This document shows, in pieces, positions 1-64,000 of a stretch of DNA of 64,000 bases. This DNA comes from Lytechinus pictus (lineage: Eukaryota), in the NCBI RefSeq assembly GCF_037042905.1, contig NC_087247.1, forward strand, positions 37,138,001 to 37,202,000. Direction: 5' to 3'. Below the pieces are notes generated by a model. The model did no database searches and was not told where the DNA came from. It worked only from the letters and a program-made list of their open reading frames with translations. Numbering within the stretch: the first letter of the stretch is position 1; each line of letters starts with the position of its first letter. Both the position numbers and the translations under genes were made by a program.

Positions 1-545
1 AAGCAGAAAAATCAAAGAATAAGATCAACAAAACTTTGAGTAAAATAGGACTAGCAATAAAAGAGTTATGAGCATTTAAATGTCGAGATCACTAATGCTA
101 TGGAGATCCTCCCATTGGCAATGCGACCAAGATCTGTGATGTCACACACGTACAACTCTCCCATTTGGACACTGAAAATATACCCCAAAACATCTCTTTT
201 TGCTCATTCTAATCATATGACAAACGATTCATCAATGATATAATGTTGTGAAACCTCTGTACTTGTCATCTCATACAGAGAACACCTCACCTTGTGATAG
301 ACTCTATAAAAGTGAGAATATAAGTGAAATAAGTACTAAAGTAATGAGGGAGTTGTACGTGTGTGATATCACGGATCTTGGTCGCATTGCCGATGGGAGG
401 ATCTACATGGCACTAGTGATCTCAATATTCAAATGCTCATAACTTTCTTATTATTCATTTAATCTTCCTCAAACTTTCAACAAAATGTTTCTTTGATTTT
501 TCTCTTTGATATGGATTCAGCTGGTTTCAAGGGTTTCATTCTCCT
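1..545 (+). mobile_element. Kolobok/T2-like MITE, family A, copy 1 (left end cut by window edge)
   Basis: Near-identical to 24840-25383. Ends GTTTCATTCTCCT followed by TTAA (546-549). Has a ~100-bp internal inverted repeat. Confidence 0.9.
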
Positions 546-3500
546 TTAATTAATTAACATTATTGTTATATTGGCATTGCTACATGTAGTATTATACTGA
601 ATTTGACATGGCGATACAGTGACATCTTCCAGGGGGGCTCTCTTTAATAAACATAGATACACATGTATATCCCCAGCCAGAGATGATGATGATGTACATT
701 TGTTAATTGACTGGTCTTGTTTGATGGCTCTACCAGACTCGTCAGGTCCATTAATGCCTGGATGAAGTGATGTCGGGACATGAAGAAGGGGGGTGTGACG
801 CAGGAATCAAGCCGATGTTGAGAATGATAGTGACATGTAGGAGCGGTCTGAGTACATAGATGACATAGCCAAGATTCCAGCCATTGTCGAGGCGTCACTA
901 CCTTACTCCGTCAGCACAGACGTGGATGGCGGCTACCCTTCTTCATTTGTAATTCTAACTTATCCTATTTGAATGAGAAATGGGTCAGCTTTCCTTCTCA
1001 AATTTTCATCTTATGAGTAAAAAAAGTAAAAGAAAGTAGGTCATGACTTTTGCTCTACTTATTTATTTTCCTCATAATCCTCTTTACAAAGATCTTTTTA
1101 ATCAAGCTCATGCTCTGACATCTACCATGGGCAGAGCATTTTGATTCTCATTTTCATTTACATTTAAACAAACATTCTATCTAAAACTAAATACTGTCTA
1201 TGAATAAGTGTGATGACAATTGACAGAGTGCAGTTTGAGAAGAGATCAATAGTGTCATTATATTAGAAGCAAAGAAAGTTAGTCAATATCTCCAAGAATT
1301 TCCATACAAGTAATGAAAATCCCACAAAAAATGGAACATACATTACTTCTCTTATTCCAAAAGGGCATGATATCATTCAAACAGGGGGCACTACTCAAAT
1401 GATAAAAGGGTACTGTCAATGTACATTAATGATTGAAGGAGGGGCACATGCCCCCTGTGTCTTACTCCGCTACCCCCCCCCCCCCTATCCATGCATGGTT
1501 GAAAGCAATTGGAATCAGAATTTCATCTTTACTATCACTACATGGGCTGCATAGACCACTGAATACCTTTTATAATCCTCATTTTTCTATAACTATGATC
1601 ACACAAGAGCAACCCCATGCTCTGGTTTGGCATTCCATCACATGGTGGCTAAAGTTCTATCAACTTCCTCAGGATGGATAAAGATTTCAATTTAGAAGGA
1701 CTAGTAAGATGCAACCAGAGGGCATACTTGTCTACCAACTTGGAATAAGCTGGATCTTCAAGTCTAGGAACCTCTTCACATTCACTTTCCTAAACCCATT
1801 CCCACCAAACCAAATCAATGAATTAGTTTTACTCTTCACAATCAAATTGTCAGTAAGATCGATCTTAATGCTATATGAACATTTGCAGTGCCTGGCAGTG
1901 GGGTCAAAGGTTCAGGCTTAATTTTAAGCCATAAAGGTTCGACTTGCCTTTCAATCTACACATATTTCCAGCACAACATGCTTGAAATACTTCTGGGTGA
2001 AGGTTTCTTCCTGCAATGGTACCTTTCAAAGTCGTTATAGTGTGAAGTAAAGCGATAATGAATTGCGAGTTGTTTTGTAAACCGGTTTCGAAAATCAATT
2101 AAGATCCCTTCCAGTATTGACAAGTCAGGCTGAACCATTCACACTGAATTGGTTAAGCGGGGGCCGGATCAGGAAAGTAATTGTGAACGGGATCTGAGCC
2201 CTGGTTGGTTGGCTGGTAGACAGGGTAGGGCATTGTGCCAAAATCATCATGGGGAAGATATCCACATCCTAGACCAGAAACCATTATGAGGTCAACATGG
2301 GGGCATGTTATGACTGCAATGATTAGGATGGTAAAAGAGCAAACTAGGGGGAATGGCATCCTCCATCACTACCTTTTTTTGTTGGGTGCGGCTGGGTATG
2401 GGTGCATGGACACACCCCCTTAAAAGATCTGTTTCTGTTAAGTCTCCAGGCTTACCTCTTCGCGCTAACCTAAATCTCACACAAAAAAATCAACTTCACA
2501 AACCTAAAGGCTTAAATCTGTTTTATGATTAATCAAAGTTTTATCATAAAAAAATAGATTTTGATCGACTTTATTGGCCTGTAGGGAAAAAAATTGTTGG
2601 TATTAAACATGTTTATCACAAATTCCAACAGAATATGCAATAAACTGAGCCTCATCTTATTGAAGCAAATAGATGTAAGAGGATTTGAACTACCTTGGCA
2701 TCATTAACAAGGATAAACAAAAATACCAAAGGTAAAACCTACTGAAAATAATTTCAAATTTCAATGGGGGACATGCATTTTTTAAGTTCTTTTGCAAAGT
2801 ATTCATTAAGGAAAAAAGGTGACTCACATCATTAATTTCAAGAGAAGGGACACATCTTGCAGGCCGTAAAGCTCTTGAAAATTTAATATCAGACAGGGAG
2901 TTGGGACGTCAAATCAATGGGCCTTATTCAATAAAAATTGAGCCAAAATATATCAGACCACACACAATCAATATTTCAAATGAATTAAGTGGCTGTTTGT
3001 TTCATTCATTTAGTATCAATCAAGTCAAGTGACATTAAAGAAACTTGCTTGAGGTGTAAAGGAAACATGCATTATACCATAGACCAACTTCAACAGGCTA
3101 TCCAGTTTTAAAAACAGGGAACACAAGCAGTCCAAACTTAGCTGTGCAGCAGTAGTTCCCTTTCCTTTTAATCCTAATCGACATCTGAAACCTTTTATAC
3201 TCTTTCCACATCTTGCACTTTCAGGCTTATAAAATTGCCCAGACAAGAAAACAACTTCCCCATAAAGATGTAATTTGAAGTCTAATAGATTTGAGCACAA
3301 GTTTATTAGAGGAGAACAGGAATTAATGATTGAGTGCACACTAAACAATCCTATTTTTTTTCGCCTGAGAGTATTGAAGGAATTGCATGTCAGGGAGGCG
3401 GTTGATGGAACCAAAAGAGGTAATGATTAGGTCTATTGTTTGGAGGCGTATCACTTTCACCTGGAACACTGGTTCCACACCGACTTAAGGGACCTTAGCA

Positions 3501-3865
3501 AACATACATGTGACTCTGTCAACATTTGAAGCTCTAGCAAAACTTCCAGTCTTTCAAAGCCATTGTCATGGTTTACTGAAGTCGGTATAGTTGTAAGTTT
3601 TGGATGCTTAAAGCTATATAAGTATCTTTGTACTTTCACTCCAGTTATTACAGTCTTATTCCCACAAAAGAGAAAACTTATGTAAATTCTCAAACTGGAA
3701 ATCCAAATTTAGTGAATGGTCGATCAATACATCTCGAGATGGGAATCTGACTTTAAATCTTTAATATCTTATATATAAAATGTAGACTACAAACCATCTG
3801 TACATGTAGTATCATTTCTTTTATAATGTGCTATAAACAATAATGTACTTATAATACTCCTCCTA

Positions 3866-4257
3866 TACCGTGTTTACACACGACTTGGCTCGAGTGTTGA
3901 ATCTTCAAGCAGGGTCGAACGCTGCAAAGAGGGCAACTGTGATTGCGTTTATACTGAAACCAAAAAGGTGAGTTGACACACCCCGCGGATCATGAACGGA
4001 AGTAGAATAGACGTATATAGATATGTCATGTTTGACCGAGGTCATGCGGGTTCAACATGGCTTTCTGTTTACACACGAAAAAATAGGCGAGTCTTACTCG
4101 GCTTGCGGATTGAAACCTAAGATTTTGACGGATCAAAAAAGCCGTGTTCGACACGGCTCGTGGATCCCACTGATCGCGTTTACACAGCATAAAATTACCG
4201 TGGTGAGCACAGCTCGTGTGTCCAATCCCCGAGCCAAATCACTGTGCAAACACAGTA
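3866..4257. mobile_element. PIF/Harbinger-like MITE
   Basis: TIR TACCGTGTTTACACACGACTTGGCTCG / CGAGCCAAATCACTGTGCAAACACAGTA. 3-bp flanks CTA/TTA. Internal repeats of GTTTACAC. Confidence 0.7.
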
Positions 4258-7200
4258 TTACTCCTACATTACTCCTCATGCACTTACTTTAGTAAGTGTG
4301 GCATAACAATCGGATACAGAAAATATTTCTCTACTTCAACATCTTAACAAGATAAGCCAGCTCTTTGCAATACCAGCCACATAATGTGGGGACTGTTAAA
4401 ACTTTTTTTTTTTGGCAAAGAGACACGGCTTAGTTAGTAAATCAGATGTTTAAAAGAGAAAGAATACATAGAAAAGACATATCATACATCATGCCTTCTA
4501 AGTTTTACTAATGCAAAAGATTTAGGAGTAATGAAAACACTCCTCTTAAAACTATATATAATTTCTTTTGGGGATGTCATTTATTGGACAGTTCTTTGTT
4601 CACAGATTTACAATGTGATCGATCATCCGTCATCACAAAAGAACATTTTCTGTGGTTTTAGTGGTTATACTTTTATGTCATTCTCTGTCTTTCCATTTAT
4701 TCATCCCTTTTCTACCTTATCCTGTGGTTGAAATCTCAGTGTAAAGAATCAACTTCACAAAGCCTGCTCTGCCGACTTGATGACTCCTTTAATAAGAATG
4801 AAACACCAGCGATTTTCCCTCTTGTTCAAAACTCTTTACAAAACTTTTTATGAATATTTCTTATCAATTTCAGCTATTTTTAAGGTTTTCATTTGCATAC
4901 CTGTTTGACAGACTGTAAACATAAACAGAGGGTATTCCATTCTAAAGTGTTTGTGTAGACCATGAGTCATCGAGATAAATAGAGACCAAAATGGCGGTTT
5001 GGTGAATACCAGGTTGGTGGGTGGAACTCGATTCCACGAGACTTGGAGCATTCAATCAAAAACTCTTTCATCATGCCACTGCATTTTTCTTCTACAAGAA
5101 AACCTTTATTACAGAAAAACCCAAACTATTTCATTCAAGAAAAAGATGTCATGTCATTCGTCTGCAGCAGGAAACAAAGAAATCCCCTATTGATCACTGC
5201 CTGAACTTCAAAATGACAAGTCTGCCATTATTGACTTAGACCTGACATAAAAACACCAGAATTAAATCTTGCAAAAACAAAAATCTCTGAAAACTTTCCA
5301 TTTACTGAATTCCACAAGGATTAATGGTCGATAAAATACTAAAAGTATGAACAATATAAAACAAAAAGTATTAAACAAAGCAAGATTTATTTCAAATGCA
5401 TTTACGGCAAATAACATGGTGGATAATACGAGAAGTGTTTAAGAAATCAGATTAGGACTAATACTGGGATTAAGCCAATGGATTGTTCCTCAAAAACATC
5501 AGTGATATTGCAAGTAATTTACAGATTACCTTCATTTAGACTAATTCTGTTTTCATTCCAGCTTAATTCAGATTTTATGCATCAACACTTGTGGAAATGT
5601 TTGTGTGGTTCAACCTTGAAATTCTAAGCTCCCGCGTTTCATGGACAGTTAAGGCAGTTTTCAGCAACCTTTTCCAGAATTCAAAATCAAAATCACTGAT
5701 TCAGCTCATAACTCAATCATAGTTGCAATTCTTTTGGTAAAAAATGAATGCCCAGAGACTCATAAGCCAAGCAAAATGAAACAAATCACTTATTCATCAA
5801 AATATCAACAATGGAGGGATGAGGGTATCACCATACTGTTCAAAATCATTCCAATTCATATGGTCTTGGTGTGTGTTGTATGCGCTGGCAGGGCAACCCA
5901 TGCGTTCTGCCCGTCTGGGTCATTTCATATAAGGTGTTTATCAAAACTTAAACAGTTTTTGCATTTTTCGCCCCCATATCTTGCATTGATTTGTTGAAAT
6001 TCATCTTTTTCTTTCTTTTTTAATACCTGAAATTAATCTAAACAATGAATTAATATCATTAATCCATTGAATACTGAATCAAAAGAAAGTACATTTGAAC
6101 CTTACAGAACAATGGGGAAGAAAAACATGTCACAAGCATAACCTGTTAACCACACTCTCTTATGCAGGCTGAACATGAAAACAAGACAAACAATAGTTTT
6201 ATTTCAAATAATAGGATTTAATACAGTTCTTTAAATCTGTTGTTTAGATGATGTCGCATAGTTTTGAAGCTTATAAGTCAAAACGGAAGAAAGTACCTAT
6301 ATTGACCATGATCTACTAAGTTTGGAAAATACAAGACATCATGCTGTGATAAGACAGATATGTTCTTCAATAGAAACCCTATAAAATATCATGATAAACA
6401 CCTTGCACTGTCAATAATAGTCATCAATTTAACCCCCCCCCCCCCCACAATAATATATTCATAAAATAAAATATACAAAAAAAATCTATACAATAAATCA
6501 ATTCTATAGGGTGAAAACTTGACCTTCAATTCAGATACAAACATCAAAATCGTTTCTGCTTATAATTACATATAATTTACCAATACATTAAGATTTATAA
6601 AATTGAATTTGAGGAGTGTGAAATATAGACAAGTTTAAAACAAAAATTGATTTCAATGACATGATCATTAGCTCAATATACTTTCAGTATAATTGATTGC
6701 ACTATAAAATTGACAGATTTACCCTGTTGTATGTTTTAGGTCAAGTGAGGGCTCCTGTTACAAGCTTCGCCCTTCAACCCCTGCCCATGAGCTCTTGCTC
6801 TTTCTCTGTACTTTTATTATCTGGTTTCTTGTGAATAAACTTGACTTGAGGAAACTATTTTGACCTTTGCGATTATGGTGTTAAAACTTTTGTGTTACAT
6901 TCGCAATTAAAAAAAGTTGCAAAGAGTGTTTCAATGGAACTTAAATCCATAATAATACATGTCATTTACAAAAAAATATACATCATATTGTAGAATAGTT
7001 CTGCAGAATATATTTTGCCCATAACCAAGGGCTTCATTATAGGTTTCCACAAATTTGATATATAGAATATATATAGAATATTCAGGGTTTTACCTTTAAA
7101 ATATAAAACACAACAGAAAAACATTCAGCTTTGTTCAAATATATCTATTCAGAGTTTTTTTGTGTGTGTGACTGCAATGGAGTGTAAATCAAATATCATT

Positions 7201-9596
7201 TAGGCTAAAGCTCTTAATCATAAATCATAAAATCATAAAATGACTCAACTGTCAAAATATTTCTAATCTTTTATTCTTTTGTGAGTTGAATGAAAAAGAG
7301 CAGCCATCAATATCCACGATGTGTACAATCACTCCAATTCCCAACACAACCCACCCAGCCCTAATTAAAATCCTACTAAAAAATAGTTTAAAAAAAAACA
7401 AAGGAAGCACATCTACCTGGTGACTTAAAGTATGAAAAAAGGAAGGAATCAAAATTATTTATTCTAAACATCAATGATTTAGGGTATCATTCAGGTTTCC
7501 ATATTAGAAAATTGGCTTTTAGGTAGGATTTGAAATAACAATGACACTTTCACATCAAGATTATTTGGGATGTCTTAATTCTTGATGTGAAAGCAATTTG
7601 GGTTGGTCGAGAAATTGAGAAAATATTTGTAACTGGTACTTTTGGCTGGCCTAGAGCAGGCCTAAATGTTAAAAGAGTGGGAAAGTGAATCAATGTTTCA
7701 GTAACATTTGCTGCTTGCTTACCTTGTCAGATGTAGTGTTAGTATTTGGATATTGTTTAGTTTTAGCAACCTGGTTTTAGTTAACCAGTTGTTTAATATT
7801 TGGCTAACATGTTTTTGGATTTAGCTGGCCAAATACATTGACTGTAAAAAAACTAGCTTAAGATCACCAGCCATATAACAAAACATACATTCATAATTTT
7901 TGGTCCGAGCAAAAAGCAGAAGGCTGAAAATGGTTTAAATGTCATTTTGGACTGTATTAATTCATCAAGATTTTATACAAACATACAAAGCAAAACTTAC
8001 TTAACAGTGCTCCATGGCTCACACCAAAACAAATACATGGAACACTCTAGCGCTGCAAACGACAAACTATTTTTACCTAAAGTTGATCATTGTTTTTGTT
8101 CAAGTGTGAATGCTCTATTTTAGAGCAGAAGTATAGGAAATAGGGTAAGTGCAAGGAAGTTATTACCACTCCTGCTCATTGGTCCCTAGGTCTGGAGTCA
8201 ATGCCTCCTTGGTGATTGGTGAGAAAAACAGTGAAACTTGAACTAAGATTTATATAGTCTAGATATACCATATGACAGAGGTGTAGGAAGTGGGGAGAAG
8301 GGGCATGTGCCCCAGACCCCATTTTCAGGTGGGGTCCGAAAAAGGAAGCTTCATCTTTAATATACAAAAGTCACACCTAATGTCAGAAGTTTGAAGGTTC
8401 GTGACTTCAGCATCAGAGTATCATGATGATGTTAGACCTGGAAAGGGGGGGGGGGTATTTCACCATTTCCTCGGGCATGCCACTTTCTGGAAATATACAT
8501 TGGACAATCTAGAAGACCTCTGTTTCTATAGCTATCAGGTACATAAATACAATGAAAATCTCATATTAGTTTAAATTTATTCATATCACAAATACTATCA
8601 CCTCATTTCCATGTATTTTATACCTGTGTGGTTACAGAATGCAATATTTTAGAAATGAGCCAATGTGTCCAGAGACTTTGACATTCAACTTTTATCTTTG
8701 GCACTAAGTTTGAAGGAAGTACTTGATTTTGGCAACAGGGGGCCCCCAGTCTATTAGCCAGGTAACCCATATGTAAAGATCATGTAGCAAAGGATTGACC
8801 TGGTCTTGACCCATAGATGACCGTGAAATGAACAGTCTGGCCAATGTGAAGCTGGTTCTCCATCAGCCCTGACTTTGCTCAATCTCAAGATTCTAGCCTG
8901 GCAAGCCCTCTTCAAGAATTCCTCATCCTAATCAATCCTAACGACAGAATCCGCACATATGTATGGGTTCCCGTTTTTTAGTAGTGTGTGATAGTAGAGA
9001 TGAGAATAACTATCTTCACATGCAAATTTGTTAAAATTGTCACCAATTAATGTGTAACTATTAAAAAATCTGTTTTTTATATCAAGATGAGCTAAATAAT
9101 GGCATCACTTTTTGCATTTTCATCCTCATTGCAACAGTTTGCCTGATCAGTAAATGGCCGGGATATGCGAAAACTTGGGCTGGTGGAGGTGGGAATATTG
9201 AGCTGAAGCATTCATGGAGGTCACTTTAGCATTGGACTTCCATCCATGTCCTGCCAATCATTTCATCAATTATTTTACAGAATACTGTTTCCGAAATGGA
9301 ATTGAGAGAGTGACAGGTATTAATGGTGATACCTTGACCAGATGTCCCATACACGATGGACTATGCAGGTTGGACTGCACATGCAATATGCAAGTCTTGA
9401 TACGTAGCTATTTGTAGAATAGCAGAAGTTCAAAATACTAATTTTGTTGCAGACCAAACAATAAAAGCCTATACCACTGTTTGCATGAAGTTATACTCAA
9501 TCACAAACCACTGTCCTCATAATGTAGGCTTTTTATCCATTTTGTGATTAAAATAATTCATAATTTTATCGTTTTCTTGTTAGGAATATGTGATCA

Positions 9597-9640
9597 CTAC
9601 TACTACTACTACTGCTGCTGCTACTACTACTACTACTACC
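9597..9640. repeat. (TAC/TGC)n microsatellite
   Basis: Direct reading. Confidence 0.9.
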
Positions 9641-12600
9641 ACTAATCAAACTAATATGCCTACTTCTTCCAATACTAATAACTAATACAACATGATCATA
9701 ATCACTAATTCTATCCAGGTATCACAAAAGTGATAATCATAATACATTATAGAGCAAAGCTCATACAAATTCTATCCACTCTACACTAGATTATTAATAG
9801 TTCATACCCAAGGCTAAGTTCAGGGTTACTGAAGGTTAAACTCTATCATCCTACTCTTGAGTAAAGAAGGCCTATACACAAGAAGGTCTACATGATTATC
9901 AAGGGCTCAATCTTCAAGTCCAGAAACTTCCCTTCAGCTCTAACACATCAGAATGAAAGAGGAAAAATAAATGTCTGATTTGGCCAAACCACATCTCTGT
10001 CAAGAGCTGCGAACTTGGCGGTGAACCTTTTAAACTCTGCCAATAATAAAAGAAGCATTATTCCATTTCTTGCTTGGATAAATTGTTAGTATTTAGATGG
10101 GAGTAATGGGGAGTAGTTTATGACCAGGGTCACCTTTGACAGATATTTTATTGCCCATGGTCTGACACAAATCCATTTATTTCTGCCAATTGTTGTGTTC
10201 ACACGACTCAAAGAAACAAGTTTTGTTTGGACCAAACTTCCTTTACAGTTTTCTTAGAAACTCAAAGAAGAGACAATATCCCACACTATCACAATTAATA
10301 CAAACTGACTGATGAATAACCCATTCATGGGGTTTAATACTAACCCTGATTTATAGCAAGTATGATACATGGGATATTGCAGCTGCATGCATTACCCTCT
10401 TTGCAAAGTCATTTTTAATTTCAGACATCACATTGATAGATTTGGAGCTTATGCACTGCAACCTTATTTTTGCAATTATATAGAAAAATAGCAGTGCCAT
10501 GTTACAATCCTATACAAAAATTGCAAGGGTGTAGTGAATATTAAAATATGATTCAAAGCTAAAGAGGAACTTTATTTCAAAAAAAAAAAGGGGGGAGGAG
10601 TGTGTGGTAATGAAATGGAGAGGAAATTGTAAAAAGATAATTATAATGGTTGAGAATGGGAGCAGAGAGAAAGAGATAAAGAGGCATAAATAAATGGAGA
10701 CAGAGAGAGTGATTGAGAAGACGAGTGAACCTCATTTGATGAACTGATACATGTATTTACATTTTGGATGTTATGAGTTTTGAAAAAAAGGATCATATAC
10801 CAATTTATTTCATATTTCAGTTTTCCCTGCCTCAGAATATCAATGATTTGGTTAGTTTCCAGGGTAGTGTTGCAATATTTTCAATCCAGGAACCAGTCTT
10901 CAATGGGAGGAAAATCTTCATTTTCACAATTTGCAGGTTGTCTGTTTCAGAGTGCTCTTCCCATCATGACGTTGCAAGAAACATCACTGGAAACTGATTC
11001 AAATTATTCAGAATGACATTAAAGCCAATATGAAAGATGAAATAAAAAGGTAAACTACATTGGTTCATCTTGAAGTGCAAGTCATTGGGTATGGTTATTG
11101 GACTGAAAACCCATTTATCAGGATGACATATTTCTGTCTAGTTTTCATTTAGGACATCCAGGAGTGCCTCAGGTTCATAACCTACTTTCTGTAATCAATG
11201 GAATAAGAGCAATTGTAATACCAACCTGGATGGTGCAAGGTAATACCCCCCCCCCCCCCCACCCCTCTTACCCACCACACAACTCACAAAAATGTATACC
11301 TACATCTTATATGCTCCAAACAAAGCATTAAATTTACATAAATTGCCTGGATACAATCTCTGATTCTAGATAAAATTCATGTTCTTTCTTCTCTGAAAAT
11401 GATTCTGAAAATGGCATATACGTTGTCCCTCCTGTTACAAGGAGTTCTTGTAATAAAGTTCTTGTAATCAAGAGGTAGGCCTATATTATCGATCAGGCAG
11501 GAGTAAATAAAGTTATTGTAGGATTGTCGTCAACCTTGGAGGAGGATAAAGAAGTAGGCCCTACACAGATAGAGACTGATATGCACTGAACAAAATACAT
11601 AAAGATAAACAACATAAATCAATCAGGTGAAAGATGAGTGTTATAGAACTGTCATAAAATCGTCAATTTGACAGGAGGAGAATAGGCCTATAGGTTGATA
11701 CGGACCATTAGTACTGATTCATTGAAAACTTGCTGTATACTCAGTAATGGGGGAAATTTGTTTTAATCAAACTGAATAGTCATTGATGGGAGATAGAGTT
11801 CAACTGGTGATATTTTGAATATCAAGAAGATGTGTACCTGCATGGCCTCTGTCTCCATCTGATCACATGTTCCTCCTTTTCCATAACATCATACCTTCTC
11901 AGGTTTAACCCCACCCCAACCAATCCATTATACACAATGCACTAAATCATGCACCACCCTAAACCCGAACCCTATATACTCTAGCCCCCTTCCCCCACAC
12001 TGCGATCCCCTTTCACTACACCTAAAATAGACCTCCAGCAAGCCTGCAATGTTGCCCCTGCGCACCTGAATATCATGCCATTCCCTTGCAGGTACAGGTG
12101 CCAGCAGGTAAGCCGATACCCGAACAGGGAAGGTTGGGCTCAGACGCAAGCATTTGTCAAAATATTATTAGGATTTGATCGTGTGTTGCTCTGACCCAGA
12201 ATCGGCATTGGTTACAGTATTTCTGGACCAGGTATACATGCTTTTATTCTTGTTTTCCCTTTTTTTCTGTTGGTCCCTGCCAAAGTATGCTTGGGATGGA
12301 TCAACGTTACAGGAAGCGACACATGGTACATTATTGAAACAGCTTTGACACCTGCAGGCCTAGCTCTAGGGGTATATGACTCAAACTATTTCAGTCAGTA
12401 GCTGGGTGCTATGAACAGAAAAGGAGGTGAAAGGAATAACACATGATCAAGCTCCTTTTGATCAATGCAATAATTCAATCTATTTTAATACAGAACATTT
12501 AGTACTTGATGTGTATGGTCAAAGGGCCTTTCTGTATGTCTCATACTGTCTGAAATCAGAATGCCACAAAATCTATCACTGATGCTATGACCTTATAGCT

Positions 12601-15594
12601 CTAACAAGAAGAGCACACTATCTTTCTAAACAAAAACATACTTCATGCATAAAGATATATGAATGGCTTCTCAAGAAAGCCTTTCTTCCATCCACAAGAT
12701 ATATCGTTCTGATGGCCTTCTTGTAGTAGGCTAATGATGTGTACATAAAGGAACAAAAAAATTAATGATGAATACAAAAGACTATCTTGAGTCCTTTAAT
12801 GGTGATTTTCTATCCCTATCCATCATTTCTATGCTTCTCTCTTCCTTTTCGCTATTCTTAGGATCTCTCTCAGTCAAGTATTAAAGCTGATATTCTATTT
12901 TGGTACGAGCAAAAAGAAAAAGATTAGCAACTTTGACAGCAGTCCAAATTGTCTGTAATGCAAGAAGATTCATGAATGTGTAATAGCTTCTTACATAAAT
13001 TCAGGTGAATTTCAGTCTTTCTGGCCCAAATTTGCGCCTGGGCATGCTAGTCTGCAGGCCCAGGCTCTGATTGGAACTGTAATCAATAATTCAGTCAAAT
13101 CCAACTATAGGCCTACATATCCATATGGTCTGCATTGCAACTACCATCACGCCACCACCTCAAGCATTGTAATGACTACAACATTCTCTGAAGTCTGAAG
13201 AGACTGAGATCTTAGCCCAACACACCTTTTGCCTATCTCTCTTTTTCCCCCTAACATTCAACCCGAGAGGGATATTTTCACAGCATCAATAGTCTTACTA
13301 AATTGTATTGCTACTGATAAGTGAGTATGATATCATCATCATCCATTTTGGGAGGGCCTACCAAAAGTATACTTCGTCTTTAACCTCTATACCCCAATGC
13401 TCTCATTCTCCCAGATGGAAGGAGGCTTCTCTGGCTGCAGTCAAACCAACAAAACCCACCTATCATTTCTTAGGTTTAAAACCTAAAAGAGGATTACTGC
13501 CCTACTAAAGCCTCAGACTTAACCCCCATAAATCTCTGTCTGTGTATTGATGTACAGAAGAACAGGGCATGGGAAAGTGACTATTGAACAAAATTCTCTG
13601 CACTACGAGAAAAATTATTTACAATATCTCTCATGCAGCAGCAGACCCTCTTCATGTATCTCCTATTTCTATTTTATATCGTTTTAAAGCTGCTCCTTAT
13701 TTTCCATGTTATTTACCAGTTTATCATGGAAAAATATCAAGATGGAGCTTTCCATGTCAATGAATTGTGTTTTCTAGCCTAGTCTAGTTAACAGGAAACA
13801 AGCTCCACTGCTTTCATTGTCATCCTCATGATTTGAACCTGGTCAAGCAAGACCATTGGATGGAGCTCTCTAGAACATAGGTCTCTACTGTTTATAGTAG
13901 TCTCAGGTAGTAGGTAAGGAGCGGGTCAATGGAAGTTGGTAAAATACAAAGACCTATGATAAATGGCTAAATAAATATCCCATGGGAGAACAACAAAATA
14001 TAAACACAGCTTAGCCGGCAAAGGAGACCAATGGCAATTCAGTTGCCTGACATGGCAGGATTAAAGTCACAACTAAATATAAGAAATGGTTAAAAAAATA
14101 TAGGCCTGCATTTAGCGATCATCCAACATATATGCCTGCTTAATATAGATTGAGCTTCATACAATTTGAAGGCACAACTGTCATTACAATGAAAATTGAT
14201 CAAGTGGAATGATCTATAGGATTCCCTTAATAAGATGTAATCTCATTCTGATGCAAGTAATCATGTCAAGACTAGATAAGACAAGCAAGCATAATGACAT
14301 GGGCTAATAGCATATAAGCAATGATCCAAAAAAATTGGTTGGTAGCATCAAAATCTATTATTTTATCAGAAATCAGGAGAGGAAGATTATCTGTGTCTAA
14401 CCAAGGAGGTATAACTACTACGGAGTATTACCCTAATATCATTACCCATGGGTACCAGGGTAGTACAGCAGATAGTATTACAAGGATCTGAAATACCTAC
14501 TGGAATCAATGCACTTACAGAACAGATTGAGGTATTTCAAACAAGACGTTTCGATGATCATTCCCTCTAGTCACCCCTCAACTTTTTGTAATTATGCCAG
14601 CATTAGCACTAATGAGAAAAGTAGACAAACCCACTCTCCATTTCAATTTTAGCTACCGTTGCCAACTTAATATAGTGGATCAGATACAATTAGAATGTAA
14701 TGACACCAAGCTGGGATATTATCTCGCCAGCTGGTTGCAATGCTTGGCGCTACAAGGTAGCTCCTTGGTCTACATTTACTCATGTAGTTTCAATTGCTTT
14801 AGGAACTAGATAAATCTCGAGTTCCTTGATTTTAATGGACTAAATATGCAAAAGAGCATCCCGCTGCATTCTTATCTTAGGACACACACTCCTATTCTTT
14901 ATCTGACAGCAATATATAGTCATAGGAGTGTCTCAACAGAAAGACACACATTTGTGGTTCAATGCAACAGGTACACTACAGGAAATTCGCTCAAGGTACA
15001 TTAACTAGAATTATGTTCTTCTGACAACAATAGGAAACATAATGTTTGAATCGCAGATTGATAAGAGGTCAATAGTACCATTGAAAAATGGGTACTATAC
15101 AGCATGCTGTTTCAGATGGACTGAAAAGAGCAAACTTAGCAAAATAATTGTTGAATGAATAACTAGGCTTATTTACACAGCCCAAAACTCATACTATTTC
15201 TCTGAAATAAACACGATTGAGGGGTAAGATTTTCTTTGCATTTTATAGTACCTCAGATTATTCAATATAATCTAGGAATATCTACAGCACCAAAATCTAG
15301 TTGCTTAATCAAAGGCACTGACTTGACTGGAAAAAAAAAATCTATTTGTGATTCAAATTGAGAAAAATAATATTACCACTAGAAAAAAGCAATCTAAAAA
15401 AAAAGTATATATTCAGTTGAGCCCGAAAGGTGGATAGAGTTCTGGTCACAAGAAAAACTCTTATTTAACTAATACCATGGTCATACAGCTCAGTATCGCT
15501 GTGCTTTAAGTTAATTGTATGGAGCCGAACTCAGTTTGTGCAGCTTAATTTGAGGGCAGCAGTCTAGATATCATGGATCTAGCTCATACATAAA

Positions 15595-16147
15595 TACCCT
15601 TTTTACACAGGATTTTCTTAGCCCCGGACTATCGCTAACCCCGTACTATCCTTAACCCCGTACTATTTTTTTTCCTTTTTACACATGCCAAATTGTTATT
15701 GCTAACCCCGGATAAGGAATGCTTGCTTTTCACACACGAAACTCGCTAACCCCGGACTAGTGGTTTTTGTCGATCATTCGTAGTACAAGTACTTCACTCG
15801 TACCTTTTTACACACGCTACAATTTCCTTAACCCCGTACTATAGGTGGGGCCAAATTGCCATTTAGCCCCACCTATAGTACGGGGTTAAGCTTAGCCCAC
15901 TTTCGTTTTACACTAGCGATTTTAACCCCGTACTATCGCTCTTAGCACCGCAATTGCTGGGATAACCCTGCTTTTTTGCAGGGCCAAATAATCCCGTACT
16001 AAAGGTGGGGTTAGCCCACTTTGCAAAAATGCTGTGTAAAAAGAAAGTGGGCTAAGCTTAACCCCGTACTATAGGTGGGGCTAAATGGCAATTTAGCCCC
16101 ACCTATAGTACGGGGTTAAGGAAATTTTAGCGTGTGTAAAAAGGGTA
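15595..16147. mobile_element. Harbinger-like MITE with nested palindromes
   Basis: TIR TACCCTTTTTACACA / TGTGTAAAAAGGGTA. Many AACCCCG(T/G)ACTA repeats. Two 64-bp hairpins at 15827-15890 and 16057-16120. No clean TSD. Confidence 0.75.
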
Positions 16148-17729
16148 CTAGTGAACACATGAGCTGGACTTGCAATGCGGCGGACAGCAACAATCCTCTC
16201 ACTTGCGAGTAATGTGCAAGCAAACACAAAATAATAACATGAGCTCCAGAAAAAAAAGCAATAATTCTTCATTCTTTATAAAGACAATTTTCACAATTTT
16301 AAAACTATCAAGCATTGATTAGCACAGGCCTGAATGATATAACACTTAGGCCTTGCGCCTTCATGTTTTTAGATTTAGCATGTTTTAATGCGTTCTCTTG
16401 GATATCCCTGCATAACCTACGTTTAAGCAATAGGTAATAGGCAGCAATAAACCCTAGTGTGAAATTCAAACAAAGCCGAGATTGCCCGTCTGTCACTGGT
16501 CCGATGTAAATATTTCCTGAACACATGCTCACCCAGACATCAACATACATACAAATCAAATTCACACAAAGCAGAACAAAAGAAAACAATCATATCTGAC
16601 TTCTTTCCCATTCCTCTGTCAATTACAAGCAGGAATGTGTTTGAAGTTCTGTTTTCATTCCAAATATATTCGACTCTCCTCCATATTTGAAAAAACAATC
16701 TGTAACATGCCCAAAGTGGTAATTTTGATAGCTGGGTGTTTACATCAAATAGGTAAACACAGACACTTTGAAATCTGTGCTATATTAGGTTTGTAAAATA
16801 GTTTCTTTTGATTGGAGCAAGATGTTTGGTAGTGTATAAGAGGTAAAAACATCCTAAGGGGGAGCTGAGACAATTGAAACAAGTTTCAGGGTCATGACAA
16901 ACACTACTCATGGACATCAACTTAATATTCTTTAACACCCTTTCTTTCAATCATTGAATTGACCAATCAACAGTCAAAATAATAGACAATTGATGAGACC
17001 ACACACAAGTACACATTCTCCACCCTTACAATATATGTAGGCCTATATATACACACAAGCATCAATTTTTTAAATAAAATACATGATATACAATCTTATC
17101 CATTTACATGTAGGCCTATCATATATCAATATTAATATTTTGGTTAATATGTCCATATTACAGTTTGTAAACCAACATCTACCTACATGTATATCATGAG
17201 ATTTCTCCATTCTGTTTTTACCAAAACAAAGGATTCAAAAACTTAACTCCTACCCATAAACTTCAATACTTCAGCTCACTCATCATTTTCAATCACTTTT
17301 TGTTTCGTAATTAGGGGTGTAGGAAGGAGACAGAATAGTTCAAAGAGTGAGAGAAAAGGACCCTATACTGCTTTGTTGTATAAAAATGAATACACATTTT
17401 CAAAACAAAAGGCAAACAAGCAGCACAGAAATGATCACACACACATTTGCAATGGCCTTTTCAAATCTAGGCAGTCCCTAATCTATCTAATTTACATCAG
17501 ATTTTTATTAATTACAACTGCATTGAAGCAAGCTGACCTTGAAAATCATGTTACACAATTGTTCACTCACAAATCATTTTCTTTTTTTTCTTAAAAAGCT
17601 GAATGAGCCTGCCTCATGGCTTGGGTGGGCTCTTCCCACACTATTTTTAAAGAAATATTCATACATTGAACACAAATATAATTATTTCTTTCATTTCTCT
17701 GTCTATATGTCTCTCTTTCTCATCAATCT

Positions 17730-18018
17730 NNNNNNNNNNNNNNNNNNNNNNNNNNNNNNNNNNNNNNNNNNNNNNNNNNNNNNNNNNNNNNNNNNNNNNN
17801 NNNNNNNNNNNNNNNNNNNNNNNNNNNNNNNNNNNNNNNNNNNNNNNNNNNNNNNNNNNNNNNNNNNNNNNNNNNNNNNNNNNNNNNNNNNNNNNNNNNN
17901 NNNNNNNNNNNNNNNNNNNNNNNNNNNNNNNNNNNNNNNNNNNNNNNNNNNNNNNNNNNNNNNNNNNNNNNNNNNNNNNNNNNNNNNNNNNNNNNNNNNN
18001 NNNNNNNNNNNNNNNNNN
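17730..18018. other. Assembly gap (289 N)
   Basis: Run of n. Confidence 1.
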
Positions 18019-18812
18019 GATGAATCGATCAGTCTACAAATACATAGGCCTACATATCTCACACTTTTCTACTACTACTCTATCTCTTCGCTTGGTTAAT
18101 GATACATATCTGGTAACTCAAAACAATTATCCAGGATATCAATATCAACTTGATGTAATAAGCTGGATTCCAATAAAATCACTCAAGACAGATTGGCACA
18201 TTCATTCACGATGCTCTTCAAATAGCACAATAAATCTTCAAAAAATATTCTGACAGTTCTTTTCTATATTGATATAAATATTATCTTTAGAACTGCAACA
18301 ATGAAATTATCCAAAGACTCAGAGGTATCAGAGGGATACATAATTGACGGATGGGCATACATTGGTCTTTTTTAAAATGATTATCAGAAAAATCAAGTAA
18401 AATTATCAATCACAAGATTGTGTACTTTGCTAGGGATAATGATGTATTGAATCACACCCTTTAGTAGGCACAATACAATCTTGGCTTTATTCATTGGAGG
18501 CGATTAAGAGCTGTACTGGGATAAGTTTCCTGTTTGCATTGGACTGAATAGAGAAAAATTCCTTTTGAATTTTCCCTATTGGATTGTTCAATATTACCTA
18601 GAGCCCTAATGTGAAGGAATGTTCCCTCCGAGGCAGTGCCTCGTCCTACATCACCGTCCTACATCACCGTGACAGGGCAGAGGGATGGACAAAACGAACG
18701 TCAGCTCAAAGGCCCTCACCACCAAGACGATGTGTAGAAATCAAAAGTAGGACAGCGGTCAGGGCACCAAATGAACCTGTTTATCGGTTCACTGGTGGTA
18801 TGAAGATGTGCA

Positions 18813-18826
18813 GTTACCATGGTTAC
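18813..18826. promoter_or_regulatory. Candidate RFX X-box in a CpG-retaining unique patch
   Basis: GTTACCATGGTTAC (reverse complement GTAACCATGGTAAC). Confidence 0.35.
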
Positions 18827-21800
18827 AAGTAAAGCCAAAGGAAAGGGTTACTCAAGAACATCAGCAGGCCAACATGTATTGGACATAAACAATCTCTGTA
18901 GCAAAAACAGAACCAATATATCTCCCAGGCATGAGTAAGAAAGAGCAATGGGGTTCATTAAAAAAAATATGGTTTGGATTAAATTCCAGGTATGTTGTTT
19001 CCAAAACTTTGAACAATTACAGAAATTCATCCACGTTAGAAAATAAACTCAATAGTTTCCCCTTTCCAAAATGAGCTTACAGATTTTATCTCCATTGTGT
19101 TGACAAATGTAGGATGGAATAAAGGTCAAAGGTCAACAGAACGCAAAGGACCAGAGGGTTTGAAGGTATAAAAATACACTATTGCAGAAAGATGCCTTCA
19201 AGAAAAATATCAAAATGAAATTGAGAAAAGAATCCCCACGCATTCTAAAGATCAAAACTAATATTTCATACATTTACATTTTGCACTTTATAGCGAAATC
19301 AGTGAAATAGATTTAAAGAATGAAATTAAAGTTAATTAATCCAATCACCAATCTAAATTTCCTTTTCTTAAATCAACATCTCTATATTCCCAGCTGCATT
19401 TTTGTTACTTCAAGATTCAAATAAACAAATATTTGTGGTCCAGGGATCATAGAGTGAGTCACCTCAACAATGAGCAATGGATTTAATAAGAAGGTAATGA
19501 TATCCTGGAATTCAAAACCAGAGTCATCATTCACACCTTCCGTTGCCGCATTATCCATACTTATACTGTGTACCTAGTTCATTAATCTTGATGGTGGGTG
19601 CTAATTACCTATTTACTCCTACAAATTAATCAATCAGTTATCACCTATCTGGTTAACCTGTAACAGGTCAGCAGCTTCTTTGTGACAAAAAACGGCATTA
19701 AATACTAAGAAACCACAAGACAATTGGACAAATACACCTGCTACATTTTGTTAAATGCAGTACAAAGAGGGTAAAACAGCAACCGTTGAAAACGCTACCA
19801 AATCTCCTGCATGACTATCAATCACAGTAAAAAAATTATGGAATCTTTACAATAGTAATGCAGCTTGATTATTTTCAATAAAACTAGCATTTCTTCTGAC
19901 TTTTGATAACATGTAAATGATGAATCAATACCAGTAGGAAGATATTTACAAGTCATTCAAAGCTGTGAAATGGTTATAAGCTTAATTAAAACAGCGTACA
20001 CAGGAAATCAACAATACAGGTATAAAGCAATAAGCACTGTATTTACATTGCTTGAATGTAAATCTGATATTAAATTGAAAAGCTTATTTTGCTTATTTCT
20101 CACAACTAATGTGCTCATCTTCTACTAGAATAGTTTGGTAACATATTATTCATAAATTCAAAGACTTCATGGTCATTTTACTGGAAGTACACTCTAATTC
20201 ATTTTACGATCATTTCCAGTACTGGAAGATACGTTTAATGTTCTCTGAGGCAAGTTCAGATGAAGCAAAGACCTAAAACAAAATTCAATGATCACCAGCC
20301 CACTGACAGCAAGACTGATGTCACTTGAAGATTAATGTGCAGACATAATCAAGTTCAGTTTCAATAGTCCATCATTAGATGTAAGAAGGGAAAAGTCAAA
20401 CAGCTCTTCCAAGTAATATTCATTCTCATTTCTCAACCTGATGGTCTGGCCAAGACGCGACGGTGGCGGCAACACCTTTGTCACATTCCTGGCTAGTCAC
20501 ACACTAAGGCAGACGATCGCTGCATGCATGAGTAAGCCCTGATGACAGGCGCGCTAATGTCTTGTCGGTGCCACAGGGAAATTCAATCAGACTCGTTCAT
20601 CTTCAAGTTCATCTTCAGGTGAATAACATATGCACGTTATAATGCAATTAGTACTTTGTGCCACGGCACCGGTTCTCTCTATCACGGATACTGTCTGGCA
20701 TCCATGATGCCTTGGTGCCACGGTATTTGACAAAGATTAAACAGGTATCAATCCACAAAGACATTATAGGAGAAGGTATGACGCGAAGAGCTTAGAAGAA
20801 AATTGCATGTATCCTATGGTATGTTACAGACCTCTGAACATTCAAAAATCTTGAACTGAAAAAACACTTTACATTCTGGCAAGAAGGAGATTCTCTACAT
20901 TAATACCATTTTGAAAATCTAATGTTATGCTCTTTTGACCGAGATTTGATTTTGATAATTTTCTAGGATTGTATTATGTCCTGCTTTGTGTTAACTTTTA
21001 CCTTTTAATTCCAGTCAAATAAAACAAAGTTCTCAGGAATAACAATATAATTGTGCAATTTGAAACTCTATTTTTTTCATTTCTGACTCTCTCATGATTA
21101 TATTATGGGTTCTAATGTATTTTACATAGGCAAGCATCACACAATAGATGAAACATTCCCTATTTCAAGTCTCACCTAGACTTCTTACTTACAACTTGTA
21201 TCAATTTTCACCGACAGTCAATTCAAAATAACTCATCGCTCTTCAGTGTCTGCAGCAATAGCCCTGACCCTTCACCTTCATTCATTTCAAAGTGTCATCA
21301 TTCACACATTCCTATCTGGTGTCTTCAAGTGTTTTATGACTGCCCACTCCACAAGTGTCCTAATTATCTTCTTGACTTTCCAGCTATTGGTATCCTTACA
21401 GGACTCTTGAACACATGCAGAACTTTATCAAAAGTCTGTCATCTGTATAGGCTTAATACAGGGACCACTCTGATTGAGTTGGCAATGGGTTAACACTAAA
21501 GTAAACATTGATTTCATGACTTCATAACCAAACATATATATAAATACTTACAATCATCCCTATACGATGCACAACATGTCATTAATACATTTAATGCAAA
21601 TAGCTTTCATGATTTGCTCCACATCACAAAGACATCACAGAATCATGTGACAACAGATGAATTCATCAAGGCATTGAACTCTAAGACACCAACAGAAACC
21701 ATAATCTTATGAAAGATTCAGTCTCAAAGGAGTCAATTTCAGTATCCAATGTCTTCTATCTATAATTCACTGATGGTTATATTTCTCATGAAAACAAAGC

Positions 21801-22004
21801 CTTAATAAAGATCTGTATCTGTTTTGAGGACAACTCCCCTATTGAGACAAGAAATCCAGGGACTGGCCAATTTTCCTCAAACAATTTTTCAGGAGGCTCT
21901 CCTCTGGTTGAGATGTGCTCCAGAAGATTGTTTTCAGACAAGAATCCTATCCAGAAGAACTTTGTCTTCACAGGGTAGTTGTTCTATTACAATGTATAAC
22001 ATAC

Positions 22005-22129
22005 CTGGTGAGGAGGATGGCAGTGTCGTAGTGATGAGGATGACTGTCCTCCGCCTGGTTCTGCTGCTGTTGCCAGGTGCAGAAGTTCTTGAGGGTCGCA
22101 GGAGCATTGGAGGAAATGTGAGGTCCATC
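22005..22129 (-). CDS. ADAMTS9: ADAMTS9/20-like exon D: [41 protein letters not shown](R)
   Basis: Acceptor gatccttctgcag, donor CAG|gtatgt, 125 nt, phase 0/2. TLKNFCxWQ and [10 protein letters not shown] are conserved ADAMTS reprolysin-domain motifs. Confidence 0.96.
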
Positions 22130-23107
22130 CTGCAGAAGGATCATCAGATAGAAAGAATGATAATCCTAAAGATGGGAACAATCTTGCAAATAGGAACTTT
22201 TGATGAGCAGATGGTTCTTTTTTTCTTTCTTTTCTTTAGGTTTTCTTTTTCAAGTAGATATTGTTCAGAAAAAGTATACTGTCTAGTTAACCCCTCTACC
22301 TTCACTTCTATCTCATAATATAAAAAAATGACTGCCATTTACATCAGATTCACAAAGATGAATTAATATTTCTTTCTATCTCATAATATGATATATCTTC
22401 AGTCTTTCCTCAATATCATATTGCTAAATGAAGTAACCATCTTACATATTTGAATGGATTAATATTTCCTCACCGATGTTTGAATGGCAGAAAGATATAA
22501 CCTAGGATGACTAAATGTGATTTGAAAGATCAATTGAATTCAATCAAACTTATTAGGAATAACTAATTCCCAACCTTTCTTATCAAAGTTCCCAAATTCT
22601 TACTCAATGAAAAGATACTGTAAGTACTAGTTGTGATCCCTGAAAGTCTTGCAAGGAGGATGCAATCATCTCTTTGTTCTTTCCTTTCAATCAGTATGTT
22701 CAATGATGTGGCTGTTCATGAACTTCACTGATACACTCATCGTTTTTTCTTCTCAAATTTGCTGTCTTTCCTCAAGTTATTAATACCTTCCTCTCTGAGT
22801 GATGGCCCAAATACCACATCAGTTTCCTGCACAATCAATGGATGCCTCTCCATTTCCGACCAGCAAGGTGGGAACGGGATGAGGTGTTGTAAATACATCT
22901 TCACATTTTTAAAGAAATATCATGACTCAAGCGACAGATATATCGCTGCATCCCATAAGTCCATAATCTCATTCATGCCCAAGCTGAAACCATCAGCTCA
23001 CCACAACATAATTTTATCTCTTTCATCAAAGTGTTGAACTTTATTTGGACTGCCAATGGGATATGTGGGTTACTAAATTTGAGAGACATGCAGAGGCGGA
23101 TCCACTA

Positions 23108-23142
23108 ATTAAATCATAGAGCTATTAGCACTATGATTAAAT
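23108..23142. repeat. 21-bp near-palindrome between 7-bp direct repeats (putative transposon footprint)
   Basis: ATTAAAT-CATAGAGCTATTAGCACTATG-ATTAAAT. Confidence 0.6.
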
Positions 23143-23712
23143 CATGCGATCTGAATTTTGTTACATTTTACAATTTGATGTCTGCGGCATTATACCTTAG
23201 AGCATCAAGGCTCATCTAAAAAAAACAGGATCCTAAAGTAGCAATTAAAATAAATCTCAACTTATAAAACTTGCATTATTCAGGACAATGGCACATCTTA
23301 TTCTAAAAGATTTAATGTAATTATTTCATCTAGAGCACCTTGCGCAAATTCTCTCTGAAAAGCAGAAAAGAAGGCAGGTGAGTCATGTTTTTCCAATCTA
23401 TGATAACTAATGAGTAGCATTAAAACATGATAAAAAAAGTAATCATGATATAAATCCTCCGCCAGTCTCTTACACAAAAGCCTCCGTAGGATTAAAACCA
23501 TGAAAGATTAACTTTCATTTACCACCCAGGCAAAAGTCATTCACCACTCTGTTTTCTATATCATTTTGTTATGTCATTTGTGAATGAAAATTAATCTAAC
23601 TCAAATTGAATTTCATTGTTAAGCTTGCAATCAAACTGTAATTGGACGGATTTATATCTACATCATATTATTGAGGATTATATACACAATGCTTCCATCA
23701 TCCATTTTAATG

Positions 23713-23726
23713 GTCACCATGGTAAC
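23713..23726. promoter_or_regulatory. Candidate RFX X-box abutting the exon C donor
   Basis: GTCACCATGGTAAC. Confidence 0.4.
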
Positions 23727-23730
23727 TTAC

Positions 23731-23814
23731 ATTCACACTTTGTAGTATTCTGAGCTCCACTAATGTAACATTGATGGCATTGCCTATACTGGGATCACGA
23801 AATATCTTGCTGAC
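23731..23814 (-). CDS. ADAMTS9: ADAMTS9/20-like exon C: VSKIFRDPSIGNAINVTLVELRILQSVN
   Basis: Acceptor tttttcttatgacag, donor AAT|gtaagt, 84 nt, phase 0/0. Contains the ADAMTS DPSIGN-x-IN motif. Too short to appear in the ORF track. Confidence 0.95.
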
Positions 23815-24362
23815 CTGTCATAAGAAAAATCCATTAAACAGAGATTAGATAATATTACCTTCAAAATAATTGTTATAATAATAATAAATACAAATCAGTC
23901 AATATAATTCCTTTTGAAATGGAATAATGAATGTGAACTGCCAAAAAGCTGTTGCTATTGGGTTTTTAAAGATATATATCTCCATCTAAAAAAAAAATAA
24001 AGTATAAAAAAAAGCAGTGTGTATATACATATATATGTATATTTAAAAAGTTAATACTTATTCAAAAATAAATTATGCATTGTAACAAAAATGTGAATAG
24101 CCATTCCAATATACCTAACCTATATCTGCCAAACTAATCTCGATTAATTCCTTTACAAAGAGGTACCAAACTTTGCTATCATGGTAATTTATAGGGCCTT
24201 TCATGATATAGGCCTAATGCAAAATAATATTGACAAAATAAAAAAAATGTCTATAAGTATTTGGAGTATCCCAGGGACTTCACCAATAATTACCAGGAGT
24301 TGGAATTATTAATAAAACACATGAATGAAAACCATATACTCTTTCAATGATAAATGTATATT

Positions 24363-24402
24363 TCTTGACCAGGGAAGTGTTATAACACTTCCCTGTCTTG
24401 AC
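24363..24402. repeat. 26-bp perfect palindrome between 7-bp direct repeats (putative transposon footprint)
   Basis: TCTTGAC-CAGGGAAGTGTTATAACACTTCCCTG-TCTTGAC. Confidence 0.75.
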
Positions 24403-24801
24403 AGATATATGGAATTTTCGAGTACAGAAAAAACTACCCTTGCCCACTGCAAAGGCATTTTCGTGAATAGACCTAAATTAGGATTAAATTGGTCTGGTTA
24501 ACTTGTGGTCACTTTAGCTCATTAATCCTTATCGTTAGGCCAACACTTCTCTCTTTTACTCTCCCCCTCTTCCCTTCTCTCTTGCTGCGATCATTCGTCA
24601 TTACTGAACACACAATAGAGTGAGTCAAAGGATTGGGGGTCACCCTGCTGGTCAGGGGTTAATCCTAGAGGTCAAGATCTGTGTTAGCTTTGACCATGTG
24701 GGTCTGGAACAGGTGGTATAGCATGACGGAGCCACATGGTGCGAGTCGAGGAAACGTACTCTGCAAGACGTCCATCCTCATCAAACCAGCTAAGACCTTA
24801 A

Positions 24802-25383
24802 AGGAGAATGAAACTCTTGGAGCAAGTTAGCTTTTGTGAAAGCAGAAAAATCAAAGAATAAGATCAACAAAACTTTGAGTAAAATAGGACTAGCAATAAA
24901 AGAGTTATGAGCATTTGAATGTCGAGATCACTAATGCTATGGAGATCCTCCCATTGGCAATGCGACCAAGATCTGTGATGTCACACACGTACAACTCTCC
25001 CATTTGGACACTGAAAATATACCCCAAAACATCTCTTTTTGCTTATTCTAATCATATGACAAACGATTCATCAATGGTATAATGTTGTGAAAACTCTGTA
25101 CTTGTCATCTCATAAAGAGAACACCTCACCTTGTGATAGACTCTATAAAAGTGAGAATATAAGTGAAATAAGTACTAGAGTAATGAGGGAGTTGTACGTG
25201 TGTGATATCACAGATCTTGGTCGCATTGCCGATGGGAGGATCTACATGGCACTAGTGATCTCAATATTTAAATGCTCATAACTTTCTTATTATTCATTCA
25301 ATCTTCCTCAAACTTTCAACAATATGTTCTTTGATTTTTCTCTTTGATATGGATTCAGCTGGTTTCAAGGGTTTCATTCTCCT
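24802..25383 (+). mobile_element. Kolobok/T2-like MITE, family A, copy 2 (complete, 582 bp)
   Basis: TTAA|AGGAGAATGAAAC...GTTTCATTCTCCT|TTAA. TTAA duplication with AGGRR termini is typical of Kolobok/T2 elements. Long internal inverted repeat and no coding capacity. Confidence 0.92.
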
Positions 25384-25553
25384 TTAACTTATGTAAAGTC
25401 CTATAGATATGCATTGCAGACTAAAAGTCATACAGGAGAGTATCCTCTTGGGATATTGTTTGACATAAGATTTCACCATAAAGGTCCTTATTTTGACATA
25501 GATGTGTAACTTACAGGATGTACCTTAATGAGAAAGATGATGGTGTAGTCATT

Positions 25554-25841
25554 CGGTGTGTTTCTGCAGAGAATCGTTACAAATCGAATCGAAAACCGTA
25601 TCGCCCTTAAACCAACCTGTTTCTACAGAGCGAATAATCCGATTAACTCACATTCCGCATCGTAAATAAACGGATTAACAAGGCAATAACCACCTCCCAG
25701 AGGTGGTTATGAGAAACTGTATTTTGCGTGATGCGGTTTATCAATAAACCGCTTTGCGTCCGTTTCTACAGGGAAGTTTTCCGGAATTCTGGATAATTAC
25801 GCGGATATTACCGTTTAACCATTCTCTGTAGAAACATGCCA
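25554..25841. mobile_element. Harbinger-like MITE (~290 bp)
   Basis: TIR GGTGTGTTTCTGCAGAGAATCGTTA / TAACCATTCTCTGTAGAAACATGCC (21/25 match). ATT on both sides. Internal GTTTCTACAG repeats. Confidence 0.7.
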
Positions 25842-27910
25842 ATTGTTGGCTTAAATATATGTTCAAAATGGAATTTTCAAAATATAATTTGTAAAAACAA
25901 AGGATCCTATCCTACTAAAACTATATATATATATATATGGTACATTCCATTTCCTAGTAAATGAACAAAATCCTGGTTCAAATTAAACATTGCTGCAACA
26001 TTACGCTTTGAAAAAAAAGTTAAAAAGAAGTTTCAACCCACTTAAGTGTTTCAGACTGAGTATAGTGACAGGGCAAGTCACTTAGGAAATCTCTGGAACA
26101 GCAATTACAGATTTCATATTTGGGATCTACCCACCAGACTTCATTTTTTCAAATTGTCTACACTCATTTATTCACCTTTGTTAATATATGATAAATGACT
26201 TTGTCACTGTCCAAATACTGTGAGGTACAATATTGCAACACTTCCAAGTTTTTTGTTTTGATTTTACGCTGCATGGCCAAACAGTGTCTACTGACACCGT
26301 GGGTGAACCAGAGAACACCCTCAATAGGCAAACTTGTTTGTAATCAGAGTACATGGGAATGGAACCACTTAAAAATGATTTTCATTTCTGGGTCATCAAT
26401 TCAACATGTGTGGCGGATCACAACAAACTACAAAAAATGACTGGAAAACAGGCTTTGGGGGGTTTTCTCTTCTTGGGTAGAAGAACAAAAAAATAATTGT
26501 CATATTTTACACACTCATTGCTCTGAATTTGGGTTAATGTGAGAACCTTGTCACCTTATGGAATACCACTGTTTTGGGGAGGTTTATTTCCTTTCTGGTG
26601 CAAATATTTATTTGTAATAGTTATTACTCCCTTCAACTAGTTTTCAAAAGCCTTTCATCAAGACTATGCCATCTCGAATTGCTTATGAGCTGCACAAGTG
26701 TGAAAGACAGTGGAAAAGACCAAGTACCAAAGAAGAGACTACATGTAGAAGCTTGAGGGATGTCCTACTTAGCGTGTCTTCAGAGAGCAGGTATCTGATT
26801 TCCCACATGTAGGACTGCTTGGTACCTCTCATCTTCCCCTAAAACACTACCCAAACCAATCTCAATCAAGACCGATGACCCCACTTGACACATCGTTAGA
26901 CAAATTATGAAGTTTGATCTCTTTCTAAACTCACTCCACATTCCTTTCGCCACATCAGACATGAGCTTTGAAGGGGAAAAACGGAAAAGAATGGTGTCAA
27001 AAATTAAAGCCAGGTTTGGGGTGGAAAATAACAAAAATATCGCCCAGGTATACAAGACATCCCATTGGATGAACTTTGCCTTGGATGACCCGAGAGATGC
27101 AGTCCCAGACCAAGGGAAGATGGGGAAAGCCTCAAGATGCAAGGTAGGGGGTCAAGTGTTTTTGTGAAGTGGTTCTTACCTTAGGAAGGTAAAATATCAT
27201 GCGTGATATGCCATTCAAAATATTGAAAATAATTGAAGGCATTTCACATGAGAATGTGAGAATTTATAGCTTAATGACTTGACAGAGGTCAATTGAGGAA
27301 TGTTTCATTCACGGTTGGTTGACACGCTCTTTGGAGATGGTAACACTTGAACCAACCAACACAATTACCCTTCTGTGTAAGGGAATGTATTAATCAACTC
27401 AATGTGTGAATAATTCACAAATTTATCGATTTGTGACATAAAATAAAACAATATTTTAAAGACTAATGGTTTCTTTGCAATTCACCTGTGCTGGGTGCTA
27501 TCATTGATACTTGATTACTCTAAAATGACTCCTAAAAATTCATATTTTTTAACATTAACCTTAGCAGTTGATTAACGAGAATTACAAAGTTTCAGTTTAA
27601 TGATTCTGTCATTATTCAAATCTTTCTTGTGACATTTCCACAATCCTACAAGAGATATTCTTAAGTCTCCAACAAAACTGACAAGTGACAAACTGAAACT
27701 GACAAGCTGTAGAGTGATCAATTTAGCACTTGTAATAATTTTAAGGAATTCATGTGATCAAAGTCACACTGCAATATCATCTTTATGTTGTCCATGACAG
27801 CATGAAATAATTGTAGAAGTACAAAAAGTTTTCAATAAATTTTCAAATGTATAAGAGCACATAAAGTGCTATCATGCAAGAAGGGTATTGTCTACAAAAG
27901 TGGAACATAC

Positions 27911-28088
27911 CACTGCAACCAACGTCAAGACATAGAGTTGAACTCCTCTTCCATGATGTTCCACCATCTTATGATCGGCAACCACCATCATCTCCAGGTA
28001 TCTCTCATAAGAGATGAAACGTTTACCTCGATGATGCGGTCGGCTGGAATCTGTAGCATCCTCTGCATCTCTTTCTTTCCATTTGAGG
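27911..28088 (-). CDS. ADAMTS9: ADAMTS9/20-like exon B: furin site and start of metalloprotease domain, LKWKERDAEDATDSSRPHHRGKR|FISYERYLEMMVVADHKMVEHHGRGVQLYVLTLVAV
   Basis: Acceptor ttcattcatttttag, donor GTG|gtatgt, 178 nt. RxKR|F-x-SY-x-R-x-x-E-x-x-VVAD-x-x-M-x-x-x-HG...Y-x-LTL is the ADAMTS mature N-terminus signature, closest to ADAMTS9/20. Confidence 0.95.
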
Positions 28089-30828
28089 CTAAAAATGAAT
28101 GAAGAAAGAGGTTTAAAGGGATCGTTTAACATTGTGAGAAGCTGATTTAAAAAATTCTCAAATTAAGATGAATTATGTTTAAGAGTTTATGTACTTGTTC
28201 TAAGAAACCCTAGAAATCATCTTTATTTTGAATGAAAAGTTTTTAGTAGGTAGGAAAATGTGATTATATTAGAACTCGTCTACTAGACGATTTCCCAAAT
28301 TACTGTGACATCCCGATTTGAAAATAAAATTGTATGCCTCCCTCTGCGTTGAGATCGTAACGGACACGCAAGCGAGAACTGTCAATCAACCAATAGTGAA
28401 TGGGGGCAAGGCCGCTCCGGCCGGCATGCACTGAGAATTGTAAACATTACATGCAGCGCATGTTCTCTGCTGGCTCTTTTCTATAGTGCCTTGACGGTTC
28501 TAGTCGAAGCAGAGAAAGTAGTATGAAAGAAGAAAAACAGATTCTGATAGCGCAACGAAAGATATGTACAGACCATCTAAGATAAGAAAAATGCAGACTT
28601 ACTGACTCCTCGCCGGGATGGTAGTAACGTGGCAAATTTGGGGCGATGTACTTTAATATTACATGAAGATAAAGCGAAAGTGTAGCACCAGAATAAAATA
28701 TGTGCGATCCAGAACATCATACATGTACTTGAGAATAGAATAAGAACATGTGGTCTCTCGAGCTCTGCGTGTGTCGTGAGCTGAGGCATGGACCATGGGC
28801 ATGGCTAGCTAGCTGAGGGAAGGATGGCTTTATCCCATGCGTGAACGTTTCGTTGTTTATGTGGGTATGCAAATTACTTGGTATTACGTAAGACTCTTCC
28901 CATATCGCTCGAAAAATGAACATAATACAGGACATTCATTTTTAATTGTGCAGTCACATGATTATAACATTTCATTTATTCAAGACTGTTTCTCTAATGG
29001 GCCGAGCACCTTTTTGAGAGCAGTAGTCAAAACTTGTGTAGTAAATCTGCCGTATTTTACTCACGTATGCACTCCCTTCCTTTGAACGCGAGGTCCTTTC
29101 TTCTTCTTCTTTTGCTTGACAAATTTTTGGCGAAATACCTTTAGATTGTAAATTTTTAGATGAAAACCTTCTTTTTTTTCTTTTTTTTTTTCTTTTCAAA
29201 ATTTTCTCATGAATTGTGCCTCCTCCCTTTAGAAAAACCTGGATCCACCCCTGCACAACGTAAAGCTGTTCCCCCCCCCCCCTCCAACACATAACTGCAC
29301 AGCCCAACAACCAATGTATAACGAAAATTTTTATAATAATTATATAAAAAGATTTGGTGCAGCATAAAATATATAAAATATAAAGGTATATGCTGGGGAT
29401 AAAAAGGACATGAAAATAATTGCATTATTCTGTGGCCGGCGGCGAAAGCATAAAAATATTAGATTCTGGATTGGCGGTGTTCCGGCGGTGTTGAAGCATG
29501 ATCTTCCGCCGCCAGTGCCAGAATGTATAATTTTACGTACTTCGGGGGGGGGGGGGGTAAGAAATATTTCCATCCACATTTCTTCCACATCGGCTGATAA
29601 ATGCTTAATTATTATCATTTAGGGGGGGGTGTCCCATGCAACTAAAGTCTGAAATTTTAAGTACATCGTAGCTTTATTCTTTAATGATGCGAGCGCGAAG
29701 CGCGCAAGGTAAAGTTTATTTTTATATTTCGCCTTGAAAATAAATATAGGAGCGCGAACTTTTTTATGAACATGAACATCTTAAACGGGTCATTCTACTC
29801 ACTTTTGGTAATCACGCAGGGTATGTTCATCTTAAACAATTCGATTTGATTTATTGTTCTCGTAAATGCGTATTAGCATTTTCATAACAAAAGAAACATA
29901 ATATCGTTTAAAATTTTGGCATGAATAATAGAGTGTACTTATTAAAAATATGATTCAACCCACACACACCAAATGATCCACACCCAACATATTATGATAT
30001 TAACAATTAGCAGGATCGAGGATTGTCATTATAAGCACATTGCTTGGAAAAAAATAACTGAAAACCCGAGATTCAAACTTATTAAATTGCATTGATTATA
30101 CAACAGAATGGTGCGTGCGCGGAGCACGAAGAACGAGTTGAAAATTATTAATATTTTGACATGAAGAGCTGAATCGGGTCATTCTAATCAAATACGGTCT
30201 TATGGTAAGTATAAAGTTTATACGCCAAGCGAGCTGATATTTGTTGAAATTAAGATCTTAATACGAAACATTGTATAAACTGTTTTGGAATATTGCTGCA
30301 TATTTTCCTGAATAATGATAAGAGCGCATGTAAAACGCAAGCTGATTTTTAAAAAAGTATATTCGCGATTGATTTTTTTTGTATAATGATTTCTACTTTT
30401 TCTGTTTTCAAATCGTTCCTCTTTTCTTATTTCATTCACTTTTCTTCTTCTTATATCCTTTCTTATCGTTCCTCTCTATTTCCCCTTTCTCTAGGCATAG
30501 ATAGCAAAGCCCCAAGAAACTCCAGAATCCTGAGACGTCCAGATGGTATTTTGTACAAAAAAATGAAGTCACCAATCTAAAAATGTCACTTTAATCCGAT
30601 TTTAAAAAATGTGGAAAGACACATGCAGGGTTCGGCGACAGGGCATATAAAGTTTAGTAATAAAATAGAGAAATGCGAGTAAACGCAAAGAGTTGAATTT
30701 GAAAAGTTTTTCGATTTTATATTAAAATCCTACATTTTTATTTCAATAGCATGTTCGTGATATTACTTATAACCCCTTATAACATTGCATTATGAAGGGT
30801 TATATATAGATATTCCCGTGATGCACAT

Positions 30829-31107
30829 CAGTGTTTCCACTCCTCCCGAAATTTCGGGAAATTTTACCTTTTCCAGGAAAGGTTCCGAATGAAACAAATC
30901 CATGCAGGAAATTTCGGGAAATCCAAAGATTACAAGTAAACAATAATTAAACATAGCAACTGTCAACATTCATGTTATATTTTTAAAATTGTTTGCTGAA
31001 AGTTTCGGCTGGCTACATTTTTGTACAATTTTTGTTAAAATCAAACTAAAAATTATAGGAAATGTCTATAAATTCGAGAAGTTTGTTTTGGATCTGTGGA
31101 AACACCG
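30829..31107. mobile_element. hAT-like MITE (279 bp) nested in the 10.2-kb element
   Basis: TIR CAGTGTTTCCAC / GTGGAAACACCG. Perfect 8-bp TSD ATGCACAT at 30821-30828 and 31108-31115. Subterminal GAAATTTCGGGAAAT repeats. Confidence 0.85.
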
Positions 31108-32055
31108 ATGCACATGGCCTTTGTAAGCGGGGGTGCTAAATCACCTCCAAGATTTATATGGGGGTGATGTACAGGTTTGATCCAAACACCTTCATTTTGG
31201 TGCGGAAAACAAACTTTATTTTTGATTGTATGATTATTTTGCTTTAAATTTTAAGTATTTTCCTTTGTCAAAACTGCTATTTTGGTATTATTGGTTTTAG
31301 TAAACATGTGATATTCATCTTTTTCTTATTTTTATTTTCACATTTTTCCTTTCTTTTCTTTTTTCTTTCTTTCTTTCCCTCTTCCTTTTTAAGGGGGTAA
31401 CTACCCCACTTATCTAAAATTTAGGAGGGCGTGCCCCTTCCCCTCGCTTCCATTTATCGCTACCTTTCCCATTCCCTTCGTTAGTCTGGTAACCTTATTT
31501 CGACGTCAAAGAGTCCACTCTATTGTTCTACAACACAACGAACATGACTAAAGAAAGAAAATTGGGAGAGAGAAGTAAAATGAAAGGATCTGAAAACGAA
31601 AATAAAACGACGTGTGACCAGGTTAAATTCTCTTATTCACAAAGTGCAACCCTGGACATGGAGGAATGGGGGGTCTGAACATGTGATTTTTGAAATCTTG
31701 AAATGAAAATCATTACATCATTATGGAATATAAACAGGGGAAAAGACAAACAAGAACATAGCAGACATTTTCGTTTCTAATATTAAAATGTCCTTTATTT
31801 TTTCTCCTATTTCTTGTGTTGTCCAAGGTTGGAGGTTGGTTGCTAGCGACCCCCTCCCTTCACGCTAGCGCATTTACACACTGACGAGGCGGATCGGAGA
31901 GATGAAATCATATATCTCCAGAATGGACGATGAAAAAAAATTAAAATTATTGAAAGGGGGAGCGGGAACGCTATAGATTATGCCTATACCTGCGGCCCCC
32001 TAAAAAAAATGGAGACGAGGGAAGTGGGAGGGGCGAGTAGCGTATAAGTTCTAAG

Positions 32056-32133
32056 TAATGATAATAATAGTAATAAAATAATATAATATATATATAGCAC
32101 ACGTGTCCATCTTGTTAGGTGCTCAAGGTGCCC
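32056..32133 (-). mobile_element. L2-type 3' tail remnant (LINE or tail-sharing SINE)
   Basis: Reverse complement GCACCTTGAGCACCTAACAAGATGGACACGTGTGCTATATA plus an ATT-rich tail parallels the L2 tail at 34580-34680. Confidence 0.6.
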
Positions 32134-33300
32134 ATGTATTATTATCACTGCTTGATTCGTGTGATCAAAACGAACATACCTATAATCCTTTATTTGAGCC
32201 CCTCCCCCGCGCAAACGAAAAACACTACGAACTTCCACAACCATGCAAGGGAGAGGGGGGGGGGGAGAAGTGGTGTTCATTTTCAAAAGTGATTATATTA
32301 TTTTATTTTTTGCTCACGAGCTACACTCCATCGTAAATGTTCAAAATGTTTGTCGGTATAGCCCTTGATTCTACAAATGTATATCGGTAACGTGTACCGA
32401 CGTCATGAGTCTTGGAAGTGTTCAACACTCTCCTCAGTCACATTTTCTTCCACCATACCCAGGGCAGTTTTTTTTTTTTTGGGGGGGGGGCATTATTCAC
32501 GTTATTATTTATTTATTTATTCATTTTATATTAGAGGGCTTGACCTAACTAAAGATCGAAGTTCTAATACAGTCTTATCTTACCTTATCTCATGAGGTCT
32601 AAATATATCACATGCAAGCTAAATTTATTGTATATTTTTATTTAGAACTGAGAATTGAATATTCTGGGCAGTTATTGTAATCATGAAGAAGATGCGTATC
32701 TAACGAAAAGATTCGTGCGAGCGCGAAACACAGAAGTAATTTTTAATATACTCACCTACAAAAGTATTCGTTTTGCAGTGACTCATGAATGTACATGTAA
32801 TACAAATCTCACCAATCAATAAAATGCGAGAGCGAGTTGTACATTTTCAATATCTGGGACTAAAAAATGTATATTCGAATCACATTTTCAACCATAAATT
32901 GGATGGATATATAAGCATAACTTTATGATGCGAGCGTGCATGAAGCGCGAACAGAAATTCTAATTTTCCGCCCGAAACTCGGACAATCTAAGCACTTTTT
33001 CTGTCATGTACAATATGAGTATTATTGAGAACTGAACATGTTAACCACGTTTTGAAATCATAACCAGGATGAGTATGTAATCAAACAATTAATGCGAGCG
33101 CGAAGCGCGAGCTGATTATTATTTTTTTAATTCAGATCTAAAAACTGGAAAGTTCAAGTCCGTTTTTTATTTAAAGAAGAAACGTCATATTAGAGAATTA
33201 GACGCGAGGTGATTTTCCCCCTAGATTTAGACCTAAAACAAGACATAAAAAGCAATGGAACCATGAACAGAATGGCTATATATAAAAACTCTCCTTCACA

Positions 33301-33371
33301 TATATATATATATATATATATATATGTGAAGTTATACATGTACATGTTATACATATATACATGTACATGTT

Positions 33372-33402
<31 letters not shown>
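33301..33402. repeat. Compound (TA)n microsatellite
   Basis: Two TA runs separated by TACATGTACATGTTATACA repeats. Confidence 0.9.
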
Positions 33403-33405
<3 letters not shown>

Positions 33406-33473
33406 CTCAACAATCGATTAGAGCGCGGAGCGCAAGCTGATATTTCTTCCGACATGAAAAGTGGACTTTATTA

Positions 33474-35091
33474 CATGGCGTATCTAGCCGGGGCGGCAAT
33501 GGAGGCACGTGCCCCGGGTGCTACTTTCAGTGGTGCAAAAACGGGAGATAGATGCAAAGAAAGAAAGGGAAAAAATGAATAGAAAAAGCAAAGGAATTAA
33601 GACGCTGAAAAAAGGAATACCGCTGACGGTAATACCCCCGTTCTCTGTACCATTAATGCACTTTTCAACGTAAAAAAATAATCTTGCATGTCTTTACCCA
33701 GGGATGAATATTCGTGCAACTTTTAATTAGTGATATACTTATATTCTCTCCATGAATTCCAACAAACACTCCTTATAAAAAAAAAATAGTTTTTCAAACT
33801 TAAATGTCATAACTTTTCATCTATAGCTACGAGTTTGCATTATTTTTATACCTTTCTTTTCATTAATTCTTGCAAACAGTTCAGAAATATAATTTTCTGG
33901 TTTGTAAAGGCTTCTCACCACGCTCTGATTTTGATGAGGGAGATAAAAACTCTCCATTATACATTTTTAGGTGAGGATATACAAAATATCATCTCGCGCT
34001 TCGCGCTCACATTAGGGCCTACCCCGATGAGATACGTATCCTTTTCATGAATTCCTACAAAAAACCCCTAAAATTATCCATGCTTTGATTTCCTCCCGTT
34101 TAGATTTTTCAAATTAACCTCCCGCAAAAAGATTGGACAAAACTTCAACGTCTACAAAACTCTGCTGCCCGTCTCCTAACATACACTAAAAAGTATGACT
34201 CCATCTCGCCAATCCTCCAGTCCTTACATTGGCTGCCTGTTGATAAAAGAATCTCCTTCAAAATTATTTTACTATTATTCAATTTATTCTCTCTTCCCCA
34301 AAATATCTCCGCAGCTCTATCTCAAAATATCAGCCTTCACGCAGTCTCCGCTCATCATTCTGATGCTCTATTGCTCCAGACACCCAGAACCCGACACAAA
34401 TGGGGGGATGCATTCTCTGTTATAGGACCAAATTAAGCTATGGAATCGATTGCCTATCCAATTACGCCATATTTTCATCAACAGAAACATTCAAGTCCCA
34501 GTGAAACATTCAGGAGAATTCAAATTCTATTCTTTTTCGTTTTCTATTGTTGTTGGGTGTTGTGTTTATTTTTCTACAAGCGCCATGAGCACCGAAAGGT
34601 GGACGCGTGCGCTATATAAGAAGCCACCAATTATTGTTATTATTATTATTATAATTATTATCATTATCATCATTATTATTAAGATTTCCCCTCAATATTA
34701 ATTTTTCAGCTCGCCCCTCGTGCTTGCATGAAATGCTTAATTAGACAAGCATCGATATGTCCCGATTGTAGGTCTCAATATCAATAATTTTCGGCTCGCG
34801 CTTCGCGAATGCGTTCATTGTCTGGATATGCATCATGTTAATTATTACAAAAAGTGCTTAGAATATTCCTTTTTAAGATCTTAATACTGAAAATAATAGG
34901 CACGTGCTTAGCGCTCGCATACGTTGTTTTCGTTAGATACGCATCATTTTCATGATAAAAAAACCCGGACTAGAATATTATGTTTTATTTTGACTGGTCG
35001 AGTGCAGAGTATATACACAAAAGACCTATATTTTGAAAGGGGTGCGATTTTAGCACTTGCCCGGGCCTCGTTTGTTCTAGATACGCCACTG
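33474..35091. mobile_element. Nested ~1.6-kb TIR element with CA(G)TGGCGTATCTAG termini
   Basis: Left CATGGCGTATCTAG...GGCACGTGCCCCGGGTGCTA and right TAGCACTTGCCCGGGCC...CTAGATACGCCACTG. It brackets exactly the block where the GCGCGAAGCGC repeats are reversed. No clear TSD. Confidence 0.6.
34073..34680 (+). mobile_element. 5'-truncated L2-clade LINE (ORF2 C-terminus, 3' stem-loop, (ATT)n tail)
   Basis: Frameshifted translation IIHALISSRLDFSN / KLQRLQNSAARLLTYTKKYDSISPILQSLHWLPVDKRISFKI / YQPSRSLRS / KLWNRLP. 3' end CACCGAAAGGTG...GCGCTATATAAG followed by an ATT repeat tail. Confidence 0.9.
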
Positions 35092-38050
35092 TGGACATGA
35101 TGGACATTAAATTAAACAATGCGAGCGAATAGCGCGAGCTGAATATTATTATGGCCCGACAACTGGACATTCTAAGCAGGTTTTTTTAATGTAAATATCA
35201 AAGTATATGTACCTCATCAAACAATAATTGCAAGCGTGAAGCACAATAAGCTATTTTTTACATGTAGACATAAAAACTAGACATTCCTTTTGCACTTCTT
35301 GTAATAATGAATACGAAGGGTATATCATGCTCAACAATATATTTTTTTTAAATATGTAATTGATCATGACTGGACGTTGTAAAACAATAAAGAACAAGCT
35401 GTTTGTAGCGCGAACTAAATTTACTGACATAAAAGTGAATATCTTAAAAGCGCTGCCCAACACGTAAGAAACTTGTGAAGATGATAATGGAACAGTCTGA
35501 ATGATGCGAGCGCGAAGCGCGAGCTAACAATTTTGGCGACTGGGACATATGGCCGGGCAATTTTAATCACTGTACGTAAAAAAGAATGGGCTTGATTGTA
35601 AGGCGATTTAGACCTAAAACCTATATACATTCAAATCTCTCTCGGAACATGAAGCAATTAATTAGAACCGCCCTGTGTGACAGTATATTCTAATCACTGT
35701 CGGTATAGCATATATATACACGGAGTAATGGAACATTCCTTCGTGACCCAACAGTTATATCATTTTTCCGGTAGGCGTCAGTCCGACAGCCTCTTTTCTT
35801 TTCATTTTTTTTCTTTCCTTCTTCCACTTTTCTTCTTTCTCACTTTTTCCATTCTCACTTCTATTTTCCCCCTCTCCCCCTTACCCCGACATGGGAAGGG
35901 GGGGGGTCATACCCTGTTAGAGACGGCCTTTTAATATCGACGGAAATACAATTATACACGAATTTAAGTGTATTGTTATGTGATAGTTGTGGTGATGATG
36001 TATGACTAATTGTTCCATGGAATTTGAATGTTTCAGTGATTGGATCGAGCAGAAAAGGGAACTTTCGTGATTGATAACGTGTGACTAATTACACTATTTC
36101 ATTTTTCATTATTTTCCCCAAATGAATGATATCATGAGGATATATTATTTTACATTTGTTTTATATTGATTTGTTATACTCGTATTTATTAGAAATTTTC
36201 ATATTGTAATGCTAATTTAATTAATTAATTTTTAGGGACCCCGGGGAAGAACAGGTTGGCTATCAATAGCCAATCTGAAACGGGTCTATCCCTACGATTA
36301 TGTATTACATGCATTGTAAGCTTCATTACTGTTATATTGTTAATTTGTTATATTGTTTTTTTTTTATTATTTGATTATGTAATGTTATTTTGTTTATATT
36401 TATGCATTTTTTTAATCGTGAATATAACCAACCAATATAAACAATACCAGATCGAAGGTAAAGGATGCTTCATATACGCTGAGGTTTCATATAAATTGTA
36501 TGAAGAAAATCAATAACCAATTTACAGGTTTTCAGGTAAACGAGCTAGAAAAGAACACAAAACACTATTTTCACGTAAGGTTCATATAGTAATCAGGGAT
36601 GTGTAAAAAAAATCAGACTTCTTTTTTACTGTAAAGAATTTACGGAAGGAGGATCGAGAGAGGGGAAGCAGAAGAAAAGAAAAGAGCGGCCGAAAGAAAT
36701 GGAAAATGTAAAAGAAAAGTGATATGATTTGAAAGATGTCATGAGCGGATTATATGGCGGAGAAACTGAAAGAATTATTGACCCCAATCATGGATAAAAT
36801 TAAATACGATTCCTACCCCTTACAAAAAAACCATTCAAATAAAAAAAATAAAAAACCAACAAAGTTTATGGATAATAATTTGTAGGTCTAATAGTCATTA
36901 TAGTCCGGGGTCTAGGAGTTGAGATGTTTTGGGTTTGCAACAACCCTATCTACCACGTTCCAAAATAAAGTCCAAAACGGATAGGCCCCGATCGATCGGA
37001 GGGGGGGGGGGCAATACGTTGATCATGTTGATCATATAGTTTCTCCCCGGGAGTTTCTCATAAGCATCTTACGTGAGATAGGCCTACCGAAGATTTTGAT
37101 GGGATGGGAAATCCGGGATGGGAATATCTTTGTTGGGGGAGCTCGTGGAGAACGTAAAAACACACACACACACACACAAAAAAAAACCACGATGGTGGAT
37201 GTTTCCATGCCAGGGGGGGGGGGGGGAAGGAGAGGTCACTGCCTTTATTCCGAGTTCCTACCCAGCTATGCCCCGTGCATGTAAACATGCACATGACACA
37301 CGAAGGCCTGTGACTACGTGGACGTAACATGACCAGAGTGGAGTTCGGATACATATTACAGCTCCATGATAGTGCATTACATGGAGCTATATTGCATTCT
37401 CTTCTCGAATCAGTCGACGGACGTTTGCTATATCGTGACCAGGTAAAAGAGAATTATCAACAACCACAAGGATATATCTTGTAGTGCATGCAAAGGTAAA
37501 CTAAAGAAAAGAACAGAGGGGATTTTTTTTTTTGGGGGGGGCACAATATAGCTTCTGGAAAATCACGCTCCATCCCCGGCCCCCATGATCCACAAAAAAA
37601 ACTACTATTACTCTACACTGTAGATCCGAGATTGTATTTGTAGCCCCGGTTTGTCGCGTTCTTTTCTGTTGTTGTCGTTTTATTTGCTACTAATTTACGT
37701 CGCCAAAATATAAATTCATCAAAATCCCATGGTCTGTAAGTCTACAAAGTTCATTATGAGGCATACATGTAGCATATTCAAATGTACAGACGGGGTACAG
37801 ACCACAGACGGAATGGACATTCACGAGTTCGACACAGTTTGACAGTATGATCATGGACCTATGATATTCCCCCAATGTTATGCACAAGCGACACACACAG
37901 CTAGCTAAACACCCTTTCACACAGTACAGGCAATAAGCAACGCACATGCATCGATCGCTTATCGCACACACCGAGCGGAGACACAGAAAAAACCCAAAAC
38001 AAACTAACTTCGCCCACAGATCACGCAAGAAGCGAAATTCCCCGTGGTAA

Positions 38051-38090
38051 GCTCCGCCTACTTTCTTGCATACATCACAAGGTGGCGCTA
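38051..38090 (+). promoter_or_regulatory. Candidate CTCF site plus adjacent GC-box in the right arm of the 10.2-kb element
   Basis: TCACAAGGTGGCGCTA (38075-38090) is close to the CTCF core CCASYAGRKGGCRS. GCTCCGCCTA (38051-38060) is an Sp/KLF-like box on the minus strand. Confidence 0.45.
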
Positions 38091-40132
38091 TATAATATCG
38101 ATTTAAATTTGAAACAGAATCATGAATCAACCGTCGAGAAGTGCATTTTTCTCTTCAAACATTGCCTCAGATTTTCAGTTTTTAAAAACACTTCCCGAAC
38201 ATGTTATGATCCCAAACTTTCACATGGGTATTTTTGAGCTGTTAGTCAAATGTTCATACCATTTTCAAAAAGCAATATGATAATTTTTTAAATTGCTCGC
38301 AAAGTGAAACAATCCCTTTAAATTTATGATTAATGGATTCTATGATAATTGATACAGTGACAATTGCTATGAAAGAAATTCTATGCATCAAACCAAACAT
38401 AGATACTGACCTCATACCCGATACTAACCAATCACATTCTGATTAACCAAAATACAATCACAAGCTATACCCTAACCATAACCCTGACAATAACACTACA
38501 CTTTAAAAGCTACAGTGTTAAGAACGACACCAGTCAATGTGCTGAGAGTACTACAACCTCAGGTGTACAAAATATATGATGGGGTTTGTATACAACACCA
38601 AATAGTGCTTAAATAACAAATAACACCATGCATGATTAATTTTACACGAGCATGAACTGCTTACTGTGGTACTCAGTGAACACTTGTGGAGTTTTGATGG
38701 TCATGGACTGTATTCAGGAGCAGAGGTTTGGTAATCAATTACCAAAAACTTGCTTATTGTGTTGAAACAGTTTCTTTTTTTTTCAGATATTAAATCACTT
38801 AATATTCATATTGTTTATGTTACTACAATTTAGAGGTTACATTAAGTTAAATAATTCTAGTATTTAAAACAAAATAACATCTAAAATGGCTATCCAATTA
38901 ATCTAAATGGTGTGTTGAAAATGTGTCAAAATTATTAGTGGTGTACTAAAATTTATAGCATGGCTGAACTTGAGAACATACACTGGTAGCTTGTGACTTC
39001 AGAAAATGCACACAAACAAGCCAAAATCTATTCAATTTATTCATTGTGATTTCTGTTCAAAGAGAGACAAATGTTTAAATAACATACATAGACCTATCCT
39101 GGCATTGGTTCTGAGGTGCTAAAGCCAAATATTGATATTTCATACAAAAAAATGTTTTGTTATTGCAATGCCATAATTCAACATTTTTGTTGACACCCCA
39201 CTAGGGACCATTCTCACTGACAGTGAAATATTGCTGTAAAGAGGATATATCTATTTTCTTCCAATAGAGACATAAAAAGCGTATTAAATAAAGCAAGGGA
39301 AGCAGGACTTAACTTACAAGTCCTCTAGCATTATTTTTATTGGTAAATTCAGTAATTTTTAACTGCTTGAATATTTATTATGACATCCAACACAAGATCT
39401 TGTCTTTCATAAGTTGGTACAGTTCAGCGCATGAAGCACATGCACGAAAGATCAAAAGTTTCCTGGCAAGCTGATTTATACTGGTATTAAGTGAATGTGA
39501 ACGCTGACTTCAAGAAATTTTCAAAATTTGAAAAATTGAGCAATATTTGCAGATGAGAATGACCCTACTGAATGAGCGTTTCAGTGAAGAAAGCAACAAA
39601 TGCAGGAACAACGGGGAATGTCAACCAGCAAGTGAGTGGTCTCGAGGTGGGAGAAATACAGTGGCTTAATCACAGCCCAATTATATTTTGAGTGTTAGGA
39701 GGGGTTGGCAAAGTCTAAAAGATTAAAAATGACAAAGATGAGAATTTAACTTTGAAATTGTCAGGAAGTGAAGCGTTGCTGATGGGAAAGACCTCCTCCT
39801 GAGTCTGACAATGACTTGACTTTTCCTTCACCTTACACTTGAAATACCAGATATTTATATCAATCCTACAAACAGTCCACCTCTAATGGGTATACATTAA
39901 TGTCAGTAAAAATTCTTTGACAAGAGTTCCAAAAAAAAGGTGGCCATGAAAACAATACGGTAGCAAAATGTAACTTCAAACTTGTTTTCTATTCACAATA
40001 GCAGGGGAGCATATAGCCCTTGCATGGCTCAACATCATTACAAGCGCAATAAATACTTTTTTGAAGTAAATATCTTCAAGTAAGCCTAAGAAGTTATTAA
40101 AGTTTTAAAAAAATATAGAAAGGGATATAGGC

Positions 40133-40135
<3 letters not shown>

Positions 40136-40176
<41 letters not shown>
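40136..40176. repeat. (TA)n microsatellite
   Basis: Direct reading. Confidence 0.95.
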
Positions 40177-40178
<2 letters not shown>

Positions 40179-41497
40179 CTCTAAATAAAAAAAAATTTAA
40201 AATAAATTCAGACTGACTATAAGTATAGTGACTAGAAAAACTATGGGATCATACTAGCTTTAAATCTCGAATGATTGAATTGAAATCAGCAGAGCACATA
40301 ATCATACCATGCAGAAAGACTCCTTTCAAAGCTGCACTTTACATGTACTTTATTATGACATGAAAAAATATGTCTGTTGTTGGCTTGATGCAAGATGCAT
40401 TTACATGTAATCAACTGCAGTGGGGTCCCTGGATTTGGCTCGAACAAGCTTCATATAATTCCATGTTTTAGGAGTTACACACTGCGCACCCCAAAATTGA
40501 GAAAATGGGATATAGGCCTATATCTGAATATGAAATATAATATAAAGCAGTATATCAATATCCAATCAATTACTACCAATCAATTAATTTATAGTGGTGA
40601 ATATCATAAAACTATAGGCCTACTTCTATAAGGCATAGGCTACATGTAGTAGTTGAAGGATATGTGCATTTTTTGTTTTTGTTTAATTTTTTTCAGTTTC
40701 AAATTCAACCAACATTAATTATAAGTCTGCATTGTGACATCAGGACCCTGCACAATACAAACAAAGTTCACATAACACACAGGAGTCAAGTGTTGATTTA
40801 TCACAGTAGGTTATTGCCTTTTGATTTCCTCACACAAATTATGTTTGTCCTGCATTCCAGCTTATTTTTCATTAGTCTGGATGATACAAGGAGAAGCATA
40901 CTATCAACTTTCATGATCAAGAGGCATTTACCCATTAGCAAACAAAATTGCATGTTTTTAAATAGTTTCAACACCTTGTAGAACAAAAAAGGTATACATT
41001 TACAAATAGCTTCAGACCTTGCAAAGCACATTTGGAGTGCAAACCAATTAAAGGCACAATGAATTAAGTTCTAGATTTGAACACTATAATGAACATGATA
41101 AGTGATAATCATGGATTTACATGGACAAATAAAACATGAAAATATTTCAAAATGAATGCATTCTTTCTGCATGAAGTTTCAATATCACACTGCTTTTGTT
41201 AGAGCACAACGGACAATCAACAAACCTGTCCTTGAATTATGGGAAGGTGACTCTAATCAGAAGCAAACAATCAAGGGGAATTTGCATTTTACACTTCTAT
41301 AATTATTTCCGCTATCTGGAATTGAATGTTTATAACTCCATGATTAAATATCAATATATTCCACAAAAACTGTAATACCAAAAGGAAACCAGCAAAGCTC
41401 TGGCATATGAATGACATAAGGTTGACACTTTAAAATGCTGACAACAATAAATTAGTTTGAATTAGGGGAATAATCTTGGATTGAATCTGTAATCTAC

Positions 41498-41588
41498 CTG
41501 TTTTGTATGCTTTGAAGAAGTCCATAGACCTGGCCAGCGAGACCATCAGGTGTAGATGAAGAAGTTGGAGCTTTCACAGGCTCATCAT
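41498..41588 (-). CDS. ADAMTS9: ADAMTS9/20-like exon A (late prodomain): (x)DEPVKAPTSSSTPDGLAGQVYGLLQSIQN(S)
   Basis: Strong acceptor (ttatttttcttttcag) and donor (CAG|gtagat). 91 nt and open. The phase-2 end (AG) joins the phase-2 start (C) of exon B to give Ser in frame. LAGQVYGL resembles my recollection of the vertebrate ADAMTS9 prodomain motif LAGDVAAL. Confidence 0.75.
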
Positions 41589-43063
41589 CTGAAAAGAAAA
41601 ATAAAATAACATATAGAATTTGATCAGGTATAAGAATGGAATTGTAAACCTGGAACCTTTTGCAAATAATGTCAAACTTAATATTCATACTTGTAGTTAA
41701 AACCGGTAAATCCCCAATTTCCTCTCTTCTTTATCTTTGTGTAAATACCAGAAATATGGTATAATTATTCTTCATCCCTCTTGTGATCTCTCCACACCAA
41801 AAATGAATGGTTTTTAAGTCACAAAAAATTATGTAGGGTATCATTTCATTTTATTTCTTTTTTTTTCATCTCCCTGCAACTTGGTGTTTGACAAAATATA
41901 TGAACCTAAACTGAATAAAAGAATATCCAAGAAAATCTGAAATGAAGATATTTCAGACAATTTTGTCAATGTAATTATCTTATTATGGGCTATTGCGTCA
42001 CTGTCACTTCACTGTTTTGCTAGCTATCAAATTTCCAAAGTCTAATTGGCCCTTATTATAAATTTCATCCATTTATATTCAAAATAAATTGAAATAAGCT
42101 GTAGTTAGAGACCGGCTGAACATGGATATCATATCAATGAAATCCTTAATAATTTGAAGATTTGAATCTAAATCATTCAAAATTTTGAGTCATATCTTTA
42201 GGATTGAAAATAAATCTAGAGTTAAAAATAATAGGCGATCTGGATATTTTGAATTCCTATTATTCAAATTAGCTAATCACATTGAAACCTCTTCAGATTT
42301 GTCCTACTATTCTTTATTTCTTCATCTGTTTATTTTGACAATTAGCTCTTGACAGATCTAATTAATCCTTTATCCTCTAAATGTCAACACCTCATAATTG
42401 CTCTTATCTATGCAGACATCATACTCAATGTACCCTAGGGAAAATAAGACTGAATCATTCTTATATAACCTTCGCTTCATGGACTTACAATGACTGTACA
42501 TAACATCAACAACAGGTTTGTGATTTGTACGTCCTATATAGGCGCCAATGAAATTGAAAATTTATGGTCCAATGAAAGTTGAGACTGTGGATTTCAAGTT
42601 TTTCTCTAAAATTTACCAGAATTCATAACTTTCTCATACCTTCTTTTTAGGGTACACCTGTGAAGTGGTTATGGTCAATCTACAGCTCAAAATATATCAT
42701 ACACAGCATCTTTTGCTAACATTATTTTCATATTCGAAAAGATATATGTACTAACTCAAATTTGGTCCATTTTCATAAAAGAGACCCTCGCGCTATGTAG
42801 TGTTACCAGGAGTAAATATTTTCCACAAAACAAATAAAATCTTACATTTCAAATACTAAACACTCAAAACATCTTAAAACACATAAACTCACACAACAAA
42901 TATCATATCATCTTTCATTATTAGTACAAAAATAAATATATTCGTAAATAAAAATATTCGGCCTGACCAACACTCAAATTCAATATAAATCTATAACACT
43001 TTCTGTCAACATTCTTATATGCACTGTTGCTCCTGAGGAGGGAGAACAGAGAAGAATCATATG

Positions 43064-43077
43064 GTTACCATGGATAC
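43064..43077. promoter_or_regulatory. Candidate RFX X-box
   Basis: GTTACCATGGATAC (reverse complement GTATCCATGGTAAC) fits the X-box consensus. Confidence 0.4.
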
Positions 43078-44730
43078 GAAACTTGATCAGAGGAAGGGAC
43101 CCCCTTACTCATCTTCTGCTGGCAATCAAAAAGGTGATTTTTTATGAGGAACTTGGGTATATGTTACTTTTCCCCAGGAGTGGCTGGCACCAAAACATGA
43201 ATGGTCTCACCTTGAATCATGGTGATTTGATTAACTTTGAAGTGTATTGTTCCTTGGCATGATGTTTAAATTTTCATAGTGTTTTAAAATAAAGGTGTTT
43301 AGTTACACAGTAGGTTTAATAAGCTGTTAATATAAGTGCAATATTTGAAACCATTATGTTCATTAGATAACTTGAGTGCAATGACCACAGACCAGATAAA
43401 TGCTTTCCCTTTTTTGTCAGTACTTGGTGTCGCTTGACAAGGTGACCTTCTATGAATGATGTGCCAATTCTTATCTCTTACCACTTCATTGTAACTCAAA
43501 TTTGTAAAAAGGATCTAAATATGAATAAAGCATTATTTTTATAATAAATGACCTTCAATGATGTACACAAATTTTAAAAAAATATTCGAACAAAAAGTTT
43601 TGATGTTATATTGGTAATCCTTCATTCAGTCAGACCACTTTTATCATAAGTTTTTTTTTCAATTGATCATTTTCAAATGCACTGACCCCAATCTATATAG
43701 CTGCCATTACCAAGTACCATATAAAATCTACCGATTGATAATAATGCCACATCATAAATTCAGTAAGCCTTGATGTAACTGTGAATTTCTTTCCAACTTC
43801 CGTGAGGGATTTTCCTGAATGTAGGAACCAACTGAAGAAAGATCATGATTCTAAACTGCATGAACTCTCCATTCCTAGACAAGTGGCACATCTGCCACAT
43901 TAAAGATTATTCATTTTTAAAAGTTTGAACTCACAGTCAGACAAAAAGAGAAAGTAATTATGCCATAAAATACAAGATGTGATTTGAATTACAATATTTG
44001 TCAATGAAATTAATGATTAAAATGTCAATTTATTTCAAACATCAGGTCCCAGAAAAAAAAGGATATCTTATTATAATTCTTTTTTAGAGGGGGGGTAAAA
44101 ACACTTCTCAATGAAGGAATTTTAAGTTCTATATCCATGTCTGCAACATGGAATTTGAAAAAAATATTTTCTAAATAAATTCCTTCAACAGGAAAGTAGG
44201 CATACAGGAAAATACAATTCTTTTTAATGAATCTGTCAATGAAAGGTGATATAATGGACATCACACTTCTGTAGGAGTGGAATGGCAGAAAAAGGGAAAA
44301 TAGAACCACACTAAAAAAATAATTCCCTGATAAACCTTTACCAAATTTTAAACAGGCTTTAACGGACAGCAGTCCTACTGAACTTGATAGGGTGGATGAT
44401 TCATACTTTGGTTACTTGTCAACCTCATTTTTCATCAGGTCTTTGATGCTGGTGTCCCCACGTAGCAGTGTAAGTGGGAATGGACACCTGTAGAGAGGGG
44501 AATCCTCAGGGTGGCATGGGGATTAGTTTCTAGATCCATTCACCTGTCTAGTCTAACAACCATCCCTGCATATTCTTGATAACAAGGTCACTCAGGTGGT
44601 ACAGGTTTACAAGGTTCTGATCAAAATGCATGACAGGATGGAATTCTATATAGAACATTGTGAAGCAAGCATTAAGCAATATTGCACAACTAGTCGTTTG
44701 AGAAAGGTTAAATTGTATTCAAAACCCTAA

Positions 44731-45313
44731 AGGAGAATGAAACCCTTGAAACCAGCTGAATCCATATCAAACAGAAAAATCAAAGAAACATATTGTTGAA
44801 AGTTTGAGGAAGATTGAATGAATAATAAGAAAGTTATGAGCATTTGAATATTGAGATTACTAATGCCATGTAGATCCTCCATTGGCAATGCGACCAAGAT
44901 CTGTGATGTCACACACGTACAACTCCCTCATTACTTTAGTACTTATTTCACTTATATTCTCACTTTTACAGAGTCTATCACAAGGTGAGGTGTTCTCTTT
45001 ATGAGAGGACAAGTACAGAGGTTTCACAACATTATATCATTGATGAATTGTTTGTCATATGATTAGAATGAGCAAAAAGAGATGTTTCAGGGTACATTTT
45101 CAGTGTCCAAAAGGGGAGAGTTGTTCATCTGTGACATCATAGATCTTGGTCGCATTGCCAATGGGAGGATCTCCATAGCATTAGTGATCTCAACATTCAA
45201 ATGCTCATAACTCTTCTATTGCTAGTCCTATTTTACTCAAACTTTTGTTGATCTTATTCTTTGATTTTTCTGCTTTCACAAAAGCTAACTTGCTCCAAGA
45301 GTTTCATTCTCCT
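44731..45313 (-). mobile_element. Kolobok/T2-like MITE, family A, copy 3 (inverted relative to copies 1 and 2)
   Basis: Reverse complement of copy 2 with scattered substitutions and the same TIR. Flanks are CTAA and TTTT, so the TSD is imperfect. Confidence 0.9.
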
Positions 45314-48130
45314 TTTTACAAATAGGTCTCTACTGGATAAGAAGGGGGGGTTAGGGTTATAATGGTGTGAAATAAGGGTAAAAATCTTGTCCGTCATCAC
45401 AAACCGGAGTGCTACATGCATACATCATCAGTAGTTTACACAGAATCACTAGTACCCTAAGCATGCAAACATAATATAGAGGGTTCATTCTAAGTCAATT
45501 GGTCAACATCCTCAGAAGTATAAAGATTTTTTAACCACTGTAATGTCACATCAGGTGTATGTTGTGATTCTGTTGTGCAAATGTCAGGAAATGTCAATCA
45601 AAAGAAGACTACCCCCTTCCTACTGCAATTAGGCATACTACTTCTGCATCGTAAAAAGTTCAGACAGGCAGGCTCAGTTCCATAAAAATGTAACCATTTA
45701 GATGTGTAATAACACAAATCATTACTAACGACTCACTTCTCTCACGAAAGCTATTTTCTTCCATATAAAATAAAATCAATTAGGAAAAAAATATTATTTA
45801 ATTTTTTTAATGATTTGGTTAAGGACATGCTTTGAAAGTGGAGAGCATCATGGACAGGGTTGTTTCAAATAATGTTTCATCTTGATGAAATAATGGAAAT
45901 GCACTTTCACAATTTTCAAAGTAACCAATAAGGTTCTAAAAGTTTGGTGCAGTGTGGATTCAAATCCTCCCCTCTTTTTATGGAGGGGGGAGAAGAAAGA
46001 AAGTGAATATGCTGGCCACTTTTAAAGTTTTCAAACTCATTCACGATAAACCTCTTGTTCTTAGTCACATTCTGACCATGCACTTGGACCCATTCTTCAA
46101 TGTCAAGTCCAGTCTGTGCAGACCCATCTAATCCTCTAATGACATTACTGTGTTCTTTTGCTCTACTTTTCATCAAGTTTCCATAGCTTTTGCTCTGTGT
46201 GCATCACGTTCAACCCGCATCACCCAAGAGGATTTGCATGGTGTTGTAATACAGTCAAAAGAAATTTGGCCAAACTAAGTCTGACACCTCTCTGCCTTTT
46301 GCCCTATTATTTCATTCTTTCCTCACGTACATTCTCCTTTCCTTCTCTTTGATGACAATTCGGGAATTTGGGGTGTCTGCTTTGCTGGGAGTGTCTGATT
46401 ACAGATGTACTTTTATCAAGCAGTCATGGCTCAGTTACAGGAGTATACTATAATGATTGAAACAATCTTCTTTATATCCTCCAGCAGCCATGAATGGAGT
46501 AAAGAGAGAGAGAACATTGCACCCTAAATATTGACAAGGCATTTCATTGGAGTACAGTAATGCTGGAGGACACATGGCTCAAGGTATGTTCAAGGAGTAA
46601 CTCCTTGGTATGTTCGGTATCAATGACAATGATTACATCAGATTTTTCACCTGCCATTGTGCCAAATTAGAACTTTGTTTTAAAAAAGGGCACCTTGTAT
46701 TGACCTTCCATATTGAAGGGCAGTTTGGAGTCACTTTCACTGGACCATCTAGGAGGACCAGTCCAAGGCAACTATGTCTATGAACATGCAAAGTTAATCC
46801 AGGAAGCAAACCTCTGAAATGATCTAGAAGATTTCATAGAACGGTTTGGGCTTGCGGATTTTCACCTGAAGGTGTTGTGTACTTTGCTGGAAATTTCAAA
46901 GGTATTGAAGGGTGACATAAGTAAGTACAGTGTCAAAATGTGCAAAATATTTGACCCCACTGCCCAACAATCAAAATCTTCTCATAGCAACTAGTCTAGA
47001 GTATTCCAGTATGCTGACAATGCGACTATGAACGAAAGCACAGTAGGCTTACACCTTTATAGCAGCTTTTGGACCACATCAGTCCAGAGAAATTACTGTG
47101 AACAATGTCTAAGCCATTTTTATGAAATCCCGAATGAATCGGTACACCTGTAGATACCAAATCACATATTATTAAAAGAAGAAGAGAGGTTATCAAGCCT
47201 GTTGTTCTATTAATGAAATGGTTGTTGCCTTGGATGTTCATCTCCCCTTAACACAGGAACAGGTGAACTTGGCAAGCCAAATACTCAGGTGGTAGAGGAC
47301 AAGGTTGGAGGGCTCTACCTGAATACCTTAACATAATCCTGAATCAGACTTGGCTTGACCCCCAAGGTGTCTCTTCATTCCAACAGTCTACATTCATGAT
47401 CTTCGATCAGCTCAAAGGTGCTGATAGTATGCACTAAAAATGATATAATACTAATAATGAATTCGAATAAGATCAACCATTTTTAAGGTTTTAGTTATTA
47501 AAATACCATTGTCATTTTATCTGATTCTGCACAACACAAAACATAATAAAACCCCCCCAAAAATAAAACCATCTAATTTTCCACTTTTCATATACATGAA
47601 GAGTAACAAAACTTCAGCAAATTCACCAGTTTAAGAAATTATACTTTTGAATTTGAAAAAAAATCATTCTTTTTTTTTATTTGACAATTTATTATTATCC
47701 AATTATAGCAAAAGTAGATCAGGATGGAAATAATTTTGAGCCCACATGCCCGTTGTACCTTTCAACACATTTTTGGAACAAGAGCTCAAATTCTTTTAAA
47801 AATAGGAAAACCTATCCAGACAGGTGTTGCGGGGATACCAATGTATTTATGAAAGTGCGTAGTCAGATAATTAATATGTCCTTTGGCGTCATTGCAATCA
47901 AGCACTATCAAGTGGGAACAAGGTAATATCCTGGATGAACCATCTCCATTCAATTTCTTTATTTAAGAGTCTAAAATTAATAATATCTGGTTATTGCAAA
48001 TTCACCTGGCAAGAGTGGACAAAGGCATACTATTGATAGACCGATAAAATAAGGTGCTTTCATGCCCACTTGCTCATAACATAAAAAGTCTTATTGATGT
48101 TTTATAGGGATGTGTAAATGCATCAATGTA

Positions 48131-48280
48131 GGAAATAAATATTGACAATTAATTTAAGGAGAGAATAATTATTTCTACGTAGTTATTTTTTCTCATTTGG
48201 TCGGTGGAAATAAATATTGACAATTAATTTAAGGAGAGAATAATTATTTCTACGTAGTCATTTTTTCTCATTTGGTCGGT
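48131..48280. repeat. Tandem duplication, 2 x 75 bp
   Basis: 48131-48205 and 48206-48280 are identical except for one base. Confidence 0.95.
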
Positions 48281-49591
48281 GTAAAAAAGTCTTATGAGTT
48301 ACAAGAAGAGCATGTTCCTCCCCTTGAGATTACATTTTGCATTTAAGCAATCAGATCAGATTTCACAGTTCACTCATCATAGTTCAATCAATATTTGACG
48401 TACTTCTGTAGAGAGTGTACAAAGAAATATCATATCTCTGTTGGAGCCATCTTCCCTTTTTATAAGAACACACGTCTTTTTGTCTGGATGAGACTTTTGA
48501 CACCTCTCCAAAATCCCAGCCAGCCTCCCTTTGGCTCTCTACTCACTGCAAGACCTGCCCTTTGCCTTGCACCTGACTTGAACCATCTTGAAGGCAACAA
48601 CCCTGACATACTAATCCTTTGCAGACCAATCTTCAATTGTCACATTTTGTCTGAGTAAACTTTACACAATCGATCAAATGTTTGCCAGTAGTGTTAACAT
48701 GAGAAGAGTAAACTAGCCTCAGACGCCACTGCCCCAGCCCCTGTTGTCTTTTCACAGCTAAAGAGCTTGTTCTGTTCACCTCTTTCCCGTTAAAACTTTT
48801 GTTTGAACTATGGTGCTCTCATTCCCTCTGCGGTACTTTCTTTCTTCCTTCAGGTACAGTTTCACTTCATCTCTATTTTATTTACCCTTTACTTCATATT
48901 TCTCTCAGTTCCATTTAAATCAAATATGAATAGGCCAATATTTCAGATTAATTTCATTTTCAGATGACATAGCCCCACTCATATTCACACATGCCCCGAC
49001 ATGGTTTCAGTCAGTGGAGGGCAGACACCCAAGGACCTGGAACAGAACTGGCCCTGAGCCTGGTCATTTGCCAGGGGACTATGGTGTTTGAACCAGGGAT
49101 TTATTCAGTGATTGACATTATTGAACAAATTTTTTGGAGATCAACGACTAAAAGAGTCCACAAAATACTTCACACTGAACTAGCCACTTGGGGCTACTTG
49201 TTCAATTGTCCCCCACAAACACTTTTGACATAACCTACTCTTCAACCTGTAAAAGAGCATCTCAAACTCAGGGGAGGGGGTACTCAACTATTAGTATTAA
49301 TGGCTTCAAACTGTACCTTTACTAGAGAAGGGGATCATATCTTTCTTTCTGTTTTTTTGACCAAGCAAGCATTCAAAATTCCTCCCTATCAACCCCCTCT
49401 CTCTTTCACTCCACTCCCTTCCCCTCTCATACACCTTCCAAAGTGGGCTTTTCCATATTGGCCACTGAGGTCCTCACATCACGAGTGAAGTAAAACTAAA
49501 AGCATACCCTTTCAGACTACCTTTTCTTTGCTGGTAAATACAAGGTGTGCATTTGAGCTCTGCCAGAAGTACAGCAAGCTGGGATCATAAA

Positions 49592-49799
49592 AGGCCAAGT
49601 TCACACTGATGAAAAGTTCAATGTGAAAATACAACAACAAAATAATAAAATATATTGGTGAAGGTTTAACAAAAACCTTTTTAAGATTGAGAAAGTTATT
49701 AGAAGTTTTTTTGTGATTTGTGATGACTAAAAAATGTTTTCTTTCAGGAGTGGATGTGAAATGATTTGTCTGAAATAAAATTCAGAGTGAACCTCCCCT
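49592..49799. mobile_element. Degenerate, internally deleted Kolobok/T2-like MITE
   Basis: Left AGGCCAAGTTCACACTGA versus right TCAGAGTGAACCTCCCCT|TTAA. The left flank is TAAA. Confidence 0.45.
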
Positions 49800-50671
49800 T
49801 TAAAGGCAGCACATGGTTGATTTTATCTCTGATATCATTCTGTAATGAATCTCTAAGTATCCTTTTCATGCTGCGAAGTTCAAGAAGGAAAACTGTTTCT
49901 CTGTGTTCAACTTTGCCTGTAATACTTTGCCTTTCACCATCTACTACAGCCTTTCCCCGCCAAAGTTCATTGGGGAAGGACTCATTATAAAAGGGGTATC
50001 AAACTTTGCAGTGAATGAACAAGTGTAGAAAGGACATTCACTTTTCAAGACACCTTCCTTTTCTCTATCACAGCTACTTGTCCCTTTCCTATTTCAATCA
50101 AACTGTCAACACCTTTGAAAAATTGACTTGTGGATTGAAGATTTTGACCCCATTCACAGGATTATGCCTTTATTTTTGTCCCTTCCAAGTAATATCACTA
50201 TATTGACAGAATACAGGTGCACTGGGTTTGCATACATGCTGAGATTTAAAAAAATATATATAATCAATCTATTTTACACTTCTTTGTTTGCCGTTTGCTG
50301 AATCCCTATCATACCAAATTGATATTTCATCTAACAAAAGTCACCTGAAGGAACAACAGTCTGTTATTTTCTGACTAAATAATGTAACATGACAGGTAAA
50401 TATGTTAATGAGCATATCTTGTGAAGCCAAATAAATGGTATTTCTTTTATGCAAGTTTATCACAAAAACGACAAAGTAACTTGGGTCAGGGAAAAAACAA
50501 CTATTGAACATCCTAAAATGCCCGAACATAATTATCAATTTTTCTTAAGCTCTGAAGCATGATCACATATAGGGGTCAGTAAGTGTTGCAATGTGGAATC
50601 CATTTTCTGAACCCAGGAACTTCTGTTCCATTTTGGGAGGTCATTCCACAAGGACTGCGCTTTGTAAGGGC

Positions 50672-50673
<2 letters not shown>

Positions 50674-50714
<41 letters not shown>
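50674..50714. repeat. (CAT)n microsatellite, possibly a LINE/SINE tail
   Basis: Pure CAT run preceded by GCGCTTTGTAAG, which resembles the L2 tail GCGCTATATAAG. Confidence 0.85.
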
Positions 50715-50715
<1 letters not shown>

Positions 50716-53700
50716 GAGTTGCTACTCAAAATGCATAGTGGTGAACTTGCAGCTGAAAAGTGTGATCCTTTCAACAAAGTGATTATGGTTCCATTCCAGA
50801 CCCATCCCTCTGGATTTATGGGTAAACTTTGCTTACAAAGAAGACAAAGTTTATAAGCCATTAGAGAGATGCAGGGATGCAAATATTTTCTCAGGTTGAC
50901 CACCCTAAACTTTACAATCACTGGTCGGTTTCTGGTTTGCCATTAGAAGGGATACAAATGACAAACCATGTAATCAAAAGATTTTAACCAGGATATTCCC
51001 CCCATCGAAGACCAACCTCTGTTTTCCTCTATTTTTGTATTATACATGTACATATGTGACCATCCTCCTTACCCTATAACACTGTCTTATAAATAGGTAT
51101 GGCTGTTATATTGGTCTTTATACTGCTGAAAATGAAACATTCTAAAGCATTTTTTTTACATCCTTGAGCAATAATACAAACTCAAAGGCTTGTCTGAAAC
51201 TAATACAAACTATTTTGGCTTAATGATTGGTATTATAATAAATAAAAAGTAACCCACAATATAAATGGTGGATATGCCGGATAAGTCAGTTTCTACTTGT
51301 TGATGAGATCAGTTGGGGTCATAAAGATGTCATACTTCAAGAAACCTTCCTTTGAAGGAAAGCGGCATATAGATCCAACTCCTTGACAGGTCATGCTTCC
51401 ATCAAACATCAATTGAATGAAACTCACCAAGCATGCCAGATCACACCCCATCCCTTTCCCCCAAATCTAACAAACATAAAGGTGGGATAAAGTGTAGAAT
51501 AATCCACTTAAGGTGCTTACTTAAAGACAGACTGGGAGAGATTGGGGAGGGGTAAGGAGTTATTAATACCAGATACATCATCTGGCTTGATTGAAGTCCG
51601 TCACTTGTGGAATTATCCCAAACAGGGAGGAGAAACCAAACTCTACATTATCTACACTACGACTAATAAAGAGATTCATGTTAGTAGCATTTCTTGCTAC
51701 TGATTCCTTACTTTCCATTGATGTTGTATTAGATTGCATACACAGTTTATTTGTTGGTAATAGAATTGTATGCCTCTGAACAAATCTTTAAAAATATCTG
51801 CAAAAACCTATGAATAGACACAGCAAATAAGTAGGCTTATGTGTCTGGTCTACTTGCCTGAAAGTGAATTTATAACAGTGATATTTCAACAACATCAAAA
51901 AATCAATTTTTATTCCATAGCCACTGAAAAGACAGAAACCATAAATTAATTGCATTAGCTCTTGATAGCAAAAAGCAGTACGGTAAGTCACAACATCCTT
52001 CTGGTTCAAACCATTCATATACAATATAGCTATAGGTCTACTCATTAACAACTTACTTATTAACAAATAAATATACTAAACACTACTTTGCATCACTGAA
52101 ACAAATTGTTCACTACAAGTAGAAGTATTTTTTCATCCTTCTTGAGGAATGGAGATTATCCAAGTCGTATATTTTTAAAAGCTAGCCAGAAGTCATAAGC
52201 AGCAGCAGTTGACTAAAGCAATGGATTTTTACCAATTTGAAGGAACACTCTCTCATAAATAAGCTTGAAATTAACTTTCTTAATTGTTAAACAGTAATCC
52301 AAGCATTATTTCCAAATCACATGAGTGACAGACCTAATCCTCCAGCACTAAAGTCAATTTGTAAATGTAATACTTCACAAGGAGAACAAAGGATGAATCC
52401 ATATCCATCTTTGCTTTGAGCAAAATGAGGTATGCCTCTAGGTTGAATTTCATCAGCCTCTTGTATTTGCAAATACAAACTGCATATACCCTATCACCAA
52501 AACACTTCAGAAAACAATTCAACAACGAAACATCCTAACTGTGTGTCCTCATCATAACCTCTAAAACCTATGACAAATATCTCATTAGCGTTATTCAACT
52601 TCTGCATTTAAAATAAACATACAAACCTCAAAAGACTTTTCGATTCCACTTTGGATTCCCCCCCCCCCCCTTTCAACTAAAAAATGATAGCGTCAAATGG
52701 ACTGAAAAAATGTTGCTACCAATGTTTTATATTTTTCTCATTTTTGTTATTTCAATATAATATTTTATGAACAACAGAATTCCAAACGACAACATGAATA
52801 AGGAGACAATTCTTATACTTTGAAATACTAGCCTTCAAGCTCAGACTTCATTCATTCCTCTTAAAATGTAGTTTTTGTTTAACTTTCACAGTAATGTAAA
52901 CAGTAATATAAACATTCATGTAGACTGAAGTAATTCAACTGATATGTTCACGCACAGACAACATTCAATACTTCCTCACAAACTACCATTGTTGACCTAC
53001 ATAACCAAACATTCATCACCTACAAAATTGAAGTGTTCTATTCCTTGGAAAAGTAACCGTATTTTGGGCCAAGTGCAAGAATAGCATGCCCAAACCATAA
53101 ACTGGGTATACAAAAACATCCTGCCAAGTGCATGTCATCCTCATTCCACCTCAAGCACGAACACCAAGTGCAAAGACCAACAAGATGATGATACATTACA
53201 CTGCATCACTTTGTCTCTTCCCGACCCCAACCTCTTTTTATGGACCAGGACATGGGTGGAGATGGGAAGAAAAAGAGGAAGGGTTTTCAAGAGAAAAGCC
53301 ACAGTCAAACATGTTATTTGATGAGCGAAAGACCAGGTAGTGACACGCTGCCAGTTGGTTTGGGCATTCACCTCCATACTGATGAAAGAGATGGATTGTC
53401 CTCTGGTAATAGGCAGACATACTCATGAACTTCTGACATGTTGGGCCAGCAATTTTTTGTATCCCCTTTCTATGACGATATATTCTATTTCTTTCTTGTT
53501 CTTTTTTATGTCATGGATTTGCATACAATTTTTCACCTTCCTCTTTTCACTTGTTATTTTTAGCTGTCATTTTTCTGTCTTCTTCTGCACTGCAAATCTT
53601 CTTATCTCTCTTGTAACATTCCCTTCCCTCACTTATTTTCTTCCACCCTTCCTTTCCTATTCAATCTTAAATTCTAGCCCCCCCCCCCCCTCCCCTCAAT

Positions 53701-54897
53701 CCCTGTCATTTTTCTTCTAGTAGTATTTACTTGATACCAAAACATTCCATTCTATAAAAGTTACTATCCTATGTTCTACTGATTTTACCTGTGGGAATCA
53801 CCAATTCAATTCTACTCAATAACAAATCTAACAGAATAACATCCGCTATAAAAAGAAAGGTCTATTTATCCCAAGAGTAATCCATGCCACGGATAACATT
53901 TTGTGACTATGCCAAAGTCACGACCCCACGCTCCATGCCGCTGCTTTCAGCATTAGATGTTGAGTTACAATCAAGCCACACATGTGCTAATGCATTCATG
54001 TGCATACCACCCATTAGAATATCTAAACACATGCCAGTCATCATCAACATCAGAGACCTGGAGATCATTGGTGAAGCGAATGAGGATACACCAGCCAGGT
54101 AGACCAGACATCCCACTTCCTCAGCATCGGCACCTAGCTCTGCATTCTGTCATAAGTTTCTTTCAACCATTGTGGTTGCCATGCATTTAACAAGTCAAAT
54201 TGTGGATAGTTACATGTAAATGAGCCCCATTTAGTGAATTAGAGGTTGGAAATAGTTTTATAAAGTAAACTTCTCACACCCATCTGATTCATACCATCAT
54301 GGACCTACTAGAACTCAACTGTCTGCTGTGGTTTCAGACCCACATCGCTGAAGAAGGTGCTGCTTCGATGAGGAGGGGCATAAGAAAGCAACGTTCCCAG
54401 GACTCAAACTCTGATCTGCCGGACAGTGTGCTGCATGGAGGGATATCGATGATGCCCTACATTTGCCGGCATCACATACCAATTGAACATTTGATCGTTT
54501 TTCTACTGGTATAATATTGGAGGAAAATTACCTTGCAAATGTGAAAAATGTGAGGTGTAACCTTACCCTGTGTAAGTTAGGTGGGAAACATGAGCGAGAT
54601 GGCAAGACGCCAAAAACCTCTTGACCTGGCGAGCTGATCGGTGGGTCACAGGGAGGTGAGCTTCGGGATCAACTCCCAGACAGATGTGGGACACAAAGGG
54701 GCTTGGCAAGAGGATGGCTGCTGGAGGATGGAATGAAGGATGGGATTCTGATATTGGTAGAGAAAGTCTTTAGAAAGACAGTGAATGTATACAGAAGAAA
54801 AGATGAATAATGATAGACGACGATGGTGACATGATAGTAAGGACGCTACAATGACAAATACAGTTCTACGAAAGTAAAATGACAAGCATAAAATTAA

Positions 54898-55478
54898 AGG
54901 GATGGTCCGAGCTGAAAATATTTATATCTTAATACATAGAGTAGAGTTCACATAGAGCAAAATGCCGAAAATTTCATCAAAATCGGATAACAAATAATAA
55001 AGTTATTGAAGTTTAAAGTTTAGCAATATTTTGTGAAAACAGTCATCATGAATATTCATTAGGTGGGCTGATGATGTCACATCCCCACTTTCCGTTTTCT
55101 TATGTTATTACATAAAATCATATTTTTTTCATTATTTCATACTTGTGTGAATTATATGTCTCCCTTGTAATGAAATAAGTTGCAGGTATAAATATCTAAT
55201 GCACTAAGTCAGTTGTCAATCCAATTTTTCTAGTTCTTGGAGGAAAAAATTTGAATAAACCTAATTTCATATAATAAAATACAAAAGAACAAGTGGAGAT
55301 GTGACATCATCAGCCCACCTAATGAATATTCAGGACTGTTTTCACAAAATATTGCTAAACTTTAGAATTCAATAACTTTGTTACTTGTTATCCGATTTTG
55401 ATGAAATTTTCTGTATTTTGCTCAGTGAGTTCTACTCTATTTATTAAGCTATAAATATTTTCAGCCCGGACCATCCCT
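54898..55478. mobile_element. Kolobok/T2-like MITE, family B (581 bp fold-back)
   Basis: TTAA|AGGGATGGTCCG(A/G)GCTGAAAATATTTATA...TATTTTCAGCCCGGACCATCCCT|TTAA. The arms pair over about 190 bp. Confidence 0.9.
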
Positions 55479-57700
55479 TTAAGTATAATCAAAAGGCAAA
55501 AGGTAAAACTGAAGTGAAGAATGATATTCATGTAATGAGACTTCCTTTGATTATAACCCAAAAGGGCCTGTTCTTAAGACTTTCAGCCAAGGTTAGAGCC
55601 ATGCTCCTATTTGTGAATTTGCAAATGATCACAATACATTATATAGCCTAACTATTACTAATCAACTTTAGATCACTTCAGAGTAAATTTACATTACATA
55701 AACGGAGGCCATAGAATAGTTTTGAAAGTTGAGGGGGGCTGACCATGCAAGAAATCACAATCAGATGGTCATATTTATGTTTTGGTGCACTGTTTTGGAA
55801 TAAAGTGGAGGTTGAAGCCCACCCTCACCCGGATCTGCGCCCCCTGATAAAGTACATCAATATGAAAGTAGGATACTAATTCATAGCAGAAACTGGAAAC
55901 TGAAAATTGAAATTTCAGTTTACCATTTTCTCACCTTCATGCTTTGTTAAATGTTACGGTATAATTAACACATCGAAACCCGTGGTTGGTGAACTCCTTA
56001 AAAAAATTTAAAATGTAACGACGTAAATCCTCACTAAACCCTCAATGTCCTATCCTTGGCCAGTGATTACAGGGGTTCCTTTCTAAAGAAACCCCAGGCT
56101 TCTTCTCTTTATTTTCCCTCCTTTCTTGTTTCTGACATTCTAATCGCAATCCTCTTAGAAACACTTCATAGCTTCAGCTTACACAAACCTAAGGCTTGAT
56201 GCTAGAGAAATTTATTCCGGTTCTTTTGATTCCAAATCCCCATAAAGGTCACTTGTTTCATTCATCATAAAAGGATTAAATCATCCACATTATTGTATAT
56301 GTCCAAATACTCCTCTTCAATATACAGAATATATGTTCTCAGCAGGGTTCTGTATGGAAGTACCATACAGGTGTAAGTTTGCCAACACTTAATTGAAAGG
56401 TGAACAAGATCAAATGCTTCTTATCAAAAAGATTGTATGATTTTCCCATTCATGCCTTTATAAAAGCAGGTGTTATGAAATCATTGGAAACAACTATTAT
56501 CTGCATTCGTTCGGCAGTCACAATATTGATACCATGCAGACTGCATAACATTAGTTTTAAAATGATCATCTTGTGCAGAGCTAAAGACTGGTTGTCATTC
56601 TGTATTCACAGAAGATACAGAATGGGGGTTCAGCTACAGGCCTAGACGGTACAAAGCTGGAGTCACATCTTTCACCCACAAATCCTGCAAGTACAGTTTC
56701 ATTGCTCATTCTCACATTCACGCTAGATATGCAGGGAAGTTGCCACGATAGCACACTTATAGCAGGATTCAAAGGTACTATTAGCATGTTTTCCAGCAAT
56801 CCCTATCAGTTTGTGCATGCCTAAGATGAGGATTCGTGATGACAAAATGCTTGCAAGATTCCTACATGAAAGACACAACTCTTTGGTCAAGTGCCAAAAC
56901 AGCACTGTATCAAGGGTTACTTTAAAATTTAATTCATTTTATTCAGCTAGAATATTACACATGAATTATAAATCAAAAGTACACACAAAACACTGCTTCT
57001 ATTTGAATGCATTCTGTTAACATGAATTTTCATCAAAGCTGTTCTATCCAACCTTCCAAGCCTATCCATAGCGTATTGTACAATGCAACGCGACCTAGAA
57101 AGAAACGGTACACAAATGTTGGTCAACTTGAAGTGCAACTAGTGCATTTTTGAACTGGTAGCAGGCCACTGCACTCTAGTCTGCTGTGCAAACCCTTCTC
57201 TGGAGTCAAGGGTCTGAATGTGCAGCCTATTAATGCATTGTGTACTTACGGCCCTCCATTGAAACAACAAGTTTTGTATGTCCTAGTCTTTGCATGGAGA
57301 CCCACTTGTTCATCAAAGTTTCGATCAGGGTCTGCACCTGCAGACTAACTGCACTCTGTCTGACCTAATTGAGATCTCAGTTGAATTCAGTTCATTTTGA
57401 AGACATTGGTTTCACAGAATCGCGTTTCAAAATGTATTTCATGTTTGTCGCTTTGAAAGACACTTTTCATAGCCATAACAAAATTGACTGAAAGAATCCC
57501 TGGTTTTCTTTGCAAACTATTTCTACTCTACATAGGCAAACCTTCTATGAATCATATTTCAATGCAATGTGCACCATGTACAACACCAAAATAAATCTGC
57601 TGTTTATCAAGCAATTTCACAAACCATGGCTTCTGAGTTTCATCTCTTCTTGATCTCTTTCATTGTATTTACCATGACTCAGACATAAGAACCCCTGTCC

Positions 57701-58243
57701 CCCGGGGGGGGGCACTCGACCAAAAAAGTGGTAGGGGTGTGCCGCGGGCGAGGCAAAAAACGGGGGCCTTGGAGCGGGCTTATTGTAAAAAGGAGGGTCC
57801 TCGGAACGGGCTTCGGAACTACAAATGTTTGTGAAAACGGGGGTCCTCGGAACGGATCTCCGTATCTCTGTGAGTGCGTATGCATCCCTATGGAACGGGC
57901 AATCGTGCATGACGCAGCTAGCGCGGCCTCCGCCGGGTGCGCTCTCGCTTAGGCGATGGTCGAAAAGCGCTCTACGGCCGCTTTTCACCAAATTGCAACT
58001 CCTTGTAGCAAATCAATGCGACCGGAACGGCGTAACGAAAAATATGCAAAGCTTTGGAACGGATTTCTTTCTTCTTTTTTCTCGATAAGAAGGAAATGCA
58101 ATGCCTTGGAGCGGCTTTCTTTGTTCTTTTTCTCAAAAAGACAAAAATGCTATGCCTTGGAACGGAAATTTGAGTGTAAAAATGGGGGTCCCCTCCGCGG
58201 CACATACCCAGTATGCATTATATACTGAGTGCCCCCCCCCGGG
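57701..58243. mobile_element. Non-autonomous DNA transposon with CCC-G9-CACTC TIRs and 8-bp TSD (superfamily unassigned)
   Basis: CCCGGGGGGGGGCACTC...GAGTGCCCCCCCCCGGG. Perfect TSD CCCTGTCC at 57693-57700 and 58244-58251. Several CCTYGGARCGG internal repeats. CpG-rich. Confidence 0.9.
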
Positions 58244-61200
58244 CCCTGTCCATGTATCACAACCAGAGCAACCCCTGAAGCTCAAAGTCACAAACTCACA
58301 ACACTATCTTTACAACGAAGTCTCTTTTATTTCTTTAATCATACCAATAAAAAGACCACTAATTGATTTATTGGTTTCTTCCTTTATTAAAGCATCTTCT
58401 ATTTATTACCACCATGAAGAGCCAGCCTCAACATCCCATGGAATTAAGAGTACTGATTAGTTTCTATCCCATTGTCCTCATCAGCCATGGTCTATTCTTA
58501 CATTCAATAGACCACAAACAGGGGGAGAACTTCCCCCAATCATCAAATAAAATCCATTGAAGATTAAGGATTTAGATCCCTATGCCAATTAGCATGTATT
58601 CTCTGTCCACTTGTGTCACTTCCTATCTTTTTCTAAAGGTTGTATGGCTAGAGTTTGTTTGTGGGAGGGCCTGGTTTCTGAAACAAGCCAATGACTGGCA
58701 CAGAGAACCATCCAAGAAATGAAAGAGCCTAGCTCCTTAGAAAGGTATACCAGCATCTTACAACACTGAGAAGAACAGACTGTTAATCTGGATGACTAAT
58801 AGTACATGTAATATAGGATGTCCATTTGACACCATGTCCTTAATCCAATATTAAAAGCCTTTAATCCTATATCAAGGGTATGTACTGCATAGCATACAAA
58901 CACACAAGTTCAGGTCATCCTTTGCAACCTATTTTAAGGACAGTACCACTTCATCAAGTGCTGCTTCTGGATTGCACATTGGTCTACATCAGACATGACT
59001 AACATGTATGGCCAAGTGACGACTAAGATGAAGGATTCGGTAAAATATTTCTATTATTTTCATTTTATAAAGATATCATAAACAAATTAAAAGAAATATT
59101 CCTTAATACTTAAGTCCCCTGAACTGTATCTAAAAAAAATAAGCTGGATTCTCCATGAGAATGAAAATGTTTTTTAAAGGTAAATTCATGGCTCAATAGC
59201 TTTTAAAATATTTCTGGTCAACAAGCTACTTACTCAAAAAGTGCATGGACGAAGTAAGTACCTTCAATCGATACCAACGAAATTCACATGGTCAATCAGT
59301 GACTTCAATAAATTCCCTACATTTAATATCTTTTCAAAGTCTGGATCATTTACTTCAAAACCACAAAACTAACCACTGATTTCATTAACCCTGTTTTATA
59401 GTTTTAGGTACTATCTATCGACCAAGCCAGAAAGCATTTAACGAACATGTTTATGCCCTTGATAATGGGCATTTGCTCTTTGCCAATGTTGATTAGTCGA
59501 TAAGCTTGGCACCGGTCACCAACTTGAGAATAGGTAATAAGGTAATATGAAAAAAGATTTATAGGTTTTTATACATAGCTGGAATTTTCTATTGAATTAT
59601 ACACTTATATGTATGTTTGGGTAGTACTGGATTGCCTTTCTACATCAAGGAGCAAGAATTCCAAAACCTGAGTTGCAAATAGTTTCTATAAACAAGAATT
59701 ACATATGTCTGAATTTGCATACCAGGCAAGATCATAAATAGATTCTGTAAATTAGTGGGAACAGTGATGTCTTTGTAGCATGTAATGTATGCAAAAGATT
59801 TCCTACTAATCTTTTTTATCAAGATCCATTTGAGGCTTACAATTCTACATGGAACATGGGAGAGAAACTTTATCGTCAATTTCCAATATTTATGGAGACA
59901 ACCTACTAGCTATTATTCGCCAAATTCAAGTTTCAGTCTTCATGTAATTATTTACATGATCTAAATCCTAAAACCTACTTCTTTTTTTCAGTAAATTCAA
60001 TACACCTCTTCAGGCTGTGCACTATGTTAGGGAATATTTGCTTGCTTCCATTTTGTATAAACTTGGTTCCAGCTTATGTGAGCATATATGCAATAAGACC
60101 AAATGAAAACAAAGTGGAGCCATAGATGTATTCACACAGGAATGTTAGATTTAAGTAAATCTCTGAAAATAACAAGTTGATACATGGATCACTCAAGGTT
60201 CTTTATCAAGTAATTTCCATTTAAATTTCTGTAGAATCTCAACAGGAGATCATGTTTCACCAAATACCATGAAACAAAGTCAAGGATATAATGAAAACCT
60301 ATTGAAATGGTGAGGTATTTGATTTTTTTTTTAAAGTCTACACACCAAGATACACAAACGATATGGAGAAAGGTGAGAACAATAAACTTTTCATAAATTC
60401 TTTTCAGGAAATTTAAGAAATCAATATTTAAAAGTCTATTTACAAAAAAGGCATATTCAAAATATGCCATAAGACAGCTGAAATGTGCAAGCCGATGCAG
60501 GCAACTCTAAGTGGACTTCAATTGATATCTCATCATTTAGGTGATTCTAAAAACTAATGCCACATTTCCTTTGTCTATTAAAGTGGGTTACAATTAACTT
60601 TTCTTAATCTTTTTGAGATGGCTTGAATGGCGAATCCAGAAATTAATTTTCGTCCACAGTCCCAACAAGTAACTTTATACAGTCTGCAGTGTAAACTGAA
60701 CTAATGTTGAAAAAGAAACATGTCATAATACTTCTCTGAGCCCAGAGGTGGATGTTTGTAGAAAGGATGAAGTTTTAGCTTCTTAAAGATTTACTCTGGC
60801 CTCAGGTCCTCCAGTCTGGTAGTCTCCAACTCCCCATCGTCTCTCTTGCTCTCTCATGCTGTTCAGTCCTGATGCTCTATCTCTCTCTCTTTCTTAGTCT
60901 TTTTATCTATCTATCTATCTATCTTTGTCTCCTTTACAAATTACTCCACCACATGGTATTCCACCCTCCATCATCCTCCTTTATTGCTCTTGATCTCCAA
61001 TCTCTTTACCTATCCACACAATCTCTCTCTCTGTGTGCCTCATTATGATCTCTATCCGATAAACATCTCTGAAATGTCTCATCAAACTTTTATTTTAAAA
61101 ACTTCAGATGTCAGGTAGAAAATTGAAACTTTTTCTTTTACAGTCACCATGGTCACTGTATATGGATTTCTATCAGAGCACAGAGCAGTGTTTCTTTAGT

Positions 61201-63356
61201 TTCACATGACAGATGTCAGGTGCATGGTATGGAGCTATAGAGACAGTTCAGTGAAAGACTTAATGGACAAAGCAACAGCTATAGCTACATTCAAGTTTTG
61301 TATCAATTATTTTATGGATTATCCCTTGAAGATGAACTCTCTGTGAAGATACTTCAAGAGTCTCATAAGCAGATTACTGGACACATATTGACCTGCAGCC
61401 CTCCCACCAGTACCTCACTGATCCCTGGTGCTGACTGGACCTCGATGAACCCCTTTACACCTCTCTACATCCAGGGTGTTATCTTGCGTGTGGTCCTCAT
61501 GTCTTTGGACCGCTATGCCGCTCCTCACTGATCCTATTGAAAACCCATTGTTCTTTCTTTTTCTTCCTGCTATTCATTGAGTCTCTCCCCCTCTTTGAGT
61601 CCATTTAGGCCCTGACCAGATGAACTATAGGATCTGTCCAATCCCCCTCACACCTAATCAGATGCCATTTAGCATGCTGACAATGGTCAAGCTTTTCTAA
61701 AGACATTCATCATGGTTGACTCATCTCAGGACAGTTAGGGTGATCATGATGTACACCTAGGATCAACTGTGTCATAGAAAAATCATTCTTTTAGTCAACA
61801 CCTTTTCATCCACATCTTTATATTTCGTACAAACACACAACAAATGCTTTTGTATGAGATTACATGAGTGAAAATAAGACTTTAGACCCTGTTTATAGGT
61901 TTATAATTGGACAAATAAATTATTCATGTAAAACTTTATACTCTTACAAATTAATTTCATCCCAGAATTGTAATGAAGGTAAATATAAACAGATACAACT
62001 TAATGCTGCTGAGGCAGAAAGTCCTGAAATCTCAAAGAATCAAGGAGATAGAAGAATACATTATTGCCGGATCACAGCATCTGATGCATTTAGTATTTCA
62101 TTTAATGTGACATAGTAGCAGTTTTATTCATATTGAGATCTGGGATTTGAAAATGACATCAAATTCAAATTTGCTTAAGCCTATTTTCATTTCCAACAAA
62201 ACACAACAAAAGGACAGTAATTACAATGACATCGAACAGAAAATAAATAAATAAAAAAAACTTGGACTACAGGGTCTTGAGCCACCCTGAATAAAGTGAT
62301 GTAGAAACAAGATATCGGTATTTAGAATATAGATATACATCAGAATTTCCTTCTAAACAGACACACACAACATCCTATGAAGCAAACAAAAATGAAGGGT
62401 GAGCACATCTGAACATCACTAATGCAACTTGGTGACACCTCTCTTCATCAGATCATGGACCTACTATACAACCCTCTTGAAGTGCAAAGGCATTTCATAT
62501 CAGAATTGAAGCTCATCTTCCCATGTAACTGTCTACAGCAAGCCAAAGTCAGAAGAAATTTGGTTGGCCTGAAGCATGGACATCTTTTGAATGAAGGATT
62601 ATAGACCCTACATAATCTCACAGCACAGAAATACAATTGGTTCTAGCACTTCCGAGTTTGTTCAACAGTAGCAAGCAGGCTCATAGATCAAATCCCCTTA
62701 GCTTGCAGCAGTCCCCAAGGTTAAGGATCTGATTTAGTCAACAAAATATTTTGTGGAAAAAAAATTGAAATTTATTTTAAATGAGATTCTTTATAGAGAC
62801 ATGGTCTTAATATCAGACTCAGGTTCCCCCATGAAATTAAAACTCACAATTTCAATTTGATCCCACTGATAAAAATGAATGCAAAGTCCTAGTTTTGTTA
62901 TAAAAAACAGTGAAAAGTAAAATCAAACAAGCAAAATATTTAAAAGAACGAAAACATAACGTTTCAATAAAAGTTGATCAGTAGAAAATAAAAATCAAAC
63001 AAGCTAAAAAGTTACAAGTACAAATATCACATTATTTCTTACGAATGTTGATCAGTCAAAAAAAAAAAGTTTGTGTTCCTGTAACAATTGAATGAAGATC
63101 GTAGTTAGGCCATTGTGTGTGCAGGTGGAATAAATCAAATTATTAATGTTGACAGGGGACAAGCCATTACCTCAAACTTGACCTAACCCATAACAATGCA
63201 CACTTATCATCGCTTCATGCATGTAAGAATTCTCTCTCTCTCTCTTCCTTCCCATTCAATACACCCTCTCTCTCCCAGAGACCCACATTCACTTATCACA
63301 AACTCACAAACCCCTCTCTCCTCCGTTAGTATACAGTATTTTCACCCATTTATTAA

Positions 63357-63961
63357 AGGACAAGTCCACACCAACAAAAAGTTGATTTGAAAAAAAGGAG
63401 AAAAATCCAACAAGCAAAACACTGAAAATTTCATCAAAATCGGATGTAAAATAAGAAAGTTATGACATTTTAAATTTTCGCTTAATTTCACAAAACAGTT
63501 ATATGCACATCCTGGTCGGTGTGCAAATTGGCAGACTGATGACGTCACCCACTCACTATTTCTTTTGTATTTTATTATATGAAATATGAAATATTCTAAT
63601 TTTCTCCTCCTTGTCAAGTGAAACAAAGTTTTATTTCTCCCTGAACATTTGCAATTATCATTATTTTAACAGTTTATGGTTAAGTTAAGTTGGTCCTCAT
63701 TGTCAAATCTGTAAAAATTGAAATATTGTATTATTCAAACAATTAAAAAACAAAAGAAATAGTGAGTGATTGACATCATTGACTCTCTCATTTGCATATC
63801 GCTGAGTTGCGTATTGAACTGTTTTCTGAAAAAAAAGCGAATCTTTAAAATGCCATAACTTTCTTATTTAACATCCGATTTCAATGAAATTTGCAGCATT
63901 ATGTTTGTTTGATTTTTCTCTATCGATTCAAATCAACAATTTTCTGGGGTGGACTTGACCT
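63357..63961. mobile_element. Kolobok/T2-like MITE, family C (605 bp)
   Basis: TTAA|AGGACAAGTCCAC...GTGGACTTGACCT|TTAA with long imperfect inverted arms. Shares the GAAAATTTCATCAAAATCGGAT subterminal motif with family B. Confidence 0.9.
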
Positions 63962-64000
63962 TTAACAATATGCATTGCTCACACTCATTAGCACATTTAA

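Follow-up and report, generated by a model that had tools for sequence, protein, structure and literature searches.

A large CpG-rich insertion with Kolobok-type termini in an ADAMTS1-like gene of Lytechinus pictus

In an intron of an ADAMTS1-like gene of the sea urchin Lytechinus pictus we identified a CpG-rich block of 10,201 nt (not counting the duplicated TTAA), which most probably (we put the probability at roughly 60%) represents a single large non-autonomous cut-and-paste transposon of the Kolobok/T2 type that is young and moved as one piece. The analysis covered a 64-kb stretch of chromosome CM073228.1 (NC_087247.1, positions 37,138,001–37,202,000), which is called the window in the following and to which all coordinates refer. 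The host gene is located on the minus strand, and its exon B (27911–28088, minus strand), identified through the protein P0002 (XP_054751596.2), encodes the furin site RGKR and the start of the reprolysin domain. The intron containing the block (28089–41497, minus strand) measures 13,409 nt, of which 3,204 nt remain when the block is taken out, in agreement with the initial annotation of this DNA, which had proposed an enlargement from about 3.2 to 13.4 kb.

Termini and insertion site

The left terminal inverted repeat (28117–28164, plus strand) begins with AGGGATCGTTTAACATTGTGAG directly after a TTAA at 28113–28116, and the right one (38274–38317, minus strand) ends with CTCGCAAAGTGAAACAATCCCT directly before a TTAA at 38318–38321. 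Both TTAA copies, annotated as the target-site duplication (TSD), were read directly and are identical, and the left one lies 24 nt from the 3' splice site of exon B. The left repeat and the reverse complement of the right one both start with AGGGA. Aligned over about 48 nt, the two ends match at 19/24 positions and, after a 4-nt gap, at 18/20, exactly the figures from which two matching, TTAA-flanked termini about 10.2 kb apart had been proposed; beyond about 50 nt the similarity between the ends runs out. When both strands of the 64 kb are compared with each repeat, the best match apart from the repeat itself is its partner (local score 42, runner-up 28), BLAST gave E=2.5e-5, and a degenerate 26-mer derived from both ends hits only these two places in the window and nothing in 100 shuffled sequences. 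No inner partner for either end was found in either orientation in the whole window, and a composite of two complete miniature elements (MITEs) was rejected for this reason. Further copies of the ends were absent from the window, from 28.7 kb of the Strongylocentrotus purpuratus locus and from the JGI metagenomes.

The orthologous intron of S. purpuratus is 2,788 nt long compared to 13,409 nt in L. pictus and has no counterpart of the block. Five collinear anchors surround the block, the nearest ones being at distances of 9 nt (left TTAA) and 672 nt (right TTAA), and S. purpuratus has a TTAA no more than 1 nt away from the aligned position (sequence there: TTTTAATC). When the empty site is reconstructed, its alignment extends over the junction, being weak directly beside it (p about 0.035). 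Because of the collinear anchors, the absence from S. purpuratus and the TTAA at the aligned site, the block is a lineage-specific insertion. The comparison dates it only to some time after the divergence from Strongylocentrotus. The ENA metagenome ERZ26222911 also contains urchin contigs with the host exon, at 86% identity on the amino-acid level, and one of these contigs measures 6.5 kb. A search for a gene model of comparable length in L. variegatus gave none, and all long ADAMTS representatives belong to other animals.

The block is known from one assembly, from which both the window and locus L001 come; at 17730–18018, where L001 has letters, the window reads N, and the analysis covered the window outside this stretch. 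With one assembly, the inverted repeat might have arisen by chance at the borders of a misassembled or chimeric 10-kb segment. We regard this as very improbable, as the ends are reciprocal best matches at the E value given above, are flanked by TTAA and coincide with both boundaries of the CpG-rich region described below. Furthermore, the intron minus the block is close in length to that of S. purpuratus with collinear flanks, and the block gave no plasmid or vector match.

Relationship to Kolobok elements

Kolobok elements are characterized by a TTAA target and 5'-RR...YY-3' ends (PMC9587614), and the T2-type by a terminal AGGRR motif (PMC6004289). All of these features were found in the block, with TTAA on both sides, 5'-AG...CT-3' ends and AGGGA at both termini. 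The description of the ends as Kolobok-like thus holds for these hallmarks, from which alone the superfamily is assigned, with neither a transposase nor an autonomous partner seen. As a single copy, the block offers no family consensus for its ends or TSD; TTAA is palindromic, and the bordering TTAA could belong to the inverted repeat itself or hide a TA duplication.

The T2-MITEs and XKol elements of Xenopus have the TTAA duplication, the AG...CT ends and the AGGRR motif in common with the block, and the amplified internal repeats of the latter recall Xmix and Xstir (PMC6004289). Its size is not exceptional, because full-length frog Koloboks range from 6.7 to 13.9 kb (PMC6004289, Table 5). 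In contrast to the Xenopus T2-type, the block has no transposase gene and is known as a single copy, and its 16-nt ends are identical to those of any frog Kolobok subfamily at only 7–9 of 16 positions.

Smaller elements of about 0.6 kb with TTAA and AGG ends are present at 24798–25387, 54894–55482 and 63353–63965, together with a decayed copy at 44728–45315, and the window contains eight TTAA-flanked pairs of inverted repeats as opposed to 0–3 in shuffled sequences. Since the ends of two of these MITE families are identical to those of frog autonomous Koloboks at 13/16 positions, Kolobok-type elements have been active in the L. pictus genome. The small MITEs resemble the block in the TTAA target, the AGG start and the location in the same gene region, and the element at 54894 additionally shares AGGGAT.G with it. 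They differ in showing no similarity past the first 8–10 nt, in their length of 589–613 nt, which the block exceeds 17-fold, and in their CpG depletion. As MITEs are shorter than about 0.8 kb and occur in many copies, the block itself with its 10,201 nt was not classified as one. A 9-mer, TGTGACATC, is located about 190 nt from the left end and a similar motif occurs at the same offset but in the opposite orientation in the small MITEs, a resemblance that we treated as coincidence.

KolobokP families, among them KolobokP-1_LyPi, have been published for L. pictus (PMC9587614) and share the host species, the superfamily and the 4-nt TSD with the block, but possess long terminal direct repeats of 450–660 nt, each with short terminal inverted repeats, and the terminus GGGTGCACGCG; the direct repeats and this terminus are missing here. 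An identity with KolobokP was rejected, as the two 500-nt ends share no 10-mer in direct orientation and the terminus of the L. pictus direct repeats is absent from the window. Polinton/Maverick elements, which have a 6-bp TSD, long inverted repeats and genes for a protein-primed polymerase and an integrase, were also dismissed, as the flanking 6-mers differ (GTTTAA versus TTAAAT, given AG...CT ends) and domains of these proteins were not found.

The weak resemblance to frog Kolobok ends would also be compatible with a different superfamily of elements with terminal inverted repeats, be it piggyBac or a further group that targets TTAA, or a Tc1/mariner-like element that duplicates TA and would have AAGGG...CCCTT ends; TTAA contains TA, and with a single copy a 2-nt duplication would fit as well. 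Nevertheless, such an origin seems quite improbable to us. The piggyBac elements, which were tried and rejected, share the TTAA target but have 5'-CCC...GGG-3' ends, contrasted with the RR...YY ends of Kolobok (PMC9587614), whereas AGG...CCT is found here. AGGRR combined with TTAA is the published T2/Kolobok signature (PMC6004289), and Kolobok-like MITEs, one of them with the shared motif mentioned above, surround the block.

Composition of the interior

The interior (28165–38273) is non-coding. None of its 40 stop-to-stop open reading frames of at least 60 amino acids contains a Pfam domain, and the longest one in the block (154 amino acids) compares to 110 ± 17 in shuffled sequence. The absence of a recognisable transposase gene, as annotated before, was thus reproduced; a Pfam profile dedicated to the Kolobok transposase is not known to us. 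Searches for RNA genes in the block yielded only low-complexity miRNA noise from Rfam at a TA repeat and no tRNAs, and comparisons with the remaining window and with the S. purpuratus locus revealed no similarity to the interior.

One component is a family of diverged repeats of about 100 nt with the hairpin core GCGAGCGCGAAGCGCGAGC, which is confined to the block (seven matches with up to three mismatches, none expected). Copies are located at 29683–30190, 32633–33441 and 35118–35525 on the plus strand and at 33959–34014 and 34706–34979 on the minus strand, the latter two lying just upstream and downstream, respectively, of the 3' fragment of a 5'-truncated non-LTR retrotransposon (LINE) with an (ATT)n tail (34070–34686, plus strand). 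The reading frame of this fragment (34104–34433) has 25 homologs, one of which (P0163) directly follows frames with Exo_endo_phos_2 and RVT_1 domains in locus L003; tblastn placed the LINE tail at 34070–34430, and the ATT array covers 34630–34681. A (TA)n microsatellite with a 23-nt minisatellite is found at 33297–33404. The interior, which had been called repeat-dense, deserves this name only partly; it contains the 100-nt repeat family, the microsatellites and the single LINE fragment. G/C homopolymer runs are about threefold enriched in the block (9 of the 17 in the window), and some of them come after a CCATGC-like motif and may form a small repeat family.

Like Pack-MULE-type carriers, the block is a non-autonomous element with terminal inverted repeats whose bulk is foreign 'cargo', but it contains repeats and a LINE tail instead of host gene fragments and belongs to a different superfamily. 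The earlier label 'Pack-type' was not borne out, as the 40 reading frames and the Pfam search revealed no captured fragment of a host gene and the LINE tail, from ORF2, is the sole protein-like piece. The proposed undescribed family of cargo-carrying elements has no support either, since the block is a single copy, with none besides it in the window, in the S. purpuratus locus and in the JGI metagenomes; we regard it as an ordinary representative of a type of mobile DNA that is already known.

CpG content and history of the insertion

The observed/expected ratio of CpG between 28117 and 38317 is 0.99 (342 seen, 344 expected; 95% interval 0.89–1.10), with TpG at 1.02 and CpA at 1.06, so that the interior carries no footprint of methylation. 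Outside the block the CpG ratio is 0.21 in the remaining host intron and 0.42 in the next one, with TpG and CpA at 1.2–1.4, and every other 10.2-kb interval shows at most 0.40. The switch is located within 100–200 nt of each block end, which upholds the abrupt CpG-rich segment between CpG-poor flanks described in the initial annotation. As the S. purpuratus locus has values of 0.2–0.48 throughout, the host gene body would have been methylated and CpG-depleted for a long time in both urchin species. All ten 1-kb sub-blocks lie between 0.83 and 1.21, and this flat profile, which includes the nested LINE fragment, fits the earlier suggestion that the block had lived in unmethylated DNA and came as one piece.

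We considered whether a Kolobok-type MITE of about 0.6 kb, once inserted at the TTAA, might have been inflated to 10 kb by later insertions without ever moving as a whole. The four elements of about 0.6 kb in the window, the interior with its dispersed repeats and one or more nested pieces of retroelements, as well as the loss of similarity between the ends beyond about 50 nt, would all agree with such a growth in situ. However, an old resident backbone should resemble the neighbouring MITEs, which have CpG ratios of 0.16–0.46, and not the flat profile observed. The LINE piece lies inside the repeat array and not in a MITE backbone, and no complete TSD-flanked nested element was found in the block. 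No comparable CpG-rich insertion is seen in the rest of this intron (3.2 kb) or in the neighbouring one (4 kb), which makes it unlikely that some 9.6 kb landed in a target of at most 0.6 kb. Altogether, we judge growth in situ to be unlikely.

The block might also be an older insertion that is actively kept unmethylated as an epigenetic island, a regulatory domain or a nested non-coding transcription unit, and its CpG richness would then say nothing about its age. CpG, TpG and CpA ratios of about 1, without a deamination footprint, are in line with this idea, as are the wide bound on the insertion age and the raised G+C content of the sub-block nearest to the right end (0.41, with 0.45 in 37001–38000). 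On the other hand, the block gave no coding or RNA-family signal, and its TSDs are intact whereas the older MITE at 44728–45315 has decayed TSDs and lost its CpGs. Moreover, gene-body methylation in invertebrates usually extends over the transcribed unit (PMC3827831). This explanation therefore has a low probability in our view. The recency of the insertion presupposes methylation of the block at its present site.

For the preferred reading, a recent insertion of one large Kolobok-type transposon, we propose that a DDE transposase of this type acted in trans, its source being an autonomous element at some other place in the L. pictus genome. It would recognise the inverted termini of about 48 nt, excise the whole segment from its donor site and integrate it at the TTAA upstream of the 3' splice site, duplicating the TTAA. 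We infer that the interior is passive non-coding DNA that was put together in germline-unmethylated DNA before the move, which would account for its full CpG complement, and that the insertion is too young for CpG decay.

An insertion of this kind is in itself an expected event. The block shows in a clean and datable form what such an insertion of a large DNA transposon does to the appearance of a methylated invertebrate gene body. The CpG contrast (1.0 versus 0.2) fixes its borders with a precision of about 100 nt and speaks for a one-piece move of 10 kb. Its position close to the splice acceptor makes it a test case for the tolerance of splicing towards replacement of the branch-point region. 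A bolder idea, which we consider rather unlikely, is that the insertion is young enough to be still polymorphic in L. pictus. A Kolobok-type transposase active at present would then be able to carry 10 kb of unmethylated DNA from between genes, in a single event, to a position 24 nt from a splice acceptor in a methylated gene body, and the block might also be the first known case of a family of large, cargo-bearing Koloboks. Such a polymorphism would indicate live Kolobok activity in a laboratory model urchin under development for genetics and offer a handle on the speed at which gene-body methylation spreads into new DNA. The dated insert would then serve as a natural experiment in which de novo gene-body methylation and the decay of CpG could be followed.

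An intron with and without the block

The exon adjoining the CpG-rich 10.2-kb block (28117-38317, with flanking TTAA at 28113-28116 and 38318-38321) lies on the minus strand and codes for a furin site as well as the beginning of a reprolysin domain. Using this exon (exon B) as query against 1.8 billion representative proteins we identified P0002 (XP_054751596.2), annotated as 'A disintegrin and metalloproteinase with thrombospondin motifs 1-like [Lytechinus pictus]'. Over the 21,001 nt compared, the locus of this protein, L001 (chromosome CM073228.1 of GCA_037042905.1), and the window are 100% identical, and L001 is therefore the same assembly and no independent allele. The public record has no assembly gap at the N run of the window (17730-18018), and L001 is without any N. 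Between exon A, which ends at 41498, and exon B (27911-28088, both minus strand) lies an intron of 13,409 nt (28089-41497, minus strand), which measures 3,204 nt less the element and one TTAA, in agreement with the growth from ~3.2 to 13.4 kb proposed in the initial annotation. Only 24 intron nucleotides, ACCTCTTTCTTCATTCATTTTTAG, are found between the left TTAA and exon B, so insertion would have displaced all sequence further upstream than these 24 nt by 10.2 kb. The polypyrimidine tract before exon B was kept despite the insertion and any branch point further upstream is predicted to come now from the terminal inverted repeat (TIR), CTCAC ~47 nt upstream of the acceptor being an example of a candidate within it. 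The NCBI gene model retains the joining of exon A to exon B.

The ADAMTS-like models of both urchins are short, at 174 aa for L. pictus (minus strand of window 21971-41598) and 219 aa for S. purpuratus (locus L002, 10001-18763), and both end C-terminally in intron sequence. A zinc-site motif of the HExxH type (regex HE.GH) is absent from all window ORFs of at least 30 aa, and the gene may be truncated, or its annotation incomplete. We also observed that the ENA sample ERZ26222911, a 'metagenome' assembly (P0001, P0151-P0153, P0162), holds sea-urchin-like contigs, which carry the ADAMTS exon (86% identical in amino acids where matched) as well as the LINE tail family found in the block.

The S. 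purpuratus ortholog is P0155 (L002, 86% identical) and its orthologous intron comprises 2,788 nt. A blastn comparison of both introns gave five collinear anchors, leading from L002 10041-10575, 10781-10950, 12058-12384, 12439-12616 and 12912-13125 to window 41600-41081, 40881-40712, 39949-39613, 39198-38994 and 28107-27895, respectively. The gap between the fourth and fifth anchor is 295 nt in S. purpuratus versus 10,886 nt in L. pictus and no match to the block was found across 28.7 kb of the S. purpuratus locus. The insertion proposed initially is thus borne out by the outgroup, whose intron has no counterpart of the block while the flanking anchors are collinear, and the absence of the block from this locus is firm. 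The empty-allele form at the L. pictus target would be ...GAAAGAGGT-TTAA-ATTTATGATT..., and this reconstructed site aligns with S. purpuratus over the junction, where the latter reads GTTTTAATC and has a TTAA at most 1 nt from the aligned position, 26 nt before the acceptor. As the 100 nt directly upstream of the insertion site align weakly between the species (p ~0.035, shuffling), the exact empty site in S. purpuratus is suggestive.

Content, unity and age of the block

Among 40 stop-to-stop ORFs of at least 60 aa in the block none has a Pfam domain, and the longest, with 154 aa in a TG/CA-rich stretch, exceeds the shuffled expectation by just ~2.6 s.d.; as already noted in the initial annotation, no transposase ORF is recognisable. 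The ORF at 34104-34433 has 25 homologs, of which P0163 is located directly downstream of ORFs with Exo_endo_phos_2 and RVT_1 domains (locus L003). With tblastn the LINE tail was placed at 34070-34430; behind it an (ATT)17 tail runs to 34686, and an endonuclease or RT part belonging to it is absent from the block; judged from these matches, the piece is a 5'-truncated LINE 3' fragment. A ~100-nt repeat surrounds it in both orientations, with 7-12 or more diverged copies whose hairpin core GCGAGCGCGAAGCGCGAGC is confined to the block, which further contains a (TA)n/23-mer array as well as several G runs. Of the 17 G/C homopolymer runs of 8-15 nt in the window (29271-37541 and elsewhere) 9 are inside the block. 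Several of the runs follow a CCATGC-like motif, also present at 1473, and this is suggestive of a small family of dispersed repeats. The block shows no similarity to the 54 kb of the window that lie outside it and no plasmid matches. Host gene fragments were not found inside it either, and therefore its initial designation as 'Pack-type', in the Pack-MULE sense, is unsupported.

The block contains 342 CpGs versus 344 expected (o/e 0.99, 95% interval 0.89-1.10), with TpG at 1.02, CpA at 1.06 and all ten 1-kb sub-blocks between 0.83 and 1.21. In contrast, CpG o/e is 0.21 in the remainder of the host intron (TpG/CpA 1.39/1.38), 0.42 in the next intron and at most 0.40 in every other 10.2-kb window of the 64-kb stretch, the shift falling within 100-200 nt of each terminus, so that the abrupt switch described initially is reproduced. 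The S. purpuratus locus is CpG-depleted along its full length (o/e 0.20-0.48), and in both lineages the gene region has long been a methylated compartment. Since the o/e of the block is flat at ~1 over subterminal parts, repeat arrays and LINE fragment, whereas neighbouring Kolobok-like MITEs have values of 0.38, 0.16 and 0.46, the data argue for a common history of the whole block outside methylated DNA and for its arrival as one unit, as had been suggested from the sequence.

Assuming that methylation has covered the block ever since it inserted and that methylated CpGs decay 10-15x faster than other sites (assumed values), its CpG loss is at most 11-26%, corresponding to a neutral divergence below ~1-3%, which is less than the 5% between two copies of a 590-nt MITE in the window. 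The block is thus probably young as judged from CpG retention, although it may instead have been kept unmethylated. Short CpG-rich patches (o/e 0.71-0.91) were also seen at 3601-4500, 20401-20900, 25301-26100 and 57501-58400 in the otherwise CpG-poor gene region, and these four may be further young insertions.

Termini and relationship to Kolobok elements

The boundaries of the block read ggt-TTAA-AGGGATCGTTTAACATTGTGAG on the left and CTCGCAAAGTGAAACAATCCCT-TTAA-att on the right. Aligned as inverted repeats, its ends (28117-28164 and 38274-38317) give exactly the match claimed initially, 19/24 and, after a 4-nt gap, 18/20, and the similarity fades beyond ~50 nt. For each 56-nt end the opposite end is the top non-self match in the window on both strands (score 42 versus 28 for the next), with a BLAST E value of 2.5e-5 for the pairing, and a degenerate 26-mer derived from both ends has no further site in the window and none in 100 shuffles. 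An origin from two independent MITEs, which had been named as the alternative, does not apply within the window, because on both strands of the 64 kb no inner partner is found close to either end. Within their first 26 nt the ends mismatch at four positions; two of these are CG/TG differences, one per end, which would fit a slightly decayed CpG-containing consensus end.

Kolobok elements are described to have TTAA duplications and 5'-RR..YY-3' ends, unlike piggyBac (PMC9587614). For the T2 MITEs, which are related to Kolobok, TTAA and a terminal AGGRR are described, and ten full-length Koloboks from frog measure 6.7-13.9 kb and have AG ends (PMC6004289). With TTAA, AG..CT and AGGGA on both ends the block shows all three Kolobok/T2 hallmarks. 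Its ends are just 7-9/16 identical to those of the frog Koloboks, and KolobokP, of which families have been published for L. pictus (PMC9587614), was rejected as its identity because the terminus is mismatched and the block is without long terminal direct repeats. Membership would thus rest on hallmarks and context rather than on a transposase.

Scanning the whole window for inverted ends that are flanked by TTAA and have at least 13/16 matches gave 8 pairs versus 0-3 in shuffles, the distinct elements being the block, 24798-25387, 54894-55482, 63353-63965 and a foldback at 15800-16140. The first MITE (24798-25387, 590 nt, TTAA/AGGAGAATGAAAC, ~210-nt arms) has ends 13/16 identical to frog Kolobok A2/A4 and a decayed, mutually inverted copy at 44728-45315 outside the picks of the scan, which is 95% identical and has decayed TTAAs and 4 CpGs fewer. 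The TTAA-flanked MITE at 54894-55482 (589 nt, CpG o/e 0.46) has near-perfect TIRs of ~60 nt starting with AGGGATGGTCCG and shares AGGGAT.G with the block ends, while the TTAA-flanked element at 63353-63965 (613 nt, ends AGGACAAGTCCACACC / AGGTCAAGTCCACCCC) shows 13/16 identity with the frog Kolobok A3 TIR. The foldback is layered: two ~58-nt palindromic units, TTAA-CCCCGTACTATAGGTGGGGC...GCCCCACCTATAGTACGGGG-TTAA, enclose a ~170-nt segment with its own inverted ends, outer inverted flanks surround the whole, and it lies within a CpG-rich patch (15401-16300, o/e 0.75). From these sequences, the L. pictus genome has plainly seen activity of Kolobok-type elements.

The observations of the initial annotation hold throughout and its interpretation in part. 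It had regarded the block as a candidate for an undescribed cargo-carrying family, which goes too far, as no family or gene-capture behaviour was shown and large Koloboks rich in non-coding DNA have already been described. The block is best read as a single, lineage-specific, non-autonomous Kolobok-like element, 10 kb of non-coding DNA that moved in one piece, and thereby belongs to an already known kind of element and not to a new one.
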